A stretch of DNA of 64,000 nt from an uncultured Gemmatimonadaceae bacterium (GTDB lineage: Bacteria > Gemmatimonadota > Gemmatimonadetes > Gemmatimonadales > GWC2-71-9). Shown here one piece after another: positions 1-64,000 of this stretch. A program made the translations under genes and the position numbers. Location of the stretch: contig CAZPER010000002.1 in assembly GCA_964585655.1 (NCBI GenBank), forward strand, positions 18,727-82,726. Reading direction: 5' to 3'. How positions within the stretch are numbered: the first letter of the stretch is position 1; each line of letters starts with the position of its first letter. The notes under the pieces were generated by a model. That model saw only the letters and a program-made list of their open reading frames with translations. It was not told where the DNA came from and made no database searches.

Positions 1-14
1 TTCCCCACCTCCCC

Positions 15-731
15 ATGACCGTTGACCTGCTCGCCATCGCCGCTCACCGGGACGACGCCGAACTGACCTGCGCGGGGACGCTGCTCAAGGCCCGCGCCCA
101 GGGGTACCGGACCGGCATCCTGGACCTCACGGCCGGAGAGTCCGGCACCCGGGGCAGCGCCGGTCTCCGCGCGGAGGAGGCCGCCCGGGCGGCGGAGATC
201 CTCGGCCTGACGGAGCGGCGGAATGCCGCCCTGCCGGATGCCTACCTGCAGAACACGGACGACACCCGCCGGGTGGTGGTGGAGGAGATCCGGCACTTCC
301 GCCCCCGGACGGTCATCCTGCCCTTTCCGGTGGGACGCCACCCCGATCACCGGATCGCCTCCGAACTCGGGCGCGACGCCTGCTTCCTCTCCGGGCTGGC
401 CCGTTACAACGCGGCCGGCGAGCCGTGGCGGCCGCACAAGATCCTCTACGCCCTCGCCTACCGCGAGGACCCCATCAAGCCGACCTTCGTGGTGGACATC
501 ACCGAGCAGTTCGCCGCCAAGCTGGCCTCGATCCGCTGCTACGGCAGCCAGTTCGACGGCGCCAAGGCGGCGGGCGAGATCTTCCCCACCGGACAGGACC
601 TCTACTCGCTGGTCGAGGTGCAGAATGCGCACTACGGCTCGCTGATCCGCACCCGGTACGGGGAGCCGTTCCACACCCCCGAGACCGTGGAAGTGAGTGA
701 CGTGCTGGCGCTGAGCGTCCAGAGCATGTAG
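15..731 (+). CDS. bshB1: PIG-L/LmbE-family deacetylase, BshB1-like (bacillithiol biosynthesis type)
   Basis: 238-aa ORF with AHRDDAEL, DLTAGESGTRG and RHPDH motifs. It is co-linear with LmbE/BshB1 proteins as I remember them. Confidence 0.65.
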   Translation: MTVDLLAIAAHRDDAELTCAGTLLKARAQGYRTGILDLTAGESGTRGSAGLRAEEAARAAEILGLTERRNAALPDAYLQNTDDTRRVVVEEIRHFRPRTVILPFPVGRHPDHRIASELGRDACFLSGLARYNAAGEPWRPHKILYALAYREDPIKPTFVVDITEQFAAKLASIRCYGSQFDGAKAAGEIFPTGQDLYSLVEVQNAHYGSLIRTRYGEPFHTPETVEVSDVLALSVQSM

Positions 732-757
732 CCCCGCCCCGACTATCTTTGTCGGTG

Positions 758-1933
758 ATGTCCACCGCCCATACCTACCTCGACCACGCCGCCAGCACCC
801 CGGTTCGCCCCGAGGTGCTGGAAGCCATGCTCCCGTACCTGGGGGGCACCTTCGGCAACCCCTCCAGCGAGCACTGGCACGGGCGGGCCGCACGCGCCGG
901 CCTGGAGCAGGCCCGGCGGGAGGTGGCCCAGGCGCTGGGGGTCACTCCAGCGGAGGTGTACTTCACGTCCGGCGGGACCGAGTCGGATAACCTCGCCATC
1001 CTGGGCAGGGCGGAGGCCGTCCGGGCCACCGGCACGGCGCCGATGGTGGCCGTGGCGGCCACCGAGCACAAGGCGGTCCTGGCGGCGGCGCATGCCGTTG
1101 CCGCACACGGTGGGGTCGAGCGGGTGCTTCCGGTGGACCACCAGGGCCAGCTCGAGCCTGCGGCGCTGCACGAGGCGCTGGAGGCGCGCCCGGCGGTGGT
1201 GTCGGCCATGTGGGTCAACAACGAGACCGGCGTCATCCACCCCGTGGCGCACCTTGCCGAGGCGTGTGCGGCACGGGGCATCACCTTTCATTCCGACCTG
1301 GTCCAGGGATTCGGCAAGCTGCCGCTCAATCCCGGAGCCCTGCCCATCGGGCTGGCGACAATCTCCGGCCACAAGCTCGGCGCGCCCAAGGGGATCGGGG
1401 CGCTCCTGGTGCGGCGGGGGGTCGCCCTGTCGCCGCTGGTGGTGGGTGGCAGCCAGCAGCGGGGGGTGCGTCCCGGCACCGAGAATATCGCCGGCGCTGT
1501 CGGACTGGGCCGGGCGGCGGCCCTCGCCGTCGCGGAGCAGGCGGCGGAGCTGGCGCGCCTCACAGAGCTCCGCGCCCGGCTGGTTGACGGGCTCCGTGCC
1601 GCGCTGCCGGACCTCCGCCTGACCGGCGGTGACATCGAGACGGCGCCGCACATCGTCTCGGTCATGGTGCCGGGGGCGGAGACCGGCGCCCTGCTCATGC
1701 TCCTCGACCAGGCCGGGGTCTCCGCGTCCGGCGGTTCGGCCTGCGCCACGGGAGCGGTGGAGCCCTCGCACGTGCTGCGCGCGATGGGGATCCCGGCGGC
1801 GCTGGCGAAGGGTGTGCTGCGGCTCAGCCTGGGCCGGGAGACGACGGCGGAGGACATCGCACGGGTCGTCGCGGTGCTGCCGCAGGTGGTGGGGCGCGCC
1901 CGCGGCGCGACGGGAGCCCTGACCCATGGCTGA
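758..1933 (+). CDS. cysteine desulfurase, class V aminotransferase (NifS/IscS/YrvO-like)
   Basis: ORF 749..1933; the ATG at 758 gives MSTAHTYLDHAAS. SGHKLGAPKG is the PLP-lysine motif and GGSACATG the active-site Cys loop. Overlaps mnmA by 8 nt. Confidence 0.85.
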   Translation: MSTAHTYLDHAASTPVRPEVLEAMLPYLGGTFGNPSSEHWHGRAARAGLEQARREVAQALGVTPAEVYFTSGGTESDNLAILGRAEAVRATGTAPMVAVAATEHKAVLAAAHAVAAHGGVERVLPVDHQGQLEPAALHEALEARPAVVSAMWVNNETGVIHPVAHLAEACAARGITFHSDLVQGFGKLPLNPGALPIGLATISGHKLGAPKGIGALLVRRGVALSPLVVGGSQQRGVRPGTENIAGAVGLGRAAALAVAEQAAELARLTELRARLVDGLRAALPDLRLTGGDIETAPHIVSVMVPGAETGALLMLLDQAGVSASGGSACATGAVEPSHVLRAMGIPAALAKGVLRLSLGRETTAEDIARVVAVLPQVVGRARGATGALTHG

Positions 1934-2984
1934 GCGCGTGCTGGTAGCGATGAGCGGTGGGGTGGACAGCTCGGTGGCGGCCGCCGAACTGGTGGCCCAG
2001 GGGCACGAGGTCATCGGCGCCACGATGAAGCTCTTCTGCTACGGGGACAGCGTCCCGGACCGCCCCTGCTGCTCCCTCGATTCCATCAACGATGCCCGTG
2101 ACGTCTGCCGGATGCTCGGCGTGCCGCATTACGTACTCAACCTCGAAGACCGCTTCAGCCGCGACGTCATTCGCAACTTCGTGGACGAGTACAGCCGGGG
2201 CCGGACGCCGATCCCCTGCGTGCGCTGCAACTCCTTCACCAAGTTCCGGGACCTCCTGGCCCACGCCGATGCCCTGGGCTGCAGCGCCATCGCCACCGGC
2301 CACTATGCCCAGGCCCGCGAGGGGCGGCTCTACCGCGGCAGCGATCCGGCCAAGGACCAGAGCTACTTCCTCTGGGGCATCGACCGGGCCGTCGTCGCCC
2401 GCATGCTCACCCCGGTAGGGGCCCTCACCAAGGCCCAGACCCGGGAGCATGCCAGGCGGCTGGGGCTGGTCACCGCCGACAAGCCCGAGTCGGTGGAGAT
2501 CTGTTTCGTGCCGGACGACGACTACGTCCGGGTGCTGGCCGACCACCTCCCCGCGGATGCGCCGGCCCTCACACCCGGGCCGCTGGTCACCGTGGCCGGC
2601 GAGCCCCTGGGCACCCACGAGGGCTTTGCCCGGTACACCATCGGGCAGCGGAAGGGGCTTCCGGGCGGTGGGGGCGCGGCGCGGTACGTCGTCGCGATCC
2701 GCCCCGAGCGCCGGGAAGTGGTGGTGGGCGGGCTCGAAGACCTCCAGGGGCACGCCCTCCGGCTGCAGGAACTCAACTGGCTGGCGGAGCCGCTCGCCGT
2801 CGGGAGCAGCTGCCTGGTGCAGATCCGGTATCGTTCCACCGCTGTGCCCGCCACGGTGGTCGCGGCCGGCGAGGGAGAGTACGCGCTGGCCCTCGCAACC
2901 CCCGTGCGGGCGATCACCCCCGGACAGTCCGGGGTCCTCTACGCCCCTGACGGCCAGGTGCTGGGCGGCGGGGTGATCGCCTGA
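1926..2984 (+). CDS. mnmA: tRNA 2-thiouridine(34) synthase
   Basis: VLVAMSGGVDSSVAA PP-loop, CVRCN catalytic Cys region, length 352 aa. Confidence 0.9.
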   Translation: MAERVLVAMSGGVDSSVAAAELVAQGHEVIGATMKLFCYGDSVPDRPCCSLDSINDARDVCRMLGVPHYVLNLEDRFSRDVIRNFVDEYSRGRTPIPCVRCNSFTKFRDLLAHADALGCSAIATGHYAQAREGRLYRGSDPAKDQSYFLWGIDRAVVARMLTPVGALTKAQTREHARRLGLVTADKPESVEICFVPDDDYVRVLADHLPADAPALTPGPLVTVAGEPLGTHEGFARYTIGQRKGLPGGGGAARYVVAIRPERREVVVGGLEDLQGHALRLQELNWLAEPLAVGSSCLVQIRYRSTAVPATVVAAGEGEYALALATPVRAITPGQSGVLYAPDGQVLGGGVIA

Positions 2985-5014
2985 TGCGGACCCATCGGCT
3001 CATGGCGGCATTGGCGCTCCTCCTGCCGCTCTCTTCGGGCGCCCTGACCGGCCAGGAGCGCGGCGGACCGGGCATCGACGACTTCATCACGCTGCCGATC
3101 GTCTCGGACCCGCAGGTCTCCCCCGACGGCAACCTGGTGGCCTACACCATCGCCACGCCGAGTTTCGAGGAGAATCGCGCGAGCAGCCGGGTCTGGATCG
3201 CGGACCTCGCCACGGCGGGGAGCACGCAGGTCCCCGCGCCGGCGGGCAACGATCGGGCGCCGCGCTGGTCGCCGGATGGCCGCTGGCTGGCCTTCATCTC
3301 CACCCGGGATGGCGGGGCGCAGATCTGGCGCATGCCCACCCGTGGCGGGGACCCGGTCAAGGTCACCAGCGGCCACGACGGCGTCACCGATTACATCTGG
3401 GAACCGGACGGCAAGGCGCTCTACTACTGGACCGACGTCGCCTGGGGCGATTCGAGCGAGGCGGCCCGCCGCGCCGCGCCGTGGCCCACCGAGGCCCGGA
3501 TCTTCACCGAGCTGTTCTACCGCCACTGGAACGAGTGGCGCCTCGGCGTGCGCTCCCACCTGTTCCGGGTGGAGCTGGCCGACGGCACGACGACCGACGT
3601 GACCCCGTTCGACCGGGATGTGCCGCCGCTGGCGCTGGGCGGCCGGGACATCGCCTTTTCCCCGGTGGGCACCGAACTGGCCGTGGTATACAACCCCGAC
3701 TCCGCCCTCGCGACCAGCACCAACAACGACATCTTCGTGATGGGCCCCGACGGCTCCGCCCGGCAGGCGATCACGAGCAGTAAGGGCAACGACCACTCGC
3801 CGCAGTACTCCCCGGATGGGCGCTACATCGCCTACCTGGCGATGCCCACCCCGGGCTTCGAGGCGGACCGGCAGCAGCTCATGCTGTTCGACCGGGCCAG
3901 CGGCCGCCGGTTCTCGGTGACCCCGCGCTGGGAGCTGTCCGTCAGCGCCTTCCAGTGGTTGCCGGATGCCCGGGGGGTGCTCGCGGAGGTCGAGGAGCGG
4001 GGCGGGCAGGCCATCTACCGCATCGAGGTGCCGACCGGCCGGAGCACCCGGCTGGTGCGCGGCGGCACCAACAGTGCCCTGCAGGTGGCCAGCGCCGCCG
4101 AGGTCATGGTGTTCCTGCGGTCGACCGCCCGGCGGGCGCCCGAGGTCTGGGCCGCAACGCTGGACGGCAAGAACGCCCGGCCCGTCACCCGGGTGAATGA
4201 GGAGCGCTTCAGCGGGTGGGATCTCCCGGCCCTGGAGGCATTCGGCTTCCAGAGTGCGCGCAACGACTCGGTGTTCGGCTGGATCATGAAGCCGCCGGGC
4301 TTCGATCCCGGCCGACGCTACCCGCTGCTCTACCTGATCCACGGCGGCCCCCAGGGCGCCTGGCTGGACCAGTGGCATGGGCGCTGGAACTACGCCACCT
4401 TCGCGGCCCGTGGCTACGTGGTGGCCGCGGTGAACTTCCACGGCTCCACCGGCTACGGCCAGAGCTTCACCAACAGCATCAGCCGGAACTGGGGCGGGCT
4501 GCCCTACGACGACCTGATGAAGGGCCTCGACATCCTGGCGCGGCTCCCCTACGTGGACAGCACCCGCATGGGCGCGGCGGGGGCGTCCTACGGCGGGTAC
4601 ATGGTGTACTGGATGGCCGGCCACACGAACCGGTTCCGGGCGCTCGTGGCCCATGACGGCATTTTCAACCCGCTCTCCATGACGGGAACCACCGAGGAAC
4701 TCTGGTTTCCGACCTGGGAGTTCGGGGGCACCCCGGCGGATCCGGCGGCGCGGGCCCTCATGGAGAAATGGTCACCGGCCAACTTCGTGGCCAACTGGCG
4801 CACCCCCATGCTCGTGGTGCACAGCCAGAACGACTACCGGGTGGACATCTCCGAGGGGCTGCAGGCGTTCACCGCCCTCCGCCTGCGGGGGATTCCGGCG
4901 AAGTTCCTGTATTTCCCCGATGAGGACCATTTCGTCACTCGCCCGCGCAACCGCCGGCTCTGGTGGTCCACGGTGCTGGACTGGTTCGATCACTACCTCC
5001 GCGCGGACAACTGA
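2984..5014 (+). CDS. S9 family serine peptidase (prolyl oligopeptidase/acylaminoacyl peptidase type), secreted
   Basis: N-terminal signal peptide, beta-propeller-like WSPDG repeats, GASYGGYM nucleophile motif and C-terminal D/H (FPDEDHF). Its ATG overlaps the mnmA TGA. Confidence 0.8.
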   Translation: MRTHRLMAALALLLPLSSGALTGQERGGPGIDDFITLPIVSDPQVSPDGNLVAYTIATPSFEENRASSRVWIADLATAGSTQVPAPAGNDRAPRWSPDGRWLAFISTRDGGAQIWRMPTRGGDPVKVTSGHDGVTDYIWEPDGKALYYWTDVAWGDSSEAARRAAPWPTEARIFTELFYRHWNEWRLGVRSHLFRVELADGTTTDVTPFDRDVPPLALGGRDIAFSPVGTELAVVYNPDSALATSTNNDIFVMGPDGSARQAITSSKGNDHSPQYSPDGRYIAYLAMPTPGFEADRQQLMLFDRASGRRFSVTPRWELSVSAFQWLPDARGVLAEVEERGGQAIYRIEVPTGRSTRLVRGGTNSALQVASAAEVMVFLRSTARRAPEVWAATLDGKNARPVTRVNEERFSGWDLPALEAFGFQSARNDSVFGWIMKPPGFDPGRRYPLLYLIHGGPQGAWLDQWHGRWNYATFAARGYVVAAVNFHGSTGYGQSFTNSISRNWGGLPYDDLMKGLDILARLPYVDSTRMGAAGASYGGYMVYWMAGHTNRFRALVAHDGIFNPLSMTGTTEELWFPTWEFGGTPADPAARALMEKWSPANFVANWRTPMLVVHSQNDYRVDISEGLQAFTALRLRGIPAKFLYFPDEDHFVTRPRNRRLWWSTVLDWFDHYLRADN

Positions 5015-5394
5015 TGCGCAGCCTCTTCGTCCGCTGGCTCATCAACACGCTGGCGCTCTACGTCGCGGTGCAGGTGGTCCCCGGAGTGGACTACGACGGG
5101 GGCCCCGTGGGGTTGCTGCTGGTGGCCGCGATCTTCGGGCTGGTCAACGCGGTGCTCCGGCCGGTCCTGACGCTGCTCACCTGCCCCCTGGTGCTGGTGA
5201 GCCTCGGGTTGTTCCTGTTCGTGATCAATGCCCTGCTGCTGCTCTTCACCAGCTGGCTGTCAAACCCCCTCGGCCTGGGGTTCCATGTGGCGGGCTTCTG
5301 GCCCGCCTTCTGGGCGGGACTCCTGATCAGCCTGGTGAGCCTCTTTCTCTCGATCATGGTCGGCGAGAAGGAGATCCGGGTGCAGCGACCCTGA
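5014..5394 (+). CDS. small integral membrane protein, DUF360/'phage holin family 4'-like
   Basis: MRSLFVRWLINTLALYVAV... with 3-4 hydrophobic helices. Its ATG at 5014 shares one nt with the upstream TGA. Confidence 0.6.
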   Translation: MRSLFVRWLINTLALYVAVQVVPGVDYDGGPVGLLLVAAIFGLVNAVLRPVLTLLTCPLVLVSLGLFLFVINALLLLFTSWLSNPLGLGFHVAGFWPAFWAGLLISLVSLFLSIMVGEKEIRVQRP

Positions 5395-5486
5395 GCTGAG
5401 CCGTCGGGAATGGGGCGGCCGGGGGTGCCGTTACCCTTCCGTTACACGAACTGGCCCCGCTCGCCCCGGCCGATAAATTCCCTCCC

Positions 5487-7637
5487 GTGACCGACGCCAC
5501 TCTCCCCCGTGCCCCCGCCAGCCCGGAGCCGGCCCCCGATCTGGGCCAGCCGGGGCTGTACAGCAACCGTGAGTTGTCGTGGCTGGAGTTCAACCGCCGG
5601 GTGCTGCATGAGGCGGAGGATCCCCGCACGCCGTTGCTGGAGCGCCTCAAGTTCTTCGGGATCTTCAGTTCCAACCTGGATGAGTTCTTCCAGATCCGGG
5701 TGGCCGGCCTCAAGGACCAGCTGGCGGCGGGCTACAGCGAGCGCTCCCCGGATGGACTGACCCCGGAGGCCCAGCTGCGGCAGATCGCGGCCGTGGTGCG
5801 AGACCACGTCCGGGATCATGGGCGGGCGCTGCACGAGGAGGTCCTGCCGGGCCTGGCGCGCCATGGGGCCGCGCTGCTCGACATCGGCGACCTGACCGAG
5901 GTGGAACGGCAGCAGGTGGACCGGCATTTCCACGACAATGTCTTCCCGGTGCTCACCCCGCTCGCGGTCGACCCGGCGCACCCCTTCCCCTACATCTCGA
6001 ACCTGAGCCTTTCGCTCGCCGTGGCGCTCCGGGACGTGGACGGGGAGGAGCGGTTTGCGCGGGTGAAAGTCCCGAAAATCCTGCCGCGCTGGGTCCGGGT
6101 GGGAGAGGGCTGGCGCTACCTGCCCCTGGAGCAGTTGATCACCGCCAACATCGAGGCGCTCTTCCCGGGCGTGGAGATCCTCGGCTGCTACCCGTTCCGG
6201 ATCACCCGGAACACCGACTTCGAGGTGGACCACGACGAGGCCGAGGACCTGCTGAGCACCATCCAGGAAGAAGTGCGGAATCGCCGGTTCGGCGCGGTGG
6301 TGCGGCTCGAGGTGTCGCCCAACCTCCCGCAATCGATCCGGGAGGTGCTGCTCTCGGAGTTCAACGCCGCCCAGGCGGAGCTCTCGGCCACGCTGGGCGC
6401 GGACGACGTCTACGAGGTGAGCGGGCTGCTGGACACCGCGGACCTGCTCTCGCTGGCGTCGGCGATCGACCTGCCGGCGCTCAAGGACCCGCCGCACCAC
6501 CCGGTGACCCCCAATCGCCTGGCCGGCGGCCGCAACATGTTCGAGGTCATCCGCGAGGGGGACGTGCTGGTCCACCACCCGTACGAGAGCTTCACCAGCT
6601 CGGTGGAGCGCTTCATCCAGACCGCAGTGGACGATCCGGACGTGGTGGCCATCAAGCTCACGCTCTACCGCACCGGCGGCGACTCGAGCATCGCGCGGCT
6701 GCTGGCGCAGGCGGCCGAGCGGGGCAAGCAGGTGGCGGTGCTGATCGAGCTGCAGGCGCGGTTCGACGAGGAGAACAACATCCGCTGGGCCCAGCGGCTG
6801 GAGGACGTCGGGGTGCACGTGAGCTACGGCGTCGCGGGATTGAAGACCCATGCCAAGGTGATGCTCGTGGTACGCCGGGAAGGCGAGACCATGCGCCGCT
6901 ACGTGCACCTCGGCACCGGCAACTACCACCCGCGCACCGCGCGGCTCTACACCGACTTCGGCCTGTTCACCACCGACCCCGACTTCGGCGCCGACCTCAC
7001 CGACCTGTTCAACGTGCTGACGGGATTCGGCGCGCCGCAGGAATACCGGCGGCTGATCACCGCCCCGCGGGGGATGCGGGAACGGTTCGTCGCCATGATC
7101 CAGCGGGAGGCGGACCACGCCCGGGCGGGGCGGCCCGCCCGGATCCTCGCGAAGATGAACGCCCTGGTGGACGCCGCGCTCATCCGGGCGCTGTATGAGG
7201 CGTCGCAGGCGGGGGTGACGGTGGACCTGATCGTGCGCGGAATCTGCTGCCTCCGCCCCGGGATTCCGGGCGTGAGCGACCGGATCCGGGTGATCAGCGT
7301 GATCGGCCGGTTCCTCGAGCATTCACGGGCGTTCTATTTCCTGAATGGCGGGGCGGAAGAGGTCTACATCGGCTCCGCCGACTGGATGCCCCGCAATCTC
7401 GACCGGCGGATCGAGGCGGTCGCGCCGGTTCTCGATCCGGTGCACCGGGCCGGCATCCGCGACCAGCTCAACCTGATGTGGCAGGACAATCGGCAGGCCT
7501 GGGAGCTGGACGCGCATGGTCATTATACGCAGCGCCGGCCCCCCTCCCCGGAACTGGAACTCGCGACCCACCGCGCGCTGGTCGAGAGCCACCGGGAAAC
7601 CGGGCGAACGGGGGAGTTCCCCATTCCGCCCCGCTAA
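5487..7637 (+). CDS. ppk1: polyphosphate kinase 1
   Basis: 716 aa; NRELSWLEFNRRVLHEA, FFGIFSSNLDEFFQIRV and HAKVMLV phosphohistidine region. GTG start. Confidence 0.9.
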   Translation: MTDATLPRAPASPEPAPDLGQPGLYSNRELSWLEFNRRVLHEAEDPRTPLLERLKFFGIFSSNLDEFFQIRVAGLKDQLAAGYSERSPDGLTPEAQLRQIAAVVRDHVRDHGRALHEEVLPGLARHGAALLDIGDLTEVERQQVDRHFHDNVFPVLTPLAVDPAHPFPYISNLSLSLAVALRDVDGEERFARVKVPKILPRWVRVGEGWRYLPLEQLITANIEALFPGVEILGCYPFRITRNTDFEVDHDEAEDLLSTIQEEVRNRRFGAVVRLEVSPNLPQSIREVLLSEFNAAQAELSATLGADDVYEVSGLLDTADLLSLASAIDLPALKDPPHHPVTPNRLAGGRNMFEVIREGDVLVHHPYESFTSSVERFIQTAVDDPDVVAIKLTLYRTGGDSSIARLLAQAAERGKQVAVLIELQARFDEENNIRWAQRLEDVGVHVSYGVAGLKTHAKVMLVVRREGETMRRYVHLGTGNYHPRTARLYTDFGLFTTDPDFGADLTDLFNVLTGFGAPQEYRRLITAPRGMRERFVAMIQREADHARAGRPARILAKMNALVDAALIRALYEASQAGVTVDLIVRGICCLRPGIPGVSDRIRVISVIGRFLEHSRAFYFLNGGAEEVYIGSADWMPRNLDRRIEAVAPVLDPVHRAGIRDQLNLMWQDNRQAWELDAHGHYTQRRPPSPELELATHRALVESHRETGRTGEFPIPPR

Positions 7638-7638
7638 G

Positions 7639-8751
7639 TCAGTACGCCAGGCCGGTCAGCTCCGCGAACTGCTTCAGCAGGACTTCCTGTTCGGGGGTCA
7701 GGGTGGCCGGGATCTGGACCTGGACCTGGACCAGCTGGTCCCCCCGCCGGTCTCCCTTCTCGATTCCCAGCCCCTTGATGCGGAATTTCCGTCCCGGCTG
7801 GGTGCCCGCCGGGACCTTCAGCACGACCTTCTTGCCATCCAGCGTCCGCACCCGGAGCCGGGTGCCCAGCACCGCCTGAGCCAGGTTGATCGGGACCTCA
7901 CAGACGAGGTCCAGCCCGTCGCGGTGAAAGAAGCGATCGGGTGGGACCTGGAAGGTCACGACGATGTCGCCTGGGGGCAGCCCCGGCGAGGCCGGCTGCC
8001 CCTGGCCCTTGAGCCGGACCTTGGCGCCGGTCTCGGTGCCGGGGGGCACGGTGATCAGGACCTCGCGCTCGTGCCGCACCTCGCCCGCGCCGCCGCAGGC
8101 CGGGCATGGGGTGGAAGGGATCCTTCCCTTGCCGCGACACTGGGGACAGGGCCGGCTGACCGCAAAGCCCCCCTGCCCGAAGGTCACGCTGCCGCGACCA
8201 TTGCACTCGGGGCAGGTGGTGATCTTGGCGCCCGGCGCCGCGCCGCTCCCGGTGCAGGTCCGGCAGGTCTCGTTGAGCGGCAGGCGCACCGGGACCTTGC
8301 CTCCCAGCGCCGCCACCCGGAACGGAATCTCCACCACCGTCTCGATGGCCTCGGCGGCCTCCGTCTCGGCTCGGCCTCCCTTGCCGAAGATGGAGGAGAA
8401 GATGTCGCCCAGGCCGAAGCTGCCCACATCCGAGAAGTCGAACCCCTCGGTCCCGCCGCCGGGTCCGCCGGAGGCGGGGCCGGTCCGCGCACCGCTGCCG
8501 CCCTGGCGGCGGAAGCCCCCGCCCCCGTCAAACGCGCCGAGCCGGCGCATCTGGTCGTAGTGCTTGCGCTTGTCGGCGTCGGAGAGCACGGCGTGCGCCT
8601 CCGACACCTCCTTGAAGCGCTCCGCCGCCTGGGGATTATTGGGGTTCGCGTCGGGGTGATGTTGCTTGGCCAGCCGGCGGTAGGCCTTCTTGATCTCCTC
8701 CGGCGTGGCGCTGTCGGGGACCCCAAGGACCTGGTAGAAGTCCCGGGCCAC
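7639..8751 (-). CDS. dnaJ: molecular chaperone DnaJ
   Basis: J domain with HPD, G-rich linker, four CxxCxGxG zinc motifs ([32 protein letters not shown]). Confidence 0.9.
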
Positions 8752-8752
8752 G

Positions 8753-9346
8753 TCAGGCGTGCCCTTCGGCCGTGTAGACCTGGACCCGCGCGGGACGGAT
8801 CAGTGTTCCCTTGAAGCGGTATCCCGCCTGAAAGGTGGCGGCGACAGTATGGTCCTGTTCGGGCGTGGGCGGCGCGATGGCGGAAACCGCCTCCGCCACT
8901 GACGGGTCGAACGGCTGTCCCACGGGATCGAGCCGCTCGAGGCCGGCCGTCTCCAGTTCCTTCCGGAGCTTCCGGTCCATCAGGACCAGCGCCTGCTGCA
9001 CCACGTCCCCGCCAGCGCTTACCCCCGCGCCCTGCATGACCCGGTCGAGGTCGTCCAGCACGTCCAGCAGCCTGCCCGCGAGTTGCGCCTGGGAACGCTG
9101 CGTCAGCTCCTCCCGCTCGCGCGCGGCGCGGCGGCGGAAGTTGTCGTACTCGGCGGCCAGGCGGAGGTGCCGGTCCTTGGCGGCGTCCAGCTCCCCCTCG
9201 AGGCGGCGAATAGCCTCGGTGGCGGGTTCCAGCGGGAGCGCGGAATGCACTTCGACGGGAGCGCCCGCCGTCCCGGCATCCGGGGTGGAGGCGCCGACCG
9301 TGTCCCCACCCAGGCCGTCGTTTCCAACACTATGTGATTCAATCAC
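8753..9346 (-). CDS. grpE: nucleotide exchange factor GrpE
   Basis: [13 protein letters not shown] core motif. The Arg/Cys-rich 5' extension of ORF 8753..9547 was trimmed to an in-frame GTG at 9346, so the start is uncertain. Confidence 0.75.
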
Positions 9347-9458
9347 TTGCAGGATCGCCTCGTGGCGGTGTGAACAAAGATAACAGCAACGCGCGTGCCC
9401 CGGGGAACGGGCCAGTCTGGCAGGATACCCGACGCAGGGAGGCGCCTGCGGGTTACCC

Positions 9459-10721
9459 CTACACGGTCGCCCCCGCGGGCGAGGGACCTGCCCGGAGCAG
9501 CTGCAGAAGCCGGAAGAGCGCCATCTGGGCCGCGCGGCCCCGCACATCCTCGCGCGTGCCCGGGAACTGGTGCCGGTGCACCGTGACCTTGCCCCTCACG
9601 GAGAAGCCCAGGTACACCAGACCCACCGGCTTGTCGGCTGTCCCGCCATCGGGACCGGCGATACCGGTGACGGAAATCGTAAGCTCGGCGCCGAACCGCC
9701 GGGCGGCGCCGGCGGCCATCGCCGCCGCCACCGGCTCGCTCACCGCGCCGTGGGCCGCGAACAGCTCCGCCGGGACGTCGAGGAGCGATCGCTTCACCTC
9801 ATTGTGATAGGCGATGACCCCGCCAAGGAAGACATCCGAGCTGCCCGGAATGGCGGTGAGCCGGGCCCCGATCCCTCCCCCCGTGCATGATTCCGCAGTG
9901 GCGAGATGCAGGCTGGCACGCCGCGCCTCCGCCAGGACCACGGCGGCCAGGTCATCGTCCCCTTCGCCGTAGCACCACTCCCTGGCCCGCCCATTCAGGA
10001 GCGCGGCGCCTTCCGCCAGGCGCCGGTCGGCTTCCTCGGGTTCGAGGTTCCAGGCGGTAAGCCGGAGGTCCACGCCCTCGATGCCGGGGAGGTAGGCCAG
10101 CGAGAGCGGGGCGACCTCTTCCTCGACCCGATCGAGGCGCTCGGCCAGTGCGGACTCCGGCACTCCCGTGGTGCGCACCGTCCGCGACCGCACGACCCGC
10201 CCGACGGCGCGGGGAGCCAGCCGGGGCAGCACCTCGTGGTGCAGCAGGCCTCGCATCTCCGCCGGGACCCCGGGGAGGAGAATCGCGAGGCCCTGCGGCC
10301 CCTCCAGCCAGAGTCCCGGCGCGGTACCCCACCGGTTGGGGAGGATGACGCCGCCCTCCGGCACCTCGGCCTGTCCCCGGTTCTTCTCCGGCGGCACCCG
10401 ACCCGCCCGCGCAAAGCGGGCCACGAGCGCCTCCCACACTTCCGGGCGGAAGGTGAGCGGCATGCCGAAGAGGTCGGCTATGACCTTCTTGGTCACGTCG
10501 TCCGCGGTGGGGCCGAGGCCGCCGGTGGCGAGGAACGCGCCGGTGCGCTGGAGCGCCGCCTGGGCGGCGTCCCGGATGGCGGCGGGATCGTCGGTCACGG
10601 AGGTGCGGCGAAGCACGGGGACACCGGCCGCGGCGAGGGCCCGGCCGATCTCGGCGCTGTTGGTGTCTACCGTGTGGCCGAGCAGGAGTTCGGTGCCGAT
10701 CGTGAGGAGTTCGATGGCCAC
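9459..10721 (-). CDS. cinA: CinA family protein (MoCF-type N-domain plus nicotinamide-nucleotide amidohydrolase PncC domain)
   Basis: MAIELLTIGTELLLGHTVDTNS N-terminus, C-terminal ATAESCTGG motif, 420 aa. Confidence 0.85.
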   Translation of the reverse strand: MAIELLTIGTELLLGHTVDTNSAEIGRALAAAGVPVLRRTSVTDDPAAIRDAAQAALQRTGAFLATGGLGPTADDVTKKVIADLFGMPLTFRPEVWEALVARFARAGRVPPEKNRGQAEVPEGGVILPNRWGTAPGLWLEGPQGLAILLPGVPAEMRGLLHHEVLPRLAPRAVGRVVRSRTVRTTGVPESALAERLDRVEEEVAPLSLAYLPGIEGVDLRLTAWNLEPEEADRRLAEGAALLNGRAREWCYGEGDDDLAAVVLAEARRASLHLATAESCTGGGIGARLTAIPGSSDVFLGGVIAYHNEVKRSLLDVPAELFAAHGAVSEPVAAAMAAGAARRFGAELTISVTGIAGPDGGTADKPVGLVYLGFSVRGKVTVHRHQFPGTREDVRGRAAQMALFRLLQLLRAGPSPAGATV

Positions 10722-10731
10722 GGTATCCGGC

Positions 10732-11367
10732 TCAGTGATTGGTCTTGAAGAGGTTCCGGTAGCGGTACAGGTACACCGCGAACGAGTACACCGTCAGCGC
10801 GGTGGCCAGGGCCAGGGTGAGGGCCACCACGCCGCCATGGAACTGGTTCCAGTACTCGGCGAAGCGGTTGTGCTCCCAGCCCATCGGCTTGCGGGCGTCG
10901 CGGAAGGTGAACCAGAGGAAGGTGGCGCCGATGTAGATGTTCTGGATCGTGGCCTTGAGCTTCCCCGCCCCCGCCGCCGGGATCACGATGCCGCGGCGCT
11001 GGGCCCACCAGCGGAAGCCGGTCATGGCCAGCTCGCGGCCGATGAGCAGCAGGCACACCCAGAGCGGGATAGAGCCCCACACCGGGATATCGTAGAGATC
11101 GTGCCGGGTGCGGGAGATCCAGTAGATGGGGAGGATGGTGGCGAAGAGCAGCAGCTTGTCGGCGATCGGGTCCAGCAGCTTCCCGATGTCGGTCACCATG
11201 TTGCGGGAGCGGGCCAGGTAGCCATCCACCACGTCGGTGATGGCGGCAAACAGGAAGATCAGGAACCCGATCAGCTTGGGCCAGTAGCCATCGATGAACG
11301 GCAGCAGGGCGATGACGGGCGTGAGGAGGATCCGGACCAGCGTCAGGATGTTGGGGAGGTTCCACAT
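10732..11367 (-). CDS. pgsA: CDP-diacylglycerol--glycerol-3-phosphate 3-phosphatidyltransferase
   Basis: NILTLVRI..., D(x2)DG(x2)AR...D(x3)D CDP-alcohol phosphatidyltransferase motif (DVVDGYLAR...DPIADK), multiple TM helices. Confidence 0.85.
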   Translation of the reverse strand: MWNLPNILTLVRILLTPVIALLPFIDGYWPKLIGFLIFLFAAITDVVDGYLARSRNMVTDIGKLLDPIADKLLLFATILPIYWISRTRHDLYDIPVWGSIPLWVCLLLIGRELAMTGFRWWAQRRGIVIPAAGAGKLKATIQNIYIGATFLWFTFRDARKPMGWEHNRFAEYWNQFHGGVVALTLALATALTVYSFAVYLYRYRNLFKTNH

Positions 11368-11391
11368 GGCGGCGGGTCCCCCGGGCTGATC

Positions 11392-12069
11392 CTACGAGCC
11401 CAGGCTCTTCAACACCATCTTGCTCACCGCCTTGAGGGTGTCGAACACCCCGTCGCCGTTCATGGCCACCGCCTCGAAGTATGGGGCGCGCTCGATCCAC
11501 TGGCCGTCCAGCTGCTCCACGAGGGACTCTCCCTCGTGATAGGGATCGGGGGTCGGCTTCTGGCGGGCGGGATCCTCGACCGGCCAGCCCGGATTCAGCG
11601 CGGCCTGCAGCTCGCGGATGGTCGTGGCGTTGGGGAGGTCGCGCTTGTTGTACTGCACCACGAAGGGGATGCTGGTGAGGCTGTACCCGTGCTGGGCCAT
11701 GTTGTCGTACAGGTTCTGCATGGCCTCGATGTTGGCTTCCATCCGCTCGATCTGGCTGTCCGCCACGAACACCACGCCGTCCACCCCCTTGAGGATGAGC
11801 TTGCGGGAGGCGTTGTAGTAGACCTGCCCGGGCACGGTGTAGAGGTGGAACCGGGTCTTGAAGCCGCGGATGGTGCCGAGGTCCACCGGGAGGAAGTCGA
11901 AGAACAGGGTCCGCTCCGTCTCGGTGGCGAGCGAGATGAGCTTGCCCCGGCTGTTGGGCGCGACCTTGTTGTAGACGAACTCGAGGTTCGTCGTCTTCCC
12001 GCCGAGGCCCGGTCCGTAATAGACCAGCTTGCAGTTGATCTCGCGCGAGGCGTAGTTGATCATGCTCAT
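11392..12069 (-). CDS. mglA: Ras-like GTPase MglA (with ~30-aa internal insertion)
   Basis: [37 protein letters not shown] and QYNKRDL are near-identical to Myxococcus MglA as I remember it. Extra segment at aa ~160-195. Confidence 0.85.
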
Positions 12070-12086
12070 GGGATCGTCACTCCGCC

Positions 12087-12581
12087 TCAGGCCCCGAACA
12101 GCTTGTCAAGCTCATCTTCCGCCTCGCCCAGGAAGCCGGTCTCGACCTGTGGCTGGCCGGCCGCGCCCCGTGTGAACATCTCCTCGAAGATCGCCCTGAG
12201 ATCCAGCACCGTCTGGCGCACCCGCAGCTTCACCAGGCCCAGCGTTGTCCGGTTGTCGAACAGCACCACGAGGATGACCCGCCGCGCGATGTCGGCGAGG
12301 TACATCGACTCCTTCTCCCCCTGGTGAAACAGGCTGCCGAACTCGGGCTCCCCGATCATCCGGGCGAGCTGGTCGTTGGCGCTGAAATCCGCCGCGGTGA
12401 GCGAGGCGAACGCGGTGGGGTCGAAGGTGGGTTCCTCCCCTACCACCGCCACCATTTGTCCCGTCCGGTCCACGATCATCCCGGTGCGCGCATTGGACTC
12501 GCGCAGGAACCCGGACAGGACCACCTGGATCTTGGTCGAGTCTTCTTCCCGGAACGACCAGCTGGATGCACCTGGTGGCAT
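12087..12581 (-). CDS. mglB: Roadblock/LC7-domain protein, MglB-like GTPase-activating protein
   Basis: 164 aa located immediately upstream of mglA (17-nt gap with GGAG). Roadblock-like pattern [15 protein letters not shown]...ILVVLFD. Confidence 0.75.
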
Positions 12582-12596
12582 CGCGTCCCCTTCCGA

Positions 12597-12863
12597 TTAA
12601 CCGAGCGCCGCTTCCATCCGGCGCACCAGCGCGCGGGCCCGCCGCTGGAGCACCGGATGGCGCTCCCAATCCAGATAGTCCCGCAGCAGCCGCACCGACT
12701 CCACCGTGGGGGCGCCGCCCAGGGCGCCGAGCGCCGCGAACCGGCGCAGCGGGCGCGGGCTGAACAGATTGGCCCGGTGCCGAGCCAGGTGCTGCTCGGC
12801 GAGCCACCACCCCGCGGCCGTCCCGGCCAGCAGCCCGAAGAGCACGGCGCCCTTCCGCGCCAT
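12597..12863 (-). CDS. hypothetical small membrane-anchored protein
   Basis: 88 aa with one N-terminal hydrophobic helix. Its ATG shares one nt with the recR TGA (TGATG), which suggests translational coupling. I recognise no family. Confidence 0.4.
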   Translation of the reverse strand: MARKGAVLFGLLAGTAAGWWLAEQHLARHRANLFSPRPLRRFAALGALGGAPTVESVRLLRDYLDWERHPVLQRRARALVRRMEAALG

Positions 12864-13453
12864 CAGCGGAGCTCCTGGCGCGCGCTCAGCGCGTGCGCCA
12901 GCGTGACGCCGTCCACGTACTCGAGGTCTCCCCCCATGGGGAGCCCGCGGGCCAGCCGGCTCACCCGGATGTCCTGGCCGGCCAGGAGCTGCTGCACGTA
13001 GGTCGCGGTCACTTCACCTTCCATGGAGGGGTTGGTCGCCAGGATGACCTCCCGGACCCCGCCCGCCCGCACCCGGGCCACCAGTTGCTCCAGCCGCAAT
13101 GCCTCGGGGCCGACGCCGCTCAACGGATCCAGCCGGCCGCCGAGCACGTGATAGGTACCGCGGAACTCCCCCGCCCGCTCCAGGCTGGCGACCGCCGCCG
13201 GCTCCTCCACGACGCACACCAGTCCGGCATCGCGCCGGGGGTCGAGACAGATCGGGCAGCGATCGGCTTCCGCCAGGTTGCCACAGACCATGCAGGGACG
13301 CACCCGCTCCGCCACCTGCACCAGCGCCTGCGCCAGCCGGGCGAGCCGTTCTCCGGGCTGCTGCACCAGGTGGTGGGCCAGCCGCTGGGCCGTCTTGCGG
13401 CCGACGCCTGGCAGCCGGGCGAACTCCGTCACCAGGTCGTCCAGGGCGCCCAC
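12863..13453 (-). CDS. recR: recombination protein RecR
   Basis: LPGVGRKTAQRLA HhH motif, CxxC...CxIC zinc finger, Toprim region ATNPSMEGEVTA. Confidence 0.9.
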   Translation of the reverse strand: MGALDDLVTEFARLPGVGRKTAQRLAHHLVQQPGERLARLAQALVQVAERVRPCMVCGNLAEADRCPICLDPRRDAGLVCVVEEPAAVASLERAGEFRGTYHVLGGRLDPLSGVGPEALRLEQLVARVRAGGVREVILATNPSMEGEVTATYVQQLLAGQDIRVSRLARGLPMGGDLEYVDGVTLAHALSARQELR

Positions 13454-13456
13454 GGG

Positions 13457-13765
13457 CTAGAGCGGGAGGTTGAAGGGGAGCGGGTTCGCCCGCCGCATCT
13501 CCTGCTGCAGCGCGTCGGCCGCGCGGCGCTGGGCCTCGGTCACCGCGCCCTGCACCAGGTCGGCCAGCAGCTCGGCGTCACGCCCGGCAAAGACCTCGGG
13601 GTCGATCCAGAGCGAGCGGATCGCGCCCTTCCCGTCCACCGTGACCCGCACCATGCCGCCGCCCGCCTGGGCGTCGTAGGTCGAGTCAGCCAGGCTGCGC
13701 TGGAGCTCCTGCAGGCGCCCCTGCATCTGCTGGCTGAGCTGCATCAACTGCTGCCAATCTGCCAT
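13457..13765 (-). CDS. ybaB: YbaB/EbfC family nucleoid-associated protein
   Basis: 102 aa with GGGMVRVTVDGKG motif, in the conserved dnaX-ybaB-recR order. Confidence 0.85.
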   Translation of the reverse strand: MADWQQLMQLSQQMQGRLQELQRSLADSTYDAQAGGGMVRVTVDGKGAIRSLWIDPEVFAGRDAELLADLVQGAVTEAQRRAADALQQEMRRANPLPFNLPL

Positions 13766-13837
13766 GTAGTATCGCTAAGTCCCTGCAAAGTCTGAGGAAA
13801 GTAGGGGCCCCGGGGGGCCAAGGCAAGCAAGCCAAAG

Positions 13838-15499
13838 CTAATCCAGCACCTCAAGATCGAGGCTGTCGGCCGCCGCCTCGAGGGCGGGGTCCCGCCCCTT
13901 GAGCACCTTGAGCCGCTCGGCCCGGGATTCCGCCTCGCTGAGACGCCGCGCCCGCGGAGTGGCCGGGGCACTTCCCGCGCCGGCGATGCCGAGCCGGACC
14001 GGGGCGCCCAGGACCCGGCCCAGGAGGGCCTGCACGGCGTCCCGCTGGCGTTCCAGCGCCTCCAGGTGCATCGGATTCCCATCGGGGACGCTGAGCCCCA
14101 CCAGCGGGGGATCGGCGGACACCGGGCGGGCGGCCGCCAGCGCCTCGCCCAGGAACCGCCCCTGAGCCCGCGCCACCACGACCACATCTGGCCAGGCGCG
14201 CTGGAGCCCCTCCAGCGTGAATTCGGCCCGCACCTCGGGCGCCGGCTCAGTCGCCCGGGGTTCCGCCGCGCTGGCGGGGGGCTCGGCGACCCGGCGGGCC
14301 GGCGGCTCCACGGCTCGGCGGCTCGGCGGCTCCGGGGGGCTGCCGCCGCCGGTGGCGGGGGCCGTCCCGCTCAGCAGCGCCTCCAGGTTGACGGTCCGGT
14401 CCAGCAGCACCCAGCGGAGGAGAAGGGTCTCGACGGAGAGGCGCGGGCTGGAGCTCTTCCGTATGCTGCCCTCGGATTCGCCGAGCAGCTTGAGCATGCG
14501 GAGCAGGTCCCCCTGGGACAGCTGTCCGCGATACCGCTCCAGGGTGTGCTGCATGGCCTCGGTCAGCCCCTCGGGCTGGGCTCCCACTTCGAGCATGAGC
14601 AGCGAGCGCAGCGCCTCTCCCGCCCCGCCCATGAACTCCACGAGGTCGGCCCCGGCCTCGTCCAGCCGGTCGAGGAGGGCAAAGACGCCCGCGGGCCGGC
14701 GCTCCGTGAGCAGGGCCAGGAGCTCGTCGTAGACCTCATCCGCCACCAGGCCGAGGATCTCCCGCACACGGAGCGCCGTGACCCCACCCTCGCCGAAGGA
14801 GAGACACTGGTCGAGCACGGAGAGGGCGTCCCGCATCCCGCCGTCGGCCTGGCGGGCGATGAGCGTCAGGGCATCGTCGTCGGCCTCGATCCGCTCGTCC
14901 GCCAGCACCCCGCGGAGCCGGTGCCGGATGGCGGTCGGACCGATGCGGCGGAAGTCGAACCGCTGCAGCCGCGAGAGCACCGGGGCGGCCATCTGGGCGA
15001 TCTTCTGCGGCTCGGTGGTGGCGAAGACGAACACCACGCCCGGGGGCGGCTCCTCGAGGATCTTGAGCAGGGCGTTCCATGCCTCCCGGGTGAGCATGTG
15101 GACCTCGTCCACGATGTACACCTTGTGGTGGCCTTCCTTGCTCGCGGCATACATGGCCCGTTCCCGCAGCTCCCGGGCGTCGTCCACGCCGCGGTTGCTG
15201 GCGGCGTCGATCTCGACCACGTCGAGGCTGGCCGACCCGTGCCAGATCCGCCGGCAGCTCTCGCACTCGCCGCAGGGCTCCCCGGCGGGCTCCACCTGGC
15301 CCTTCCGCTCGCAGTTGAGCGCCATGGCCAGGATGCGGGCCGCGGTGGTCTTGCCCACTCCCCGCGGGCCGGTGAGGAGGTAGCCGTGCCCCACCCGGCC
15401 CTTGAGCACGGCGCCGCGCAGTACCTGGGCCACGTGGTCCTGGACGAGCAGATCGCTGAAGCGGCGGGGACGGTACTTCCGGGCGAGCGCGAGGGCCAT
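13838..15499 (-). CDS. dnaX: DNA polymerase III subunit gamma/tau
   Basis: LLTGPRGVGKTT Walker A, CGECESC zinc module, YIVDEVHML Walker B, 553 aa. Confidence 0.9.
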   Translation of the reverse strand: MALALARKYRPRRFSDLLVQDHVAQVLRGAVLKGRVGHGYLLTGPRGVGKTTAARILAMALNCERKGQVEPAGEPCGECESCRRIWHGSASLDVVEIDAASNRGVDDARELRERAMYAASKEGHHKVYIVDEVHMLTREAWNALLKILEEPPPGVVFVFATTEPQKIAQMAAPVLSRLQRFDFRRIGPTAIRHRLRGVLADERIEADDDALTLIARQADGGMRDALSVLDQCLSFGEGGVTALRVREILGLVADEVYDELLALLTERRPAGVFALLDRLDEAGADLVEFMGGAGEALRSLLMLEVGAQPEGLTEAMQHTLERYRGQLSQGDLLRMLKLLGESEGSIRKSSSPRLSVETLLLRWVLLDRTVNLEALLSGTAPATGGGSPPEPPSRRAVEPPARRVAEPPASAAEPRATEPAPEVRAEFTLEGLQRAWPDVVVVARAQGRFLGEALAAARPVSADPPLVGLSVPDGNPMHLEALERQRDAVQALLGRVLGAPVRLGIAGAGSAPATPRARRLSEAESRAERLKVLKGRDPALEAAADSLDLEVLD

Positions 15500-15609
15500 G
15501 CGGGGAAAGTAGCGGGCCCGGCGGCTCGGGGGCTAGGCGGCAGAGCAAGACCGCAGGACGGCGGGACGGGAGGCTGGGGCCTACACCGGGCGACGCCCGC
15601 GGGTTACAT

Positions 15610-15720
15610 TCCCGGCGCCCCAGGTCCGAAGGGCGCTGGCGCGCGAACCGCGTCAGGACCTCGCCGGTAGCAGCGCTAAGCGATGTCCAGTGTCGCTTCG
15701 GGGTGCCTGGGGCACTTCCT
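15610..15720 (+). ncRNA. ffs: signal recognition particle RNA (small/4.5S type)
   Basis: Long imperfect hairpin closed by GCCCCAGG (15617-15624) and CCTGGGGC (15706-15713). The apical region GUCAGGACC-UCGCC-GGUAGCAGCGCUAAGCGAUG parallels E. coli domain IV GUCAGGUCC-GGAA-GGAAGCAGCCAAGGCAGAUG. It lies next to dnaX, as in many bacteria. Ends are approximate. Confidence 0.6.
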
Positions 15721-15786
15721 TTCCTCACCGCGATTCTCCCGCGGAACCTCCAGCGTCACACGCCGGGCCCCTCACGGAGCCGCCGC

Positions 15787-17556
15787 ATGACATTGACCTC
15801 GCTCGACTGGGCCATCGTCATCCTGTCCGTGGTGCTCTCCTTCCTCCCCGCCCTGGTGCTGGCACGGCGGGCGGGCAAGAGCACGGCGGAGTTCTTCACC
15901 TCGGGCCGGGCGGCGCCCTGGTGGCTGATCGGCGTCTCGATGGTCGCCACGACCTTCAGTACCGACACGCCCAACCTGGTCACCAACCTGGTGCGGGAGA
16001 AGGGCGTCGCCAACAACTGGGCGTGGTGGTCCTTCCTGCTGACCGGCATGGCCACGGTGTTCTTCTACGCCCGCCTCTGGCGGCGCACCGGGGTGCTCAC
16101 CGACCTCGAGTTCTACGAACTCCGGTACTCCGGCCGCGAGGCCTCCCTGGTCCGTGGCTTCCGTGCCCTCTACCTCGGCCTCTTCTTCAACTGCGTGATC
16201 ATGGCCACGGTCAACCTGGCCGCCGCCAAGATCGCCAACGTGGTGCTGGGGTGGCCCATGGGGCAGACCCTGCTGATCTGCGCCGGACTCAACATCGTCT
16301 TCGCGGCCACCTCCGGGCTCTGGGGCGTGCTGGTCACCGACTTCCTGCAGTTCGGTATCGCGATGACCGGCGCGGTGGCGCTCGCCGTCTTCTCGCTGCG
16401 GCAGCCGGAGGTCGGGGGGCTCGCGGGGCTCATCGCCCGCACCGATCCCGCCACCCTCAACCTGGTGCCCGACTTCGGGGACTGGGGGCTCACCCTGTCG
16501 GTGCTGATCATCCCGCTCACCGTGCAGTGGTGGTCGGTCTGGTACCCCGGGGCGGAGCCGGGCGGCGGCAGCTACATCGCACAGCGGATGCTGGCCGCCA
16601 AGAGCGAGCGAGACGCCCTCTCCGGCACCCTGTTCTTCAACGTCGCGCACTACGCGCTGCGCAGCTGGCCCTGGATCATCGTGGCGCTCTGCTCGCTGCT
16701 CGTCTTCCCCACCCTCGACGACATCGCCCGCACCTTCCCGTACGTGGACCCGGCGCTCATCGGGCACGACATGGCCTACCCCGCCATGCTCAAGTTCCTC
16801 CCCGCCGGCTTCATGGGCGTCATGATCGCGGGGATGCTCGCGGCCTACATCTCCACGATGTCCACCCACCTCAACTGGGGCACCAGCTACCTGGTGCACG
16901 ACTTCTACCGCCGCTTCCTGCGCGCCGACGCGACCGAGGCCCACTACGTGCTGGTGGGCCGCGTGGTCACCGCGCTCCTGATGCTGGTCGCGGCGGGCGT
17001 CACCCTGGTCCTCGACACCGCCCGGGAGTCGTTCGACCTGATGCTCTCCGTCGGTGCCGGCACCGGCCTGCTCTACCTGCTGCGCTGGTTCTGGTGGCGG
17101 GTGAACGCGTGGAGCGAGATCGCGGCGATGGTGGTGAGTTTTCTGGTGACGGTGGGATTCGTGGTCGCGGCACGGAATGGGCATCCCCTCCCCTCCCACG
17201 TGACGCTCATCGCGACGGTCCTCATCACCACGACGGCGTGGGTCGCCACCACCTTCCTGACCGCGCCGACCGCCCGGGACCGCCTGGTGGACTTCTACCG
17301 CCGGGTGCGGCCGGGCGGCCCGGGGTGGAAGCCAATCCAGGCGGAAGCCGGTGTGGGCCCCTCGCCCGACAACCTCCCCCAGGCCCTCCTGGGCTGGATG
17401 CTCGGCATCGCGTTCGTGTACGCGGCGCTCTTCGGCACCGGCAGCTTCCTCTACGGGAGAACCCCGCAGGCGCTGGTGTGGCTGGCGGTCTTCGTGGTGA
17501 GCGGCCTCGGGCTGCTGCGGCTGGTGCCCCGCCTCTGGGGCAGCGGCGAGAGCTAG
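15787..17556 (+). CDS. sodium:solute symporter (SSF) family transporter
   Basis: ORF 15703..17556 trimmed to the ATG at 15787 (MTLTSLDWAIV). About 13 TM helices. Paralogous to the CDS at 56575..58221. Confidence 0.8.
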   Translation: MTLTSLDWAIVILSVVLSFLPALVLARRAGKSTAEFFTSGRAAPWWLIGVSMVATTFSTDTPNLVTNLVREKGVANNWAWWSFLLTGMATVFFYARLWRRTGVLTDLEFYELRYSGREASLVRGFRALYLGLFFNCVIMATVNLAAAKIANVVLGWPMGQTLLICAGLNIVFAATSGLWGVLVTDFLQFGIAMTGAVALAVFSLRQPEVGGLAGLIARTDPATLNLVPDFGDWGLTLSVLIIPLTVQWWSVWYPGAEPGGGSYIAQRMLAAKSERDALSGTLFFNVAHYALRSWPWIIVALCSLLVFPTLDDIARTFPYVDPALIGHDMAYPAMLKFLPAGFMGVMIAGMLAAYISTMSTHLNWGTSYLVHDFYRRFLRADATEAHYVLVGRVVTALLMLVAAGVTLVLDTARESFDLMLSVGAGTGLLYLLRWFWWRVNAWSEIAAMVVSFLVTVGFVVAARNGHPLPSHVTLIATVLITTTAWVATTFLTAPTARDRLVDFYRRVRPGGPGWKPIQAEAGVGPSPDNLPQALLGWMLGIAFVYAALFGTGSFLYGRTPQALVWLAVFVVSGLGLLRLVPRLWGSGES

Positions 17557-18635
17557 CGGACCAGCGGATCCAGTTCCCCACGCGCGGCCGCGAGCGCGGC
17601 CGCGAGCCGGAGCTGGACCCGCGCCCGATCCAGATTCTGGTCGGGGCGGCTGGTCCGGTAGTAGCGGTCCCCCTCGAGGTAGTCCCCGAGGAACCGGATA
17701 CCCTGCTCATAGCAGAGCACCACCCCGGCCGTGACGAACAGCTCCCGCTCCGCGGCCGTGAGCGCCTCACCGCCCAGTCCGGCGGTGAGTCCCGCCACCA
17801 GTGCGCGGAAACGCTCGCGGTCCACGTCAACCGGATCAGCCGCCCGGGCATCCTCGACCGCCGTCCCCACCACCGAGCGCAGCAGGTCGCCGACGTCGTG
17901 CAGCCGGAGTCCGGGCATCACGGTATCGAGGTCCACCACCGCCACCCCCGCCCCGCTCGTCGCGTCCAGCAGCACGTTGGCCGCCTTGGCGTCGTTGTGC
18001 GCGATCGCCTGGGGCAACCCCGCCTCGGCGAGCGCCCCGGCCCACCGCCGGTGCTCGAGGGCCAAGGCGACCTCCGCCGCGGCGGCGCGCGAGCGGTCGG
18101 GGTCCGCGCCGGCGAGCGCGGCCTCGAACCGGCGCAGCCGGGCGGGCGTATCGTGGAATCCGGGGAGCGGGGACTGGAGCGGAGGGCCGTCGTAACTCGC
18201 CATCAGCGCGTGGAACCGGCCGAAGGCGACGCCGACCGCGTGCACCTCCGCGGCGCCGGCGGCCTCGAGAATGGCCCGGGTCCCCTCGAGCCAGGGGAAG
18301 AGCCGCCACCAGGCCCCCGTGTCATCCGGTACGCCCAGGCGGCCCTCCGGCGTGCGCAGCGGCTCGGCGACGCGCCAGTGGCTCTCGTCCCAGCCGGCGG
18401 CGCGCGCGGCATGGCCCAGGTGCGCGGAGACCAACGCGCAGTTCTCGAGCACGGCCGGGGCGTCGGGAAACACCGCCGGATTCAGGCGCTGCAGCAGGAA
18501 ACGGCCCGCCGAGTGCGATCGGGCGCCGGTGATCCGCCAGGCCTGATTGATGTGCCCGCCGCCGACCGGCTCCGGCGCCCCCCGCGGCTCCACTCCGAAT
18601 GCCAAGAGGATGCCGGCGAGGTCCGCCGGGGTCAT
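17553..18635 (-). CDS. APH-fold sugar anomeric kinase (N-acetylhexosamine 1-kinase NahK / AmgK-like)
   Basis: ORF trimmed to MTPADLAGIL. GGGHINQAW, catalytic loop AHNDAKAANVLL and VVDLDTVMPG motifs. ATGA overlap with the upstream nucleotidyltransferase. Confidence 0.65.
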   Translation of the reverse strand: MTPADLAGILLAFGVEPRGAPEPVGGGHINQAWRITGARSHSAGRFLLQRLNPAVFPDAPAVLENCALVSAHLGHAARAAGWDESHWRVAEPLRTPEGRLGVPDDTGAWWRLFPWLEGTRAILEAAGAAEVHAVGVAFGRFHALMASYDGPPLQSPLPGFHDTPARLRRFEAALAGADPDRSRAAAAEVALALEHRRWAGALAEAGLPQAIAHNDAKAANVLLDATSGAGVAVVDLDTVMPGLRLHDVGDLLRSVVGTAVEDARAADPVDVDRERFRALVAGLTAGLGGEALTAAERELFVTAGVVLCYEQGIRFLGDYLEGDRYYRTSRPDQNLDRARVQLRLAAALAAARGELDPLVR

Positions 18636-19537
18636 GGCCAGAGGACCTCGGGATATTCGCCCCGGTCCACCAGGGCCTGCAGCTCCCGCTGCACCCAGGG
18701 GCGGTCGCCGGGATAGGTGACGCCGCACCACCGGCTGGTGGTCGGCAGCACCGTGACCCTCGCCTCGCCGGCCGCGATGCCGCGCGCCACCGAGTCGGGG
18801 AGGTAGCACTCGCCATCCGCCGCCGGTCCCGCCTCGAGAAAGCGCCGGAAGTCGCGCTCGAGGATAGGGAAAATGCCGGACGAAAACGCCCACAAGTTCA
18901 TCGACACCGGTGTGGTGGCCGGCACCCGCAGGCGCCGGCCGTCCCGTTCGCCCTCAAACCACCCCGGTCCCGTCGCGGCGAGTCCGCGGGTCTCGGAGAC
19001 CCGCTCAAGCGTCCCGTCGGGCCGTGCGGCGAGCAGGGCGCGGTTCACGCCGCCGGAGGGACTGGCGGTCTGCTCCAGCGGGTACCCGATCACCGCGTGG
19101 GTGGTGGAGCCCTCCGGCTGTCCGGCGAGAAACCGGGCCGCGGCGGTGATCGCATCGCGGCCGTAGAAGTCGTCGGCGTTGAGGACGGCGAAGTGTCCCG
19201 GCACGGCGGCATGCGCGGCCAGCACCGCCTGGGTGGTGCCCCACGGGCGGGTCCGCCCGGGGGGAACGGCGTGGGGTGACGGGAGGTCCTCGAGACGCTG
19301 GAGCGCCGTCCGCACCGGCAGCCGGGTCCGGTACCTGTCCCCCAGCTGCCGCTCGAACGCCTCCTCCATCTCGGGGCGGATCACGAAGACGATGGTCCCG
19401 AAACCGGCGCGCCACCCGTCATGGACGGCATAGTCCATGAGGGTGGCGCCACCCGGACCGAGGGGATCGAGCTGTTTGAGTCCCCCGTAGCGGCTGCCCA
19501 GCCCGGCGGCGAGCAGCACGAGGGCCGGGGCGCTCAC
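18632..19537 (-). CDS. sugar-1-phosphate nucleotidyltransferase family protein
   Basis: GTG start giving VSAPALVLLAAGLGSRYGG (the NTP_transferase G-loop LAAGxGSR). GTGA overlap with the M14 peptidase stop. Confidence 0.6.
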   Translation of the reverse strand: MSAPALVLLAAGLGSRYGGLKQLDPLGPGGATLMDYAVHDGWRAGFGTIVFVIRPEMEEAFERQLGDRYRTRLPVRTALQRLEDLPSPHAVPPGRTRPWGTTQAVLAAHAAVPGHFAVLNADDFYGRDAITAAARFLAGQPEGSTTHAVIGYPLEQTASPSGGVNRALLAARPDGTLERVSETRGLAATGPGWFEGERDGRRLRVPATTPVSMNLWAFSSGIFPILERDFRRFLEAGPAADGECYLPDSVARGIAAGEARVTVLPTTSRWCGVTYPGDRPWVQRELQALVDRGEYPEVLWP

Positions 19538-22203
19538 CGTTGCGGCGCCATCAGCACCGCGTTGGTGAGCAGCCGGGCCGTGCCGCGCCAGAACCCGCGA
19601 TAGACCGGGTTGCCGGCGAACAGGACCACCTGCCCGCTCCCGGCGGATTCGACCGCGGCGTACACGCTGTTCCGGAGGTGCTTCTCGGTGTTCTCGGGCC
19701 ATGTCCAGCCTGAGAGCAGCAGGTCCGTTCCGGTGAAGGCCACCGGATTGGCGCCCTTCTCCGACGGCTTGAGCAGCGTGCTGGTCTCGAGGAAGACGGG
19801 CAGCTGGTCCCGCTCGTACCCGAAGGTGAGCCAGTGCGTCCGGTCCAGGGTGCCCCGGAAGATGCTCCCCGGGATGAACTCGGGCCGGTTCCCGCCCGCC
19901 GCCGACGGGGACACCAGTGGCGGCCCGATCGGCTGGCCGGCGGCCACCGTGGTGTCCTTGGGCGCCGTGCTGTCGCCGGTCACTTCGCCCGCGGTGGTGA
20001 GCCCGAGCTCCTTCCGGCCGAGCAGCCCGACGGCGTCTCCGACGGCGATGACCGCGGCCCCTTCTTCCACCCAGGTCTTGAGCCGGCGGGCCCCCCCTTC
20101 CCCGAGCTCCCGCCACATCCGCCCGGCGGATCCCTCGGGGATGATGAGGGTGTTGTAGTCGTTGAGGTTTATCCAGCTCAGGGTGGCGAGGTTCACCGGG
20201 ATCACCGGAATGCCCAGCTCCCGCTCGAAGTAGAACCAGAGCGCCCCGAAGGAGGTCTGGTCCACGCCGTCGCCCGCCGCCAGGAGGATGCGCGGCGCGT
20301 GGAGCGCCATCACCGTTTCGCTGCCCACGCCGTACTGCCCGCTGTCGGGGAACCCGCTCTGCACCGGGGTGACCGGCACGCCGAGCTCCGTGGCGAGCGC
20401 CGCGATCCGCTCGTGCACCTCCGCCGGGTTGCGCTGCAACCGGACAATGAACGTCCCGCGCGGGTAGGCGGTACTGCCGGCCACCACCGGCTCCGTGGCC
20501 GCGCCCACCTTGAAGCCCTCCCGCAGCAGCCGCATCGCGAGCCGTGCGCCGCTCTCGCTTTCATTGCCGAAGACATAGGCCGACTGGGCCCGCGCCGGCG
20601 GGGCCACGGTGGGCGCGGCGGCGGCACGCACCCGCTCCCCGCCGATCCGGGTGGTGTCGTCGGTCCACCAGGCATCGAGACCCTGGGTGAAGGGGAGCGA
20701 CCAGCCGGTCACGTCGTAGAACTCGTAACCCTCGCGGTCGGCGTCCTCGCCGCGGCGCTGGTTCCGCTGGTAGGCGCCCAGCTGCGCCCGGGTGAAGCCG
20801 GAGTCGAACACGGCGCGCGGCTCGAGCATCGTGGTCGCAAGCCGGGCCTGGGGCTGGTTGAGGTCCACGACGTAGGTGCCGGCGGGAAAGGTGCGCCGGG
20901 CGGCCGCGCCGCCATAGTAGGACGTGGCCCGCAGCGTGGTCCACGGCTGGGTGAGGCGGGACACCTCGATCTCCTCACCCGTGAGCCGCCGCAGCAGCCA
21001 GGCCACCCGGGTGGCGTCACTGCCGGAGAAGAGCACCCGCCGGAGCGGCCGCTTCTGCGCCTCGGTCATTCCGCTCTGGTGGAACTCGTGGAAGTCCCGC
21101 AACCGCTCCGCCCGGTTGCGGGCGGCGTACTCCAGGGTGGCGAGGGAGGCGATGTAATGGTGCGCGATCGCCATCTCGAAGGTCATGAAGGTGCCGTCGT
21201 CCTTCCGCTTCCGCAGTTCGGGCCCGCCGTCGGTCTCGTAGGTCATCCCGACGCCGCCGCGCATCGTGGGCCACATGTCGATGTAGCCCGGATAGAAGAA
21301 GTCGAAGACGTCCCGGACGTAGTACTGCCAGCCGAAGCGGTCGAAGGCCTGGCCGTTGCTGCGCCCGAAGCGCTCGAACCAGGTGTAGGTCCTCGCCGGC
21401 AGGTTCTGGTTCTGGGCCTGGTCCACCGGCGGGAAGAAGTACTGCGAGGTGGTACTGTGGAGGTCCGCCACCACCTGCGGGCGCCAGCGCACGTAGACCG
21501 CGGCGAGGGCGCGGGACTCGAGCTGCGACTGGGCCAGCAGGTCCCGGTTCATGTCGAAGCGGTAGTGGTTGAACCGCCCCCACACCGCCCACGGCTCGGT
21601 CTGTTCCACCGCCGCGGGCTCGTCGGTGTTCACCATGATGGAGTTGTACCAGGCGGCGAACCGCTCGTGCCCGTCCGGATTCTGGCTCGGGTTGATCAGC
21701 ACGATGGCATTGCGGAGGACCTCGAGGGTCGCGGGTTCCTCGGAGGCGAGCAGCTGGTAGGTGGTCTGCATCGCGGTCTCGAAGCCCGCCGGCTCGTTGC
21801 CGTGCACCGAGTGGGTGAGCAGCACCGTCACCGGGGTCCGCTCCGCCAGGGCCCGCGCGTCGGCGGCCGTCGTGCGCCGCGGGTCGGCCAGGCGGGAGAG
21901 GTTGTCCCGGATCTCATCCAGCCGGGCCAGGTTCTCCGGCGCCGAAATCACCAGCAGCCGCATCACCTTTCCCTCCGCCGTCCGGCCCATTACCTCGGTC
22001 CGGACCCGGTCCGGCGCCGCGGCGATCATGCGGTCGAGCACCTGCTGCTGCTGGTGATACATGGTGTGCTGCGAGCCGACGGCGTAGCCCAGCAGCGAAT
22101 CGGGCCGGGGCACGGCGGGGCGGTAGGGCCCGCGGGCGTAGAAGTCGAACCCCTGGGCGCTGAGCAGCGAGGGGGCGAGCAGCAGTGCGGCGAGAAGTCG
22201 CAT
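19534..22203 (-). CDS. M14 family zinc carboxypeptidase, secreted, with large C-terminal extension
   Basis: ORF trimmed to MRLLAALLLAPSLLSAQG signal peptide. HSVHGNEPAG zinc motif and INPSQNPDGHE. Confidence 0.75.
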   Translation of the reverse strand: MRLLAALLLAPSLLSAQGFDFYARGPYRPAVPRPDSLLGYAVGSQHTMYHQQQQVLDRMIAAAPDRVRTEVMGRTAEGKVMRLLVISAPENLARLDEIRDNLSRLADPRRTTAADARALAERTPVTVLLTHSVHGNEPAGFETAMQTTYQLLASEEPATLEVLRNAIVLINPSQNPDGHERFAAWYNSIMVNTDEPAAVEQTEPWAVWGRFNHYRFDMNRDLLAQSQLESRALAAVYVRWRPQVVADLHSTTSQYFFPPVDQAQNQNLPARTYTWFERFGRSNGQAFDRFGWQYYVRDVFDFFYPGYIDMWPTMRGGVGMTYETDGGPELRKRKDDGTFMTFEMAIAHHYIASLATLEYAARNRAERLRDFHEFHQSGMTEAQKRPLRRVLFSGSDATRVAWLLRRLTGEEIEVSRLTQPWTTLRATSYYGGAAARRTFPAGTYVVDLNQPQARLATTMLEPRAVFDSGFTRAQLGAYQRNQRRGEDADREGYEFYDVTGWSLPFTQGLDAWWTDDTTRIGGERVRAAAAPTVAPPARAQSAYVFGNESESGARLAMRLLREGFKVGAATEPVVAGSTAYPRGTFIVRLQRNPAEVHERIAALATELGVPVTPVQSGFPDSGQYGVGSETVMALHAPRILLAAGDGVDQTSFGALWFYFERELGIPVIPVNLATLSWINLNDYNTLIIPEGSAGRMWRELGEGGARRLKTWVEEGAAVIAVGDAVGLLGRKELGLTTAGEVTGDSTAPKDTTVAAGQPIGPPLVSPSAAGGNRPEFIPGSIFRGTLDRTHWLTFGYERDQLPVFLETSTLLKPSEKGANPVAFTGTDLLLSGWTWPENTEKHLRNSVYAAVESAGSGQVVLFAGNPVYRGFWRGTARLLTNAVLMAPQR

Positions 22204-22309
22204 GAGTACGGATGGGAGGAGGTGGATGCACCGGTCCCGGTCTCGCGGGGGCGGCCGGTGCGGCCGCCCGGAGCCGGGCCGGCTGTGAGTATAGCCCGGG
22301 CCGGGCCCG

Positions 22310-23206
22310 TCAGCTACGGCCGAGCAGCACCGGCCGGGGGGGCGCCGCGCGCTGGCGGCCGAGCAGGTCCCAGGTCTCCACCACGACCGCTCCAAGGAGA
22401 AACACGAGGGCGGTGTAGTACAGCCACCCGACGAACAGGATGATCGCGCCGAGGTTGGCGTCGGCCGAAAAGCGATTGACCACCGCCAGGTGCACCAGGT
22501 ACCAGCCATAGAGCCGCTTGGCGATCTCGAACAGCACCGCGGCGAAGAGCGAGCCGGCCAGCGCCGCCAGGCGTGGCAGGCGGCGGGGCGAGGCGTGGCG
22601 GTAGACCATGTAGAAGAGCGACAGCGAAAAGGCGAACGCCAGCGCCTCCGTGATGAACTGCCCCACCGTCCCCACGAAGAACCCGAGGCCGGGGAGGGCC
22701 TGGATCAGCTGCTCGCCGCGGGCGTTGAGCACCTTGAGGCCCCCGGACAGCACGGCGTTCCCCACCACCAGCATCAGCGTGAGGATGACCATGCCCGCGT
22801 CCCGGGTCTTGCCCTTGAGGTAAAGGAACAGGAAGTGCTGGCCGGTCGGCCGGCGGGGCACGTCATAGACGAGGGTGAGCGAGGTGCGGATCGAGGCGAA
22901 CAGCCGGGTGGAGAACCAGAGAAAGAGCGGGAGGGCGTAGAGCGAGATCGCGGCCCGGGCCCGGGTGAAGCCGAGCAGGAACTGCTCCACCCGGGCGAAG
23001 GGGCCCTGCCCATCCGGGCCGGCCCAGGCCGGGACCACCCGCTGGAACAGCTGGTGCAGGTCCTGCGCGGTCGAGCCCGGCGACAGCTTGGCGATGTGGG
23101 TCAGCGCGACGAGCACGAGGAGGAGCAGCGGAATCGCCGCGAGCAGCGCGTCGAAGGTGAGCGCGCTGGCCAGGAAGGGGATGTTGTGCCGGTCGGCCTG
23201 ATTCAC
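22310..23206 (-). CDS. YihY/BrkB family membrane protein
   Basis: PFLASALTFDALLAAIPLL signature, 6 TM helices. The frame stays open upstream without ATG/GTG/TTG, so the N-terminus may be longer. Confidence 0.75.
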   Translation of the reverse strand: MNQADRHNIPFLASALTFDALLAAIPLLLLVLVALTHIAKLSPGSTAQDLHQLFQRVVPAWAGPDGQGPFARVEQFLLGFTRARAAISLYALPLFLWFSTRLFASIRTSLTLVYDVPRRPTGQHFLFLYLKGKTRDAGMVILTLMLVVGNAVLSGGLKVLNARGEQLIQALPGLGFFVGTVGQFITEALAFAFSLSLFYMVYRHASPRRLPRLAALAGSLFAAVLFEIAKRLYGWYLVHLAVVNRFSADANLGAIILFVGWLYYTALVFLLGAVVVETWDLLGRQRAAPPRPVLLGRS

Positions 23207-23262
23207 GGTGCGGCGGACGAACGCCCCCAGCGCCTGCAGCCGATCCCGGAGCAGCCCGTCCG

Positions 23263-23631
23263 TCAGGCGACGGGCTCCTCGTCCTCGTCCAGGTCCATCG
23301 CGGCGGGCGCGCGGCGGCGGGCGCGGGCATCGGCGAGCCGCCGTTCCAGTTCAGTCCGCACCTCGTCCCGTCGCTCCTCCGGGCTGCTGGCGGCAGGGCG
23401 GCGGAACTCGCCACTCACCTTGTCGCTCAGCTCCCCGATCTTCTCCTCGGCCAGCGCCCGCGCCTTCCGCAACCGGCGCTTCAGCTGGCGGCGGGTCTCG
23501 TCCCCGCTCTGGGGCGCGAACAGCAGGCCGGCCGCCAGCCCCAGCAGCGCGCCGAACAGGATGGGCCGGAGCGACCCGCTCTCCCGCTCCACGTAGACTA
23601 CCTCGCGCTCGTCATCCCGGGCCATGGTCAT
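23263..23631 (-). CDS. YtxH domain-containing protein
   Basis: 122 aa. N-terminal helix LFGALLGLAAGLLFAPQSG followed by a charged coiled region. ATGA overlap with the aldolase stop. Confidence 0.6.
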   Translation of the reverse strand: MTMARDDEREVVYVERESGSLRPILFGALLGLAAGLLFAPQSGDETRRQLKRRLRKARALAEEKIGELSDKVSGEFRRPAASSPEERRDEVRTELERRLADARARRRAPAAMDLDEDEEPVA

Positions 23632-25043
23632 TCCCCCGCTTCGGCATCGTCCTCGGCCGTGACCAGCGCGCGCGACAGCGAGGCGTGCGACTGATACGGC
23701 GCGTGGACGTACTTGGCGACCAGCGCCGCGGTGCCGTGCACCTTGAGCTGGTCGAACAGGAACCCGAACGTCTTCTCCAGGTCCGCCCCGATGGCCTCCC
23801 GGATCCCGGCGGGCAGCGACCAGAGGTCCCGCTTGAAGGGACCGATCGCCTTCTTCCGCGCCTTGTAGTAGAACTGCTCCGGCGTGTCGCCGGCCTTCTT
23901 CTCGCTCTGGGCGTTCTCGTCCAGCCAGGCGTACATCCGCTGACGCAACTCGCCCGGCAGCGCCGGGTGGTCGAAGACCAGCGACTGGAAGTTGGTCGCG
24001 AGGTGGATCTCCGCCGTCTCCAGCCGGGCGAAGTTCCCGAAGGCATCGGAGGGGAGGGTGCTGGCGCCATGCTGCACCGCGCCGGACATCCCGTACTCCT
24101 CCCGGGCCACCCGCGACAGCGCGGCCAGGGCGTCGAGGTCCAGCTTCACCTTGGCAATGCTCCCGTCCGGCAGCACCACCCCGCCGTGGCTGGTGCCGGT
24201 CTGGACCGAAATCTTGGAGATCCCCTCATGGTCGCCGTGGCGCCGGAGGGAGGGCACGTAGCCGTCCATGAAGGCGCGGAGCTCCTCCACGGTGCTGTTC
24301 TTGTGCCCGACCTCGCCGATCTCCGCGCCCACCGACACCGAGATGCCGTCGGGCTCGATGTCGCGGATAAACGCCGTGATCTCCGCGGCGTGCTCGAAGT
24401 TGAGCCGCTGCTGCTCCAGCAGGGTGTCCTTCGAGAGGTCCACCAGGGTGGAGGTGTCCACGTCGATGTTGTAGAACCCGGCGCCGACTTCCTCCTGGAT
24501 CAGCCGCTTCACCTCTTCGACCTCCGCCCGGGCGTCCGCCTGATACTTCTTCGCGTTCACCTGGCAGTGGTCCCCCTGAATGAAGATCGGCAGCAGGTAC
24601 CCCTCGCGGAGCGCGGCGGCGATCATCACGGCCACGTATTCGGCAGGCCGCTGATCGGTGTAGGCGATCTCCGACCGCGCGATCTCGACCAGGATCGCGC
24701 CCGCCTCCCGCGACCGCGCGGCCCGGAAGATGGCCCGCGCGGTGTCATAGGCCAGCATCCGGACGTTGATGGCAGGCACGGTGAAGCCGCCGCATTCCCC
24801 CCTGCCGCGGGCGAAATAGATCGGTCCGATGGTGGAGGGCCGGACGCCAACGGCCTGCCCCAGCTCCCAGAGGAGCCAGCGGGCGGCCTCCCGGCGGGCG
24901 GATGCGGCGAAGACCGCGTCGAACACCAGCCGGTCGGTCGCGTCGGTCTGGAGGGCGGCAAGGCTGGAGACCTTCACCCCGTCGCCAGCCCGGGTGACGG
25001 CACCCCCGAACAGGGCGAGGAGGTCGCTGCGATGATCGGACAT
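23628..25043 (-). CDS. class II fructose/ketose-bisphosphate aldolase family protein (long form)
   Basis: 471 aa with QGDHCQ, QTGTSHGG and VQHGASTLP motifs typical of the class II aldolase fold. Confidence 0.7.
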   Translation of the reverse strand: MSDHRSDLLALFGGAVTRAGDGVKVSSLAALQTDATDRLVFDAVFAASARREAARWLLWELGQAVGVRPSTIGPIYFARGRGECGGFTVPAINVRMLAYDTARAIFRAARSREAGAILVEIARSEIAYTDQRPAEYVAVMIAAALREGYLLPIFIQGDHCQVNAKKYQADARAEVEEVKRLIQEEVGAGFYNIDVDTSTLVDLSKDTLLEQQRLNFEHAAEITAFIRDIEPDGISVSVGAEIGEVGHKNSTVEELRAFMDGYVPSLRRHGDHEGISKISVQTGTSHGGVVLPDGSIAKVKLDLDALAALSRVAREEYGMSGAVQHGASTLPSDAFGNFARLETAEIHLATNFQSLVFDHPALPGELRQRMYAWLDENAQSEKKAGDTPEQFYYKARKKAIGPFKRDLWSLPAGIREAIGADLEKTFGFLFDQLKVHGTAALVAKYVHAPYQSHASLSRALVTAEDDAEAGE

Positions 25044-25104
25044 AAGTGACTGTCCCCTTAAGAGTTACAACTCGCGCATCCGGCAATGTAGGCCCGCAGC
25101 CACC

Positions 25105-25123
25105 GGGCGTCAAACCGACGCCC
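25105..25123 (-). terminator. candidate stem-loop terminator after the PPC-repeat gene
   Basis: GGGCGTC-aaacc-GACGCCC, a 7-bp perfect stem 15 nt after the stop at 25138. No clear U-tract. Confidence 0.35.
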
Positions 25124-25137
25124 GATCGTCAGTGAGC

Positions 25138-26862
25138 TCAGCGGATGCGGAGCTTGATGGTGTACTTCCCGGTCGCCTTGTCAAAGGTGTTGGCGCGGAC
25201 CCAGTAGCGGCCGTTGGCCGGCAACTCGATGGTGACCTTGGCCGACTCCCCGACGCTCGCCCCATCGGTCTCGAGGGAGGTGAAGCTCTCGTCCCGCCCC
25301 GGCGCGCGGCCGATGAGCAGGTAAGGCCGGAACTCATCGGACTTCAGGCTCACGATCGCCACCTGACCCTTCCGGCCCTCGAAGACCCAGGTGTCCACGA
25401 AGGTCCCGTCGCCGCTGTCCTCGTCGTCGGTGGTGAGCTGGCCCCGCATCTCCTCGCCCTTCTTGAGCTCCTTCACCTGGCGCGGTGCGGTGGTCTCGCC
25501 CTTGATCGCCTTGGAGAGGTTGAGGCCGGGCTGGAGCGGCCCCGCGGGAGGAGCGGGTTGTGAGGGGGCGGGCCCCGCCGGGGTCACCGGCGCGGGGCCT
25601 CCCGCACGATCGCTGGTCACGACCAGGGTGTACCGTCCCTCGCCGGAGAAGAGCGCGTTGGGACGGATCCAGTACTCGCCGTCCCGGGGCAGCGTGACCA
25701 CCAGCTTCGAGTCATCGCCGCCGGCGCCGTCGTTATCCGCCGACTGCCAGGTCCAGCGGCCGTTCTCCGCCGGCCCGAAGGTCAGGTAGGAATCCACTTC
25801 CCGCGAGCGCTGGATCATGGTCAGGGTCTCGCCGCGGCGCCCCTGGTAGACCCAGATGTCGGCGTAGCTCCCATCGGAGATCTTGTCATCGCCCGCGCCG
25901 AGGGTGCCGCTCAGCTCCTGGCCCAGGACCAGCGGCATCCTGGCCCCGGGGGTGCTGGAGACCAGCGGATTCCCGCCCGCGCCGGTGGCAGGCGCCTCGA
26001 CCATGACCGGACCGCCCGCCTCGGCGACCAGCAGGGTGTAGCGGCCGGTCTTGTTCTTGAAGAGGGTGTTGGCCCGCACCAGGTACTCCCCGCTGGTGTC
26101 GAGCGTCAGGCTCACCTTCGAGTCGGTGCCGCCGGCGCCATCATCGTCGCTCTCGATGCTGCTGAACTCGCCGTTCTTGAGCCGACCCACGACCAGGTAG
26201 GCGTCAAAGTCGGGGGAGAGCAGCGTGACGTCGAGCTGCTGGCCGGCGCGGCCCTGGAAGCGCCAGGTGTCGGCGAAGCTCTCATCCTCGAGGACCTCGT
26301 CCCCCTGGCGCAGCTCGCCGTTCGCCGACGTGCCCAGGCTGAGCGTGCCGGCGCTGGGCGGAGCGCCACCGCCGGTCACCTGCGGGGCCGGCGCCCCGGC
26401 GGCGCCAATCTCGAGGCTCAAGGTGTAGCCGCCGGTTTCCCCTTCGCTCAGGGTATTGGCGCGGACCACGTACTCGCCATTCCGCGGGAGCGTGGCGTTG
26501 ACCTGGGCGTCGGTTCCACCGGCGCCATCGTCATCGGCCTCGACGAGGTGCCATTCGCCGCTGTCGTCGGTGTACCCGACGGCGAGGTAGGCGTCGAAGT
26601 CCTTCGCCCGCATGGTGACCCGGACCGACTGGCCCCCGGTGCCGCTGAAGCGCCACAGGTCGGCGTAGGTGTTGTCATCGAGGCGAAGGTCGCCGCTCCG
26701 CAGCTCCCCGCGGGCCTCGACCCCGGGCCGGAGCACCGCCTGGGCCGCCGCCGCATCCGCGACGAGAAGGAGCAGGCCGGCCGCCGCGGCGGCTGGAAGG
26801 GAGAGCGCCTGAAGACGGTGTCGTGTCGGCATACGGTCCGGGTCCTGGAGGGTGATTGACAT
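25138..26862 (-). CDS. secreted protein made of four tandem pre-peptidase C-terminal (PPC)-like domains
   Basis: Signal peptide followed by four ~115-aa repeats. Each has GELRxGD...YAD.W.F.G..GQ...V...S.DFDAYL.VG...DDDGAGGTD..V...L...GEY.VRANT....TG.YTL. No catalytic domain seen. The start could be 26862 or 26832. Confidence 0.6.
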   Translation of the reverse strand: MSITLQDPDRMPTRHRLQALSLPAAAAAGLLLLVADAAAAQAVLRPGVEARGELRSGDLRLDDNTYADLWRFSGTGGQSVRVTMRAKDFDAYLAVGYTDDSGEWHLVEADDDGAGGTDAQVNATLPRNGEYVVRANTLSEGETGGYTLSLEIGAAGAPAPQVTGGGAPPSAGTLSLGTSANGELRQGDEVLEDESFADTWRFQGRAGQQLDVTLLSPDFDAYLVVGRLKNGEFSSIESDDDGAGGTDSKVSLTLDTSGEYLVRANTLFKNKTGRYTLLVAEAGGPVMVEAPATGAGGNPLVSSTPGARMPLVLGQELSGTLGAGDDKISDGSYADIWVYQGRRGETLTMIQRSREVDSYLTFGPAENGRWTWQSADNDGAGGDDSKLVVTLPRDGEYWIRPNALFSGEGRYTLVVTSDRAGGPAPVTPAGPAPSQPAPPAGPLQPGLNLSKAIKGETTAPRQVKELKKGEEMRGQLTTDDEDSGDGTFVDTWVFEGRKGQVAIVSLKSDEFRPYLLIGRAPGRDESFTSLETDGASVGESAKVTIELPANGRYWVRANTFDKATGKYTIKLRIR

Positions 26863-26868
26863 GAGAGC

Positions 26869-28245
26869 CTACGCCACGTCGCCGGGGGGGAGCCCCAGCG
26901 GTTCGGCGGTGTACCCCGGCCGCCCCATGGCGGCGAAGGTGAGTCGCTTGCCCAGCTCCACGCCAGGCTGATCGAACGGGTCCACCCCGTACCAGACGCC
27001 GGCGTATCCGGTGGCGAGCTGGAAGAACATGATGGCCTCTCCCAGGGTCCGGGCGGACAGCTCCGGCAGGTGCAGCGAGCAGTTCATCCGGCCCATGCTT
27101 GCGAGGGCGGCCGAGGTGGCCTGATACTCGGCCTGCAAGAGCCCGGCCAGCGAGTGCCCGGGCAGATAGGCCAGATCCGCCGGGAGTCCCGCGCCCTGGG
27201 GAATGGTGACATCCTCGGCAAACCGGTCCACCGCCATGAAGGTGACCACCTTGTCGAAGGGTCCCTCCATGAAGAGCTGCACCTGGCTGTGCTGGTCGGT
27301 GGGGCCCACCGCGGCAACCGGGGTAGGGCCGGTATGCACCTCCTGCCCCCGGCGGTCCTTCGCCTTGCCCAGGCTCTCGGCCCAGAGCTGCCGGTACCAC
27401 TCGGCGAACTCCCGCAGCCGGTCGGTATAAGGCATCAGGACGTGAATGCGGGCTCCCAGCGCCGTGTCGGCCGCCCAGTGGAGCGCCGACCAGAGCGCGG
27501 ACTGGTTCTGCAGCAGGTCGTCCGCCTCGGCGCCGACCAGGGCATCGCGGGCCCCGGCGAGCAGCCCTTCGATGTCGATCCCGACCAACGCCGCCGGGAG
27601 CAGCCCCACCGGTGACAGCACGCTGAAGCGGCCGCCCACCGCCGGCGGCACCTCGAGCGCCGCGATCCCATCCCGCGCGGCGATCTCCCGGAGGGCCCCG
27701 CGCGCCGGATCGGTGGTGAACACCAGGTGCCGGGTGGCGGCGGGGCCGAGCGCGCGCTCCAGCCACTCCCGCACCACCAGGTACTGGGCCATGGTCTCCG
27801 CGGTGCCGCCGGACTTGCTGATGACGTTGACCAGGGCGCGCCGCGGGTCCATCCGGCGGAGCGCTTCCGCCACGGACGTCGGGTCCACGTTGTCGAGCAC
27901 GGTGAGGCGCGGAAAGAACTCCCGGCCTTCGTCATCCAGCTCATTCCAGCCGGGCCGCTTGAGGGCATTGAGCAGCGCCTTCATCCCCAGCGCCGAGCCC
28001 CCGATCCCCAGGACCAGGACGTGATCGAACGCCTGCCCCACCCCCTCGGCGAAACGGCGGATCTGGGTCACGGAGGCGGCCTGGTCTCCGAGGCCATGGA
28101 AGCCGTACTCTCCCGCGCCGCGGCGGCGGCGCACCTCGGCCTGCACCTCGCCAAAGCGCCGGGCCAGCTCCAGCAGGCGCGGACGGGGCAGCCCGTGCAC
28201 CCCGTCCAGCCGGTCGCTCAGCATCCGTCCGTAATGCAGCTTCAT
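26869..28245 (-). CDS. pgi: glucose-6-phosphate isomerase
   Basis: VLVLGIGGSALG SIS motif, ISKSGGTAET, 458 aa. Confidence 0.85.
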   Translation of the reverse strand: MKLHYGRMLSDRLDGVHGLPRPRLLELARRFGEVQAEVRRRRGAGEYGFHGLGDQAASVTQIRRFAEGVGQAFDHVLVLGIGGSALGMKALLNALKRPGWNELDDEGREFFPRLTVLDNVDPTSVAEALRRMDPRRALVNVISKSGGTAETMAQYLVVREWLERALGPAATRHLVFTTDPARGALREIAARDGIAALEVPPAVGGRFSVLSPVGLLPAALVGIDIEGLLAGARDALVGAEADDLLQNQSALWSALHWAADTALGARIHVLMPYTDRLREFAEWYRQLWAESLGKAKDRRGQEVHTGPTPVAAVGPTDQHSQVQLFMEGPFDKVVTFMAVDRFAEDVTIPQGAGLPADLAYLPGHSLAGLLQAEYQATSAALASMGRMNCSLHLPELSARTLGEAIMFFQLATGYAGVWYGVDPFDQPGVELGKRLTFAAMGRPGYTAEPLGLPPGDVA

Positions 28246-29021
28246 CCGTTGACCTCGATCGAAAGCCCGTCGTAGGCGGGAAGGACCCCGGGCGGCAGCT
28301 GGGCCGCCAGCTCGGCGTGTCCGGTCTCATGGGTGAGGTGGGTGAGGTAGGTGCGTTCCGCCCCGAGCGCGCGGGCGGTGTCGATCGCCTCGCCGATCGA
28401 GAGGTGGGTCGGGTGCGGCCGCCACCAGAGCGAATTGAGCACCAGGACCTCGAGCCCCGCCAGCGCGCCGTACGCCTCCGGTGGCACCGCCTTCACGTCG
28501 GTGATATAGGCAATCGGCCCGAAGCGGTAGCCGAAGACCCGCAGGAACCCATGCTCGAAGGCCAGCGGCAGCACCTGGATTCCGGCGATCTCGGTGGGCA
28601 TCCCCGGCTCCAGGGCCTGCAGCTGGAGCTGCGGCTTCGAGGTGCCCTCAAAGGCGTGCACCTCGTGATCAAAGATGTACCGGAACCCCTCCCGCACCCG
28701 TGCCAGGGTCTCCGCCGGCCCGTAGCACACCAGCGGTCCCCGCTGCTTCACTGAGAAGATGCGGAGATCATCGATCCCGTTGAGGTGATCGGCGTGCTCG
28801 TGGGTGTAGAGCACCGCGTCCACCCGGTTTACCCGGGCGGCCAGCAGCTGCAGCCGCAACTCGGGCCCGGTGTCGATCAGCAGGGTCCGTCCCCCGGCCT
28901 CCAGCAATGCCCCCGACCGGGTCCGCCGGTCCCGCGGGTCATTGGAGCTGCACACCGGACAGTGGCAGCCGATCTGCGGGACGCCGAACGAGGTGCCGGT
29001 GCCGAGGAAGGTGAGCTTCAC
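28242..29021 (-). CDS. MBL-fold metallo-hydrolase (PhnP/beta-lactamase-like)
   Basis: FLGTGTS..., THEHADH zinc motif. GTG start; ATGA overlap with pgi. Confidence 0.75.
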   Translation of the reverse strand: MKLTFLGTGTSFGVPQIGCHCPVCSSNDPRDRRTRSGALLEAGGRTLLIDTGPELRLQLLAARVNRVDAVLYTHEHADHLNGIDDLRIFSVKQRGPLVCYGPAETLARVREGFRYIFDHEVHAFEGTSKPQLQLQALEPGMPTEIAGIQVLPLAFEHGFLRVFGYRFGPIAYITDVKAVPPEAYGALAGLEVLVLNSLWWRPHPTHLSIGEAIDTARALGAERTYLTHLTHETGHAELAAQLPPGVLPAYDGLSIEVNG

Positions 29022-29023
29022 CC

Positions 29024-30499
<1,476 letters not shown>

Positions 30500-30616
30500 G
30501 CTGGCGGGCGTCGGGGGCTCAAGTGGTGGGGAGTCTAATCGTCCGGCGGGAGCGGCGGAACAGCGGCACGCGGCGTCCCGACCGGCGCCGGGGCCCGGAG
30601 CGCCCGCCGCGCCCGA

Positions 30617-32191
30617 TCAGCGGCGAAAGACCACCTCGCCGGCGACGACGGTGAGGCGGACCTGTGCCTCGCGCACCGCGAGCCAGTCCCCCCGCGCCGC
30701 GCCGGCATCCATGCTCCACACCACGAGGTCCGCGTCGTATCCCGGGGCCAGGCGCCCGCGGCGGCCGGCTACCCCTCCGGCGATGGCATTCCCCACCGTG
30801 TAGGCCCGGAGGGCAGTGTCGAAGTCGAGCCGCTCCCCCGCGTGCCAGCCGTCGCCGAAGCTCCCATCCGCCGCCACCCGGGCCATGGCCGCCGCGATCC
30901 CCTGCCGGGGATCAGGGGAGGCCACCGGGACGTCGCTGCCGAAGGCCAGCACCGCGCCGGATGCCTGCAGCGACCGGAACGGGTAGACCCGGCTGGTGCG
31001 GGCTCCCCACCGCTCTTCCGCAAGCGCCACGTCCGCCGGGAGATGTACCGGCTGCATCGACAGCACGATGCCATGCGCCGCGGCGCGGCCCAGGTCGGCG
31101 GGATGGACACACTGGAAATGTTCGATCCGGTGGGGGAGCGCCGCGGAGGGGAGGGGCGCCAGCAGGTCCAGCGCCTGGCGCACCGCGGCATCGCCGATGG
31201 CGTGAATGGTACTGGCGATGCCGGCGCTGGCCGCGGCCTCGACCACCCGTCGCGCGTTGGCGCTGTCCGCCAGCGGCAGTCCGTGGTCGGCGCCCCCCTC
31301 GTAGGGCTCGAGCATCCAGGCCGTCCGGCTCCCCAGACTCCCATCGAGGAAAAGCTTGATGCCCCCCAAGGCCAGCCAACTCGTCCCTTCGCCACTCCGC
31401 GCCTGATGCCGGAGCAGATCCGGCAGCTGCGCCACCGGCGGGTGGAAGAGCACCCGGAGCCGGAGTTCCCCCCGGCGCTCCAGGGTCTGGAAGGCCCGCA
31501 GGGCGTCAGGAGCCTCCATGGAGTGAATGCCGGTGAGGCCCAGGGCATGGGCATCAGTCTGAGCCTGGCGGAGGGCGGCCACGAGCCCCTCAGGGTCCGG
31601 TGCGGGGAGCACGGCGCGGACCAGATCCACGGCGCGCTCGAGCAGCAGCCCTGTGGGTTCCCCGGCCGCGTCGCGGACGATCCGCCCCCCAACGGGATCG
31701 GGGGTATCCCGGTCCACCCCGGCCCGGGCCAGCGCGGCGGTATTGACCCAGGCCGCGTGGATGTCCACCGACTCCAGGAAGACGGGGGCCTGGACCACCG
31801 TGTCGAGCGACCGGCGGTCCGGCGCCTCGTCCCACCGGTTCGCGTCCCAGCCATGGCCCCGGAGCCACCCCTGTTCGATCGTTCCCCCCGCCACGCGGCG
31901 CAGGGCCTCCGACCTCCGGGTGGCACCGGCGAGCTGGACCCGCCGCCGGCCCTGGGCCCACATCGCGAAGTGGGTGTGGCCGTCCACAATACCTGGGGTG
32001 ATCAGGGTGCGGGGAAGGTCATACCTGGGCACCCTCGAAGGGACCCGGCGCTCCAGCTCGGCCGCAGTCGCAACAGCCCGGATGACGCCCTCCTGCCACC
32101 AGATGGCGTCCCCCTCCACGCCCGGACTAAGGGAGAGAACCCGGCCGCCACGTAGCAGGCCGCTGGTTGCGGGGAGGGGGGGAGGATCCAC
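30617..32191 (-). CDS. amidohydrolase family protein (YtcJ-like metal-dependent hydrolase)
   Basis: ITPGIVDGHTHF metal-binding motif, HAIGD, FGSDVPV. ORF 30617..32326 trimmed to the GTG at 32191; start uncertain. Confidence 0.7.
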   Translation of the reverse strand: MDPPPLPATSGLLRGGRVLSLSPGVEGDAIWWQEGVIRAVATAAELERRVPSRVPRYDLPRTLITPGIVDGHTHFAMWAQGRRRVQLAGATRRSEALRRVAGGTIEQGWLRGHGWDANRWDEAPDRRSLDTVVQAPVFLESVDIHAAWVNTAALARAGVDRDTPDPVGGRIVRDAAGEPTGLLLERAVDLVRAVLPAPDPEGLVAALRQAQTDAHALGLTGIHSMEAPDALRAFQTLERRGELRLRVLFHPPVAQLPDLLRHQARSGEGTSWLALGGIKLFLDGSLGSRTAWMLEPYEGGADHGLPLADSANARRVVEAAASAGIASTIHAIGDAAVRQALDLLAPLPSAALPHRIEHFQCVHPADLGRAAAHGIVLSMQPVHLPADVALAEERWGARTSRVYPFRSLQASGAVLAFGSDVPVASPDPRQGIAAAMARVAADGSFGDGWHAGERLDFDTALRAYTVGNAIAGGVAGRRGRLAPGYDADLVVWSMDAGAARGDWLAVREAQVRLTVVAGEVVFRR

Positions 32192-32231
32192 GCCCCAACT
32201 TACTCCGGGTGCCAACCCACGACCATCGGGT

Positions 32232-32643
32232 CGTGGAAAACTGACAAAGGCATCGCAATGACAATTATCCACACCGGAACCGGGGGCCAGTAGGAGCCGC
32301 CACGACTCCGACACCGAGTCTCCCACGCCTGTGGAATCATGCCTTTATCAACATGTGGAATGGGGAAACCGCCTGAATACTGACTGCATGGCGCTGTGGC
32401 ACAAAGAACTAGACCTCCATGTGGTTTTCCACTTGAGGTCAAACGGCTAAACACAGTTCCCACAATGGGAAAAACGCCCCAGCGCATGTTGATAATAGGG
32501 GTGGCGACAGTGTCGCCAGTACCGAGTATTCTATGCACAGTTTGTGTATATGCGCCCGGGATGCTGACCGCCCGGCCTTACCCCGGATGGCATGGCGGAA
32601 AAGCAGAAACCCCGATCCCGGACCGCGGATCGAGGTTTCCACA
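32232..32643. promoter_or_regulatory. AT-rich intergenic region with a cluster of DnaA-box-like motifs
   Basis: Perfect TTATCCACA at 32265-32273 and TTATCAACA at 32345-32353. TCCACA/TGTGGA cores at 32232-40, 32330-37, 32354-61, 32421-32 (GTGGTTTTCCAC palindrome), 32456-64 and 32635-43. AT-rich stretch at 32526-32553. Confidence 0.45.
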
Positions 32644-32666
32644 TCAGCCGGACCCTGGGCGATCCG

Positions 32667-33518
32667 CTATTCCACGAACTTCATCCAGGCCGTGCCACCC
32701 TCCAGCATGGTTCCCACCATCCGGATGGGTGACGCGGTCAGGGCCTCCGCAAGCCTTCCCTTCCCCTGGAATCTCAAGGCCCCGGGCAGTGCTGAGATCC
32801 GCGTGGGATAGGCGCTGAACTCGACCTGCCAGACCCGATTCCCGTCCCCCCTGACCGCCCACTGGTGCCCGACCGGGCTCAGGGTCAGGGTCGAGTCCGG
32901 ACGGGGGTGCCCCGAGAAGAACAGGTCGGTCCGATCGAGGCGCAGCCGGTACTGCTCGTCGTCCGATTCGGGGACGGGCTCGCGGTTGATCTCGATCCGC
33001 TCCATCTGGATGAAGGCCAGCTCCATCTGCCGCTTGAGCCCGGAGTTGTTCGTGGCGAGGACGATCTGGGACAACCCGGGCCCGGATCCCAGCCGGTCCC
33101 CGGTGGCGGCCAGCCCCCACCAGAAGATCGCCAGCGGCTTCTTCCCCCCATCGGCCCGGTCGTAGTCCCGCTTCCCGATGGACACCCCCTTGGTAAACCA
33201 GAGGCAGACCTGGGAGGGAACCCACTCGGCGTACTCCGGCTCGTCTGTGATAACCCGCCGGAGCGCGGGGTGGAGGAGCGGGTAGTCCCGGGCGGCTACG
33301 GGGCGCTGGCCCCTGATGGCCAGGTCCGCGGCCGTGCGGGGCTCGATCAGGAGGTGAACGCACCAGCTCCCCTGCCCCTCCCCGATCTCCCAGGTGACCT
33401 TGGGCTCCGCCTGGGCTGCGGCATCCTGCGCCCGCAGCGACAGCGGGAGGAGCACCAGAACCGACAGGCTCCGGGCGATCGTGGCCATGGAGGTGCAGCG
33501 ACGACGGAACAGGGGCAT
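32667..33518 (-). CDS. hypothetical secreted protein
   Basis: ORF 32667..33980 trimmed to MPLFRRRCTSMATIARSLSVLVLLPLSLRAQD (signal peptide). I recognise no family. Last gene of the thiol-redox operon. Confidence 0.5.
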   Translation of the reverse strand: MPLFRRRCTSMATIARSLSVLVLLPLSLRAQDAAAQAEPKVTWEIGEGQGSWCVHLLIEPRTAADLAIRGQRPVAARDYPLLHPALRRVITDEPEYAEWVPSQVCLWFTKGVSIGKRDYDRADGGKKPLAIFWWGLAATGDRLGSGPGLSQIVLATNNSGLKRQMELAFIQMERIEINREPVPESDDEQYRLRLDRTDLFFSGHPRPDSTLTLSPVGHQWAVRGDGNRVWQVEFSAYPTRISALPGALRFQGKGRLAEALTASPIRMVGTMLEGGTAWMKFVE

Positions 33519-33541
33519 CTGGATGGGATCCCGAGAGAAGG

Positions 33542-34132
33542 TCAGCGGCCCGCCCGGGCGGCGTCCACGGCCCGGTCGAGGTCGCGGTAGGAGGCGGGCT
33601 CCAGGGCGCGGAAGCGGAGATCGGCGTAGGCCACCCGGCCCTGCCGGTCGATGACGTAGACGGTGCGGCGGTTGTATCCCTCCCGATCCGCGCTGCCATA
33701 GAGCTTCGCGACCTTCTGGTCCCGGTCCGAGAGCAGGCGGAAGGGGAGGCCGAGACTGGCGGCGAAGCGCTGCTGCGTCTCGAGCGAGTCGGCGCTGATC
33801 CCCACCACCATGACATCCTCGCCGAACAGCTCGGCATACTGGTCGGCGAAGGTTCGCATCTCGGCGGTACAGCCCGGGGTGAACGCCCTGGGGTAGAACG
33901 CCAGCACGACCACCTTGCCTCGCTGCCCACTCAGGCCGAACCAGGGCTCCGAGCCGACCACCGTGTCCCTGCTGGCCCACGGGAGGAGAAAGTCGGGTGC
34001 CCGGTCTCCCTCACGCGGCCCCGAAACCAGGACCGCGGTGGGGCGACCGGTCGTCGTATCCCGGCCTTGGGCCGAGAGCGGGAGGGCGACAATCAGCCCG
34101 AGGGCCGTGACGGCCACTGACACCATTCGCAT
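33542..34132 (-). CDS. peroxiredoxin (Bcp/AhpC-TSA family) with signal peptide
   Basis: FYPRAFTPGCTAE peroxidatic Cys motif, 196 aa. Confidence 0.8.
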   Translation of the reverse strand: MRMVSVAVTALGLIVALPLSAQGRDTTTGRPTAVLVSGPREGDRAPDFLLPWASRDTVVGSEPWFGLSGQRGKVVVLAFYPRAFTPGCTAEMRTFADQYAELFGEDVMVVGISADSLETQQRFAASLGLPFRLLSDRDQKVAKLYGSADREGYNRRTVYVIDRQGRVAYADLRFRALEPASYRDLDRAVDAARAGR

Positions 34133-34135
34133 GGG

Positions 34136-34642
34136 CTACTCCTGGATTCCGGCCACTCGCTTGAGCGCCGGCTCGAATCGCTGGTCGGCGCCGACGCCGG
34201 TGTAGACCACGTTCCCGGCCTTGTCCACGATCACCACGTAGCTGGTGGCCGGGGCGAGGTAGGCCCGGGTGCTGGCGCCCTGATCGTCGTAGAGCACCCG
34301 GAAGGGGATGGGGTGATCCTCGAGGTAGCGGCGCACCCGCGCGGGGGTCTGGTTGACGGTGACGTTGACTCCGATGAACTCCACCCGGTCTCCCACCAGC
34401 TTCTGCGCCTCCCGGAACCGCGGCAGCAGTTCCTCGCAGTTGGAACACCAGGTGGCCCAGAAGTCGATCAGCACCGGCTTCTTCCCGATCCACTGGCCCA
34501 GGTTCACCGGCTTGCCATCGAGGTCGTTGACGCTGAGCACCGGGGCCCGATCACCGACCCGGATCCCCGACTCACCCTGGGCCGCAAGCGGGGCGGCCAC
34601 CAGCGCCGCCGCGAGGGACCCAGCCTGGAGCAGCATGCGCAT
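34136..34642 (-). CDS. TlpA/ResA-like periplasmic thiol:disulfide oxidoreductase
   Basis: ORF trimmed to [32 protein letters not shown] thioredoxin motif. Its start shares one nt with the ccdA stop. Confidence 0.75.
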   Translation of the reverse strand: MRMLLQAGSLAAALVAAPLAAQGESGIRVGDRAPVLSVNDLDGKPVNLGQWIGKKPVLIDFWATWCSNCEELLPRFREAQKLVGDRVEFIGVNVTVNQTPARVRRYLEDHPIPFRVLYDDQGASTRAYLAPATSYVVIVDKAGNVVYTGVGADQRFEPALKRVAGIQE

Positions 34643-35343
34643 CAGGAGACCATTCCCATCTGGATGAAGTAGTACTCGGCCATGCCCAGCAGGACGACGC
34701 CGGCCCCCCGCTTGATCCACGCGGTCCAGCGCCCGCTCCGGGGGAGCACCGCCGCCATGCCGGAGGTGAGGCCCACCAGCGCCAGCAGCGCGGTCATCCC
34801 GAGTGAAAAGACGAACAGATACAGGAAACCCCACACGGCACTGCCGGTAGTGGTGACGAACGTGAGGGCTGCGGCGAAGGCCGGCGCCCCGCAGGGGGCC
34901 GCCACCAGGCCGGAGGTCGCCCCCATGGCGAAGACCCCGCCCAGCGAGCCACCCCCGAAGCGGTTGGCCCAGTTGAGGAACCGCTGGGGCACCGTCACGG
35001 GAAACACGTCCAGCAGCGCCAGCGCGAAGAGCAGCAACAGGTTGCCGATCGCGAAGTAGGACCACCGGTTGGAGCTGACCGCCCCGAAGAGCGACCCGGT
35101 CAGCCCCGCCAGCAGGCCCAGGGCAGCGTACACCAGCGCCACCCCGAGGATGTACACCGCAGTGTACGCCACGGTCCGTCCCCGGGAACGCTCCCGGGCG
35201 CCGGCGCCACCCAGCACACCGGCGACGATGGGAATCATGGGATAGACGCAGGGAGTCAGGCTGGTCACCAGGCCGGCGCCGAACATCAGCGCCAGTCCGG
35301 TGAGCGGGGCCTCACGCAGTACCTGATCGAGCGGCAGCGCCAT
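34642..35343 (-). CDS. ccdA: cytochrome c biogenesis/thiol-disulfide transporter CcdA (DsbD family)
   Basis: [12 protein letters not shown] and AAPCGAP Cys motifs, 6 TM helices. The start is 35343 or 35358; either overlaps the 3' end of ispG. Confidence 0.8.
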
Positions 35344-36547
35344 ACCGGTTTTCCACATACTCGTCGAGGAGGCGGAGGAAGTCGGCCACGATGGTGTCCC
35401 CCTTGAGGGTCACCATCAGGCGGCCGTCCACATAGACCGGCGCCTTGGGCTCCTCGAACGTACCCGGGAGGGAAATACCGATGTTGGCGTGCTTCGACTC
35501 TCCCGGCCCGTTCACCACGCACCCCATGACCGCCAGCTTAAGCTCCTCCACGCCGGGATAGCGCTCCCGCCACTCGGGCATCTGCTGCCGCAGGTAGCCC
35601 TGGATATCCTCGGCCATCTGCTGGAAGAAGGTGCTGGTGGTGCGGCCGCAGCCCGGGCAGGCGGTCACCTGGGGCGCGAAGCTCCGCAGCTCCAGCGACT
35701 GGAGGATCTGTTGCGCCACCAGCACCTCCTCGGTCCGGTCGCCCCCAGGCCGTGGGGTCAGGGAGACCCGGATGGTGTCCCCGATCCCCTCCTGCAGCAG
35801 GATGGCGAGCCCCGCGGCGCTGGCGACCACCCCCTTGGTGCCCATCCCCGCCTCGGTGAGGCCCAGATGGAGCGGGTAGTCGCAGCGTGCGGCCAGCAGC
35901 CGGTAGACCTCCACCAGGTCCTGCACCCCGGACACCTTTGCGCTCAGGATGATCCGGTCGTGCGCCATCCCAAGCGACTCGGCATGGGCCGCGGAGCGCA
36001 GCGCGCTCTCGAGCATGGCGTCCATCATCACGTCCCGGGCGTCCCGCGGCGCGGGGAGGAGGGCGTTGGCGTCCATCAGTTCGGTGAGCAGGATCTGGTC
36101 CAGGGAGCCCCAGTTCACTCCGATCCGCACCGGCTTGTCGTACCGGAGCGCCACCTCGATGATCGCCCGGAAATTCTCGTCCGCCCGCTTGCCGCCCACG
36201 TTTCCGGGGTTGATCCGGTACTTGGCCAGGGAGGCGGCGCACTCCGGATGACGGGTAAGAAGAATGTGGCCGTTGTAGTGGAAGTCCCCGATGATCGGGA
36301 CGGTGACCCCCTGCTCCGCCAGCCCGGCCACGATGGCCGGCACCGCCTGGGCCGCCGCTTCGTTGTTGACGGTCACCCGGACCAGCTGACTCCCCGCCTT
36401 GGCGAGCGCCACCACCTGCCGGATCGTCCCGGGGACATCGGCGGTGTCGGTGTTGGTCATGGACTGGACCACGATCGGGTGGTCGCTGCCTACGGGGACG
36501 TCACCGATCCAGGTGGTGACGGTCGGCCGGCGGGTGGCGTTTGACAT
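35312..36547 (-). CDS. ispG: 4-hydroxy-3-methylbut-2-en-1-yl diphosphate synthase
   Basis: ORF trimmed to [23 protein letters not shown], and CPGCGRT plus [10 protein letters not shown] Fe-S Cys motifs. Confidence 0.9.
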
Positions 36548-36597
36548 GGCGGGAAATATATCCCGGCGCGTGACCGGGGAATTGTCCGGGGGCCGGA

Positions 36598-37473
36598 TCA
36601 GCTCCGGTCGAACTGCGCCTCGGTGATGGCGGCAAGGTCCGCCGGGGTGAGTGTCAGGTCCGCCGCGCCGGTGCTGTCGAGGATGTGCTCCACCTTGCGG
36701 GCGCTCGGAATGACGAAGACGGTCGGGCCCTGGGCCAGGACCCAGGCCAGGCAGAGCTGGTGGGCGCCCAGCCCCGTCCGCCGGGCGATCGCGGAGAGCA
36801 CAGGGTCCGTTGGCAGCTTCCTGGTGAGCCGTCCGCCGCCGGTCGGGCTGTAGGCCAGGAAGCCGATGCCCTGCTCCCCGCAATAGCGCACGACCCCGTC
36901 CTGGATCGCCTCGCGGAAGTAGGGGTTGAGCCGATTCTGCACCGTGGCGATCGGTGCGACCCCCTGCGCCTGCCGGATCTGGTCCACCGAAACATTGGAC
37001 AGCCCCAGCCACCGGATCTTCCCAGCGCGCCGCAGCTCGGCCAGCGCCCCGACGCTCTCGAGGAACGGCACTGCCGGGTCGGGCGCGTGCAGCTGGTACA
37101 GGGCGACCTGTTCCACGCCCAGCGCCCGGAGCGACGCGTCGCAGGCGGCCCGGAGGCTCTCGGGCCGGCCATCGCGGTCCCACCGCCCCCCGGTTCGCAC
37201 GATCCCGCCCTTGGTGGCCACCACCACCCGTTCCCGCGCCCCGCGCCATTCCCGGAGCGCCCGGGCGATCAGGCGCTCGTTGTGTCCGGTGTCGGCCGCG
37301 TCGAGGCAATAGGCGTTGGCGGTGTCGATGAGCGTCACGCCGGCGTCGAGGCCGGCGTGAATCACCCGAATGCCCTGTGCTTCCGGGGGCCGGTCCTGGA
37401 TGGAGAGGTGCATCCCGCCATAACCGACGACGGAGACCGCGGGGAGGCCGGGGCCGAGGGGGAGGACACGCAT
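36598..37473 (-). CDS. aldo/keto reductase
   Basis: GYGGM...[15 protein letters not shown], 291 aa. Confidence 0.85.
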
Positions 37474-37527
37474 GGTCAGGGGCGCCGTCAGGGGGCCGGA
37501 CGGCGGCGAGCCGCCGGCCGGGCGGAA

Positions 37528-37794
37528 CTACCGCATGCCGAGCTGGGCGATCAACCGGAAGTGCTCCTTCTCGGTGATGTCCCCGGCATCGAGCAGGGGC
37601 TTGAGGGCGGCGACGATTTCATCGCGCCCGCCGTCGATCCGCCGGTCCCGCAGCTCCTGGATCATCCGGGCGAACTTCATGTCGTAGGCATCCGCCTTGA
37701 GTTCGCCACTCTTCCGCGCGGCGGACAGCTTGGCGATTTCCTGGGCGACGCGCGCCGGCTTGATGGGGGTCAGATCGCCGGGCTGATCGGACAT
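37528..37794 (-). CDS. hypothetical small protein
   Basis: 88 aa from MSDQPGDL with a protein-like charged helical composition. I recognise no family. Confidence 0.4.
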
Positions 37795-37848
37795 TGCGCG
37801 AACCTCTGCTGCAGGGGGTAAGGGCCATTCCACGAGTGGAAGCCCAAG

Positions 37849-38424
37849 CTACACCCGGCGTTCCGCCGCCGCCACCGTGCGGGTGGGGTCTGCGGTGGCC
37901 CAGGTGACGTCGGCGGTTGGGCCATAGGTCGGGGGAACCCGGTCCTCCAGCAGCCTGAGGCAGACGCCGACCTGTGCGCGGTGGTGGGCGGTGTGGAGCA
38001 CCCGCCGCCAGAACACCCAGATTCGCTCACGGGTCACGTCGAAGAATGGGACGTGACCCTGCCAGAACGCCTCATCACCGGCGGCCAGCCCGGCGAGCCG
38101 GGCCCCGGCCAGTTCCACGTAGCGCGCGATGTAGGCGGTCACCGCCGCGTTCCCGCCCGGGAGCAGCGTCGCTGCCGCCGGCTCGGAGAACCCCATGAAC
38201 TCGGCGAAGAACCGGCGCTCGGAGAGAATCTGGTGGGTGAGGATCTCCCGCACGGTGCTGCTCTTCGAGTGGGGCCGGAAGCCGAGCTGGTCGTCCCGCA
38301 GTGCACTCCAGACGGAGGCGGTCTTGTTGGTCTCCGAGACGTAGGTCTCGACCAGGTGCTGGAACAGCGGGTGGGCGGCGGAGGGGATGCCCGCGGCGGG
38401 GAGGAACTCTCGCTCGTAGTCCAT
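37849..38424 (-). CDS. DinB superfamily protein
   Basis: 191 aa with a four-helix-bundle pattern: H at ...REILTHQ... and C-terminal ...HTAHHRAQ metal-binding His triad. Confidence 0.7.
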   Translation of the reverse strand: MDYEREFLPAAGIPSAAHPLFQHLVETYVSETNKTASVWSALRDDQLGFRPHSKSSTVREILTHQILSERRFFAEFMGFSEPAAATLLPGGNAAVTAYIARYVELAGARLAGLAAGDEAFWQGHVPFFDVTRERIWVFWRRVLHTAHHRAQVGVCLRLLEDRVPPTYGPTADVTWATADPTRTVAAAERRV

Positions 38425-38536
38425 GGGGGCTCCTGGGGCTGGACGCGCCCGTCAAGATGTTGCGGCAGGCCGGAAAAGGCGACGGGGGACGGATGTGGTG
38501 TCCGCCCCCCGTTCCTTCCCGGGCTCGGCTACAGCG

Positions 38537-41071
38537 TCAGCCGCACTCCGAGAAGCCGCAGACGTGGCACTTGTTGCATCCTTCGGCGAACTCGAGCTGC
38601 GACCCGCAGTCCGGGCAGGCGCCGGTGAGGACCGGCTGCTGCTCCTTGACCAGCTGGAACTGCTCACCGCCCTGAGTCACGATCTGTTGGACCTGGGCCA
38701 CGGTGGGAATCGGGGTGCCCATCGCGGGGGTGTGGCCGGAGAGGAGTTCCTGCTGGATCCCCTGCTTCTCCTGCATCCACCGCTCGATCGCGATGCCGAC
38801 GGCATCCGGCACCGAGAGCACCTTGTTGGGCCCGAGCCCGATGGCGCGGTCGGAGCTGATGCCCCGGATCTGGCGGTGGATCTCCTTGAGCGGGATGCCG
38901 GAGCGGAGAGCCAGGCTGATCAGGCGACCCATCGCCTCGACGTCGGCCATGATGGCCCCGCCGGCCTTGCCGAGGCTCATGAAGACCTCGAACGGCTGGG
39001 CCCGGTCGTCCTCGGTGATGGTGACGTAGAGCGTCCCCAGCGGGGTCTCGATGCGCCGGGTGGTGCCGCGGAGCATGTCCGGCCGGGAGCGCTTCTGGCG
39101 GCGCTGCAGGTTTTCCGCCTCGAGGTCGTGGACCAGCTTCCGGAGCCGCTCGTTCTCGGCCCGGACCTCCGCGATCTCGCCGTAGAGATCCGCCGCGTCC
39201 GCCCGCGCGGGGGCGCCGGCGGGCTGCATGACGAGGTCCGAGCGGGCCTCCGCCTTGCCGCTGCTGGTGGCCTGCTCCGCGACCTTCCGGGCGGTGGAGC
39301 CGGTGGAGAGCACCTGCATGTCCCGGCTGCCGTCGCGGTAGACGGTGACGCCCTTGCAGTTGAGCGAGAAGGCGAGGCGGTAGATCTCCTCGACGTACTC
39401 CTCGGTGGCGTCGTTGGCGAAATTGCAGGTCTTGGAGATGGCGCTGTCGTTATGCGCCTGGAAGGCCGCCTGCATCCGGATGTGCCACTCCGGCTTGATC
39501 TCGTTGGCGGTGGCGAAGACCCGCTGCCACTTCTCCGGCACCTCGGGGAAGTGGATGTTGCCGGACTCGGCGATCTTCGTCATGAGGGCCTCGGAATACC
39601 ACCCCTCCCGCTGGGCGATCGCCACGAAGTCCTCGTTCACGTCCGGCATGAGCACGCCGGCCTGGTTGCGCATGAAGGCGACGGCGAAGAGCGGCTCGAT
39701 CCCCGAGCTGCAGCCGGCGATGATCGAGATGGTGCCGGTGGGCGCCACGGTGGTGACGTTGCAGTTGCGCAGCCGGCGCATGGGCCGCACCCGGTTGCCC
39801 TGGGCGTCCCGGCCGCAGCTGCTGTCCGGGCCCCAGATGCTCTGCTCCCACTCGGCGAAGACGCCGCGCTGGGTGGCGAGCCGTTCCGACTCGACCTTCG
39901 CTTCCTCGTCCATGAAGGCCATGACCCGGCGGCCCATCTCAACGCCCTCGTCGCTGTCGTACGGGATGCCGAGGCGGATCAGCAGGTCCGCCATGCCCAT
40001 GACGCCCAGCCCGATGCGGCGGATCCGCTTGGAGAGATCGTCGATCTCGGGGAGCGGATAGTTGTTGGCGTCGATCACGTTCTCGAGGAAGTGGGTCGAG
40101 AGGTGGATGACCTGGCGCATGTGCTCCCAGTCCACCTGCCCGTCCTTCACGAAGTACCCGACGTTGATCGAGCCCAGGTTGCAGACGTCGTACGGCAGCA
40201 GCGGCTGCTCGCCGCAGGGGTTGGTGGCTTCGTAGGCGCCGAGGTGCGGCACCGGGTTGTACTGGTTGGCCCGGTCGATGAAGAACACCCCCGGCTCGCC
40301 GGTCTTCCAGGCGCCGTGGATGATCTTGCTCCAGACCTCACGGGCGGGGAGCTGCCCCACGACCTGCCGGGTCTTGGGATGGATGAGGTCGTACTCGGCG
40401 TCCGCCTCCACCGCGGCCATGAAGGCATCGGTGACGGCCACCGAGATATTGAAGTTGGTGATCTTGGTGATGTCGTCCTTGCAGGTCACGAAGTCGAGGA
40501 TGTCCGGGTGGTCCACCCGGAGGATCCCCATGTTCGCGCCCCGGCGGGTGCCGCCCTGCTTGACCACGTCGGTGGACGCGTCATACAGGCTCATGAAGGA
40601 CACCGGGCCGCTGGCCACCCCCATGGTGGAGCGGACGATGTCGTTCTTGGGCCGGAGCCGGGAGAAGGAGAAGCCGGTGCCGCCCCCCGACTGGTGCACC
40701 AGGGCCATGGCCCGCAGGGTGTCATAGATGCCGCTCCGGCCGTTGGAGAGGGCATCGTCCACCGGCAGCACGAAGCAGGCGGACAGCTGCCCCAGGGGGC
40801 GGCCGGCGTTCATGAGGGTGGGACTGTTCGGCATGAACATCCGGTGGGCCATCAGGCCGAAGAACGCCTCCGCCAGGGCCTCAACGGCCCCGGCCGAGGC
40901 GCCGTAGCGGCGATCCGGCTCCGCGATGGTCCGGGCGACGCGCCAGAAGAGATCCGGCGACGACTCGGTCGGCTTGCCCTGATCGTCCTTGATGAGGTAG
41001 CGCTTCTCCAACACCGTGATGGCGTTGGCCGAGAGGTCAAGGGCGTGCTTCGCGTCGTTGGAAATCGCCAT
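38537..41071 (-). CDS. nrdJ: adenosylcobalamin-dependent ribonucleoside-diphosphate/triphosphate reductase (class II)
   Basis: ORF trimmed to MAISNDAKHALDLS. VLEKRYL, NSPTLMNAG, SACFVL, TNPCGEQPL, plus C-terminal CPDCG...CNKCHVCG zinc ribbon. Confidence 0.9.
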   Translation of the reverse strand: MAISNDAKHALDLSANAITVLEKRYLIKDDQGKPTESSPDLFWRVARTIAEPDRRYGASAGAVEALAEAFFGLMAHRMFMPNSPTLMNAGRPLGQLSACFVLPVDDALSNGRSGIYDTLRAMALVHQSGGGTGFSFSRLRPKNDIVRSTMGVASGPVSFMSLYDASTDVVKQGGTRRGANMGILRVDHPDILDFVTCKDDITKITNFNISVAVTDAFMAAVEADAEYDLIHPKTRQVVGQLPAREVWSKIIHGAWKTGEPGVFFIDRANQYNPVPHLGAYEATNPCGEQPLLPYDVCNLGSINVGYFVKDGQVDWEHMRQVIHLSTHFLENVIDANNYPLPEIDDLSKRIRRIGLGVMGMADLLIRLGIPYDSDEGVEMGRRVMAFMDEEAKVESERLATQRGVFAEWEQSIWGPDSSCGRDAQGNRVRPMRRLRNCNVTTVAPTGTISIIAGCSSGIEPLFAVAFMRNQAGVLMPDVNEDFVAIAQREGWYSEALMTKIAESGNIHFPEVPEKWQRVFATANEIKPEWHIRMQAAFQAHNDSAISKTCNFANDATEEYVEEIYRLAFSLNCKGVTVYRDGSRDMQVLSTGSTARKVAEQATSSGKAEARSDLVMQPAGAPARADAADLYGEIAEVRAENERLRKLVHDLEAENLQRRQKRSRPDMLRGTTRRIETPLGTLYVTITEDDRAQPFEVFMSLGKAGGAIMADVEAMGRLISLALRSGIPLKEIHRQIRGISSDRAIGLGPNKVLSVPDAVGIAIERWMQEKQGIQQELLSGHTPAMGTPIPTVAQVQQIVTQGGEQFQLVKEQQPVLTGACPDCGSQLEFAEGCNKCHVCGFSECG

Positions 41072-41206
41072 GGCTGTCCCTGCTGCGGAGACGAGAGTGT
41101 GTAACGGATCCGTTGTTATCTGATCACGACGGAGTAGATCGGGGGAGTCAAAAGTAGAAACGCGGGGCGGGAACGACAATACGCACGGAACCGACGCAAT
41201 CACGCG

Positions 41207-41235
41207 GAAAACGAGTTTTCACATCACAAAGATGT
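41207..41235 (-). promoter_or_regulatory. two adjacent palindromes in the nrdJ upstream region (candidate operator)
   Basis: GAAAAC-GA-GTTTTC (41207-41220) immediately followed by ACATC-ACAAA-GATGT (41221-41235), ~140-160 nt upstream of the nrdJ start. Confidence 0.3.
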
Positions 41236-41294
41236 TTCGCACCGCCCGCCGCCGCCCCCGCGCCGCGCGCGGCCCGCCCACTTCGTGATTCCGT

Positions 41295-41804
41295 TCACTT
41301 GACAACCAGCGGAAAGGTCCCTGCCCGGTGCCGCTCCGCCTGCCCCACGTAATGCCGCCAGGTCTGCTCGATCCGTTCCGCCAGCCGCGCGTCCACCTGG
41401 CGCACCACCCGCCCCGGCATCCCCATCACCAGCGATCCCGGCGGCACCCGCATCCCCTCCGGCACCAGCGCCCCGGCGGCGATCAGGCTCCCCGCCCCGA
41501 TCTCCGATCCATTGAGCAGAATGCTCCCCATGCCGATCAGGCAGTCGTCCCCGACAGTACAGCCGTGGAGGATCACCCGGTGCCCCACCCCGACCCGCGA
41601 CCCGATCGTGCAGGGCACCCCCTCATCGACGTGGACGATGGTCCCGTCCTGGAGGTTGGTCTGGGCCCCGATCGTGATCGGCGCCATGTCGCCCCGGAGC
41701 ACCGCGCCATACCAGACGCTGGACTGCTCGGCGAGCGTCACGTCCCCCATCACCGCCGCGGTGGGCGCGATGAAGGCGGTGGGATGAATCCGCGGCTGGG
41801 TCAC
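41295..41804 (-). CDS. gamma-carbonic anhydrase family / hexapeptide-repeat protein (YrdA/PaaY-like)
   Basis: Left-handed beta-helix repeats, IGxxxNLQDGTIVH pattern. GTG start overlapping the kinase stop (GTGA). Confidence 0.85.
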   Translation of the reverse strand: MTQPRIHPTAFIAPTAAVMGDVTLAEQSSVWYGAVLRGDMAPITIGAQTNLQDGTIVHVDEGVPCTIGSRVGVGHRVILHGCTVGDDCLIGMGSILLNGSEIGAGSLIAAGALVPEGMRVPPGSLVMGMPGRVVRQVDARLAERIEQTWRHYVGQAERHRAGTFPLVVK

Positions 41805-43828
41805 GGAGTGTCGGGCTGGAAGGGGGCTTGGGTCCAGCCGTCCACCGGCTGGCCCTCCCGCATGGCGGGGGTCCAGGACATGCCCTGGGCATAGCTCTCG
41901 ACCGCGCGGGTGAAGGCGGGGTCGTTGGAGGCCTGCCGGGTCCGGAGCGCGAGGGTCTTCCCCTGGCGCGACACTTTCACGATGAGAACGACAGGGGTTG
42001 GGTGGGTGCGGCCGCCGTTGGGAATCGGGACCCGCATGGGGCTGAGCGGCTGCGGCGGCGTGTCGTAGCAGGCCCGGCCGAACTTGTTGGCCGCCGCCGG
42101 ATTGTCGCAGTCAAGGCGGGCCAGCGCCCGCCGCCGGAGTTCGGCGGCCGAGCCGGGCGGTGGCGCCGGCGAGTTGGTGGCACTCAGGTTGGGGGAGAAT
42201 TGCACCGTGCGGCCTCCCTCGATCCGGACGCTGTCGATGTACAGCGCATAGCCGGGAGCGGAGATGCCGACTTCGTGCCAGCCGGACGGGAGCGAGATGC
42301 CGCCGCTCCCCTGCGTGACCAGCCGGGAGTCAATGAAGAGATTGGTGCCGGCGGGCAGTGAAGAAAACAGGAGCACTCCGCTGTCCACCACAGCAGGCTC
42401 CGGCAGGACGGCGCTCGCCGGGGGTGCCGCCGGCCGGCTGGCGGGAGTCTCGGGCGCCGACGCGGCGCCCTGCCCGTCCAGCCCCGCGCCGGGAAGCAGC
42501 GCATCTTCGTCGAAGAGCGAATCCCCGGCCTGCAGCGTGTCCGGCGCAACCGCCCCGGGGATGCTGTCCCGCCGCACCGGTCCGCCCAGCACACCGGCCC
42601 TATAGAGGTAGAGCCCGCCCAGCGCGAAGCCCAGCACGGCCAGCAGGACGAACAGCCACGGCACCCAGCCCGACTTGGGCGGCTCCTGCACCACCACCGA
42701 CCGGCGCATGACCGGCCGCCGCGCCTCCCCCGGCATCATGACCGACTCCGAGGCCCTTCTCGGTGAAAGCGCCGGGTTGGAGCCCGACTGCGAGATCGGA
42801 GACAGCGGGACCGAGGCGGCGGGGAGCGGGGTGGTGGACGGGGGGGAGAGGATGGCCTGGGCGGTGGAGATCCGCCGCGCCGCCACCGATTCCCGCGGCT
42901 GGCCCTCCAGCGCCTTGAGCAGCGCCTCCGCGTCCTGGAACCGGTCGAACGGGTCCTTGGCGATCAGCCGCTTGATGATCTCGAAGACCCGGCGCTCGTC
43001 CACGGTGTCGAGCAGCGGCACCGGGATCGGCTCCATGATGTGCTTGTATCCGATGGCGAAGCTGTCCTCGCCATCGTACGGGACCTCTCCCACCAGGGCC
43101 TGGTAGGCCAGGATGCCGAGGCTGTAGAGGTCGCTCCGGCCATCGATGCTCTGGGCCCGCGCCTGCTCCGGGCTCATGTAGTGCGGGGTGCCGATGGACA
43201 TGCCGGTGCCCGTCAGCTTCGAGCCGGTGCCCGCCTTGGCGATGCCGAAGTCCGTCACCACGCACTGCCCGAACTCGTCGAACATGATGTTGTCGGGCTT
43301 GATGTCCCGATGGACGATTCCCCGCTTGTGCGCGTACCCCAGGGCCCCGCCCACGTCGGTGAGCAGCTTCCGGATCTCCGCCGGCGTGAGCCTCTTCCGC
43401 TCGGCCATCACCCGCGACAGCGAGCCGCCGCGCAGGAACTTCATCACGAAGTGAATGACGCGCCCGGTCTTCCCCACGCGATAGATGGGGATGATGTTCG
43501 GGTGTTCGAGCTGGGCGGAGGTGCGGGCTTCCCGGGTGAAGCGCTCGACGAATTCGGCGTCGAAGGCGAGCGAGAAGGGGAGGACCTTGATGGCGACTTC
43601 GCGCTCGAGGTGCTTGTCCATCGCGCGATACACGATGGCCATGCCGCCGCGGCCGAGCTCCTCGAGCAGCTCGTACTCGTCGGACAGCGCCTCGCGAACG
43701 ATGTCGAGTTCGGTGACGTCCCCCGTGGCGATCGCCTGCACCGGCGTCGTCACCCGGAGATCCAGGCCGCAGGTCGGGCAGAATTGCGTGGCAGGCTGAA
43801 CTTCCGCGCCGCACCGTGAGCAGAACAT
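41801..43828 (-). CDS. Ser/Thr protein kinase with N-terminal zinc ribbon, TM helix, PEGA-like and TonB-C-like periplasmic domains
   Basis: MFCSRCG...CPTCG; HRDIKPDNIMF, DFGIAK, GTPHYMSPEQ; TM WVPWLFVLLAVLGFALGGLYLY. C-terminal region ...VVLIVKVSRQGKTLALRTRQAS...AVESYAQGMSWTPAMREGQPV. Confidence 0.85.
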   Translation of the reverse strand: MFCSRCGAEVQPATQFCPTCGLDLRVTTPVQAIATGDVTELDIVREALSDEYELLEELGRGGMAIVYRAMDKHLEREVAIKVLPFSLAFDAEFVERFTREARTSAQLEHPNIIPIYRVGKTGRVIHFVMKFLRGGSLSRVMAERKRLTPAEIRKLLTDVGGALGYAHKRGIVHRDIKPDNIMFDEFGQCVVTDFGIAKAGTGSKLTGTGMSIGTPHYMSPEQARAQSIDGRSDLYSLGILAYQALVGEVPYDGEDSFAIGYKHIMEPIPVPLLDTVDERRVFEIIKRLIAKDPFDRFQDAEALLKALEGQPRESVAARRISTAQAILSPPSTTPLPAASVPLSPISQSGSNPALSPRRASESVMMPGEARRPVMRRSVVVQEPPKSGWVPWLFVLLAVLGFALGGLYLYRAGVLGGPVRRDSIPGAVAPDTLQAGDSLFDEDALLPGAGLDGQGAASAPETPASRPAAPPASAVLPEPAVVDSGVLLFSSLPAGTNLFIDSRLVTQGSGGISLPSGWHEVGISAPGYALYIDSVRIEGGRTVQFSPNLSATNSPAPPPGSAAELRRRALARLDCDNPAAANKFGRACYDTPPQPLSPMRVPIPNGGRTHPTPVVLIVKVSRQGKTLALRTRQASNDPAFTRAVESYAQGMSWTPAMREGQPVDGWTQAPFQPDTP

Positions 43829-43882
43829 GGCCGAACCTAGGCGGGTGCGGCGCGGCGAGTCAAGTGTCTGGAGATGCTAGAG

Positions 43883-46156
43883 TTAGGGTCTGACTTCGAA
43901 GCCCGCGCGGCTGCGGCGGACCGCGCCCGTCGCGTCCTTGACCGCGACCTCAAGATCGTACTTGCCGGGGGACAGCCGTTCCAGCGACACGCTGCGCTGC
44001 AGCTGGGTGCGGGGCCCCTGGGACTGGTCCTCGAAGGTGAGCCGGATGGCCGGCTTCCGGGAGCCGAAGATGCCCAGGAAGCCCCCGCCTCCCTGCCGGG
44101 TGATGAAGACCTCGGTCGTGAAGGGCGCCCCTTCCGACAGGCCATACACCTCGTAGTAGAGCTCCAGCGGGGCCGCCTTGCGGTAGCGCCGCAGCGGGTT
44201 GAACCAGACGGTATCGCGGGCGGTGGGCCGCCACTGCAGGTTTGCCTCCCGGGTCCCCACCACCAGCCCGCTCAGCTCGAAGTGATTGCCGGAGAAATCG
44301 CCGGCGGTGATCGTGTCGCTCGCGAGGATCACCCCGTTGTCGTCGCCCTGCTCCACCGCCAGCCGGTAGGTGAGCAGGCCGGGGATGACCGGGACCCGGA
44401 TCTGCCCCACGAGATGCTCCCGCTCCGGCACCGGCTCCCGGGCGATGAAGAGCCGCGTGGTGTCCATCGTCGCGACCGGCCGCCCGGTACGGTCCACCAC
44501 GCTCAGCCGCACCCGCACCGGATAGAGGTGTCCCCGGTCGGACGGCACCTCGCGCAGCGCGGAGCCGGGAATCGCGTAGGAGAGATGCAGCAGGCCTCCC
44601 GCGGTATCGCGGCCCGCCACCACGACATCGGTGGACAGCCGGAGGCGGCTGCCATAGCGCAGCTCGTAGGTGTCGGTGAGGGTGCCCCGCTCGATGCTCC
44701 GGCGTCCCAGCATCCGCTCCTCGGTGAGGTACTGCTGGGAGCCGGCGGTGCCCGTCTGCATCAGGCGGCTGTAGATCGGCGAGAGGCGTTCGCGGGTGGA
44801 CAGCAGGTCGCTCACGCGGCCGGTGGTGACGTTGTCCCGGTCCCCGCGCAGTGCCAGGGCGTTGCTGAAGCCCAGGACGTCGAAGACGCTCTCCACCAGC
44901 TTGTAGTCCTGCACGTCCTCGCGGGCCACGAAATGAAAGACCAGGTTGCCGTCGGCCCGCTCGTACATCCACGATTCATTGAACTGGATTCCGGGCGCGT
45001 TGTAGGTGGCGCGCTCGGCCGGTTCCCCGTGGCGGATGTACACGACGCCACGGTCATCGTAGTCGCGGCTCCCGCTGCGGAACCGCTCCACGATATCGTA
45101 GTGCCGGTTGGGGGAGACCAGCTGGAAGTTGCGCCGGGCGTAGAACACCCGTCGGTAATGTTCCCGCAGCCGCTCGCCGTCCCGCAGCAGGGAGGCCCGG
45201 TCCCGCTGGCCCCAGAAGCGGCGCAGAAAGGAGACCCGGCGGTCCCCGGCGTTGGCGTCGAACTCCGCGAGAGCGCTGTCATTGGCCACCAGGGCCAGGT
45301 CCGCGCGATAGGCGGCGACCGTCTCGCCGTCGTCGATCCGGGCCCCTTCGTAGTAGGAGCGCTGCCCCGCGAGGCTGCCGGCGAGGAGTTCGGTACGCGC
45401 CAGCTCCAGCAGGCCCAGCCCCTGCGCCCCGCCCCCCGTGAGGTAGGAACGGAACGCCACGAGCGCCGAATCGATGTCCCCCACTTCCCGTTCCAGCCGG
45501 CCGCGGTACAGCAGCACGTCGGGGTTGGCGGCGGCGCTGGTGGCGGCGGCCTGGCGCAGCGCCTCGCGGGCCAGGGCGGTCTTCACGTTGATGCGCTGGC
45601 GGAGCGCGGTGGAGGCGAGCTCCACCAGGCCACGGACGAACGACGGGTCGGTCTGGACCGAGCGGGCGTATGCGTTCGCGGCGCGGGAGAGGTGATCCTT
45701 GCCGAACATTGCCTGCAGCCCCTGGACGATCGCGATCTCGGAATCGCCGACCCGGTCTTCCGCCGTCCCGAGGCCGTACCAGGCCCAGGGCCAGGTCGGC
45801 TCGATCTCGGTGGCCCACTGGAACTCGCCCGCCGCATCATCGAAGCGGCTCCGGCTCCCCTGCTCTCCCAGGCGCATCGCCACAAAGCCGAGCTTGAGGT
45901 GGCGCATGGCATTGTTGCGATCCGCGCGCGCCTCCCCGATCAGCCGCTGCTCCAGCACCAGCAGCGAAGCGCTGTCGGGAATGGTCGCGATCGAGTCACG
46001 GAATCGCTCGATGAAGGCCCGGTCGTCGGGGGACTGGGCGGCGAGGGAGGTGGCGGCAAGCAGCGGCACCAGCAGCATCCGCCAGCGCCGGACGGCGCGC
46101 GGGAGGCGCGGCTCGCAGGGGCGAGTTCCCAGCCTGGCGACTCGGCTACTCGGCAT
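43883..46156 (-). CDS. large secreted protein, GWxTD-domain-like with TPR-like N-terminal region
   Basis: ORF trimmed to MPSSRVARL (or the ATG at 46078). Signal peptide LLVPLLAATSLAAQ; FLRRFWGQRD and YDDRGVVYIRHGEP resemble the GWxTD signature in degenerate form. Confidence 0.5.
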   Translation of the reverse strand: MPSSRVARLGTRPCEPRLPRAVRRWRMLLVPLLAATSLAAQSPDDRAFIERFRDSIATIPDSASLLVLEQRLIGEARADRNNAMRHLKLGFVAMRLGEQGSRSRFDDAAGEFQWATEIEPTWPWAWYGLGTAEDRVGDSEIAIVQGLQAMFGKDHLSRAANAYARSVQTDPSFVRGLVELASTALRQRINVKTALAREALRQAAATSAAANPDVLLYRGRLEREVGDIDSALVAFRSYLTGGGAQGLGLLELARTELLAGSLAGQRSYYEGARIDDGETVAAYRADLALVANDSALAEFDANAGDRRVSFLRRFWGQRDRASLLRDGERLREHYRRVFYARRNFQLVSPNRHYDIVERFRSGSRDYDDRGVVYIRHGEPAERATYNAPGIQFNESWMYERADGNLVFHFVAREDVQDYKLVESVFDVLGFSNALALRGDRDNVTTGRVSDLLSTRERLSPIYSRLMQTGTAGSQQYLTEERMLGRRSIERGTLTDTYELRYGSRLRLSTDVVVAGRDTAGGLLHLSYAIPGSALREVPSDRGHLYPVRVRLSVVDRTGRPVATMDTTRLFIAREPVPEREHLVGQIRVPVIPGLLTYRLAVEQGDDNGVILASDTITAGDFSGNHFELSGLVVGTREANLQWRPTARDTVWFNPLRRYRKAAPLELYYEVYGLSEGAPFTTEVFITRQGGGGFLGIFGSRKPAIRLTFEDQSQGPRTQLQRSVSLERLSPGKYDLEVAVKDATGAVRRSRAGFEVRP

Positions 46157-46206
46157 CAGTCTCGTTGGGTTACGCGGTCGGTGATCCGGCTGCAACGGCT
46201 CTCGGG

Positions 46207-48105
46207 CTAGGGGACGTCGCTCCCCTGACCTTCCGCCACACGTTTCAGAAACGTCACCAGCCCGTCCCGCACCGCGAGCGCATAGGCCAGCTGCCCCGCC
46301 GGCTGCCGGAGTGCGGCCTCCTGGTCCGGCAGCATCATGAAGAACCCCTCGCACAGCACGGCTGGCATCCAGGTAGGGCGGACCAGCGCCAGGTCGCCGC
46401 GCGCGGCTCCGAGGTCCCGCAGCCCGAGGCGCCGAACCAGTGCGGCCTGGATGTCCTGGGCCAGCGGCAGGCTCCGGGGGTGATAATAGAAGACACTCGA
46501 GCCGTTGTTGGTGAACGGGTTCACGCCATCCGGCAGCGCGTTGTTGTGAATCGATACCAGCAACTCGGCACCGAGCGAGTCCGCGAACCGGGTCCGGGCA
46601 TTGAGGTCCAGGCTTTCGGTGCCCCGCCGGGTCAGGATCGGCTGCGCGCCGGCGGCCTCCAGCAGCCGAACCAGCTCCAGGGACACGGCGAGGTTGGCGT
46701 CGGCCTCCTTGAGCCCGGTGGGACCGGTCGCGCCCAGCGGCGGGTGGCCCGGGTCCACCACGATTCTCCGGCCCCGAAGGGGCGCCGCGCCATCCACCAC
46801 CGGCGGCCGGCGCACTTCCAGCAGCAGGTCGTTCCCGCTCCAGCGAGTCCGATAACCCCACACCGGACCCGCGACATCCAGGGTGATGGTGACCTCGTCG
46901 CTCGCCGCCTGCAGCCAGCGGATCTGCCGCAGGTAGGGATCGTTGGCGCCGTACCGGATCCAGTTGATGTCGCCCACGGTGTTGTAGAGCCGCAGCGTGA
47001 GCCCGCCCTTCGCTTCCTCAACCCGGAACGGTATCCGCGCCGTGAGCGGCACCCGGACCACGACCCGGTCGGTGGCCGGAGTGGCGGTAAGGGAGAGCAC
47101 GGTGGCGCGGAGCGCGGGGCTCCCGGCGGGCAGCGGCACCAGATCCGCCGCCGGCACCCAGGCCTCCTGCTGGCGGGAGAGCCGGATGCGCGCGTCGTCT
47201 CCCAGCCGACCCGTGAGCTGGGCGCGGGTACCGGTCGGGAAGAACCAGTGGTAGGTCGCGCCGGGGCGCGCCCGTCCCACCGTCAGGCTGTCGGTGGTGC
47301 CGCTGCCCGCCGAATCGTCGTTCAGTTCGACCATCACCGGGAGGGTATCAAGCAGGGTGACCTCAAGCGGCCAGCGCAGCCGGACGGTATCGGCGCCACG
47401 GATCGCTTCGATGACAGCGCCCGTGGAGTCCCCCGGAAGGGCCTGGCCGCGGATGGCGCCAACGTAGCGTTCCGCACGCTGTGGCGCGAGGAGGTTTGCG
47501 GTGTCCCGGTCAAAGGCCCGGATCCCCCACGCAACCTCCCCGGGCCCCCGTTCGGCGGCGAGCGGGACCACGGCGCCACCGGGGAGCAGCAGGCGGACCT
47601 CGGCACCCTCGACGGCGCGGAGACTGACGGGGAGGTACTCGTCCCGGGGCCACCAGACCCGGCCCCCCGGACTGAGGCTGAGACTATCCACCCAGACCGG
47701 CGCGGCCGGGGGGCGGAAGCGGGGGACGGTCCGGAGGGAATACTGGTATCGCAGGGTGTCGGCGCCGGCGGTGGCCACCAGGGCGAAAGCCGGCGCGGAA
47801 TCCGGGGGGAGCGGCACCCAGGCCAGCCAGGCGCCATTGGGCCAGACCTTCACCGCCGCGTCATTGATGGTGAGCAGGGCCCGGCCGGTGCCGACGGTTC
47901 CGAACAGGAAGGTCGAGTCCCGGGCGTCCACGACGTCCCGGGGCCCGGGATAGACCACCCGGATCTCGAGCGGGCCATCCACCGTGGGAACCGGCGGGAG
48001 TCGGGAACCGTCTGGCGGGAGGGGACCGGGGGCGGATCCCGGCCGGGCGCAGCCAGCCAGGAGGAGGAGCGCCAGGGCGAGACCGCCGCGCACCGCAAGG
48101 GGCAT
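46207..48105 (-). CDS. N-acetylmuramoyl-L-alanine amidase (Amidase_3/AmiC-type) lipoprotein with long N-terminal domain
   Basis: ORF trimmed to MPLAVRGGLALALLLLAGC (lipobox). C-terminal VVDPGHPPLGATG...SIHNNA...EGFFM amidase_3 motifs. Confidence 0.8.
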   Translation of the reverse strand: MPLAVRGGLALALLLLAGCARPGSAPGPLPPDGSRLPPVPTVDGPLEIRVVYPGPRDVVDARDSTFLFGTVGTGRALLTINDAAVKVWPNGAWLAWVPLPPDSAPAFALVATAGADTLRYQYSLRTVPRFRPPAAPVWVDSLSLSPGGRVWWPRDEYLPVSLRAVEGAEVRLLLPGGAVVPLAAERGPGEVAWGIRAFDRDTANLLAPQRAERYVGAIRGQALPGDSTGAVIEAIRGADTVRLRWPLEVTLLDTLPVMVELNDDSAGSGTTDSLTVGRARPGATYHWFFPTGTRAQLTGRLGDDARIRLSRQQEAWVPAADLVPLPAGSPALRATVLSLTATPATDRVVVRVPLTARIPFRVEEAKGGLTLRLYNTVGDINWIRYGANDPYLRQIRWLQAASDEVTITLDVAGPVWGYRTRWSGNDLLLEVRRPPVVDGAAPLRGRRIVVDPGHPPLGATGPTGLKEADANLAVSLELVRLLEAAGAQPILTRRGTESLDLNARTRFADSLGAELLVSIHNNALPDGVNPFTNNGSSVFYYHPRSLPLAQDIQAALVRRLGLRDLGAARGDLALVRPTWMPAVLCEGFFMMLPDQEAALRQPAGQLAYALAVRDGLVTFLKRVAEGQGSDVP

Positions 48106-48150
48106 GGGCTGCAAGGTACACGGCCACCGCGACTTACGGCAGATCATCCG

Positions 48151-48179
48151 TTGACGCTCCACGCGCGCAATCCTAGATT
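48151..48179 (+). promoter_or_regulatory. candidate sigma70-type promoter for the FHA-kinase-phosphatase operon
   Basis: TTGACG (48151-56), 17-nt spacer, TAGATT (48174-79), ~115 nt upstream of the FHA gene ATG. Confidence 0.4.
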
Positions 48180-48292
48180 GCTGGGATAGCCCTTCCGTAC
48201 ATCGTCCCGAGATCCGAGGATCGCCCCATCAACATGCACCCGGCGTGCGTCGGTTGGCTGGTCAGCTTCGCCGCCTTCGAGGTGAGGGGCTG

Positions 48293-49210
48293 ATGTCACC
48301 ACCGGCGCCGGAGGTCTCGCGCGGCCCGGCGGGTGCGGGCGCCAGCGTGAAGTGTCCGAGCTGCAACGCCGGCGTCGCCGCCGACCTGCCCTTCTGCGGC
48401 CAGTGCGGCACCCGGCTGACCCAGGCGCGGGCGGCGCACGCCTGTACACGGTGCGGCCGGCTGAACGAACAGGGCTCCAAGTTCTGCCCAGCCTGCGGGG
48501 CCGCCTTCGGCAACACCGGGCCGCAGCCCCAGGTCCCCGCCGCCCCGCCCAAGAGCGGCGGGCCCGTCACGGCGCACCTTGCCCTGCTGGACCGGGGCGG
48601 CCAGGTGGCGCAGCGTTTCCCGTTGCTCAATGCCGTGACGACGCTGGGCCGCCAGGGGGCCGACGTCAATTTCCCCGATGATGATTATCTCTCGCCGCTG
48701 CACGCCCAGTTCCTCCTGATCGACGGCATCCTGACCCTCCGGGACCTCGGCAGCAAGAACGGCACCTGGCTCTACCTCGATGAACCCCACAAACTCACCG
48801 ACGGAGATCTCATCCTCCTCGGCAGCCAGATCCTCCGCTACCGCCGGCTCGGCTATCCCGGGCCCCGTCCCCCGGAGCAGGACCAGACCCGGCGGCTCGG
48901 GAGCCTGACGCCGGCGGCGGATATCGCCAACCTGGCCCAGGTCCGGGGCGACGGCAGCGCCCGGGATATCCTGACCCTTTCCCCGGGTCGGTCGGTGCGG
49001 GTGGGCCGGGAGCAGGGTGACTGGCAGTTTCCCTACGACTCCTCGATGAGCGCCCTGCACGCCCTCATCCGGAGCGAGGACGCCGACTTCGTCCTGGTGG
49101 ACGCCGGGAGCCGGAACGGCGTGGCCGTCGCGGTGAAGGGGGAGCGGCGGGTGCCGCCCGGTGCGCGGCTCCTCGCCGGCGACCAGATGCTCCGCGCGGA
49201 GATCGGATGA
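48293..49210 (+). CDS. zinc-ribbon plus double FHA-domain protein
   Basis: ATG at 48293. CPSC...CGQCG and CTRCG...CPACG ribbons. Two FHA cores (TLGRQGADV...SPLHAQ...LRDLGSKNGT and RVGREQ...SALHA...VDAGSRNG). Confidence 0.8.
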   Translation: MSPPAPEVSRGPAGAGASVKCPSCNAGVAADLPFCGQCGTRLTQARAAHACTRCGRLNEQGSKFCPACGAAFGNTGPQPQVPAAPPKSGGPVTAHLALLDRGGQVAQRFPLLNAVTTLGRQGADVNFPDDDYLSPLHAQFLLIDGILTLRDLGSKNGTWLYLDEPHKLTDGDLILLGSQILRYRRLGYPGPRPPEQDQTRRLGSLTPAADIANLAQVRGDGSARDILTLSPGRSVRVGREQGDWQFPYDSSMSALHALIRSEDADFVLVDAGSRNGVAVAVKGERRVPPGARLLAGDQMLRAEIG

Positions 49211-50949
49211 AGGTCTGCACCACCTGCGGCGCCGAGTACGGCGACGAGAAGCTGTTCTGCGAACGGGATGGCACCTCGCTCCGGAAGTCGGGAGGGGCGG
49301 GCGATCTCGTGGGCCAGGTGATTGCCGAGCGGTACCACATCACGAAGAAGCTGGGCGAGGGCGGGATGGGCCAGGTCTACCTGGCCGAGCATGTGAAGAT
49401 GGGCCGCCGCTGCGCCATCAAGATCATGACCCCGGGGACGATGAGCGACCCGGACGCGATCAGCCGCTTCAACCGCGAAGCCGCCAACGCCAGCCGCATC
49501 AGCCACCCCAATGTCTGCGCCATCTACGATTTCGGGGAGACGCCCGACGGGCTGATCTACCTCGCGATGGAGTACATCGAGGGGAAGAGCCTGAGCGGGC
49601 TGATGGAGGAGGCGGGGACGCTGCCGCTGGCGCGCGCCGCGCTGATCGTCACCCAGACCGCCGAGGCGCTCCAGGTCGCCCACGACCTCGGCATCGTCCA
49701 CCGGGACCTCAAGCCCGACAACATCATGGTCATCACCGCCCGCGGGAAGGACACCGTAAAGGTGGTGGACTTCGGCATCGCGAAGGCGATCGGCGGGGAC
49801 GACGGCAGCGCCCAGAAGGTCACCAAGACCGGTTTCGTGGTGGGGACGCCGGAGTACATGAGTCCGGAGCAGCTCTCCGGCGACCCGGTGGACGGCCGCA
49901 GCGACAACTATTCCCTGGGCCTGGTCTTCTACAAGATGCTGACGGGGGCGAGTCCCTTCCCCGCCGACAGCCAGCAGGAGACGATGATCAAGCGGCTGAC
50001 GGACGATCCGCTGCCGCTGGCGGCGGCCCGGCCCGACGTCCGCTTCCCGCCCGAGCTGCAACGGGTCATGGACCGGGCCCTGGCGCGGAGCCCGGCGGAG
50101 CGCTATCGCACCGCGGGCGACTTCGCGCGAGAAGTGAAGGGCCTCTCCAGCGTCCTGACGGGACAGGTGGATGCCGAGGCCGGCACCCAGGTGGTGCGGC
50201 CGGAGGACCTCAAGGCGGCGGTGCCGGCCACCCGGGTGGACCCCGCGGCGGGCCGGGCGGTCAAGCCGGCGCCCAAGACCCAGCCGGCGTCAGCGGCCCC
50301 GGGCAGCGCTCCCGCCGGTTCGCGCCTGCCGGTGGTGCCCATCGCGATCGCCGTAGCGGTGCTGGCCGTGGGCGGTGGGGGCTACGCGTTCAAGGACGCC
50401 ATCTTTGGTGCGGCGCCCGCGGACTCCGGCGCGGTGCAGGATACCAGCCGGCTGGCGGGTGGGACCCCGATCGTCCCGGAAACCACCGCGGTCGATCCCG
50501 GCACCACACCGGGGCCCGTGACGCCGCTGAGCGGGCGGGACACCGCCACCAAGCCGCCGCAGCAGGGCGGCGGCCGACCGACGGGGGGGCAGACCAACCC
50601 CGGTGGCACGCCGACGAATCCGGGCGGCACCCCGACGAACCCGGGCGGCACCAGCACCAATCCTCCGGTGACGCCGGACAATGGGGCGCTGGAGCGCCAG
50701 GTCCTGGCGTACTATGACGACCTCGGATTCGAGGACGATCCCAGCAAGCGCCTGGAGGCGCGGCGGCTGGGCCAGCAGGTGTTCACCATCACCGCGATGC
50801 CCCGCCCGGTCCGGGCCAAGGCGGCGTGGCTGGTCATGCAGGGGTATCTCAAAGAGGGCAACGCCGACAAGGCACGGGAGTGGCTCGATCACGCGATCGA
50901 ACTCGACCCGTCTCAACAGTCCTGGAAGACCGTCCGGGCGCAGATGTGA
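49207..50949 (+). CDS. Ser/Thr protein kinase with N-terminal zinc ribbon, TM helix and extracytoplasmic Pro/Thr-rich plus helical-repeat domain
   Basis: CTTCG...FCERDG; HRDLKPDNIM, DFGIAK, GTPEYMSPEQ; TM VVPIAIAVAVLAVGGGGY. ATGA overlap with the FHA gene. Confidence 0.85.
   Translation: MKVCTTCGAEYGDEKLFCERDGTSLRKSGGAGDLVGQVIAERYHITKKLGEGGMGQVYLAEHVKMGRRCAIKIMTPGTMSDPDAISRFNREAANASRISHPNVCAIYDFGETPDGLIYLAMEYIEGKSLSGLMEEAGTLPLARAALIVTQTAEALQVAHDLGIVHRDLKPDNIMVITARGKDTVKVVDFGIAKAIGGDDGSAQKVTKTGFVVGTPEYMSPEQLSGDPVDGRSDNYSLGLVFYKMLTGASPFPADSQQETMIKRLTDDPLPLAAARPDVRFPPELQRVMDRALARSPAERYRTAGDFAREVKGLSSVLTGQVDAEAGTQVVRPEDLKAAVPATRVDPAAGRAVKPAPKTQPASAAPGSAPAGSRLPVVPIAIAVAVLAVGGGGYAFKDAIFGAAPADSGAVQDTSRLAGGTPIVPETTAVDPGTTPGPVTPLSGRDTATKPPQQGGGRPTGGQTNPGGTPTNPGGTPTNPGGTSTNPPVTPDNGALERQVLAYYDDLGFEDDPSKRLEARRLGQQVFTITAMPRPVRAKAAWLVMQGYLKEGNADKAREWLDHAIELDPSQQSWKTVRAQM
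50596..50658 (+). repeat. 3 x 21-nt in-frame tandem repeat (NPGGTPT) inside the kinase gene
   Basis: aaccccggtggcacgccgacg / aatccgggcggcaccccgacg / aacccgggcggcaccagcacc. Confidence 0.8.
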
Positions 50950-50955
50950 GGCAAC

Positions 50956-51978
50956 TTGGCTAACGTGCACATCTCCGTCTTCGGCAAGACCGACGTGGGC
51001 AAGACCCGCGATCACAACGAGGACACCTTCCTCGTCGCGGACCTGACCCGGAAGGCCGCGAGCCTGCAACCCGACGTGCGCGAGCACGATGTCGGACCGC
51101 GCGGCACCCTCTTCATGGTCGCGGACGGCATGGGCGGGGCGGCCGCCGGCGAGGTCGCCAGCCGCATGGCCGCCGACCTGGTCTTCAGCCACATGTCGAC
51201 CGTCTGGACCGAGGACAGCGACGTCAGCGCCCAGCGCTTTGCCTACCGGATGAAGGAGGCGGTGGAACTGGCCAACAACCGGATCCACCTCCACGCCAAG
51301 GACCACCCCGAAGTCCGGGGCATGGGCACGACCGCCACGGTGGCCGGCGTCTTCGGGAGCGATCTGTACCTGGCTCAGGTCGGTGACAGCCGGGCCTACC
51401 TGATCCGGAAGGGCGCCATCACCCAGATCACCAAGGACCAGTCGCTCATGCAGCGGCTGGTGGAGGCCGGGGAGATCACCGAGGAGGAGGCCGAGCAGAG
51501 CGAGCGGCGCAACATCATCCTCCAGGCCCTCGGCCCCGACCCCCGGGTCAAGGTGGACCTCACCTACCAGCCCCTCCGCCGAGGCGACCTGCTGCTGCTG
51601 TGCTCCGATGGACTGTCGGGACAGGTCAAGAAGGAAGAGATGGCCCAGCTGGTCGCCGAAGGGGGCGAACTGGTGGACATCTGCTCGCGGCTCATCACCC
51701 TGGCCAACGAGCGGGGGGGCCCCGACAACATCACGGCGATCGCCGCTCGCTTCGGCGGCGACGGCCTGCCCGAACCGGACGGCAGCGCCGAGGTGGGCCA
51801 CCAGGTCTATCCGCTCACCGAGGCGGAGGCTACCACCGAGCCGGTCCCCGTGTACACCGGAAGCCCCGCGCCCGTGCCCATCAGCGAGCAGCCGGCCCAG
51901 CCCCGGCGCACGGTGCTCGGGCTGCTCGCGCTGCTCGCGCTGGCCGCCGCGCTCTACCTCGCGTTCGGTGGCCGGTGA
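50956..51978 (+). CDS. PP2C-family Ser/Thr phosphatase with C-terminal TM anchor
   Basis: GKTDVGKTRDHNED, MVADGMGG, DNITAI. TTG start at 50956 (GTG alternative at 50965). Confidence 0.85.
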   Translation: MANVHISVFGKTDVGKTRDHNEDTFLVADLTRKAASLQPDVREHDVGPRGTLFMVADGMGGAAAGEVASRMAADLVFSHMSTVWTEDSDVSAQRFAYRMKEAVELANNRIHLHAKDHPEVRGMGTTATVAGVFGSDLYLAQVGDSRAYLIRKGAITQITKDQSLMQRLVEAGEITEEEAEQSERRNIILQALGPDPRVKVDLTYQPLRRGDLLLLCSDGLSGQVKKEEMAQLVAEGGELVDICSRLITLANERGGPDNITAIAARFGGDGLPEPDGSAEVGHQVYPLTEAEATTEPVPVYTGSPAPVPISEQPAQPRRTVLGLLALLALAAALYLAFGGR

Positions 51979-51991
51979 CGGGCCGCCGCCC

Positions 51992-53446
51992 ATGAAAGCC
52001 CAGTTCACGTTCATCTCCGGCGCCCGCGCGGGCCAGACCGACGTCTTCAGCCAGGCCCACATCAGCATCGGCCGGCACCCCCAATCCGAACTCCGCTTCG
52101 ACGCCGACCAGGACCTGGACGTCTCCAGCCGCCATGCATCCGTCACGCTGGTGGGGGAGTTCTACGTCCTCCGGGACCTGGGCAGCACCAACGGCACCTT
52201 CGTCAATGGGAAGAAGCTCACGGGTGACCATATGCTGGCCACCCGCGACATGATCCGCTTCGGGCCCAGCGGCCCGCAGGTGGAATTCACCGCGATCGGG
52301 GCTCCGGGGCCCGGCGCCGGCAGCTCGACGCCGGCCGCGAAACCCGAAGGCACCGTGGTGTTCGGTCAGCAGCCCCCCGCCCCGCCACCGCCTCCACCAC
52401 CGCAGCTCTCCCCGGAGCAGATGCGGAGCCCGCGGCGCACCCCCGGGCCCGGCACCCAGACCAAGGTCCGGATGGAAGTCCGGCGCCAGACCAAGGGGCT
52501 CCGGACCACCACCATCGGGCTCTTCGGCCTGCTGGTCGTGCTCGCCGGCGCCTACCTCTGGCAGGTCCGGGCCGCCGACCAGGCGCTGGCCGACCAGCGG
52601 CGGGCGCTGCTCGGCCAGGTGGACAGCCTGATGCAGGAGATCGGCGCCATCGTCCAGGGCAACGAGGGGCTCAGGGCGGCGCTCGACTCCTCCCAGGCCG
52701 AAGCGGAGCGGCTGCGCCAGATGCTGGCCAATGCCCCGGACCAGGACCGGATGGCGGAGCTGCGCACCCGGCTGGAGCAGGCGCTCCGGCAGCAGCGTTC
52801 GCTGGCCGGCGCGGCCTCCGTGGATGCCCGCGGGATCGCCGCGGCCAATCGTGACGCCATCGCCCTGGTGTTCGTGGAATTCCCCGATGGTCGGGTCATC
52901 ACCGGCACCGCGTTCGCGGTCCGCTCCGACCCGAACGGCGGGCTGCTGATCACCAACAAGCATGTGGTGGTGGACTCCAACGGCACCGTCGCCAGCCGGC
53001 TCGGGGTGGTGTTCGAGGGCTCCCGGCAGAACTTCCGCGCCGACCTGGTGCGGGTGTCACCGGACGCGGACGTGGCGCTGATCCGTGCCTCAGTGCATCG
53101 TGGCTTCCCGGTGGTGAAGTCCCTGGCGGACAGCGGACGCGTGGTGGAAGTGGGGGAGGCGAGCGCGGTGCTCGGCTTCCCGCTGGGGCTCGACCTCGCG
53201 GGCGGGCGGGATTGGAGCCAGATCGGGGTGGCGAGCACGCTCACGCTTGGCACCGTGTCCCGGATCCTCCCCGACCTGGTGCAACTCGACAGCTATGGCG
53301 CCCAGGGTTCGAGCGGCAGCCCCATCTTCGACCGCAACGGCAGCGTCATCGCCGTGCTTTACGGCGGCCAGCCCGGCAGTAATGGCCGCATCCTCTACGG
53401 TGTACCGATTCGCTTCGCCCACCGGCTCCTTTCCGATAGTGAATAA
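51992..53446 (+). CDS. FHA domain - TM - coiled coil - trypsin-like (S1) serine protease fusion protein
   Basis: ORF 51608..53446 trimmed to MKAQFTFISG. FHA core SIGRHP...SSRHA...LRDLGSTNGTFVNG; TM IGLFGLLVVLAGAYLW. Catalytic triad contexts TNKHVV, DADVALI, GSSGSPIF. Confidence 0.75.
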   Translation: MKAQFTFISGARAGQTDVFSQAHISIGRHPQSELRFDADQDLDVSSRHASVTLVGEFYVLRDLGSTNGTFVNGKKLTGDHMLATRDMIRFGPSGPQVEFTAIGAPGPGAGSSTPAAKPEGTVVFGQQPPAPPPPPPPQLSPEQMRSPRRTPGPGTQTKVRMEVRRQTKGLRTTTIGLFGLLVVLAGAYLWQVRAADQALADQRRALLGQVDSLMQEIGAIVQGNEGLRAALDSSQAEAERLRQMLANAPDQDRMAELRTRLEQALRQQRSLAGAASVDARGIAAANRDAIALVFVEFPDGRVITGTAFAVRSDPNGGLLITNKHVVVDSNGTVASRLGVVFEGSRQNFRADLVRVSPDADVALIRASVHRGFPVVKSLADSGRVVEVGEASAVLGFPLGLDLAGGRDWSQIGVASTLTLGTVSRILPDLVQLDSYGAQGSSGSPIFDRNGSVIAVLYGGQPGSNGRILYGVPIRFAHRLLSDSE

Positions 53447-53492
53447 CGCTCCCGGGTGAGGGGGGTCACCGCCCGGAATTGCCCCACATCCC

Positions 53493-56400
53493 ATGATGGT
53501 GGGGATGCCCCCCCGTCCCATGGCTGTCCTGCGCGCGAAGATGGACCGCCTCCTGAGTCGCGCCGCGCTCGGGGGCGCGTTGCTGTTCGTGGTCGGGGTC
53601 GGCGCGGGCACCTGGTGGACCCTGGACCGGATTCACGAAGCGGTCCGCCAGTCGGTGCAGACCGGCCTCACCACCGTCCTGGCCAACGCCCGCGAGGCCA
53701 CCCACCACTGGGTCACCCGGCAGCAGGTGCTGGTGGCCGGGCTCGCTTCGGACCGTGGACTCAGCCGGGCGGTGGAGCGGCTGCAGGATCCTCGTGCCAC
53801 GCGCCGGGCGGAGGCGGAGGCGATCACCACGATTGGCGCGGCGCTGGAGCCCGCCGTCCGCGCCAGCACCCTGCAGGGCTTCTGGATCCTCTCCCCCGAA
53901 GGCCACCCGCTCTACCGCTGGCCCGACACCCTCCCGGCCGACCTCCCCGTGGCCATGCAGGAGCCGTTCGAGCGAGCCCTCGACGGCCTCCCCACCCTCA
54001 GCTCCTTCGCGACGGATACGGTTCGTCCCGGACCCGTCGCCGCGCTGGCGCCGATCCGGGACGCGCACGGTCTTCCGATCGCGGCGCTGGCACTGGCCCT
54101 CCCCGCCCGGACAGAACTGGAGCAGATCGCCGCCCAGAGCCATCACCGGGCGCTGGGGCAGGTCTATTTCTTCGACCGCACCGGGCGGATTCTCGGGACC
54201 AGCATGGCCCCGGAGCCCTGGGGGGACGACGCCCGCCTGGTGGACCCCGGAACCGGGCGGCTCACGCGGATGGCCCAGGCGGCGATCGCGGGGCGCACTG
54301 ATCTCGACCTCGACGGCTACACCGATCACCGCGGGGAGCGGGTGGTCGGAGCCTGGGAGTGGGACCCCGAGCTGGGCATCGGCATCGCGGTCGAGACCCG
54401 TGCCGCGGACGCCTACCACGTCGTCGAGACGGCCCGGAGTGCCCTGCTGGCGGCGCTGGCCATTACGTTGCTGCTCTTCCTCGCGGTGCTGGCCAGCGTC
54501 ACCCAGGCCCGGCGCCGGGCCCTGGCCCTCACGGCGCTCCAGCATCGCCTCGCCGCGGTGCTCGAGTCTACCACCGACCCGGTCTGCTTTGCCGATGAGC
54601 TCGGCGCGCCCATCTACCTCAACGAGGCCGGCCGGGCGCTCCTGGTGGGCCCCCACGGCTCGCCGGTCGCCGCGATCGCGGCGGCGCAGGTACTTCTGCG
54701 TCCGGAGGCGCGGGAGGCGGCGCAGTTGCATGGCACCTGGAGCGGAGAGAGCACCATGCTCACGGGCGACGGGCGGGAACTCACCCTGTCCCAGGTGCTG
54801 ATCTGCCACCGCACCGACGCCGGCGTGGTGGATTTCTACTCTACCCTAGCGCGAGACATCACAGACCGGAAGCGGCTCGAGCGGCGGCTGTCGGAGGAGA
54901 AGGAGCGGGCCGAGGTGACGCTCGGCTCGATCGGCGACGCGGTGATCCGGACCGATGCCGCGGGCCAGATCGAGTACCTGAATCCGGTGGCCGAGGAGCT
55001 GCTCGGCTGTCCCGCCTCAGAGCTGGCGGGCCGGGGGATCACGTCGGTCCTGACCCTCGCGCACGAGTCCACCCGGGAGCCGCTGGAGAATCCGGTGGAG
55101 ACGGCCATCCGCGAGCGACGGGTGGTGGGCCGGTCCAACTTCTCGCTCCTCATCCGTCCCGATGGCCGGGAGTTCGCGATCGACGAGAGCGCGGCCCCCA
55201 TCACCGGCGGCGACGGCGAGATCCTCGGCGCGGTGTTCATCTTCCACGACGTGAGCCGGGCCCGGAGCCTGGCGCGGCAGCTGGCGCATCAGGCCAGCCA
55301 CGACTTCCTCACCGGCCTGGTCAACCGGCACGAATTTGAGCGGCGGGTGGGCCGGGCCCTGACCCGGGCACAGCAGGAGTCGGTGACACACGCCCTCTGC
55401 TTCCTCGACCTGGACCAGTTCAAGGTGGTGAACGACACCTGCGGTCACGTCGCCGGGGACGAACTGCTGCGCCAGCTGGCGCAGGCGCTCACCAAGAAGG
55501 TGCGCCGGCGGGACACCCTGGCACGGCTGGGCGGCGACGAGTTCGGCGTGCTGCTCGAGCACTGCGCCCCCGGCCAGGCCAGCCGGGTCGCCCAGGAGCT
55601 GCTGGCCACGATCCAGGAGTTCCGGTTCTCGTGGGAGGGGAAGCCCTTTGCCCTGGGTGTGAGCATCGGCGTGGTGCCGATCACGGCGGAGAGCGAGAGC
55701 CTCGCGACCATTCTCCGCGACGCCGACGCCGCCTGCTACGCCGCCAAGGAGCGGGGCCGCAACCGGGTGCATATCTACGAGACCAACGACGTGGAGCTGG
55801 CGGTGCGCCAGGGCGAGATGCAGTGGGTCAGCCGGATCACCAGCGCGCTGGAAGAGCACCGCTTCCGGCTCTACGGCCAGCCGATCGTCCCCCTCGTCAC
55901 CCGGCCCGGCGAACCCCAGCGGGTGGAAGTGCTGCTGCGGATGGTGGATCACGACGGGACGCTGATCGCCCCGGGGGCCTTCATCCCGGCGGCGGAGCGC
56001 TACAACCTGATGGGGGCGGTGGATCGCTGGGTGGTGCGGGAGGTGACGGCGCTCTACGAACGGGCGGGGGCCCAGGGCACCGTGCCGATCGCCTCGATCA
56101 ATCTCTCCGGGGCCTCGCTCGGCGATCCGACGATGCTGACCTTCGTCCGGGAGCAGTTGGCGCGGCATGCCCTGAGCCCCGACACCCTCTGTTTCGAGAT
56201 CACCGAGACGGCCGCCATCGCCAACCTCGCCCTCGCGGCGCATTTCATTCGCGAGCTCAAGGCGATGGGGTGCTGGTTCGCCCTGGACGACTTCGGCAGC
56301 GGCATGTCGTCCTTCGCCTACCTGCAGAGCCTGCCGGTGGACGCGCTCAAGATCGCCGGGGCGTTCCTCCGCCACATTGAGACCGACCCGATCGAATACG

Positions 56401-56660
56401 CCATGGTGGAGGCGATCACCCGGGTGGGCCACGTGATGCGGCTCAAGGTGGTGGCGGAAGGGGTGGAGAACCTCAATACGCTGGACACCCTGCGGGCCAT
56501 CGGCGTGGACTACGCGCAGGGCTTCGCCATCGCGGAGCCGAGCCCGCTGGAGCCGCTGGTGCTCGGCCCCGGGCTCAAGGTGCTGGGCGGCGGAGCAGCA
56601 GGGCGCCGAGGGCCAGCATCACCCCCAGGATCCCCACGCTCCAGACCAGCCATCGCCTGA
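53493..56660 (+). CDS. membrane sensor diguanylate cyclase/phosphodiesterase (periplasmic sensor, PAS, GGDEF, EAL)
   Basis: Two TM helices flank a ~270-aa periplasmic domain. PAS-like regions, RLGGDEFGVLL (GGDEF), EITETAAI and LDDFGSGMSS (EAL). The last ~30 codons overlap the convergent SSF gene. Confidence 0.85.
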   Translation: MMVGMPPRPMAVLRAKMDRLLSRAALGGALLFVVGVGAGTWWTLDRIHEAVRQSVQTGLTTVLANAREATHHWVTRQQVLVAGLASDRGLSRAVERLQDPRATRRAEAEAITTIGAALEPAVRASTLQGFWILSPEGHPLYRWPDTLPADLPVAMQEPFERALDGLPTLSSFATDTVRPGPVAALAPIRDAHGLPIAALALALPARTELEQIAAQSHHRALGQVYFFDRTGRILGTSMAPEPWGDDARLVDPGTGRLTRMAQAAIAGRTDLDLDGYTDHRGERVVGAWEWDPELGIGIAVETRAADAYHVVETARSALLAALAITLLLFLAVLASVTQARRRALALTALQHRLAAVLESTTDPVCFADELGAPIYLNEAGRALLVGPHGSPVAAIAAAQVLLRPEAREAAQLHGTWSGESTMLTGDGRELTLSQVLICHRTDAGVVDFYSTLARDITDRKRLERRLSEEKERAEVTLGSIGDAVIRTDAAGQIEYLNPVAEELLGCPASELAGRGITSVLTLAHESTREPLENPVETAIRERRVVGRSNFSLLIRPDGREFAIDESAAPITGGDGEILGAVFIFHDVSRARSLARQLAHQASHDFLTGLVNRHEFERRVGRALTRAQQESVTHALCFLDLDQFKVVNDTCGHVAGDELLRQLAQALTKKVRRRDTLARLGGDEFGVLLEHCAPGQASRVAQELLATIQEFRFSWEGKPFALGVSIGVVPITAESESLATILRDADAACYAAKERGRNRVHIYETNDVELAVRQGEMQWVSRITSALEEHRFRLYGQPIVPLVTRPGEPQRVEVLLRMVDHDGTLIAPGAFIPAAERYNLMGAVDRWVVREVTALYERAGAQGTVPIASINLSGASLGDPTMLTFVREQLARHALSPDTLCFEITETAAIANLALAAHFIRELKAMGCWFALDDFGSGMSSFAYLQSLPVDALKIAGAFLRHIETDPIEYAMVEAITRVGHVMRLKVVAEGVENLNTLDTLRAIGVDYAQGFAIAEPSPLEPLVLGPGLKVLGGGAAGRRGPASPPGSPRSRPAIA

Positions 56661-58221
56661 AGTCGCGGCCCAGATCGTCGAGCGGGGGAAGCCCCGTCGC
56701 GGCTCGCTGCGGCCCCCACGCTCCCCCGGGCCGGACCCGGCGGTAGAAGCCTTCCAGCACCTCGGGGCGCTCCGGCGGCGTGAGCAGCATGACCGGCAGC
56801 CACACTGCGAGGCCCCCTAATGCGGTCAGGGCCAGCTTGATGCCGAAGCCGAGCGCGGCGTAGGCGGGGATCAGGCTCGCGAACGCGATGACCAGGGCCG
56901 ACGCCATGGCGGCGATCTCCGCCCAGGCGTTGATCCGCCACCAGAACCAGCGCAGCAGCAGCACCAGCCCCGGCCCGGTGCCGATCAGGATCAGGAACCG
57001 GAACACCGTGCCCACGTCGTCCATGAAGAACGACACCGCGGCCGCCAGCACGGTGAGCCCGATGGAACACCAGCGCGCCGCCGCCATCAGCTTGCGCTCC
57101 TCCGACACCCCGGCGAAGCGGGCGTAGAGGTCATTCACCAGGTAGCTGGCGCCCCAGTTGACCTGGGTGGAGACGGTGGACATGAATGCCGCCAGCAGGC
57201 TGGCGAAGACCAGCCCGAGGAGCCCGGGCGGGAGGTACCGCAGCATGAGAATGGGATACGCCAGTTCCGGATCCTCGAGCCCCGGCAGCAGGAGCAGCGC
57301 CGCCAGCCCCACCAGGATCCAGGGCCAGGTCCGCACCACGTAGTTGAGGATGTTGAAGGCGTGGGTCGCCCGCTCCGCCTCACGCTCGTTGGCCGTGGCC
57401 GACAGCCGCTGCACGAACATCCCGCCGCCGTCGCTGTTGCGGAACGCCCACCACTGGATGCCCAGGTACCCGAGCAGCGTGGTGAGCGGCAGGAGCGCGT
57501 CCTCGCCACGGGGCACCAGCTGCAGGTGGGCGCCCTTCCCCGCCGCATGCAGCCCCTCCACCATCGCGCCGAGGCCGCCCACCTCGTGCAGGGCGTAGAA
57601 CATGACGATGAGCGCCCCGGCCATCGCCAGCACGTACTGCATCAGGTCGGTTACCACCACGCCCCAGAGCCCGGCGACGGCGGTGTAGGCCACCGTGATG
57701 ATGACGATTGGCATGATGGCCCAGAGGCGGTCATCCCCCGGCAGCCCTTGCAGGTTCTGCAGCAGCCCCAGCCCCTCCATGACCTTCCGCAGCGCCAGCA
57801 TGCCGTAGCCGATGGAGATGCAGTTGAGCGGCACGGCGAACAGGAAGGCGCGGAACCCGCGCAGGAAGGCCGCCGGATTCCCGCCGTACCGGATCTCCGT
57901 GAGCTGCAGGTCGGTCATCACATTGGCGCGGCGCCAGAGCTTGGCGAGGAGCACCGCCAGCAGCACATGGGCCAGCGCAAAACACCACCATTCCCAGTTG
58001 CCGGCGACCCCACGCCGTGCCACCACCCCCGCCACATACAGCGGCGTGTCCACGTTGAAGGTCGTGGCCGCCATCGAGGTGGCGGCCAACCACCACGGAA
58101 TTGCACGGCCGCCGACGAAGAATTCGGCCATGTTCTTCGCGCCCCGGCGGGCCACCCAGAGCCCAAGCGCCAGGCTGGCGCCGAGATACAGCGCGACGAC
58201 CATCCAGTCGAGCAGGGTCAT
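56575..58221 (-). CDS. sodium:solute symporter (SSF) family transporter, last gene of the murQ-anmK-nagZ operon
   Basis: ORF trimmed to MTLLDWMVVALYLG. Co-linear with the CDS at 15787..17556 along its whole length. ATGA overlap with the nagZ-like stop. Confidence 0.8.
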   Translation of the reverse strand: MTLLDWMVVALYLGASLALGLWVARRGAKNMAEFFVGGRAIPWWLAATSMAATTFNVDTPLYVAGVVARRGVAGNWEWWCFALAHVLLAVLLAKLWRRANVMTDLQLTEIRYGGNPAAFLRGFRAFLFAVPLNCISIGYGMLALRKVMEGLGLLQNLQGLPGDDRLWAIMPIVIITVAYTAVAGLWGVVVTDLMQYVLAMAGALIVMFYALHEVGGLGAMVEGLHAAGKGAHLQLVPRGEDALLPLTTLLGYLGIQWWAFRNSDGGGMFVQRLSATANEREAERATHAFNILNYVVRTWPWILVGLAALLLLPGLEDPELAYPILMLRYLPPGLLGLVFASLLAAFMSTVSTQVNWGASYLVNDLYARFAGVSEERKLMAAARWCSIGLTVLAAAVSFFMDDVGTVFRFLILIGTGPGLVLLLRWFWWRINAWAEIAAMASALVIAFASLIPAYAALGFGIKLALTALGGLAVWLPVMLLTPPERPEVLEGFYRRVRPGGAWGPQRAATGLPPLDDLGRDFRRWLVWSVGILGVMLALGALLLRRPAP

Positions 58222-59651
58222 TCCGGGCTCCCCCGGCGCACCCCGAGCCAGCGGGCCACCGCGTGCTGCATCAGCGGCTGCCGGTGCCACGCCACCAGCA
58301 CCGGCGGACCCGCCGGGATCTCCGCCAGCAGCCGTTCGTGGGCAAAGAGCACCACCAGCGCCGCGCCCGGCACCGACACGGCCAGCGCCGCGCGCGATTC
58401 GGGGCCGAAGCCCGCCCGCCCCTTGGCCGCGCGGGGCTCGGCGAACGCCAGCGCCACCCGCGGCGCTCCCTGGCGTTCGAACACGCCGCGGGCGGCGAGC
58501 CGCCGCCGTACGAGGTCACTCGGGCCGGGGGCGTACCAGCCACCCTGGTCGTCGTCAATCACCTGCAGCTCGAAGCCGCCGGAGAGATCCGGGATATCGC
58601 CCCGGTGCAGGCCTGCGGCGAGCAGCCGCGCCGCGACCGCCTCGGCGCCGACATGGTCAGGCGCGACGGGTGTCGGCCCCTGGTCCACGGCGGAGACCGC
58701 CGCGTCGTACCGGGCGAGGGATGCCAGCACCTGGGCCGCCGGCAGCGTCCCATCCGCCGCCGCGGTGCTGAGCGCGGCGATGGTCCCCGGGATGTCCCCG
58801 GGATAGAGCAGGAGGTCACAGCCGGCGCGGATGGACGCCACCGCGGCCTCCGGCTCTCCCCGGCCGGCGCGGGCGCCGCTCATGATGAACGCGTCGGTCA
58901 CGATCAGCCCCTGGAAGCGGAGCCGGGTGCGGAGGTGCCCCAGGATCACTGACGAGGAGGTGGCGGGCGCGCCGCTGGGATCCCAGGCGGGGAACGCCAC
59001 ATGCGAGGTCATCACCGCGCCGACGCCCGCGGCCACCGCCGCCCCGAACGGAACGAGGTCACTGGATTCGAGTTGGCTGAGCAGGAGGGGGACCGACGGC
59101 AGGGTGTCATGGGAGTCGTGCCGGGTCCGGCCGTGGCCGGGGTAATGCTTGGCGCAGGCGAGCACGCCCTCCCGCTGGCAGGCCTCGATCCAGGCGGCCA
59201 CCTGCCGTCCCACTCGCGCCGGGTCCGGGCCAAATGCCCGGGTCTGGACGATCGGGTTCTCGGGCTCGAGGTCGAGGTCGGCCACCGGGGCGAAGACCCA
59301 GTTGATCCCGACCGACCGGGCGTCCCGTCCGGTCGTGGCGCCCGCCCAGATGATCACCCCGGGATCGTCGAGCGCGGCCAGGGCCCGCGGAGGTGGCACC
59401 TCCGTGAGTCCCCGCGCCTGCTGTCCGGCGCCTCGCTCGAGATCGGCGCCGATCAGGACCGGGCGGCCGGCGGCGGCACGGATCTCCGCGGTGAGGGCCG
59501 CGACCTCGTCGGCGCGGGCACCCGGAACCCCGAAGATGATGAAGCCCCCGACCCCCAGCTCGAGCGCCTGGCGCATGGCCTCGAGTTCGTGATGGAAGCC
59601 GGTCTCCCGGCGCCAGCGAAGGGCCGGAAGGACCAGGCGGGCGAGGGTCAT
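58218..59651 (-). CDS. nagZ: glycoside hydrolase family 3 beta-N-acetylhexosaminidase (NagZ-like) with C-terminal extension
   Basis: ORF trimmed to MTLARLVLPAL. KHYPGHG and VTDAFIM motifs. ATGA overlap with the anmK stop. Confidence 0.8.
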   Translation of the reverse strand: MTLARLVLPALRWRRETGFHHELEAMRQALELGVGGFIIFGVPGARADEVAALTAEIRAAAGRPVLIGADLERGAGQQARGLTEVPPPRALAALDDPGVIIWAGATTGRDARSVGINWVFAPVADLDLEPENPIVQTRAFGPDPARVGRQVAAWIEACQREGVLACAKHYPGHGRTRHDSHDTLPSVPLLLSQLESSDLVPFGAAVAAGVGAVMTSHVAFPAWDPSGAPATSSSVILGHLRTRLRFQGLIVTDAFIMSGARAGRGEPEAAVASIRAGCDLLLYPGDIPGTIAALSTAAADGTLPAAQVLASLARYDAAVSAVDQGPTPVAPDHVGAEAVAARLLAAGLHRGDIPDLSGGFELQVIDDDQGGWYAPGPSDLVRRRLAARGVFERQGAPRVALAFAEPRAAKGRAGFGPESRAALAVSVPGAALVVLFAHERLLAEIPAGPPVLVAWHRQPLMQHAVARWLGVRRGSPE

Positions 59652-60757
59652 GCCGGGGTCACCTGCCCCAGGACCCGGGGACCGGTGGCCCCGGTGGCGG
59701 TCACGACATTGGCCGGCTGGCCGTGAATGGTGAGGTAACCCAGCAGCGCGAACGCCACCGCCTCCTTGGCGTCCCCATTGAAGAAATGATCCTCGAACCG
59801 GCTGAGCCGCAGCCCCCGCGCCCCGAGGAGCGCCGCCAGCCGTTCCCGCAGCACCGGGTGATGCAGGCCGCCGCCGGAGACGACGACCTCGGGCGTCCCC
59901 GGCACCCAGCGGGCGATCGCCTCGGCGACGCTGCGGGCCGTCAGCTCCACGGCCGTGGCCACGCCGTCGGGGCCGGGCGCTTCCCGATGCATCCGCTCCG
60001 CCACCGCGAGCCCGAAGCGTTCCCGCCCGGTGCTCTTGGGGGGCGGAGCGGCAAAGAACGGATCCGCGAGCAGGTCCGCGAGCAGCGCCTCGCGCACCCG
60101 GCCGCGGCGCGCCAGTTCGCCGTCGTGATCGAACCGGAGCGATCGATCCACCATCCGGGCGACCGCGTCCACCAGCGCCACGCCGGGGCCGGTGTCGAAC
60201 GCCAGCACCCCCGCCTCCTCGGCCCGCCGGGGGACGTAGGTCAGGTTCGCCATCCCGCCCAGGTTGAGCAGCACCCGCGGCAGCTCCGCGTGCCCGAAGA
60301 GGAGCACGTCGGCGATGGGCACCAGCGGCGCGCCCTGCCCTCCCGCCGCGACGTCCCGCGCGCGGAAGTTGCTCACCACGCGCACCCCAAACCGTTCCGC
60401 GAGGATCGCGGGTTCCCCCAGCTGCCAGCTGGTGGCCGGCGGCTCGTGCCAGATGGTCTGCCCGTGCATGGCGATGAATCCCAGGTCGGAGGCGCGGGTG
60501 TGGGTCTCGCCGAGCACCGCCTCCACCGCCTCCGTGGCCCACTCGGAGAGCCGCACGTGCAGCAGCGCCAGCTCCCGTGCCCCGCCCGCCGCGATGGCGG
60601 TGAGGATCTGTTCCCGCTCCGCCGCGCTGTACGGCCGGCTCTCGAAGCCGAGCAGTTCACACCTGGTGGGGCCGTCGAGGCGGACCAGGGCGGCGTCCAC
60701 CCCGTCAAGGGAGGTACCGGACATGAGTCCCACCGCCAGTGTCGGGCGCTCGGTCAT
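59648..60757 (-). CDS. anmK: anhydro-N-acetylmuramic acid kinase
   Basis: ORF trimmed to MTERPTLAVGLMSGTSLDGVDAAL. GGQGAPLVP and NLGGMANL motifs. ATGA overlap with the murQ stop. Confidence 0.85.
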   Translation of the reverse strand: MTERPTLAVGLMSGTSLDGVDAALVRLDGPTRCELLGFESRPYSAAEREQILTAIAAGGARELALLHVRLSEWATEAVEAVLGETHTRASDLGFIAMHGQTIWHEPPATSWQLGEPAILAERFGVRVVSNFRARDVAAGGQGAPLVPIADVLLFGHAELPRVLLNLGGMANLTYVPRRAEEAGVLAFDTGPGVALVDAVARMVDRSLRFDHDGELARRGRVREALLADLLADPFFAAPPPKSTGRERFGLAVAERMHREAPGPDGVATAVELTARSVAEAIARWVPGTPEVVVSGGGLHHPVLRERLAALLGARGLRLSRFEDHFFNGDAKEAVAFALLGYLTIHGQPANVVTATGATGPRVLGQVTPA

Positions 60758-61680
60758 GGCGCCACCACCGCGGGCGGGTCGCCGACGATGGCCCGGAGGT
60801 GGCCCTGGTGTTCGGCCAGGAGCCGGGTGGCCTCCGCCAGCGAGACCCCCCGCCGCTGCATGACGATGGCCGGCTTGACCTGCCCCTCCGCGGCCTGGAG
60901 CAGCACCCGCGCGGCTTCCCGTCCGATCCCGGTCGTTTCCATGAGGATCCGTTCGCTCCGGTCCTGGAGCTTGGCGTTCCACGCCTTGAGGTCCACCATC
61001 AGGTTGCCGTAGGTCTTCCCCAGCCGGATCATCGCGCCGGTGGTGAGCAGATTGAGCGCCAACTTGGTGGCGGTCCCCGCCTTGAGCCGGGTGGACCCGG
61101 TGACGACCTCCGGCCCCACCAGGAGGGTGATGCAGACGTCGCACTGCTCCCGGAGGGATGGCGGCGGCTCGGAGCAGCTCACCAGGGCGGTCCGCGCCCC
61201 GAGCGCCCGCGCCCGCCCCAGCGCCGCCCCGACGAACGGCGTGGTCCCGCTCGCCGCGATGCCGATCACGACGTCCCCCGCGCCCACCCGGTGGGCGTCC
61301 ATCGCCGCCGCCCCGGCGCCGGTATCATCCTCGGCGCCCTCCACCGACCGGAACATGGCTTCCTGGCCGCCCGCGATGATCCCCACGATCATCCCGGGGT
61401 CGGTGCCAAAGGTCGGCGGGCACTCGGCCGCATCGAGCACGCCGAGCCGGCCGCTGGTGCCGGCCCCGACGTAGAAGAGGCGGCCTCCGGATCGGAAGGC
61501 CGCCTCGAGCAGCTCGATGGTCCGGGCGATCTCCGGCTTCATCCGCGCCACCGCCTCAGGCACCCCCGCATCCTCGGCGGTGACCAGGTCCACGATCTCG
61601 AGTGGGGTGGCGCGGTCGATCTCCGCGGTGCGCGGGTTGCGTCGCTCGGTGAGCCGGGAGTCGAGGAAGGTATCGGTCAT
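60754..61680 (-). CDS. murQ: N-acetylmuramic acid 6-phosphate etherase
   Basis: TERRNPRT, SIS motif YVGAGTSGRLG, CPPTFG, 308 aa. Confidence 0.9.
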   Translation of the reverse strand: MTDTFLDSRLTERRNPRTAEIDRATPLEIVDLVTAEDAGVPEAVARMKPEIARTIELLEAAFRSGGRLFYVGAGTSGRLGVLDAAECPPTFGTDPGMIVGIIAGGQEAMFRSVEGAEDDTGAGAAAMDAHRVGAGDVVIGIAASGTTPFVGAALGRARALGARTALVSCSEPPPSLREQCDVCITLLVGPEVVTGSTRLKAGTATKLALNLLTTGAMIRLGKTYGNLMVDLKAWNAKLQDRSERILMETTGIGREAARVLLQAAEGQVKPAIVMQRRGVSLAEATRLLAEHQGHLRAIVGDPPAVVAP

Positions 61681-61700
61681 TGGTGGGCGCGGGGGGCGCG

Positions 61701-61713
61701 CCCTAAATTAGGG
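61701..61713. promoter_or_regulatory. palindrome CCCTAA-A-TTAGGG in the 53-bp murQ/ggt divergent intergenic region
   Basis: Perfect 6+6 inverted repeat and the only AT-rich element in this short divergent promoter region. Confidence 0.25.
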
Positions 61714-61733
61714 GTGGTCGGTCCACCCCAGCA

Positions 61734-63512
61734 ATGACGTCCCTTCCCCAAGACCGCGAGGCCCGCGTGCGGCTGCGCCCCCTGTTCCTGCTGTCCCTGA
61801 CCCTCCCGCTCCCCGGCGCATGCGCCTCCTCCGCCCCGCGGGGGGCGGCCACGGCACCGGCCAGCGCCCGGGGCGTCAACCCCGACTGGCCCCTGGCAGG
61901 CAAGGCCCGGGTGGCGGAGGGGCGCCGGGCCATGGTGGTCTCCGGCAGCCCGCTCGCGAGCGAGGTGGGACGCCAGGTCCTCGAGGCTGGGGGCAACGCG
62001 GTGGACGCCGCGGTCGCCGTCGGCTTTGCCCTGGCGGTGGTGCACCCGGAGGCCGGGAACATCGGCGGTGGCGGATTCATGGTGTTCCGGATGAAGGACG
62101 GCACCAACGCGGCCCTCGACTACCGCGAGGCCGCCCCGGGCCGCGCCAGCCACGACATGTATCTCGATCGTTCCGGCGAACCGACCGCCCTGTCCGACAA
62201 GGGCCACCTGGCGGCCGGGGTCCCGGGAGCGGTGGCCGGGATGCTGGAGGCTCACCGCCGCTTCGGGAAGCTGCCGCTCAAGGCCGTGATCACCCCCGCC
62301 ATTCGCCTGGCGGGCGAGGGGTTCGTGGTGGATGAGTACCGCAGCCGCTCCATCGACAACTATCGCGCCTGGCTGTACACCTTTCCGGCGTCACGGCGCT
62401 ACTTCCTGCCGGACAACGGCCAGGCGCCGGCACCCGGGACCCGCTGGGTCCAGGCCGACCTGGCGCGGACCCTCACCGCCATCCGCGACCAGGGGGCCGA
62501 CGGCTTCTACAAGGGCTGGGTGGCCGACTCGATCGTGGCGGAGATGGAGCGGGGCGGCGGCCTGATCAGCCACGCGGACCTCGCGTCCTACCGCGCCGAG
62601 TGGCGCGAGCCGCTCCGGATCAGCTATCGCGGGTACACCATCTACTCCATGCCCCCCGCCTCGTCCGGCGGCGTCACCATGGGCCTGATGCTCAACATCA
62701 TGGAAGGGTACGACCGGCTCCCCCCATTCGGCTCCGCCGCCCTGCTGCATCGCGAGGCCGAGGCGATGCGGCGCGCCTTTACCGACCGGAACACCTATCT
62801 CGGTGATCCGGCGTTCGTCCGGATGCCGCTGGAGCGGCTGCTGTCGAAGGAGTACGCCGCCACCCTCCGGCAACAGATCGACCTGAAGCGCGCTACGCCC
62901 ACCCCACCCTTCGATCCCACCCTGCGGGATGGCAACTCCACGACCCACTATTCCGTGGTGGACGCCGACGGCAATGCCGTGAGCTGCACCACGACGCTCA
63001 ATGACAGCTACGGCAGTGCGGTGGCGGTGTCGGGCGCCGGGTTCCTGCTCAACGACGAGATGGACGACTTCACCACCGCGCCGGGGAAGCCCAACGGCTA
63101 CGGCCTGGTGCAGGGGGAGGCCAACGCGATCCAGCCCGGGAAGCGGATGCTCTCTGCCATGACCCCGAGCCTGGTACTGGACCGGGAGGGCAAGCTGTTC
63201 ATGGTCGTGGGCACCCCCGGCGGCCCCACGATCATCACCCAAGTGTACCACGTGATCTCCAACGTCATCGACCACGGGATGTCGCTGCCGGATGCCGTCG
63301 CCGCGCCCCGGATGCACCACCAGGCGCTCCCCGACGAGGTGCGGCTGGAACGGAACGGCTTCCAGCCCGGCGCCATCGCGGAACTGGAGGCACTGGGCCA
63401 CTCGCTGGCGTACCGCGGGCGGTGGGGCGACGTCGAGGCGATCATCCGGACCCCCAGCGGGTGGCAGGGCGTCTCGGACCCGCGGCTGGGTGGGGGTGGC
63501 GCGGGCTACTGA
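61734..63512 (+). CDS. ggt: gamma-glutamyltransferase
   Basis: Signal peptide, GGNAVDAAVA, GGGGFM, autoprocessing site ...NSTTHYSVVD, 592 aa. Confidence 0.9.
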   Translation: MTSLPQDREARVRLRPLFLLSLTLPLPGACASSAPRGAATAPASARGVNPDWPLAGKARVAEGRRAMVVSGSPLASEVGRQVLEAGGNAVDAAVAVGFALAVVHPEAGNIGGGGFMVFRMKDGTNAALDYREAAPGRASHDMYLDRSGEPTALSDKGHLAAGVPGAVAGMLEAHRRFGKLPLKAVITPAIRLAGEGFVVDEYRSRSIDNYRAWLYTFPASRRYFLPDNGQAPAPGTRWVQADLARTLTAIRDQGADGFYKGWVADSIVAEMERGGGLISHADLASYRAEWREPLRISYRGYTIYSMPPASSGGVTMGLMLNIMEGYDRLPPFGSAALLHREAEAMRRAFTDRNTYLGDPAFVRMPLERLLSKEYAATLRQQIDLKRATPTPPFDPTLRDGNSTTHYSVVDADGNAVSCTTTLNDSYGSAVAVSGAGFLLNDEMDDFTTAPGKPNGYGLVQGEANAIQPGKRMLSAMTPSLVLDREGKLFMVVGTPGGPTIITQVYHVISNVIDHGMSLPDAVAAPRMHHQALPDEVRLERNGFQPGAIAELEALGHSLAYRGRWGDVEAIIRTPSGWQGVSDPRLGGGGAGY

Positions 63513-63540
63513 ATCCGGGACCCCGTGACGGGAAACGAAC

Positions 63541-63568
63541 GGGGGGCCAAGGCATGCCTTGGCCCCCC
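63541..63568. terminator. bidirectional stem-loop terminator between convergent genes
   Basis: GGGGGGCCAAGGCATGCCTTGGCCCCCC, a perfect 28-nt palindrome between the ggt stop (63512) and the minus-strand gene stop (63589). Confidence 0.6.
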
Positions 63569-63588
63569 GATGTGTTGCACCTGCCCGC

Positions 63589-64000
63589 TTATCGGGTAAC
63601 GGTGAAGTCCGACGTCAGGGTGAAGATCACCTTGAAGCCGGGCGCCACGATCACGTCGCGGTCCGCGGTCTGGTTGGCCAGCACCGCGCCACCCACCGCG
63701 CCGGCGATGCCGCCGACCACGGCCCCCGTCTTCCCGCCCACGACCTGGCCGGCCACCGCGCCGCCCGCCGCGCCGGCCCCGGCCAGCGCCGCGCCGCCGG
63801 CGGTGACGCCCTGCCCCTTGAGGTCGTGCTCGATGAACTTGGTGCCCGCCTCGGCGCTGATAGGATAGCTCGAGCCGCCGATCGAGACCTCCTGGGCCGC
63901 AATCCGGACCCGGCCGTCCGCGTCACTCTTGCTCTTGGCCGGTTCCAGGATCATGACCTTGAAGGTCACCACCGAGCCCGCCGGAATCGCCACCCGGCCA
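63589..64000 (-). CDS. glycine-zipper containing protein (partial; 5' end beyond window)
   Basis: GGAALAGAGAAGGAVAGQVVGGKTGAVVGGIAGAVGGAVL glycine-zipper segment. The frame stays open to the window edge. Confidence 0.45.
   Translation of the reverse strand, partial: GRVAIPAGSVVTFKVMILEPAKSKSDADGRVRIAAQEVSIGGSSYPISAEAGTKFIEHDLKGQGVTAGGAALAGAGAAGGAVAGQVVGGKTGAVVGGIAGAVGGAVLANQTADRDVIVAPGFKVIFTLTSDFTVTR

Follow-up and report, generated by a model that had tools for sequence, protein, structure and literature searches.

Chromosomal loci that control the initiator DnaA from outside the replication origin, such as datA, DARS1/2 and the Bacillus and Streptomyces clusters, are known from very few model bacteria and are not recognizable by sequence elsewhere. 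datA is a DnaA-box cluster away from oriC that needs a precisely placed accessory protein; it uses IHF, promotes ATP hydrolysis and acts on DnaA, not on replication directly. DARS2 lies mid-replichore. The DBCs of B. subtilis and D78 of S. coelicolor bind DnaA and modulate initiation, often from promoter regions; these intergenic non-oriC clusters were reportedly described by Okumura et al. in 2012 and Smulczyk-Krawczyszyn et al. in 2006, respectively. To our knowledge, the datA, DARS and DBC loci are each conserved only over narrow taxonomic ranges, a point that counts against the analogy drawn below. In the DARS loci the spacing between boxes is conserved and the boxes include an oppositely oriented pair, and DARS2, of about 455 bp, also has IHF and Fis sites (PMC6868365).

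Here we describe an element from the Gemmatimonadales, found in a 64-kb stretch of DNA that we analyzed as a whole (hereafter the window). Like E. coli DARS1 and DARS2, it is a non-origin chromosomal cluster of DnaA boxes with an oppositely oriented pair. However, DARS boxes I and II have a 5-bp spacer between them, whereas the inverted pairs of the Gemmatimonadales element are separated by 0 and 3 bp; the element also has many more boxes, its accessory-type site is a CGACA-S-TGTCG palindrome, and it is conserved across the order. It shares with datA the layout of a box cluster that would depend on a precisely placed accessory protein, but we did not find an IHF-type consensus at the element. 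The B. subtilis and S. coelicolor clusters are origin-proximal and narrowly conserved, whereas this element is apparently mid-replichore, phased at 157 bp and order-wide. A blastn search of 5,426 E. coli genomes for datA/DARS homology gave no match, so membership of the datA/DARS class would be by functional analogy only. We also saw no similarity of the element to plasmids, and the literature that we searched does not mention it.

A preliminary description of this DNA had suggested several identities for the locus. The one that survived is a datA/DARS-like locus or protein-binding array. The boxes, their order and their spacing are conserved across the order, which supports the box cluster far more strongly than the sequence alone could. 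Our best explanation is a conserved DNA-level protein-binding array that may serve, away from the origin, as an assembly site for DnaA like datA, DARS and the DBCs, a reading that we favor tentatively and at slightly less than an even chance.

Composition and parts of the intergenic gap

The gap runs from 32192 to 32666, its lower bound set by the re-examined start of the downstream amidohydrolase gene. The AT-rich island initially placed at 32200–32667 was borne out: no other 400 bp of the 64 kb has a GC content as low as that of 32210–32609 (54.7%; mean 70.7%, sd 3.1). It had also been called the sole long non-coding stretch, but crude gene calls leave three other gaps of at least 360 bp (22396–22964, 47983–48346 and 57599–58217); it is the sole one with low GC. 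The perfect DnaA box at 32265–73 and the one-mismatch box at 32345–53 were both confirmed, and we identified a further one-mismatch box, TTATCAACA at 32487–95 on the minus strand, that had been overlooked. The coordinates and motifs reported for at least six further TCCACA/TGTGGA cores hold as well, except that 32232–40 reads CGTGGA and 32635–43 is the arm of a terminator. An inverted repeat, GGCGAC-AGT-GTCGCC at 32503–17, was likewise correctly located and is a nearly invariant palindrome, and the run at 32526–53 proposed as an unwinding element is AT-richer, but only modestly so (37% GC over 30 bp).

Three of the four DnaA boxes with at most one mismatch in the whole 64 kb fall inside the gap. 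Compared with 1000 dinucleotide-preserving shuffles of the gap itself, we observed three such boxes against 0.09 expected, and eight boxes with at most two mismatches against about 1.2 expected (1.23). None of the 1000 shuffles attained either count, indicating that the enrichment is not due to low G+C. The bare TCCACA core was not enriched across the window (13 copies, four of them in the gap, against 21.7 expected). The parts of the element and its surroundings, in window coordinates, are:

32667–33518, minus strand: upstream gene whose 283-aa product carries a signal peptide and matches no Pfam family, the final gene of an ispG-dsbD-trx-prx cluster
32598–32642, minus strand: intrinsic terminator of the upstream operon, with a 16-bp stem, an 8-nt loop and then UUUU (−46.4 kcal/mol for a 96-nt stretch including the hairpin, z = −2.3); it bounds the element without being part of the conserved array
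About 32260–32555, minus strand: the whole conserved non-coding element, reading 5′ to 3′ in the same direction as the flanking genes (blastn, MAFFT, nhmmer)
32531–32551: distal AT-rich module of two inverted box-like 9-mers 3 bp apart; 28–38 bp long, with a mean of 37% GC in 70 loci of mean GC 68%
32543–51, minus strand: box-like ATATACACA of the distal module, whose paired arms have identities of 0.85 and 0.88 and change independently, with no compensatory change
32531–39, plus strand: box-like CTATGCACA of the distal module, inverted relative to ATATACACA
32503–32517: palindrome GGCGACACTGTCGCC with core CGACA-S-TGTCG, nearly invariant (identity 0.91)
32487–32495, minus strand: DnaA box TTATCAACA with one mismatch (identity 0.92 in the close group, variants TT[A/T]TC[A/C]ACA)
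32447–32474: conserved block TTTTTCCCATTGTGGGAACTGTG(T/G)TTAG (identity 0.76–0.80, close group only), which also contains the inverted repeat TTCCCA-TTG-TGGGAA
32456–64, plus strand: box-like GTTCCCACA within this block
32447–55, plus strand: box-like CTAAACACA within this block
32425–32433, plus strand: DnaA-box-like TTTTCCACT, AAGTGGAAAA on the minus strand (identity 0.93); its AAGTGGA is retained in the distant group too
32345–32362: abutting inverted box pair, TTATCAACA (32345–53, plus strand) and CATTCCACA (32354–62, minus strand)
32330–38, minus strand: box-like GATTCCACA in 32319–32338 (close group only; pair identities 0.77 and 0.86)
32319–27, plus strand: box-like TCTCCCACG in 32319–32338 (close group only)
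32265–32273, plus strand: perfect DnaA box TTATCCACA (close-group form TT[A/T/G]TC[C/A]ACA, identity 0.89)
32232–32240, minus strand: weak box TTTTCCACG in a local inverted repeat close to where the gene begins; poorly conserved (identity 0.64) and therefore probably outside the core
30617–32191, minus strand: downstream gene for a YtcJ-like amidohydrolase (PF07969), starting with GTG at 32191, with GGAG at 32204–07, about 12 nt upstream of the GTG

Conservation of the array and its possible binders

By blastn, MAFFT and nhmmer, a core of 200–330 bp, corresponding to about 32260–32555, has one common location in 79 of the 81 genome loci from Gemmatimonadales. The element is also at this locus in 65 metagenome contigs, and the comparative set comprised about 145 independent sequences. 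Long contigs with the element include JADJNL010000001.1 (2.70 Mb, element near 0.905 Mb), CAVWRM010000001.1 (3.73 Mb, element near 2.81 Mb), JADJOM010000003.1 and CAVVWJ010000002.1. We retrieved the metagenome loci by the palindrome together with the inverted pair, and any lineages that had lost the element would therefore be absent from that part of the set. The best 120 amidohydrolase homologues are all MAG proteins.

Conservation is concentrated in the CGACA-S-TGTCG palindrome and in 9-mers of either orientation that resemble DnaA boxes. Identity is 0.85 in motif columns compared to 0.49 in spacers, and 65 of the 73 columns conserved at 90% or more fall in motifs, which make up 42% of columns. 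Spacer sequence is free but spacer length is held, with almost no indels. The DnaA-type feature with the highest conservation is the abutting inverted pair, whose family consensus, TTTTCCACA directly followed by TGTGGAAAA, has a frequency of at least 0.9 in 78 loci. Boxes with at most one mismatch are 122-fold denser in the elements than in 877 kb of flanks, with a perfect or one-mismatch TTATCCACA at two to five conserved positions in each close-group locus. The leading enriched 7-mers are TTCCACA, TGTGGAA and CACATGT plus the palindrome core, and CACATGTG is enriched 966-fold in elements over flanks.

We consider it extremely improbable that the gap is simply an unannotated gene, whether for a small protein or for a structured RNA such as an sRNA, a leader or a riboswitch. 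The folding z-scores (minus strand, −1.9; plus strand, −2.9) would suit an RNA, but the motifs are palindromes at the DNA level, and for that reason one strand folds as well as the other. The RNA option of the preliminary description also failed on Rfam matches and covariation: no Rfam family was found at the gathering threshold in the window or up to E = 10 in the region, ARAGORN detected no tRNA or tmRNA, the RNAalifold covariation term was +0.9 with a compensatory change in only 2 of 34 pairs, and the center of the palindrome flips between C and G. Inverted arms of the element change independently of each other. For a protein, the window does contain a 112-aa open reading frame at 32200–32538 on the minus strand, but even the most open frame spans the element in just 10 of 63 loci, there is no period-3 signal, and the length of the spacer ranges over 156–159 bp.

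We infer three things: binding of the boxes by DnaA, binding of the palindrome by a second protein, and a regulatory function of the array. The array might instead bind some other regulator or regulators, with TCCACA/TGTGGA half-sites that merely resemble DnaA boxes and no involvement of DnaA. The distant group (about 52 loci) has few canonical DnaA boxes: its only good box is the inverted pair, and the other islands, TGTTCATAA, TCTGCATAA and ATATTCAC, each have two mismatches. In addition, top conservation falls in the palindromes TTCCACATGTGGAA, CGACA-S-TGTCG and TTCCCA-TTG-TGGGAA. However, the two to five conserved boxes per close-group locus and their 122-fold density argue for DnaA, and variation within the boxes obeys TT[A/T]TNCACA, tracking the degeneracy of the DnaA box (A/T/G at position 3, C/A at position 6). 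The half-sites also occur both singly and in pairs, in varied spacing and orientation, a variety that one dimeric regulator would not accept; their presence at 0 bp, at 3 bp and in isolation fits the monomeric domain IV of DnaA. By eye, the geometries of Rex, CRP/FNR and parS sites misfit the element, and no second conserved TTCCAC..GTGGAA palindrome occurs elsewhere. We consequently regard an array for other regulators as distinctly unlikely.

The same inspection by eye rejected sigma-54, NBS and dif geometries. The window has a second TTCCAC..GTGGAA palindrome at 37828, which we considered and rejected; it is missing from the only relative whose sequence could be read there and is probably due to chance.

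The CGACA-S-TGTCG palindrome lies 156–158 bp from the inverted pair in 62 of 64 loci, its center is C or G in either orientation, and its core is virtually confined to the element across about 1.1 Mb of loci. We presume that it is the site for a dimeric DNA-binding protein. Its GCGACACTGTCGC matches what we take to be the E. coli matS sequence, GTGACRNYGTCAC, at 11 of 13 positions, a lead only, though one that would also suit a regulator other than DnaA. The element differs from matS/MatP in that its palindrome is single-copy per genome, and we know of no MatP outside Gammaproteobacteria. Likewise as a lead only, the outer halves of TTTCCAC-AT-GTGGAAA resemble what we assume to be the half-sites of parS and of Noc-binding sites, but its center spacing differs from that of parS by 2 bp. 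The spacer between the pair and the palindrome showed no 10.5-bp A/T periodicity.

Neighboring genes and a candidate role in DnaA control

The element is fixed at the head of an amidohydrolase/pyruvate-kinase/pgi/fba gene block, and the gene that follows, which has the same orientation, always lies directly downstream of it. An intrinsic terminator insulates it from the upstream operon, and in the distant group the inverted pair is 50–90 bp from the start codon. It is known that DnaA can act as a transcription factor, and the B. subtilis box clusters lie in promoter regions. This arrangement could suggest a complex operator or enhancer that puts the amidohydrolase, and perhaps pyk-pgi-fba, under the control of DnaA and of the palindrome-binding protein, with no role in controlling DnaA itself. 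Several observations speak against this. We found no conserved −35/−10 or sigma-54 promoter in the element, the sole hit being on the plus strand and non-conserved, and pyruvate kinase has its own conserved −10-like ATTAGACTCC next to its start. The element is intact despite deletion of the amidohydrolase in L098, L103, L123, L131, L135, L141 and L093, of which L103 keeps a DAIWWQ remnant of the deleted gene; in these loci the parts of the element not used for retrieval are intact too, so that conservation of the array is independent of the amidohydrolase. Finally, eight to ten phased sites over 300 bp far exceed the need of known DnaA-regulated promoters. An operator or enhancer of this kind is thus unlikely in our estimation, but since a gene always follows the element directly, a purely transcriptional role is possible, as is a secondary effect on transcription of the downstream gene.

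For a DnaA assembly site, the motifs suggest the following mechanism. About eight to ten DnaA-box-like 9-mers (TT[A/T]TNCACA), in both orientations and at fixed distances, would recruit DnaA via domain IV, with binding nucleating at the strongest sites, namely the perfect box at 32265–73 and the inverted pair at 32345–62. A dimeric protein would occupy CGACA-S-TGTCG, 157 bp or about 15 helical turns from the inverted pair; at that distance the palindrome and the pair would be on the same face of the helix and could join one phased nucleoprotein particle. Placed mid-replichore between a terminator and the next gene, the locus would most likely act, like datA/DARS or the B. subtilis clusters, as a chromosomal DnaA-control site, either by titrating DnaA or by altering its nucleotide state or availability. 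A more specific version, which we consider doubtful, is that the element is an independently evolved analogue of datA/DARS, a DnaA-remodelling or -titrating locus of the whole order whose head-to-head pair is phased to the site of a new partner.

If true, the location of the element would hard-wire the status of the replication initiator to central carbon metabolism. It would also provide a candidate DnaA-control locus in Gemmatimonadota, a phylum without replication genetics. Its conserved boxes, free spacers and 157-bp rule offer precise mutational targets, and a probe for the partner that would bind the palindrome.

Position relative to the replication origin

The preliminary description had also named the locus a candidate oriC. 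Several of its features do resemble an enterobacterial oriC: many boxes in both orientations, conserved protein sites separated by spacers of free sequence and fixed length, an AT-richer module at one edge, and co-oriented flanking genes, as E. coli oriC likewise has. The element could in principle be the chromosomal oriC of these Gemmatimonadales, lying apart from dnaA as in E. coli. However, its flanks show no strand, skew or KOPS switch like that of a bacterial oriC, we saw neither an extended DUE nor DnaA-trios, and synteny places it mid-replichore.

Both flanking genes had been noted to lie on the minus strand with no switch in orientation, and this extends much further: in the window, co-orientation across the element spans about 30 kb, and every one of the 79 loci has co-oriented genes on its two sides. 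With an origin here, nrdJ, ispG and other sequence totalling at least 15 kb would face replication head-on. To the right of the element, the side on which an origin would call for the plus strand, the KOPS-like GGGNAGGG is distributed 0:11 (plus:minus); within plus-strand genes the ratio is 1:9. Across 78 loci the two flanks share its polarity (94:28 in one and 98:38 in the other; Fisher p = 0.39). We used this polarity and gene-strand-resolved skew in place of simple GC skew, which is noisy in the window with a local minimum near 36 kb. In each half of the window, genes on the minus strand are richer in G than those on the plus strand, indicating the same leading strand throughout. GC skew did differ slightly between paired flanks in the direction expected of an origin (43 of 55 loci), but the difference is gene-specific and non-independent, and we held this comparison uninformative because it is confounded by shared genes.

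As had been stated, there is no dnaA nearby: the window and all of the loci lack a dnaA signature, and a Pfam scan of the roughly 48 window genes found no dnaA, dnaN, gidA or parAB. We saw no extended DUE, the AT module being 28–38 bp at about 37% GC, and inspection against the BUS rules revealed no run of three or more 3′-GAT-5′-type DnaA-trios. In PMC11237797, the predicted origins of closed Gemmatimonadota genomes adjoin dnaA, including the Ori-Finder origin of G. aurantiaca T-27, which agrees with GC skew (Tables S1/S2). We used T-27, which may itself be without the element, as a positional reference. Both flanks of the element are collinear with T-27, at 1.10–1.12 Mb and 1.316–1.330 Mb, and these regions belong to one replichore, flagged 'leading', at relative positions of 0.24–0.28 from the origin (PMC11237797). 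The examined part of Table S2 gave no match to the amidohydrolase, Prx or DsbD neighborhood in T-27.

Gene co-orientation, GGGNAGGG polarity, strand-split skew, T-27 synteny and the lack of a dnaA signature all speak against an origin here, and we conclude that the element is very unlikely to be oriC. Its location in the middle of a chromosome arm instead suggests that it is probably an initiator-control locus. For MAGs this cautions against calling an origin solely because DnaA boxes form a dense, conserved cluster with an AT-rich edge.

We also considered a dif site or terminus and rejected it; the one sequence that looks like a XerC arm is GGGCGCATAT of the window itself, it is not conserved, and there is no family-wide convergence of polarity. 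As a separate observation, GGGNAGGG polarity may be a useful replichore marker for Gemmatimonadota.

An AT-rich gap with a cluster of DnaA boxes

The lowest-GC 400-bp stretch of the whole 64 kb (54.7%, compared with 70.7 ± 3.1%) lies in a non-coding gap of this Gemmatimonadales genome, whose G+C content is ~70%. This confirmed that the gap is poorer in G+C than its surroundings, but it is not the sole long non-coding stretch, as the preliminary description had it: other gaps of at least 360 bp are present in the window at normal GC. The features of the region are as follows.

32192-32666: non-coding gap between two minus-strand genes
32667 (stop), minus strand: upstream gene, encoding a 283-aa signal-peptide protein without a Pfam family
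32598-32642, minus strand: strong intrinsic terminator, a 16-bp stem followed by UUUU
32191 (GTG start), minus strand: YtcJ-like amidohydrolase gene, with GGAG ahead of the start
30531-30540, minus strand: -10-like motif ATTAGACTCC, just 5' of the pyruvate kinase start, also found in the related loci L098, L103, L123, L131 and L141

The gene for the 283-aa protein is the final member of an AKR-ispG-dsbD-trx-prx block, and the terminator closes this ispG-dsbD-trx-prx-secreted protein operon. The amidohydrolase gene is followed by genes for pyruvate kinase and an MBL hydrolase, then pgi and fba. The aldo/keto reductase (36598-37473) and IspG (35312-36547) are encoded by separate genes in the window, as in five sister MAGs; in one conspecific MAG (L082, 4623-6785) they are called as one 720-aa fusion, probably a frameshift or assembly artefact.

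All of the motifs previously listed in the gap were present when we re-checked them. Three of the four window matches to TTATCCACA with at most one mismatch fall in the gap; one of these three, overlooked before, lies at 32487-95 on the minus strand. As a null model we used 1000 dinucleotide-preserving shuffles of the gap sequence itself. The gap contains 3 boxes with at most one mismatch (0.09 expected) and 8 with at most two (1.23 expected), and neither count was reached in any of the 1000 shuffles, indicating that low G+C is not the cause of the cluster. Three of the proposed components fared less well. The site at 32635-43 is part of the terminator stem rather than of the array, the site at 32232-40 is present but weak and poorly conserved, and the 'AT-rich run' does mark a low-GC module, yet one that still has 37% GC over 30 bp.

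Conservation and architecture of the element

We retrieved 80 species-level Gemmatimonadales loci via the amidohydrolase and searched them for homologues of the gap using blastn, MAFFT and an iterated nhmmer profile. A homologous non-coding element (core ~32260-32555 in the window) was found in 79 of the 81 loci, immediately 5' of the amidohydrolase gene and in the same orientation; one of the two loci without it has no upstream DNA at all. Scanning metagenomes with a pattern made up of a palindrome and an inverted pair of boxes, described below, yielded 65 further copies, all in identical context, although lineages that have lost the element would escape such sampling. The element spans ~290-330 bp in a 'close' group of ~24 loci and has a core of ~200 bp in a 'distant' group of ~52.

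Only short islands are conserved. Across an alignment of 18 sequences, identity was 0.85 in motif columns versus 0.49 in spacers, and 65 of the 73 columns conserved at 90% or more lie inside motifs, which make up 42% of columns. These islands are 9-mers that resemble DnaA boxes and occur in both orientations, with variation that obeys TT[A/T]TNCACA; also conserved is a palindrome, CGACA-S-TGTCG, with a central C:G base pair in either orientation. Of the DnaA-type features, the most conserved is a pair of abutting inverted boxes, TTTTCCACA and TGTGGAAAA (window 32345-62). Compared with 877 kb of flanks, the elements have a 122-fold higher density of boxes at up to one mismatch. The palindrome core is all but unique to the element across ~1.1 Mb of loci, and among 7-mers enrichment is greatest for the cores of the box and of the palindrome. 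In all but 2 of 64 loci the palindrome and the inverted pair are 156-158 bp apart (157 bp, or 15 helical turns, in 44). About 100 bp of the intervening sequence is unconserved, yet the spacing is nearly indel-free. This comparative support for the element is unusually clean.

The suggestion of an unannotated RNA gene did not hold up. No known RNA family or tRNA matched at the element, nor was there covariation: the RNAalifold term was +0.9, and just 2 of 34 pairs were compensatory. The motifs are palindromic DNA, which is why one strand folds as well as the other. Protein coding was ruled out by the best frame being open in at most 10 of 63 loci, the absence of a period-3 signal in the element, and spacer lengths that vary by 1-3 bp. 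We consider it extremely unlikely that the element is an RNA or an open reading frame.

Replication and transcription around the element

In enterobacterial oriCs, sites are conserved while spacer sequence is free and spacer length fixed. The element shares this pattern, which made the earlier suggestion of a candidate oriC one to take seriously, but several lines of evidence make that very unlikely. Genes are co-directional on both sides in every locus compared (over ~30 kb of the window, 17.5-48 kb), in agreement with the preliminary description, and from an origin here replication would meet at least 15 kb of genes head-on, nrdJ and ispG among them. As had been noted for dnaA, origin markers are absent: dnaA, dnaN, gidA and parAB were not found among ~48 window genes scanned against Pfam, and no reading frame of the window or of the loci contained a DnaA signature motif. 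Coding strands of minus-strand genes are more G-rich than those of plus-strand genes in both window halves (full skew 0.025 versus 0.008 on the left, 0.021 versus -0.039 on the right), so the leading strand is apparently the same on either side of the element.

The KOPS-like word GGGNAGGG, the KOPS word of E. coli, is strongly strand-polar and does not switch polarity at the element either. The window has 6 copies on the plus strand and 20 on the minus. To the right of the element, where the word should favor the plus strand if this were an origin, the ratio is 0:11. Within plus-strand genes the ratio is 1:9 (9 of 10 on the non-coding strand), indicating that the polarity is no coding-strand effect. 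Across 78 oriented loci the flanks are equal in polarity (94:28 and 98:38, Fisher p = 0.39; sum 192:66). The exception is 22.7-32.2 kb, left of the element, where small numbers run 5:1 toward plus, against the trend elsewhere in the window and in the corresponding flank of related genomes (98:38). The word may serve as an FtsK-orienting or replichore-polarity word in Gemmatimonadales.

Ori-Finder origins are available for five closed Gemmatimonadota genomes (Tomasch et al., 2024; PMC11237797); in at least three of the five the coordinate adjoins dnaA, and GC skew is reported to agree. The DNA on either side of the element is collinear with a single replichore of the closed relative Gemmatimonas aurantiaca T-27 (Table S2, PMC11237797): window 63.5->38.5 kb with a block at 1.10-1.12 Mb (GGT, MurQ, AnmK, GH3, amidase, RNR), and 30.5->10.7 kb with one at 1.316-1.330 Mb (pyk...dnaX-recR...pgsA). 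In T-27 the genes of both blocks lie on the plus strand and carry the flag 'leading', and their relative position is 0.24-0.28, which argues against an origin at the element. T-27 has ~196 kb of extra DNA between the blocks, carries ispG (GAU_0148) elsewhere (0.18 Mb, opposite strand), and seems to have no room for the element beside pyk. Together, gene orientation, markers, skew, GGGNAGGG and T-27 indicate that replication most likely crosses the window from right to left.

The position of the element 5' of a gene could reflect a purely transcriptional role, which we consider unlikely. At least eight metagenome loci (L093, L098, L103, L123, L131, L135, L141 and L181) lack the amidohydrolase and have pyruvate kinase as the next gene after the element. 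In these loci the element is intact; the AT-rich module and the ATATTCAC island, both of which lay outside the metagenome search pattern, are retained as well. L103 (~3700-3830) retains a leftover coding DAIWWQ of the amidohydrolase, indicating that the gene was deleted and the element kept. The -10-like ATTAGACTCC is conserved near the pyruvate kinase start with or without the amidohydrolase, ~8 nt ahead of the ATG in several loci, which suggests a near-leaderless pyk promoter. Promoter search and inspection found no conserved sigma-70 or sigma-54 promoter within the element. It thus appears to be maintained independently of the gene that follows.

A candidate assembly site acting on DnaA

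Our preferred reading, at somewhat short of even confidence, is that the element is a non-origin nucleoprotein assembly site acting on DnaA. We infer both DnaA as the binder and this function. Binding of DnaA domain IV to the phased boxes would start from the perfect box and the inverted pair, and a dimeric partner protein would occupy the palindrome on the same helical face, 15 turns away. The complex could then titrate DnaA or change its nucleotide state, and possibly gate the downstream gene too. An array for a regulator other than DnaA is quite unlikely. The palindrome GCGACACTGTCGC (32503-32517) agrees at 11 of 13 positions with the E. coli matS consensus GTGACRNYGTCAC; being single-copy here, it is a lead only to the kind of protein that might bind.

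The earlier comparison with datA and DARS stands insofar as this is a conserved box cluster away from the origin, but we found no similarity to E. coli datA, DARS or oriC, or to plasmids. Like DARS loci (PMC6868365), the element has an oppositely oriented box pair, conserved inter-box spacing and a putative accessory-protein site, the palindrome, and its size resembles that of DARS2 (~455 bp). Unlike them, it has pair spacers of 0 bp and 3 bp rather than 5 bp, a far larger number of boxes, a putative accessory site of another kind, no homology, and order-wide conservation. Its proposed action resembles that of datA, DARS and the box clusters of Bacillus and Streptomyces, all of which act on DnaA, and it would belong with such extra-origin clusters. 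In our literature search, Gemmatimonadota origins and DnaA-box clusters were undescribed beyond the Ori-Finder coordinates (PMC11237797).

Elsewhere in the window, a bacterial small SRP RNA (15617-15716, plus strand; 46 bits versus a gathering score of 40) adjoins dnaX-ybaB-recR (12863-15499, minus strand), and an MglA-like small GTPase is paired with a Roadblock/MglB protein at 11392-12524 (minus strand). An FHA - Ser/Thr kinase - PP2C - FHA/trypsin signalling cluster (48347-53446, plus strand) is the only sizeable plus-strand block within 17.5-58 kb.

Follow-up and report, generated by a model that had tools for sequence, protein, structure and literature searches.

We have found that a cluster of four genes from an uncultured Gemmatimonadaceae bacterium is a vertically inherited operon of the Gemmatimonadota and a self-contained phosphothreonine signalling module. 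In the anatomy of the genes and the existence of the module we have high confidence. The window analysed is a 64,000-nucleotide stretch of contig CAZPER010000002.1, and all positions refer to it.

Organisation of the operon

The four plus-strand genes, g1–g4, are packed in the manner of an operon between 48293 and 53446 and encode a zinc-ribbon/FHA protein, a kinase, a PP2C phosphatase and an FHA-TM-protease:

48151–48179, + strand: sigma-70-like promoter candidate, TTGACG-17 nt-TAGATT, predicted from sequence in the divergent intergenic region
48293–49210, + strand: g1, cytoplasmic protein with a double zinc ribbon and two FHA domains, 305 aa (Pfam)
49207–50949, + strand: g2, membrane Hanks-type Ser/Thr kinase, 580 aa (Pkinase, 1.3e-50)
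50956–51978, + strand: g3, tail-anchored PP2C phosphatase, 340 aa (Pfam PP2C_2/PP2C; NCBIfam)
51992–53446, + strand: g4, FHA – disordered Pro-rich linker – TM – helical stalk – HtrA-like S1 protease, 484 aa

Genes g1 and g2 share an ATGA overlap (4 nt), and gaps of 6 nt and 13 nt separate g2 from g3 and g3 from g4; all four calls and their junctions agree with those of an earlier, sequence-only reading of this DNA. In orthologous loci, g1 and g2 overlap in 55 of the 55 pairs measured, and the median gaps are 12 nt for g2/g3 and −1 nt for g3/g4. No terminator-like sites were found between the operon genes, and the base composition of the cluster is uniform with its surroundings. The promoter candidate, proposed by the same reading, is the sole promoter-like match in the 9.4 kb from 47800 to 57200, where shuffles lead one to expect 0.2, and both hexamers are kept around a variable, diverged spacer in 31 of 44 orthologous intergenic regions. 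By its packing, which is conserved, g1–g4 is an operon for which co-transcription is predicted.

The start of g1 is an ATG preceded by the Shine-Dalgarno sequence GAGGTGAGG, with a GTG at 48245 as an alternative. Pfam identifies FHA (1.9e-19, in two stretches), DZR (2e-08) and Zn_Ribbon_1 (1.6e-09), and a scan of the protein for hydrophobic segments found none. The linker between its FHA domains, RRLGYPGPRPPEQDQT199RRLGS, is nearly invariant in 52 sequences. From these features g1 is predicted to be a soluble bivalent adaptor, combining zinc ribbons with two FHA domains.

The kinase, g2, begins with a ribbon-like Cx2C-x10-Cx2D motif, followed by the kinase domain (aa 43–300), a TM segment (aa 374–392) and a low-complexity, poorly conserved periplasmic region that is rich in Pro, Thr and Gly and ends weakly TPR-like. 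Its catalytic motifs are seen (AIK, resembling VAIK; HRDLKPDN; DFG), T206 and T208 of the activation loop are conserved in 100% of sequences and the juxtamembrane T327 (AGTQVV) in 98%; g2 has the look of an active membrane Hanks kinase. The phosphatase, g3, starts at TTG 50956 or GTG 50965, carries the metal-binding motifs NED, DGMGG, SDG and GPDN, has its TM segment at the C-terminus (aa 320–338) and scores 242.5 bits against the NCBIfam model Stp1_PP2C_phos (Stp1/IreP), above the cut-off of 230. The claim that a writer, an eraser and two readers of phosphothreonine are encoded together is borne out, as Pkinase, PP2C and two FHA proteins are all present with intact active-site and pThr-binding residues.

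The FHA-protease

The protein encoded by g4 joins a cytoplasmic reader to a protease across the membrane:

51992–52297, + strand: cytoplasmic FHA domain, aa 1–102 (AlphaFold pLDDT about 90 or above)
52505–52561, + strand: TM segment, aa 172–190, TTTIGLFGLLVVLAGAYLW (Kyte-Doolittle 19-residue mean 1.73)
52562–52858, + strand: periplasmic helical stalk, aa 191–289 (AlphaFold helices)
52859–53434, + strand: protease domain, aa 290–481 (triad His324/Asp360/Ser441)
52961–52963, 53069–53071 and 53312–53314, + strand: catalytic codons of His324, Asp360 and Ser441, respectively (verified)

Pfam places FHA at aa 24–91 (4.1e-16) and Trypsin_2 at aa 305–455 (7.5e-19); a PDZ domain was found neither by the Pfam search nor in the AlphaFold model. 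The predicted pThr-binding residues of the FHA domain are R28, S45, H48 and N67 (codons verified). This tetrad is invariant among close orthologues (alignments A1/A2) and is kept in 252 of the 266 FHA domains scored across the family. The AlphaFold monomer (mean pLDDT 81.6) has a disordered, flexible linker of ~50 residues and helices at 156–221, 225–246, 251–275 and 279–289. This run of four helices (aa 156–289) bears out the length of what had been described as a long coiled coil, the support extending to the helices and not to their coiled-coil pairing. T121 is invariant in close orthologues but not conserved across the wider family.

The best Foldseek matches of the model are the protease domains of HtrA1, DegP, DegS and DegQ, with a target TM-score of ~0.75. 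In an alignment with DegQ, His324, Asp360 and Ser441 fall on its catalytic triad; they are invariant in alignments A1 and A2 (53 close orthologues), as expected from the intact His/Asp/Ser context reported earlier, and the triad is kept in 252 of 262 family proteins scored. The modelled domain can be assigned with high confidence to an HtrA-like protease fold with an intact triad.

There is one hydrophobic segment in g4, placed between the two domains, and no N-terminal signal peptide; family-wide, such a segment separates FHA and S1 in 148 of 171 two-domain proteins. Because the positive-inside bias is weak (K+R 4.5 before the segment and 3.6 after it), the topology rests on logic and on a relative with reversed domain order, described below: the protease domain must be periplasmic and the FHA domain cytoplasmic.

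Distribution and inheritance

The g4 family comprises 290 clusters at E ≤ 1e-30 in a representative library. Gene order is kept in 80 Gemmatimonadota species, down to 43% protease identity, the start/stop overlaps and the promoter-like site are also conserved across the phylum, and divergence of the cluster tracks that of the neighbouring genes. Some lineages (L043, L048 and L049) lack g1.

Other genomes carry the fusion too: besides the large Gemmatimonadota family it has relatives in at least four other phyla. Bacteroidota, Spirochaetia, Acidobacteriota and Myxococcota likewise have proteins that combine one or more cytoplasmic FHA domains and a TM segment with an S1 protease on the outside. 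The survey that the sequence-only reading had proposed, of this architecture and its linkage to kinase and PP2C genes, shows that Hanks kinase genes adjoin seven of nine such loci outside the family, five of these seven also having PP2C and separate FHA genes, in differing orders. The two with no kinase gene nearby are from Blastocatellia and Myxococcota. The Blastocatellia (Acidobacteriota) protein is the reversed relative, with the order signal peptide-S1-TM-FHA and the same topology. Bacteroidota relatives are FHA-FHA-TM-S1 proteins within STK/PP2C/FHA clusters; in two loci of this type (L084, labelled Bacteroidota, and L089, assigned only by its neighbouring T9SS Por_Secre_tail genes) the cluster has a PP2C-LysM fusion and SH3_3 kinases, and a NamZ gene lies two genes away. 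As to whether the architecture is already a known family, FHA-FHA-Tryp was catalogued in a 2008 survey of prokaryotic serine proteases (PMC2605481), and our literature search on the FHA-TM-S1 architecture found no functional study that assigns it a role.

Neighbouring genes

The operon lies between genes of peptidoglycan metabolism:

41801–43828, − strand: second Hanks kinase, last gene of the minus-strand string (Pkinase, 3.8e-49)
43883–46156, − strand: GWxTD-domain protein, 3′ of the amidase gene (TIGR04514 GWxTD_dom, 36 bits against a cut-off of 28)
46207–48105, − strand: divergent N-acetylmuramoyl-L-alanine amidase lipoprotein (Amidase_3, 3.3e-33)
53493–56660, + strand: g5, dCache-PAS-GGDEF-EAL membrane protein (Pfam EAL 4.7e-61, GGDEF 7.9e-43)
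56575–61680, − strand: convergent peptidoglycan-recycling operon (Pfam), made up of the next four genes
56575–58290 at most, − strand: sodium:solute symporter (Pfam SSF, 5.1e-34)
58218–59651, − strand: GH3/NagZ-like protein (Pfam Glyco_hydro_3, 7.6e-64)
59648–60757, − strand: AnmK (Pfam AnmK, 1.7e-96)
60754–61680, − strand: MurQ-like SIS protein (Pfam SIS domains)

The amidase has a signal peptide with the lipobox LLAGC, ~440 N-terminal residues without domain assignment and a C-terminal Amidase_3 domain, which aligns with solved Amidase_3 structures and has the motifs DPGH, E, SIHNN and CEG. In 44 of 51 loci its gene is transcribed away from g1 at a distance of no more than 900 nt; in the other 7 it is missing beside the operon. 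The GWxTD gene (start at ATG 46156 or 46078) is kept beside it in most closer loci. The second kinase has an N-terminal zinc ribbon (Zn_Ribbon_1), PEGA and TonB_C domains (Pfam). The genes of the recycling operon overlap by 4 nt. Of the 57 loci with 4 kb or more of flank, 33 have at least one recycling gene (murQ, anmK, nagZ or symporter) 3′ of g4; the operon is conserved there in the nearer half of the family and absent in the clade of 43–45% identity. The suggested link to the cell envelope is thereby firmer than could be known from this locus by itself. That these conserved neighbours (the Amidase_3 lipoprotein, the GWxTD protein and the recycling operon) identify peptidoglycan turnover as the controlled process is a tentative suggestion.

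Gene g5 is downstream only in closer relatives (24 of 57 loci), a clade-specific addition. Since it begins 46 nt after g4 and a scan of that gap found no terminator-like site, the transcription unit may extend to 56660, and g5 is probably co-transcribed with g1–g4.

Comparison with known systems

The operon is a variant of FHA-coupled effector modules such as PknF-Rv1747, and not of the FhaA/FhaB/PknB, HtrA/DegP or MarP families. In M. tuberculosis, PknF shares an operon with Rv1747, an FHA-FHA-ABC transporter that is positively regulated by phosphorylation (PMC3138270). As here, the membrane effector carries one or more cytoplasmic FHA domains and a disordered linker with Thr residues, and its Hanks kinase is encoded alongside; unlike here, the effector is an ABC exporter and the operon has neither PP2C nor an adaptor FHA gene. 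By analogy, this pair is the best model for how g4, with its putative phospho-sites, may work.

HtrA, DegP, DegQ and DegS (S1C) are extracytoplasmic proteases whose activity is controlled by oligomerisation. Their fold and catalytic triad are shared by g4, which differs in having no PDZ domain and in its N-terminal FHA domain, TM segment and stalk. MarP (Rv3671c) is a membrane-anchored S1 protease that activates the peptidoglycan hydrolase RipA (reviewed in PMC6628586). Like MarP, whose structures 3k6y and 3k6z are among its best PDB sequence matches, g4 is membrane-tethered, PDZ-less, HtrA-like and periplasmic; unlike g4, MarP is anchored by four TM segments, lacks an FHA domain and is not known to be linked to phosphorylation. 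Membership of either family was rejected, g4 scoring 42 bits against TIGR02037 (cut-off 416) and 38 bits against the NCBIfam MarP model (cut-off 250).

In type VI secretion, PpkA, PppA and Fha1 similarly provide kinase, PP2C and FHA reader, which together switch an envelope machine post-translationally, and TssL-Fha of Agrobacterium is a related case (PMC3953482). Here, in contrast, T6SS genes are absent (TagH model 38 bits, cut-off 120) and the reader is fused to the effector itself. The 2008 survey lists NP_811686.1 of Bacteroides thetaiotaomicron as FHA-FHA-Tryp, without function, topology or gene context (PMC2605481); it is the same type of fusion, with two FHA domains and a short linker rather than one FHA and a long helical stalk. 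In Bdellovibrio DgcB (FHA-GGDEF), phosphopeptide binding by the FHA domain directly activates the fused enzyme (PMC6733907). DgcB and two further proteins, ArnA and FraH, differ from the operon proteins in effectors and lineages. Sulfolobus ArnA and Anabaena FraH combine a zinc finger or ribbon with FHA, a layout that resembles g1 at the level of domains, g1 having two ribbons and two FHA domains.

Proposed mechanism and alternatives

In the mechanism that we propose, g2 would autophosphorylate its activation loop at T206/T208 and then make pThr docking sites on the operon products. The candidate sites (T327 of g2, T199 of g1, T294 of the PP2C and T155/T167 in the linker of g4) are conserved threonines that lie outside the domains, in linkers, and are followed at +3 by a hydrophobic residue. 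Binding of such a site by the FHA domain of g4, either directly or through g1 as a bridge, would recruit or cluster g4 in the membrane. Because proteases of the HtrA type act as oligomers, proteolysis in the periplasm would be switched on or localised by this clustering, and the PP2C would reset the system. Known routes of HtrA activation are not directly applicable to g4 because the PDZ domain is absent. The parts and the topology fit the earlier suggestion of phosphorylation-gated extracytoplasmic proteolysis; the gating itself we infer. That phosphorylation controls the protease, in that direction, has in our estimate slightly less than an even chance.

The direction could be the reverse, with the periplasmic HtrA-like domain sensing, for example, misfolded or cleaved envelope proteins and passing its state on, via the TM segment, to the FHA domain. 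Sequestration or release of the kinase, the PP2C or g1 by the FHA domain would follow, which would make the protease an input and not an output. HtrA-family proteins such as DegS are stress sensors and DegS is among the Foldseek matches of g4, the poorly conserved, low-complexity periplasmic region of g2 is not an obvious ligand sensor, and gene linkage fits this direction equally well. However, g4 lacks the PDZ domain with which DegS senses, FHA domains read phosphorylation and are not known as conformational transmitters, and a flexible, disordered 50-residue linker is ill suited to carrying a conformational change across the membrane, so that we consider outside-in signalling unlikely. Somewhat less likely again is that nothing is gated, the FHA domain merely anchoring a constitutively active housekeeping protease to a kinase complex, perhaps where the cell divides or grows, or g4 being one kinase substrate among many. 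Localisation through FHA domains is common, FhaA and FipA of mycobacteria being examples, and conserved gene linkage does not demand gating; but the retention, across phyla, of a dedicated phosphatase and a second, bivalent reader in a translationally coupled operon favours a reversible switch.

Two further explanations concern the identity of the cluster. It has the same types of part as the actinobacterial cell-division cluster fhaA-fhaB(fipA)-pstP-rodA-pbpA-pknA-pknB, namely FHA readers, membrane PP2C and membrane Hanks kinase together with a tie to the cell wall; FhaB/FipA is the best NCBIfam match of both FHA proteins and the PP2C passes the Stp1/IreP model. Orthology is nevertheless very improbable, and the likeness proves as superficial as it had been judged to be: the FhaB model gives 51.7 and 56 bits against a cut-off of 125, PknB_PASTA 314.8 against 450 with no PASTA domain, the FhaA N-terminal domain was sought and not found, rodA/pbpA were not found within 41.8–63.5 kb, the genes stand in another order and actinobacteria have no counterpart of the protease. 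Least probable of all is a role in phage defence or biological conflict, in which the kinase would be the sensor and the protease the effector. Conflict systems are known to include trypsin-like effectors and FHA domains (PMC7159879), g2 matches the PADLOC models PD-T4-6 and mad6, and the g4 protease domain weakly matches RT-Protease models. These matches, however, reflect the general resemblance of kinase domains and of S1 domains, and neither g1 nor g3 has any match; in 80 species the cluster occupies the same chromosomal place, flanked by housekeeping cell-wall genes, diverges with its neighbours and is uniform in composition, and neither patchy distribution among close strains nor association with mobile elements was seen.

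For our preferred reading taken as a whole, in which kinase-made pThr controls proteolysis by g4 through its FHA domain and is tied to peptidoglycan turnover, we put the chances at even. As substrates of the protease, the amidase or its regulators are the most obvious candidates, and MarP-RipA is a precedent for the control of a cell-wall hydrolase by a protease. In these bacteria, phosphorylation in the cytoplasm may well steer proteolysis outside the cell.

The four genes and their packing

The sequence-only reading had described four plus-strand genes joined by an overlap or by gaps of 6–13 nt, and at 48.1–53.4 kb we find them exactly so, with an ATGA overlap between g1 and g2, a 6-nt gap between g2 and g3 and a 13-nt gap between g3 and g4:

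48293–49210, plus strand: g1, adaptor with a double zinc ribbon and two FHA stretches (FHA match 1.9e-19)
49207–50949, plus strand: g2, Hanks Ser/Thr kinase (Pkinase match 1.3e-50)
50956–51978, plus strand: g3, PP2C phosphatase with a terminal transmembrane (TM) anchor
51992–53446, plus strand: g4, protease with FHA at the N-terminus (4.1e-16) and Trypsin_2 at the C-terminus (7.5e-19)

The domain content given in the same reading (zinc ribbons and FHA domains in g1, a membrane Hanks kinase, an anchored PP2C and an FHA–TM–protease) is borne out by Pfam and NCBIfam matches together with TM calls. No hydrophobic segment was found in g1. The kinase g2 has one TM segment (residues 374–392) and all the motifs of a Hanks-type enzyme (AIK, HRDLKPDN, DFG and TPEYMSPE); its activation-loop threonines T206 and T208 are 100% conserved and it starts with a conserved ribbon-like motif, Cx2C-x10-Cx2D. 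The periplasmic region of g2 is rich in Pro, Thr and Gly and poorly conserved, with a weak TPR-like terminal stretch. The phosphatase g3 scores 242.5 bits against NF033484, the model for PP2C of the Stp1/IreP/PstP type, for which the cut-off is 230, and its metal-binding Asp motifs are present.

A candidate promoter for the operon, TTGACG-17-TAGATT, lies at 48151–48179 and is the sole promoter-like match in 9.4 kb, where 0.2 would be expected. In 31 of 44 orthologous intergenic regions both hexamers are retained with a diverged spacer between them, as a functional promoter would lead one to expect. A terminator-like match inside g2 (50386–50399; 5-bp stem, weak T tract) was rejected, as it falls within coding sequence and the number of such matches is within shuffle expectation. 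An Rfam scan gave no leader RNA in the locus; its sole match in the window is a bacterial small SRP RNA (RF00169; 15617–15716, plus strand; 46 bits against a gathering score of 40). The G+C content of the window is 66–75% throughout. Long antisense ORFs, a usual by-product of high G+C, cross the locus (e.g. 50290–52146, minus strand) and have no family matches.

Structure and topology of the g4 protease

For g4, AlphaFold with 53 orthologues as input (mean pLDDT 81.6) predicts an FHA domain with confidence at residues 1–102, followed by a Pro-rich linker (104–156) that is modelled as disordered. The TM segment (172–190) appears inside a long helix, with three more helices predicted up to residue 289, and the protease domain, again modelled confidently, would occupy residues 290–481. 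The protein stops three residues later, leaving no room for a PDZ domain after the protease domain, and no Pfam match to one was found in g4. The best PDB matches to the fold by Foldseek are the protease domains of HtrA1, DegP, DegS and DegQ (target TM-score ~0.75).

The intact catalytic context ascribed earlier to the C-terminal domain survives this alignment: no catalytic residue is missing, and the triad of DegQ aligns with His324, Asp360 and Ser441 of g4. The triad and the FHA residues R28, S45, H48 and N67 are invariant both in 14 and in 53 orthologues. Across the family, the His-Asp-Ser triad is retained in 252 of the 262 proteins scored and the Arg-Ser-His-Asn tetrad, which is that of a canonical FHA domain (PF00498), in 252 of the 266 FHA domains scored. 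Three family members read RDA or TDA: Arg or Thr replaces the catalytic His, and the catalytic Ser has given way to Ala. To judge from these substitutions, they are probably pseudoproteases, in a family whose conservation is otherwise strict.

The FHA domain lacks a signal peptide and depends on phosphorylation that is itself ATP dependent, which places it in the cytoplasm; with a single TM segment, the protease is then deduced to be periplasmic. The bias in charge around the TM segment is in keeping with the positive-inside rule and is weak (K + R 4.5 versus 3.6), too weak for us to rely on it as proof of topology. A relative with the reversed domain order, described below, agrees with the deduced arrangement.

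Conservation in Gemmatimonadota

With one genome scanned for each GTDB species, relatives of g4 were found at 292 places, the best 80 of the 292 all being in Gemmatimonadota. The order g1–g2–g3–g4 is preserved in these best 80 loci down to 43% protease identity. In each of the 55 g1/g2 pairs measured the two genes overlap, and the median gaps are 12 nt for g2/g3 and −1 nt for g3/g4. A few lineages (loci L043, L048 and L049) lack g1. When g4 was searched exhaustively against representative sequences, 290 clusters (50% identity) were recovered at E ≤ 1e-30, mostly proteins of 430–500 residues matched over their full length, and every representative that bears an organism name belongs to Gemmatimonadota. 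The nearest relatives of the window's proteins are likewise in metagenome-assembled genomes (MAGs) of this phylum. No Gemmatimonadota isolate carrying the family was found in two cluster look-ups, which gave only MAG or metagenome entries. Public annotation describes these proteins merely as 'trypsin-like peptidase domain-containing protein' or 'S1-C subfamily serine protease'.

Relatives in other phyla

Searches outside Gemmatimonadota, started from divergent family members, identified FHA-FHA-TM-S1 proteins in Bacteroidota (including a Tannerella MAG) and Spirochaetia, FHA-FHA-FHA-TM-(stalk)-S1 proteins in metagenomic lineages and an FHA-TM-S1 protein on one Myxococcota contig. A hydrophobic segment separates FHA and S1 in 148 of 171 two-domain proteins. 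The three-FHA variants P0267 (locus L081, 7001–8971), P0176 and P0282 are 656–828 residues long, with all three FHA domains N-terminal to the TM segment and protease, and resemble the product of a fusion between a g1-like double-FHA protein and a g4-like one; a kinase gene directly follows that of P0267. In a Blastocatellia MAG, protein P0345 (locus L083, 7001–8707) has the reversed order of signal peptide, S1 domain, TM segment and FHA domain, and would thus reach the topology of g4, protease outside and FHA inside, from the opposite direction. No kinase gene was found within 7 kb of P0345. A SPOR/SpoIID gene lies 4 kb upstream of it.

Nine FHA/S1 loci outside the family were inspected, and in seven a Pkinase gene is adjacent or in the cluster; in five of these seven, PP2C and separate FHA genes are present as well, and the gene order varies. 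Kinase linkage was not found in the Blastocatellia and Myxococcota loci. The survey of FHA-TM-S1 architecture and its linkage to kinase and phosphatase genes that the sequence-only reading had in mind therefore favours a real functional unit. The locus at 692–7296 of L089, in a complete 4.86-Mb genome, consists of FHA, FHA, PP2C-LysM, a kinase with SH3_3 and an FHA-FHA-TM-S1 protein, the kinase gene overlapping the protease gene by 4 nt. It is probably from Bacteroidota, since neighbouring genes carry T9SS Por_Secre_tail domains. Two of its components have cell-wall-binding domains. At another Bacteroidota locus the exo-muramidase gene namZ is two genes away.

Neighbouring genes

The operon lies between genes of peptidoglycan turnover:

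41801–43828, minus strand: second Hanks kinase with an N-terminal zinc ribbon, PEGA and TonB_C, at the end of the amidase–GWxTD string
46207–48105, minus strand: amidase lipoprotein, divergent and upstream, with lipobox LLAGC and intact Amidase_3 catalytic motifs
53493–56660, plus strand: dCache-PAS-GGDEF-EAL membrane protein, between g4 and the recycling operon
56575–61680, minus strand: recycling operon of murQ-like, anmK, GH3 (nagZ-like) and sodium:solute symporter genes, translationally coupled, convergent and downstream

The divergent gene encodes an exported N-acetylmuramoyl-L-alanine amidase and, in 44 of 51 loci, lies no more than 900 nt from g1. In the amidase of the window, ~440 conserved N-terminal residues with no Pfam match precede Amidase_3; this region could be regulatory or protease-sensitive. 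The minus strand continues after the amidase with a gene for a GWxTD protein and then the second kinase. The zinc ribbon of that kinase, taken with the ribbon-like motif of g2, suggests that ribbon-capped kinases are a habit of the lineage.

Genes of the murQ, anmK and nagZ type encode enzymes of anhydromuropeptide recycling. At least one recycling gene lies downstream of g4 in 33 of the 57 loci having enough flank; the operon directly abuts g4 in relatives at 46–54% identity and is absent in the clade at 43–45% identity. The dCache-PAS-GGDEF-EAL gene occurs there only in the clade nearest the window, where it has been inserted between g4 and the recycling operon. It begins 46 nt after g4 with no terminator-like site between them, so the turnover of c-di-GMP may in these genomes be expressed together with the phosphothreonine (pThr) module.

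Thus, two sets of peptidoglycan-turnover genes flank g1–g4, and the earlier guess that the envelope is the target of the system is both supported and sharpened by what is encoded on either side. The ORFs scanned against Pfam between 41.8 and 63.5 kb are the kinase, GWxTD, amidase, g1–g4, GGDEF-EAL, SSF, GH3, AnmK, SIS and GGT. The housekeeping genes near the locus encode a ribonucleotide reductase with a TSCPD domain (38537–41203, minus strand), GcpE/IspG, whose ORF includes a long N-terminal extension (35312–37309, minus strand), and gamma-glutamyltranspeptidase (61734–63512, plus strand).

Comparison with known systems

Fusions of FHA domains to effectors (e.g. an ABC transporter or a GGDEF domain) are known, as are clusters of kinase, PP2C and FHA genes. 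The sequence-only reading had remarked that the operon superficially recalls the actinobacterial cluster fhaA-fhaB-pstP-rodA-pbpA-pknAB without rodA and pbpA, and neither a SEDS (rodA) nor a transpeptidase (pbpA) gene is present among the scanned ORFs of 41.8–63.5 kb. Against the FhaB/FipA model NF049868 (cut-off 125), g1 scores 51.7 bits and g4 56 bits. The PASTA-kinase model for PknB/Stk1, NF033483, gives g2 314.8 bits against a cut-off of 450, over the kinase half only, and Pfam finds no PASTA repeats in g2. We have therefore rejected orthology to that cluster. A T3SS or T6SS reading was likewise rejected: the score against the T6SS model TagH/Fha (TIGR03354) is 37.9 bits (cut-off 120.25), this and the Yop-YscD_cpl match reflect the FHA fold alone and fall below their cut-offs, and no T6SS or other secretion genes were seen among the scanned ORFs of the neighbourhood.

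With the S1C proteases HtrA, DegP, DegQ and DegS, g4 shares the chymotrypsin fold and His-Asp-Ser triad, but it has no PDZ domain and its scores are far below the cut-offs of the family models (42.3 bits versus 416 for TIGR02037 and 17.7 versus 423 for TIGR02038). The closest precedent for the output of g4 is MarP, which is an S1 protease without a PDZ domain, is anchored in the membrane and activates RipA, a peptidoglycan hydrolase (PMC6628586). Structures of MarP are among the best sequence matches to g4; however, the score against the MarP model NF033740 is 38.1 bits (cut-off 250), and the anchor of MarP is multi-TM whereas g4 has one TM segment with an FHA domain before it. For the mechanism, the closest precedent is PknF–Rv1747, where a membrane transporter, its gene beside that of its kinase, is regulated by way of FHA domains and threonines in a linker (PMC3138270); the likeness is one of functional analogy and not homology. 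Full-text literature searches for a functional study of any FHA-protease gave only a 2008 survey in which an FHA-FHA-Tryp protein of Bacteroides thetaiotaomicron is catalogued without further comment (PMC2605481), an absence that is not proof.

A possible mechanism and its alternatives

The locus encodes a writer, an eraser and two readers of pThr, all with intact sites, one reader being joined through a single TM segment to a protease whose triad is likewise intact. Candidate phosphorylation sites were taken to be conserved threonines that lie outside folded domains and are followed at +3 by a hydrophobic residue. These putative sites are T327 of the kinase g2 (AGTQVV; 98% conserved), T199 of g1, within the nearly invariant linker between its FHA domains, T294 of g3 (97%), and T167 (99%) and T155 (87%) of g4. 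T121 of g4, considered as an autoregulatory site, is invariant in the sets of 14 and 53 close orthologues but not retained in the 77-sequence set that reaches down to 43% identity; T155 and T167, still candidates only, are preferred for this reason.

The likeliest mechanism is one in which g2 would create pThr docking sites, to which the FHA domain of g4 would bind, possibly bridged by the bivalent g1. Recruitment or clustering of g4 might then control the protease, and g3 would reverse the docking. Activity in the HtrA-like enzyme family depends on oligomerisation. Among possible substrates, the obvious candidate is the amidase whose gene lies back to back with the operon. More generally, we suggest, tentatively and with some doubt, that the locus belongs to a widespread and unnamed 'inside-out' class, in which cytoplasmic phosphorylation would switch periplasmic proteolysis by way of an FHA-TM-HtrA-like protease with Hanks kinase, PP2C and FHA adaptors, here tuning the cleavage and recycling of peptidoglycan; it would extend over Gemmatimonadota, Bacteroidota and Spirochaetia and, in reversed domain order, Acidobacteriota.

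The same architecture could carry a signal from outside to inside, with the protease domain acting as sensor, or the FHA domain of g4 could be a mere tether. An anti-phage defence system is not supported. The kinase matches PD-T4-6 and mad6 in PADLOC-DB and there are S1 matches, but the former are to a generic kinase domain, the latter are weak, and g1 and g3 match nothing; moreover, g1–g4 have a fixed chromosomal position between housekeeping genes and a composition uniform with the surroundings.

Implications

Bacterial Hanks kinases steer cell-wall synthesis from the cytoplasmic side (PknB, StkP, PrkA, CwlM), and cell-wall hydrolases are under periplasmic proteolytic control (MarP–RipA, Prc–NlpI). 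A protein of the g4 type, joining a pThr reader inside to a protease outside, would connect these two layers, and would be a simple way to relay a decision made in the cytoplasm to the other side of the membrane, with neither transport nor transcription needed. Should the protease prove to be only tethered or housekeeping, the cluster is still well defined, conserved and poorly described by current annotation. Gemmatimonadota are an under-studied phylum, abundant in soil; given the relatives in Bacteroidota, a genetically tractable host may exist. The module is conserved, present in several phyla and uncharacterised, and its distinctive feature is the coupling of a pThr reader across the membrane to a protease. 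If the inside-out reading is true, regulated extracytoplasmic proteolysis would have a further route here, distinct from the DegS/RseP, Prc–NlpI and MarP paradigms.

Follow-up and report, generated by a model that had tools for sequence, protein, structure and literature searches.

Little is understood of how bacterial Hanks-type kinases act on targets beyond the cytoplasm, or of what regulates HtrA-like proteases that lack a PDZ domain. Both questions would meet in a protein whose phosphothreonine (pThr) reader is connected, through a single membrane pass, to a protease in the periplasm, and a gene that appears to encode such a protein lies in the stretch of DNA analyzed here (the window), which comprises 64,000 nucleotides from an uncultured Gemmatimonadaceae bacterium. 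The question that this locus raises is whether phosphorylation in the cytoplasm controls protein cutting in the envelope. The gene, which we refer to as the FHA-protease gene, and the parts of its product are as follows.

51992..53446, + strand: FHA-protease gene (gene 4), encoding FHA domain, linker, transmembrane (TM) helix, helical stalk and S1 protease, 484 aa
51992..52297, + strand: predicted cytoplasmic FHA domain, residues 1-102 (Pfam; GarA/OdhI alignment; conservation; pLDDT)
52298..52510, + strand: disordered Pro-rich linker leading into a basic juxtamembrane helix, residues 103-173 (pLDDT; conservation)
52511..52567, + strand: single TM helix, residues 174-192 (hydropathy; flank charges)
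52568..52858, + strand: predicted periplasmic helical stalk, residues 193-289 (AlphaFold2; heptad periodicity)
52859..53443, + strand: predicted periplasmic HtrA-like S1 protease domain without PDZ, residues 290-484 (Pfam; phmmer; Foldseek)
52961-52963, 53069-53071 and 53312-53314, + strand: codons of the triad residues H324, D360 and S441

The open reading frame extends from the ATG at 51992 to the TAA at 53444-53446, and the assigned start yields an M[KR]AQF N-terminus that is found in 38 of 38 aligned homologues. A longer in-frame open reading frame from 51608 overlaps the PP2C phosphatase gene and was rejected as the FHA-protease gene. The original prediction had read this DNA as an FHA domain, a Pro-rich linker, a TM helix, a helical region and an S1 fold, in that order. 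Pfam, hydropathy and AlphaFold2 bear this order out, and every motif on which the reading was based (SIGRHP, SSRHA, GSTNGTF, PPAPPPPPPPQ, TNKHVV, DADVALI and GSSGSPIF) is found in the translation.

The FHA model of Pfam (PF00498) matches residues 24-91 with 59.6 bits against a gathering threshold of 20.7 (E 4.1e-16), and AlphaFold2 models the domain with a pLDDT >90. Residues G27-R28, S45-x-x-H48 and N67-G68 align with the pThr-contact residues of GarA/OdhI; none of these positions varies among the 38 homologues, and across 113 family representatives their conservation is at least 90%. With the contact residues G27, R28, S45, H48 and N67 intact, the domain is predicted to recognize pThr, as had been proposed. 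Within the linker that follows, residues 105-160 have a pLDDT <50, and the motif RQT167xxLR is widely conserved. Conservation of residue T121 (GTxVF) does not extend beyond the close clade (at least 52% identity), and the motif is found in 2 of 113 wider representatives. We therefore rejected GT121xVF as a GarA-type self-recognition site and retained it as a clade-specific candidate phospho-site.

The FHA-protease has one hydrophobic segment (residues 174-192; Kyte-Doolittle 1.84), as does each of 38 homologues. The region N-terminal to it is folded and comprises ~170 residues, and no signal peptide was found in the protein. The mean count of K+R in the flanks is 4.7 on the N side versus 3.3 on the C side, and the N side is the richer one in 30 of 38 sequences, which is a modest bias. 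Hydropathy and charge counts thus support a topology in which the N-terminus is predicted to lie inside and the protease outside. The extracytoplasmic protease that had been anticipated agrees with these features; a cytoplasmic placement is not predicted. Beyond the membrane, AlphaFold2 models a stalk of four helices (193-218, 225-246, 251-275 and 279-289) with a pLDDT of about 75-80, and its heptad periodicity is above chance, the observed mean being reached by 6 of 500 shuffles. What had been described as a ~110-aa coiled coil is thus helical with heptad-like periodicity, but it spans ~97 residues and is not continuous.

Pfam identifies Trypsin_2 at residues 305-455 (E 7.5e-19), and in phmmer alignments H324, D360 and S441 coincide with the catalytic residues of DegQ and MarP. 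The triad is invariant in the 38 homologues and at least 90% conserved in the 113 representatives, and the nucleophile is S441 (G-S-S441-G-S-P) rather than S443. In Foldseek comparisons, the model of the protease domain matches DegP, DegS-deltaPDZ and HtrA1 with E about 1e-13; TM-scores on the target are 0.73-0.83 for chains that consist of the catalytic domain only (DegS-deltaPDZ, HtrA1) and are lower for full-length DegP chains. The S1 fold and triad that had been claimed are thus present, with H324, D360 and S441 at canonical positions in a model that superposes on all three proteins, and the prediction that the domain is catalytically intact and HtrA-like in fold is well supported. The bit scores lie far below the NCBIfam cut-offs for HtrA proteins (TIGR02037 and NF047968; 42.9 and 42.3 versus 470 and 416). 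The claim that a PDZ domain is absent also holds: Pfam gives no PDZ match in the FHA-protease, which ends 43 residues past S441, and the same search detects PDZ domains in three other Trypsin_2 proteins of the genome. Given these three canonical PDZ-bearing HtrAs, the FHA-protease is an extra, specialized one. Sequence features therefore give good support to a bitopic inner-membrane protein, predicted to hold its FHA domain inside and a PDZ-less HtrA-like protease in the periplasm on a stalk.

The surroundings of the gene in the window comprise the following features.

46207..48162, - strand: divergent N-acetylmuramoyl-L-alanine amidase, lipoprotein-like (Pfam Amidase_3 at residues 467-635, E 3.3e-33)
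48151..48179, + strand: sigma-70-like promoter match in the gap between amidase and operon (9/12 positions; weak consensus match)
48293..49210, + strand: gene 1, double zinc-ribbon protein with two FHA domains (Pfam FHA x2, E 1.9e-19; Zn_Ribbon_1/DZR)
49207..50949, + strand: gene 2, receptor Hanks-type Ser/Thr kinase (Pfam Pkinase, E 1.3e-50)
50956..51978, + strand: gene 3, PP2C phosphatase with C-terminal TM anchor (PP2C_2, E 9.9e-15), its stop 13 nt before the FHA-protease start
53493..56660, + strand: dCache-PAS-GGDEF-EAL gene (Pfam), 46 nt past the FHA-protease stop
56575..61680, - strand: convergent muropeptide-recycling cluster of SSF permease, GH3 NagZ-like protein, AnmK and SIS-domain protein (Pfam)

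The zinc-ribbon double-FHA protein, the receptor kinase, the membrane PP2C and the FHA-protease thus follow one another in that order, with an ATGA overlap between the stop of gene 1 and the start of the kinase gene and gaps of 6 nt (genes 2/3) and 13 nt (genes 3/4); the start of gene 1 is uncertain (GTG 48245 or ATG 48293). A promoter scan of the region gave one match versus 0.4 expected, and terminator-like sites occur in the region at chance level only. In the kinase, an N-terminal zinc ribbon precedes the kinase domain (residues 43-300), and one TM helix leads to an ectodomain linker rich in Pro, Gly and Thr and to a C-terminal TPR-like domain; Pfam finds no PASTA domain in it. Its activation-loop TKT and its juxtamembrane motifs TQ[VL][VLI] and TR[VI] are kept in 18 orthologues, and the conserved Thr-x-x-hydrophobic motifs of the juxtamembrane linker stand in a segment that is otherwise variable. 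The ~450 N-terminal amino acids of the amidase have no Pfam match, and we read the SIS-domain protein of the recycling cluster as MurQ-like.

We surveyed 151 genomes of Gemmatimonadota and inspected the neighbors at 20 orthologous loci and at 6 loci that lack the protease. An orthologue of the FHA-protease is present in 64 of the 151 genomes, all 64 of them in the order Gemmatimonadales, and roughly one in three of the sampled genomes of that order has none; these genomes share kinship, and counts across them are not counts of independent samples. The PP2C gene lies directly upstream in 64/64 genomes (63 besides the window). The FHA-protease is thus a real, conserved Gemmatimonadales gene. The kinase gene is adjacent in 17 of the 20 orthologous loci, the amidase gene is divergently adjacent in 17, and the double-FHA gene is present in 16. 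Three loci (L017, L029 and L030) hold the protease and PP2C genes without an adjacent kinase gene, which means that the kinase acting with the protease may be encoded elsewhere. At the 6 protease-lacking loci, which represent at least three lineages, the kinase and double-FHA genes, which would flank PP2C on its opposite side, are also gone, while the amidase (6/6) and PP2C genes stay; loss of the protease, kinase and double-FHA genes is correlated. Genomes without the FHA-protease have, immediately after the PP2C gene, genes for an AmpG-like MFS protein, NagZ and AnmK. The dCache-PAS-GGDEF-EAL gene is downstream in just the 4 same-genus loci among the 20; this genus-specific neighbor probably lies outside the conserved module.

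The domain order had been called unusual for HtrA/DegP-like enzymes, a description that is relative because at least 290 clusters at 50% identity make up the family with this FHA-TM-protease layout. A second version, FHA-FHA-TM-stalk-Trypsin_2 of about 700 aa (e.g. L034 in Gemmatimonadales), is also numerous in the phylum, and JGI pipelines already label these proteins as FHA / S1-C protease. The same domain combination, FHA-FHA-Tryp, was catalogued in 2008 in Bacteroides thetaiotaomicron (NP_811686.1) in a survey of prokaryotic serine proteases, where it was listed without topology, operon context or function (PMC2605481). The architecture is therefore not unique; a functional study of an FHA-protease fusion was not found in the literature. 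With the 707-aa paralogue as query, a contig scan gave no match besides the paralogue itself and an FHA-only match in an Ardenticatenaceae MAG, 150 Chloroflexota genomes gave FHA-only matches, and a second homologue search gave Gemmatimonadota names only. Thus, the spread to other phyla rests on the 2008 catalogue entry.

The same genome encodes a paralogue with an FHA-TM-stalk-SLT layout, whose BLASTP homology to the FHA-protease is confined to the FHA domain and whose pThr-contact residues are replaced. Its layout is therefore analogous, and not a proven domain swap. An apparent parvulin-PPIase variant (P0323) probably arose as a chimera during assembly: its one short contig carries an incomplete RpiB and a rotamase beside a truncated Trypsin_2. 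A common chassis with swappable periplasmic enzymes was rejected on these grounds, since P0323 is a probable chimera and the SLT paralogue shares the FHA domain only.

Because the FHA-protease gene invariably lies behind the gene for PP2C, among kinase and cell-wall genes, phosphorylation may control proteolysis in the envelope. As the best explanation of the locus, with a probability of roughly 0.5, we regard an inside-out mechanism in which Thr phosphorylation controls proteolysis in the periplasm through the module that includes the FHA-protease. The kinase would phosphorylate threonines on itself or on the linker of the protease, and PP2C would remove the marks; the candidate sites, which are known as motifs only, are TQ[VL][VLI], TR[VI] and TKT in the kinase and T121 and RQT167xxL in the protease. 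Binding of such a pThr mark by the FHA domain would recruit the protease to, or cluster it at, an active kinase complex. Clustering could be passed on through the TM helix and stalk, favoring the oligomeric active state that is typical of HtrA-type proteases, and the protease would then cut envelope proteins locally. From the genomic context and by analogy with the protease MarP and its substrate RipA, our best guess for the substrates is cell-wall hydrolases such as the neighboring amidase. The full sequence of events, in which Thr phosphorylation and clustering through the TM helix and stalk switch on the periplasmic protease and the protease processes peptidoglycan hydrolases such as the amidase, is put forward tentatively, and we think it rather doubtful as a whole. 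As the original prediction had pointed out, the architecture physically joins pThr recognition to an extracytoplasmic active site; a functional coupling of the two does not follow from it. If the full sequence is true, a eukaryote-like kinase would direct cell-wall remodeling from inside the cell by a route without described precedent. If the coupling is real, regulated envelope proteolysis would join the outputs of Ser/Thr signaling, and the FHA-protease would offer a candidate step at which cell-wall hydrolases are controlled in an experimentally little-studied phylum.

It is rather unlikely that the FHA domain serves only to anchor a quality-control protease, active at all times, to a complex that bears phospho-marks (at a division or growth site, for example), such that phosphorylation sets the place and not the activity, and that misfolded envelope proteins generally are the substrates. 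FHA domains often serve as pure scaffolds, a role with which the Yop-YscD_cpl-type Pfam match of the FHA-protease may be compared, and Foldseek places the catalytic domain nearest to the general HtrA chaperone-proteases. A housekeeping role of this kind sits poorly, however, with a genome that already has its three canonical HtrAs, with the absence of the gene from so many genomes of the order, and with its loss together with the kinase and double-FHA genes where retention would have been expected.

There is a smaller chance that the protease is a feedback regulator that sheds or degrades the ectodomain of its partner kinase or another sensor, with the kinase recruiting its own down-regulator or activator. 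The extracytoplasmic linker of the kinase is long and of low complexity and precedes a small TPR-like domain, and HtrA-type enzymes cut such segments; the candidate FHA docking motifs sit on this same kinase, and kinase and protease co-occur. Against this stand the three loci that keep PP2C and protease without an adjacent kinase. An outside-in sensor of the DegS type, in which the periplasmic protease would respond to an envelope cue by cleaving a partner, the tie of the FHA domain to the kinase pathway being secondary, seems improbable. The layout of a membrane-anchored periplasmic HtrA domain is shared (Foldseek, DegS-deltaPDZ, TM-score on the target 0.66-0.83), but the protein lacks a PDZ sensor domain, its cytoplasmic domain is a phospho-reader and not an output domain, and Pfam finds no anti-sigma or sigma-E type genes among the neighbors. 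Very improbable is an anti-phage or abortive-infection module, since, although kinase and trypsin-like protease pairs occur in defense systems and PADLOC gives domain-level matches (protease to RT-Protease_XI, E 1.8e-10; kinase to PD-T4-6), the PADLOC-DB matches are generic, the system architecture is unmatched, the PP2C and double-FHA proteins have no match, no mobile-element genes are found among the neighboring genes examined, the protease is predicted to face the periplasm, and the locus keeps the same place in the chromosome, next to core cell-wall genes, in three families of Gemmatimonadales.

Inside-out control of periplasmic proteolysis, the reading that we prefer, has partial counterparts among known systems. 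The actinobacterial cluster fhaA-fhaB(fipA)-pstP-rodA-pbpA-pknA-pknB encodes FHA proteins, a TM-anchored PP2C and a receptor Hanks kinase and is linked to cell-wall growth. The locus resembles it in combining FHA proteins, one of them membrane-anchored, with a C-terminally TM-anchored PP2C and a receptor kinase, but the kinase is without PASTA domains, and amidase and recycling genes are present instead of rodA and pbpA. The FhaB/FipA model is the top NCBIfam match of the FHA-protease (NF049868, E 4.6e-15), with 56 bits versus a cut-off of 125, which is not reached; FhaB/FipA is small, has the opposite domain order and lacks an enzyme domain, whereas the FHA-protease carries a protease. In the Rv1747 ABC exporter with PknF, and in the type VI secretion (T6SS) protein Fha/TagH with PpkA/PppA, an FHA domain reads kinase-made pThr and controls an envelope-directed activity. 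The likeness lies in this logic, with an FHA domain in the cytoplasm that either belongs to a membrane protein or binds one, but the output here is a protease and not a transporter or secretion system. The TagH/Fha cut-off is not reached (TIGR03354, 37.9 bits versus 120.25), and Pfam finds no T6SS genes nearby, the neighbors being cell-wall and c-di-GMP genes.

On the side of the protease, DegS, DegP and DegQ of E. coli and human HtrA1 (MEROPS S1C) share with the FHA-protease the chymotrypsin fold, the His-Asp-Ser order of the triad and the motifs TNxHV, D[LV]A[LV][IL] and GxSGx, and DegS and other membrane-anchored HtrAs likewise use an N-terminal membrane anchor to hold the catalytic domain in the periplasm. 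The FHA-protease differs from them in having no PDZ domain and in adding the cytoplasmic FHA region and the helical stalk. MarP (Rv3671c) of Mycobacterium tuberculosis ranks among the top sequence matches in the PDB (3k6y/3k6z, E about 5e-7, phmmer), although the NCBIfam cut-off for MarP is not reached (NF033740, 38.1 bits versus 250). Like the FHA-protease, MarP is a PDZ-less S1 protease that is tethered to the cytoplasmic membrane and faces the periplasm; it differs in its four TM helices, where the FHA-protease has one, and in having neither an FHA domain nor a kinase operon. The peptidoglycan hydrolase RipA is a substrate of MarP (PMC6628586), and this pairing of protease and substrate parallels the cell-wall gene context of the FHA-protease.

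The FHA-protease gene of the window encodes a real, conserved and uncharacterised combination, in which two known kinds of protein are joined: a membrane-anchored HtrA-like protease and the putative FHA-type reader of a Hanks-kinase/PP2C module. The open reading frame runs on the plus strand from an ATG at 51992 to a TAA at 53446 (484 residues) in DNA of approximately 70% G+C. All 38 aligned homologues begin with M[KR]AQF at 51992, so we took this position as the start; a longer in-frame ORF from 51608 was rejected as the gene since it overlaps the upstream gene and the homologues begin at 51992. Pfam searches revealed FHA (residues 24-91, E 4.1e-16) and Trypsin_2 (residues 305-455, E 7.5e-19) matches and no PDZ domain. 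All sequence motifs cited in the original prediction of an FHA-trypsin-like fusion were found in the protein; its observation is confirmed, and its interpretation is partly supported. The source records of close homologues read Gemmatimonadetes, Gemmatimonadota or Gemmatimonadales.

We modelled the protein using AlphaFold2 and the 38-sequence alignment (mean pLDDT 78.6), which resolved the following parts:

Residues 1-102: FHA sandwich (pLDDT >90)
Residues 105-160: disordered Pro-rich linker (pLDDT <50)
Residues 156-218: long helix enclosing the hydrophobic segment 174-192
Residues 225-246, 251-275 and 279-289: three further helices (pLDDT ~75-80)
Residues 290-481: beta-rich protease domain (pLDDT ~90)

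Residues 193-289 form a helical stretch with heptad-like periodicity, the mean contrast of which was matched by just 6 of 500 shuffles. The earlier claim was of a coiled coil of ~110 residues. Because breaks interrupt the stretch, "helical stalk" is the safer label for what is probably a coiled coil or a bundle.

We aligned the protein to PDB sequences using phmmer. TNKH324VV aligned to TNDHVI of DegQ and TNAHVV of MarP, DAD360VALI to ETDLAVL and SVDVAIL, and GSS441GSP to GNSGGA and GDSGGP, respectively. H324, D360 and S441 are invariant among the 38 homologues and at least 90% conserved among 113 representatives with identities down to ~32%. With the model as query, Foldseek matched the catalytic domains of DegP, DegS-deltaPDZ and HtrA1 (E ~1e-13), with TM-scores on target of 0.73-0.83 for chains consisting of the catalytic domain only. 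The FHA domain aligned best to GarA/OdhI, and G27-R28, S45-x-x-H48 and N67 are kept in both the 38-homologue alignment and the 113 representatives. Given this conservation of catalytic and FHA residues, both ends of the protein look functional, and it appears to be neither a pseudo-enzyme nor a pseudo-FHA.

The protein contains one hydrophobic segment (residues 174-192, Kyte-Doolittle 1.84 over 19 residues), as does each of the 38 homologues. Mean K+R counts flanking it are 4.7 on the N side versus 3.3 on the C side, with the N side richer in 30 of 38 sequences. This modest charge bias, the single segment, the absence of an N-terminal signal peptide and the ~170 residues, folded domain included, that precede the helix together favour an N-in/C-out orientation, which would therefore place the protease domain in the periplasm, as originally predicted.

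The gene lies among the following features:

46207-48162, divergent, upstream of the operon: Amidase_3 peptidoglycan amidase gene
48293-49210, plus strand: double zinc-ribbon protein with two FHA domains, its stop overlapping the kinase start as ATGA
49207-50949, plus strand: receptor Hanks kinase
50956-51978, plus strand: PP2C with a C-terminal TM anchor; FHA-protease starts 13 nt later
53493-56660, plus strand: dCache-PAS-GGDEF-EAL protein, 46 nt 3' of FHA-protease
56575-61680, convergent, 3' of the operon: SSF permease, GH3 NagZ-like enzyme, AnmK and a SIS-domain protein, which we read as MurQ-like

The sole promoter-like match in a promoter scan falls in the amidase/operon gap, and a terminator scan returned terminator-like matches no more often than chance. 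Since three canonical PDZ-bearing HtrAs are encoded elsewhere in the same genome, FHA-protease is an extra, specialised protease.

Among 151 genomes sampled across the phylum Gemmatimonadota, 76 gave some match to FHA-protease. Twelve were excluded, as the match covers the FHA part alone or belongs to a longer paralogue, leaving orthologues in 64: the window's own genome, 51 of 71 others in its family, 10 of the 31 genomes from a second family and both of those from a third. These three families belong to one order; the remaining nine families, with 46 genomes, yielded no orthologue. In two orthologues the FHA and protease parts lie separately in two frames (G045:C1:1144812-1146255 and G007:C9:7053-8466), a pattern that a frameshift, an assembly error or a split gene may explain. 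A whole-library search returned at least 290 clusters at 50% identity (E up to 1e-30), and a homologue search did not find the family outside the phylum in Chloroflexota. In P0323, a 725-aa JGI metagenome protein, a parvulin rotamase seemingly replaces the protease; we rejected it as a real variant, since Trypsin_2 (truncated) and RpiB (partial) are also present and the contig is probably chimeric.

Comparison of orthologue coordinates with those from a PP2C search showed that, in each of the 63 further genomes with the orthologue, a PP2C gene immediately precedes it (0-290 nt). We also inspected 20 orthologous loci, each extended by 7-kb flanks: 17 contain an adjacent kinase gene, 16 the double-FHA gene and 17 the divergent amidase gene, and in the three loci that have no adjacent kinase, PP2C and the protease are still present. 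The GGDEF-EAL gene is adjacent in only 4 of the 20, all from same-genus genomes, and seems to have been inserted recently between the kinase module and the recycling cluster. Within the order, the PP2C orthologue is almost universal, and the amidase/PP2C pair is retained in genera without the protease. We examined six protease-less loci, from two genera of the window's family and from one genome of a second family. All six also lack the kinase and double-FHA genes on the opposite side of PP2C, and the genes that come after PP2C encode an AmpG-like MFS protein, NagZ and AnmK, directly 3' in, for example, L051:8383-12206 (G031). In the window's NagZ-AnmK-MurQ cluster (56575-61680), the permease slot is filled by the SSF protein, consistent with its standing in for AmpG as muropeptide importer. 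The genes flanking PP2C on both sides are thus co-present or co-absent, a pattern that speaks for a functional link of the protease to the kinase and double-FHA genes, albeit among related genomes that are non-independent samples.

Candidate docking sites for the operon's three FHA domains may be found in the kinase. Its 18 orthologues share the activation-loop QKVTKTG[LF]V, and their juxtamembrane linker is variable except for E[AG]xTQ[VL][VLI] (17 of 18) and P[AK]TR[VI]. These Thr motifs, TQ[VL][VLI] and TR[VI], lie at residues ~320-345 and are kept in 17-18 orthologues. Many FHA domains prefer pT-x-x-(I/L/V), a preference that E[AG]xTQ[VL][VLI] and TG[LF]V suit because a hydrophobic residue stands at +3 from the Thr; in TR[VI] it stands at +2. 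FHA-protease itself carries two candidate phospho-sites, the widely kept RQT167xxLR in the juxtamembrane helix and GT121xVF, invariant in the close clade, in the disordered linker.

Phospho-controlled periplasmic proteolysis is an attractive and testable idea, although we infer its mechanism entirely. The kinase would write pThr marks and PP2C erase them; the FHA domain would read them, recruiting or clustering the protein; clustering would favour an active oligomeric protease via the TM helix and stalk; and the protease would cut envelope proteins close to the complex. Our best guess is that these are cell-wall hydrolases, since amidase and muropeptide-recycling genes surround the locus and MarP targets the hydrolase RipA (PMC6628586). 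Alternatively, the FHA domain may tether the protease without regulating it, the protease may cleave the kinase ectodomain as feedback, or it may sense from outside in as DegS does. Phage defence is the least likely role, given that the locus holds a fixed core-genome position and its PADLOC matches are generic only.

Databases already contain this domain combination: a 2008 survey of prokaryotic serine proteases (PMC2605481) lists FHA-FHA-Tryp for Bacteroides thetaiotaomicron NP_811686.1, and JGI annotates homologues as "FHA protein / S1-C subfamily serine protease". A full-text literature search found no functional study of the fusion. The FHA-FHA version (~700 aa) is another large Gemmatimonadota family, comprising no fewer than 120 clusters (identity 47% or higher), and both versions co-occur in some genomes. 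One such protein (L034:2684-4807, G134 contig C14; 707 aa) reads FHA-FHA-TM-long stalk-Trypsin_2, and the divergently oriented gene beside it encodes a kinase-like protein of 593 aa. Beyond the window, on contig C5 of the same genome (L033:3274-4779), a paralogous layout joins an FHA-like domain (E 3e-13, Pfam), a TM helix and a coiled-coil-like stretch to a periplasmic SLT lytic transglycosylase (E 4.5e-23). In the BLASTP alignment, the phosphothreonine-contact residues Arg, Ser and Asn are replaced in its FHA domain by Thr, Gly and Gly, and full-length copies are confined to the window's genus and a few genera related to it. FHA-protease lacks the PDZ domain of HtrA and scores below the curated cut-offs, and on similar grounds it falls outside MarP, FhaB/FipA and TagH. 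Its protease domain probably works as an HtrA catalytic domain does. Among PDZ-less, membrane-tethered relatives whose target is known, MarP is the nearest.
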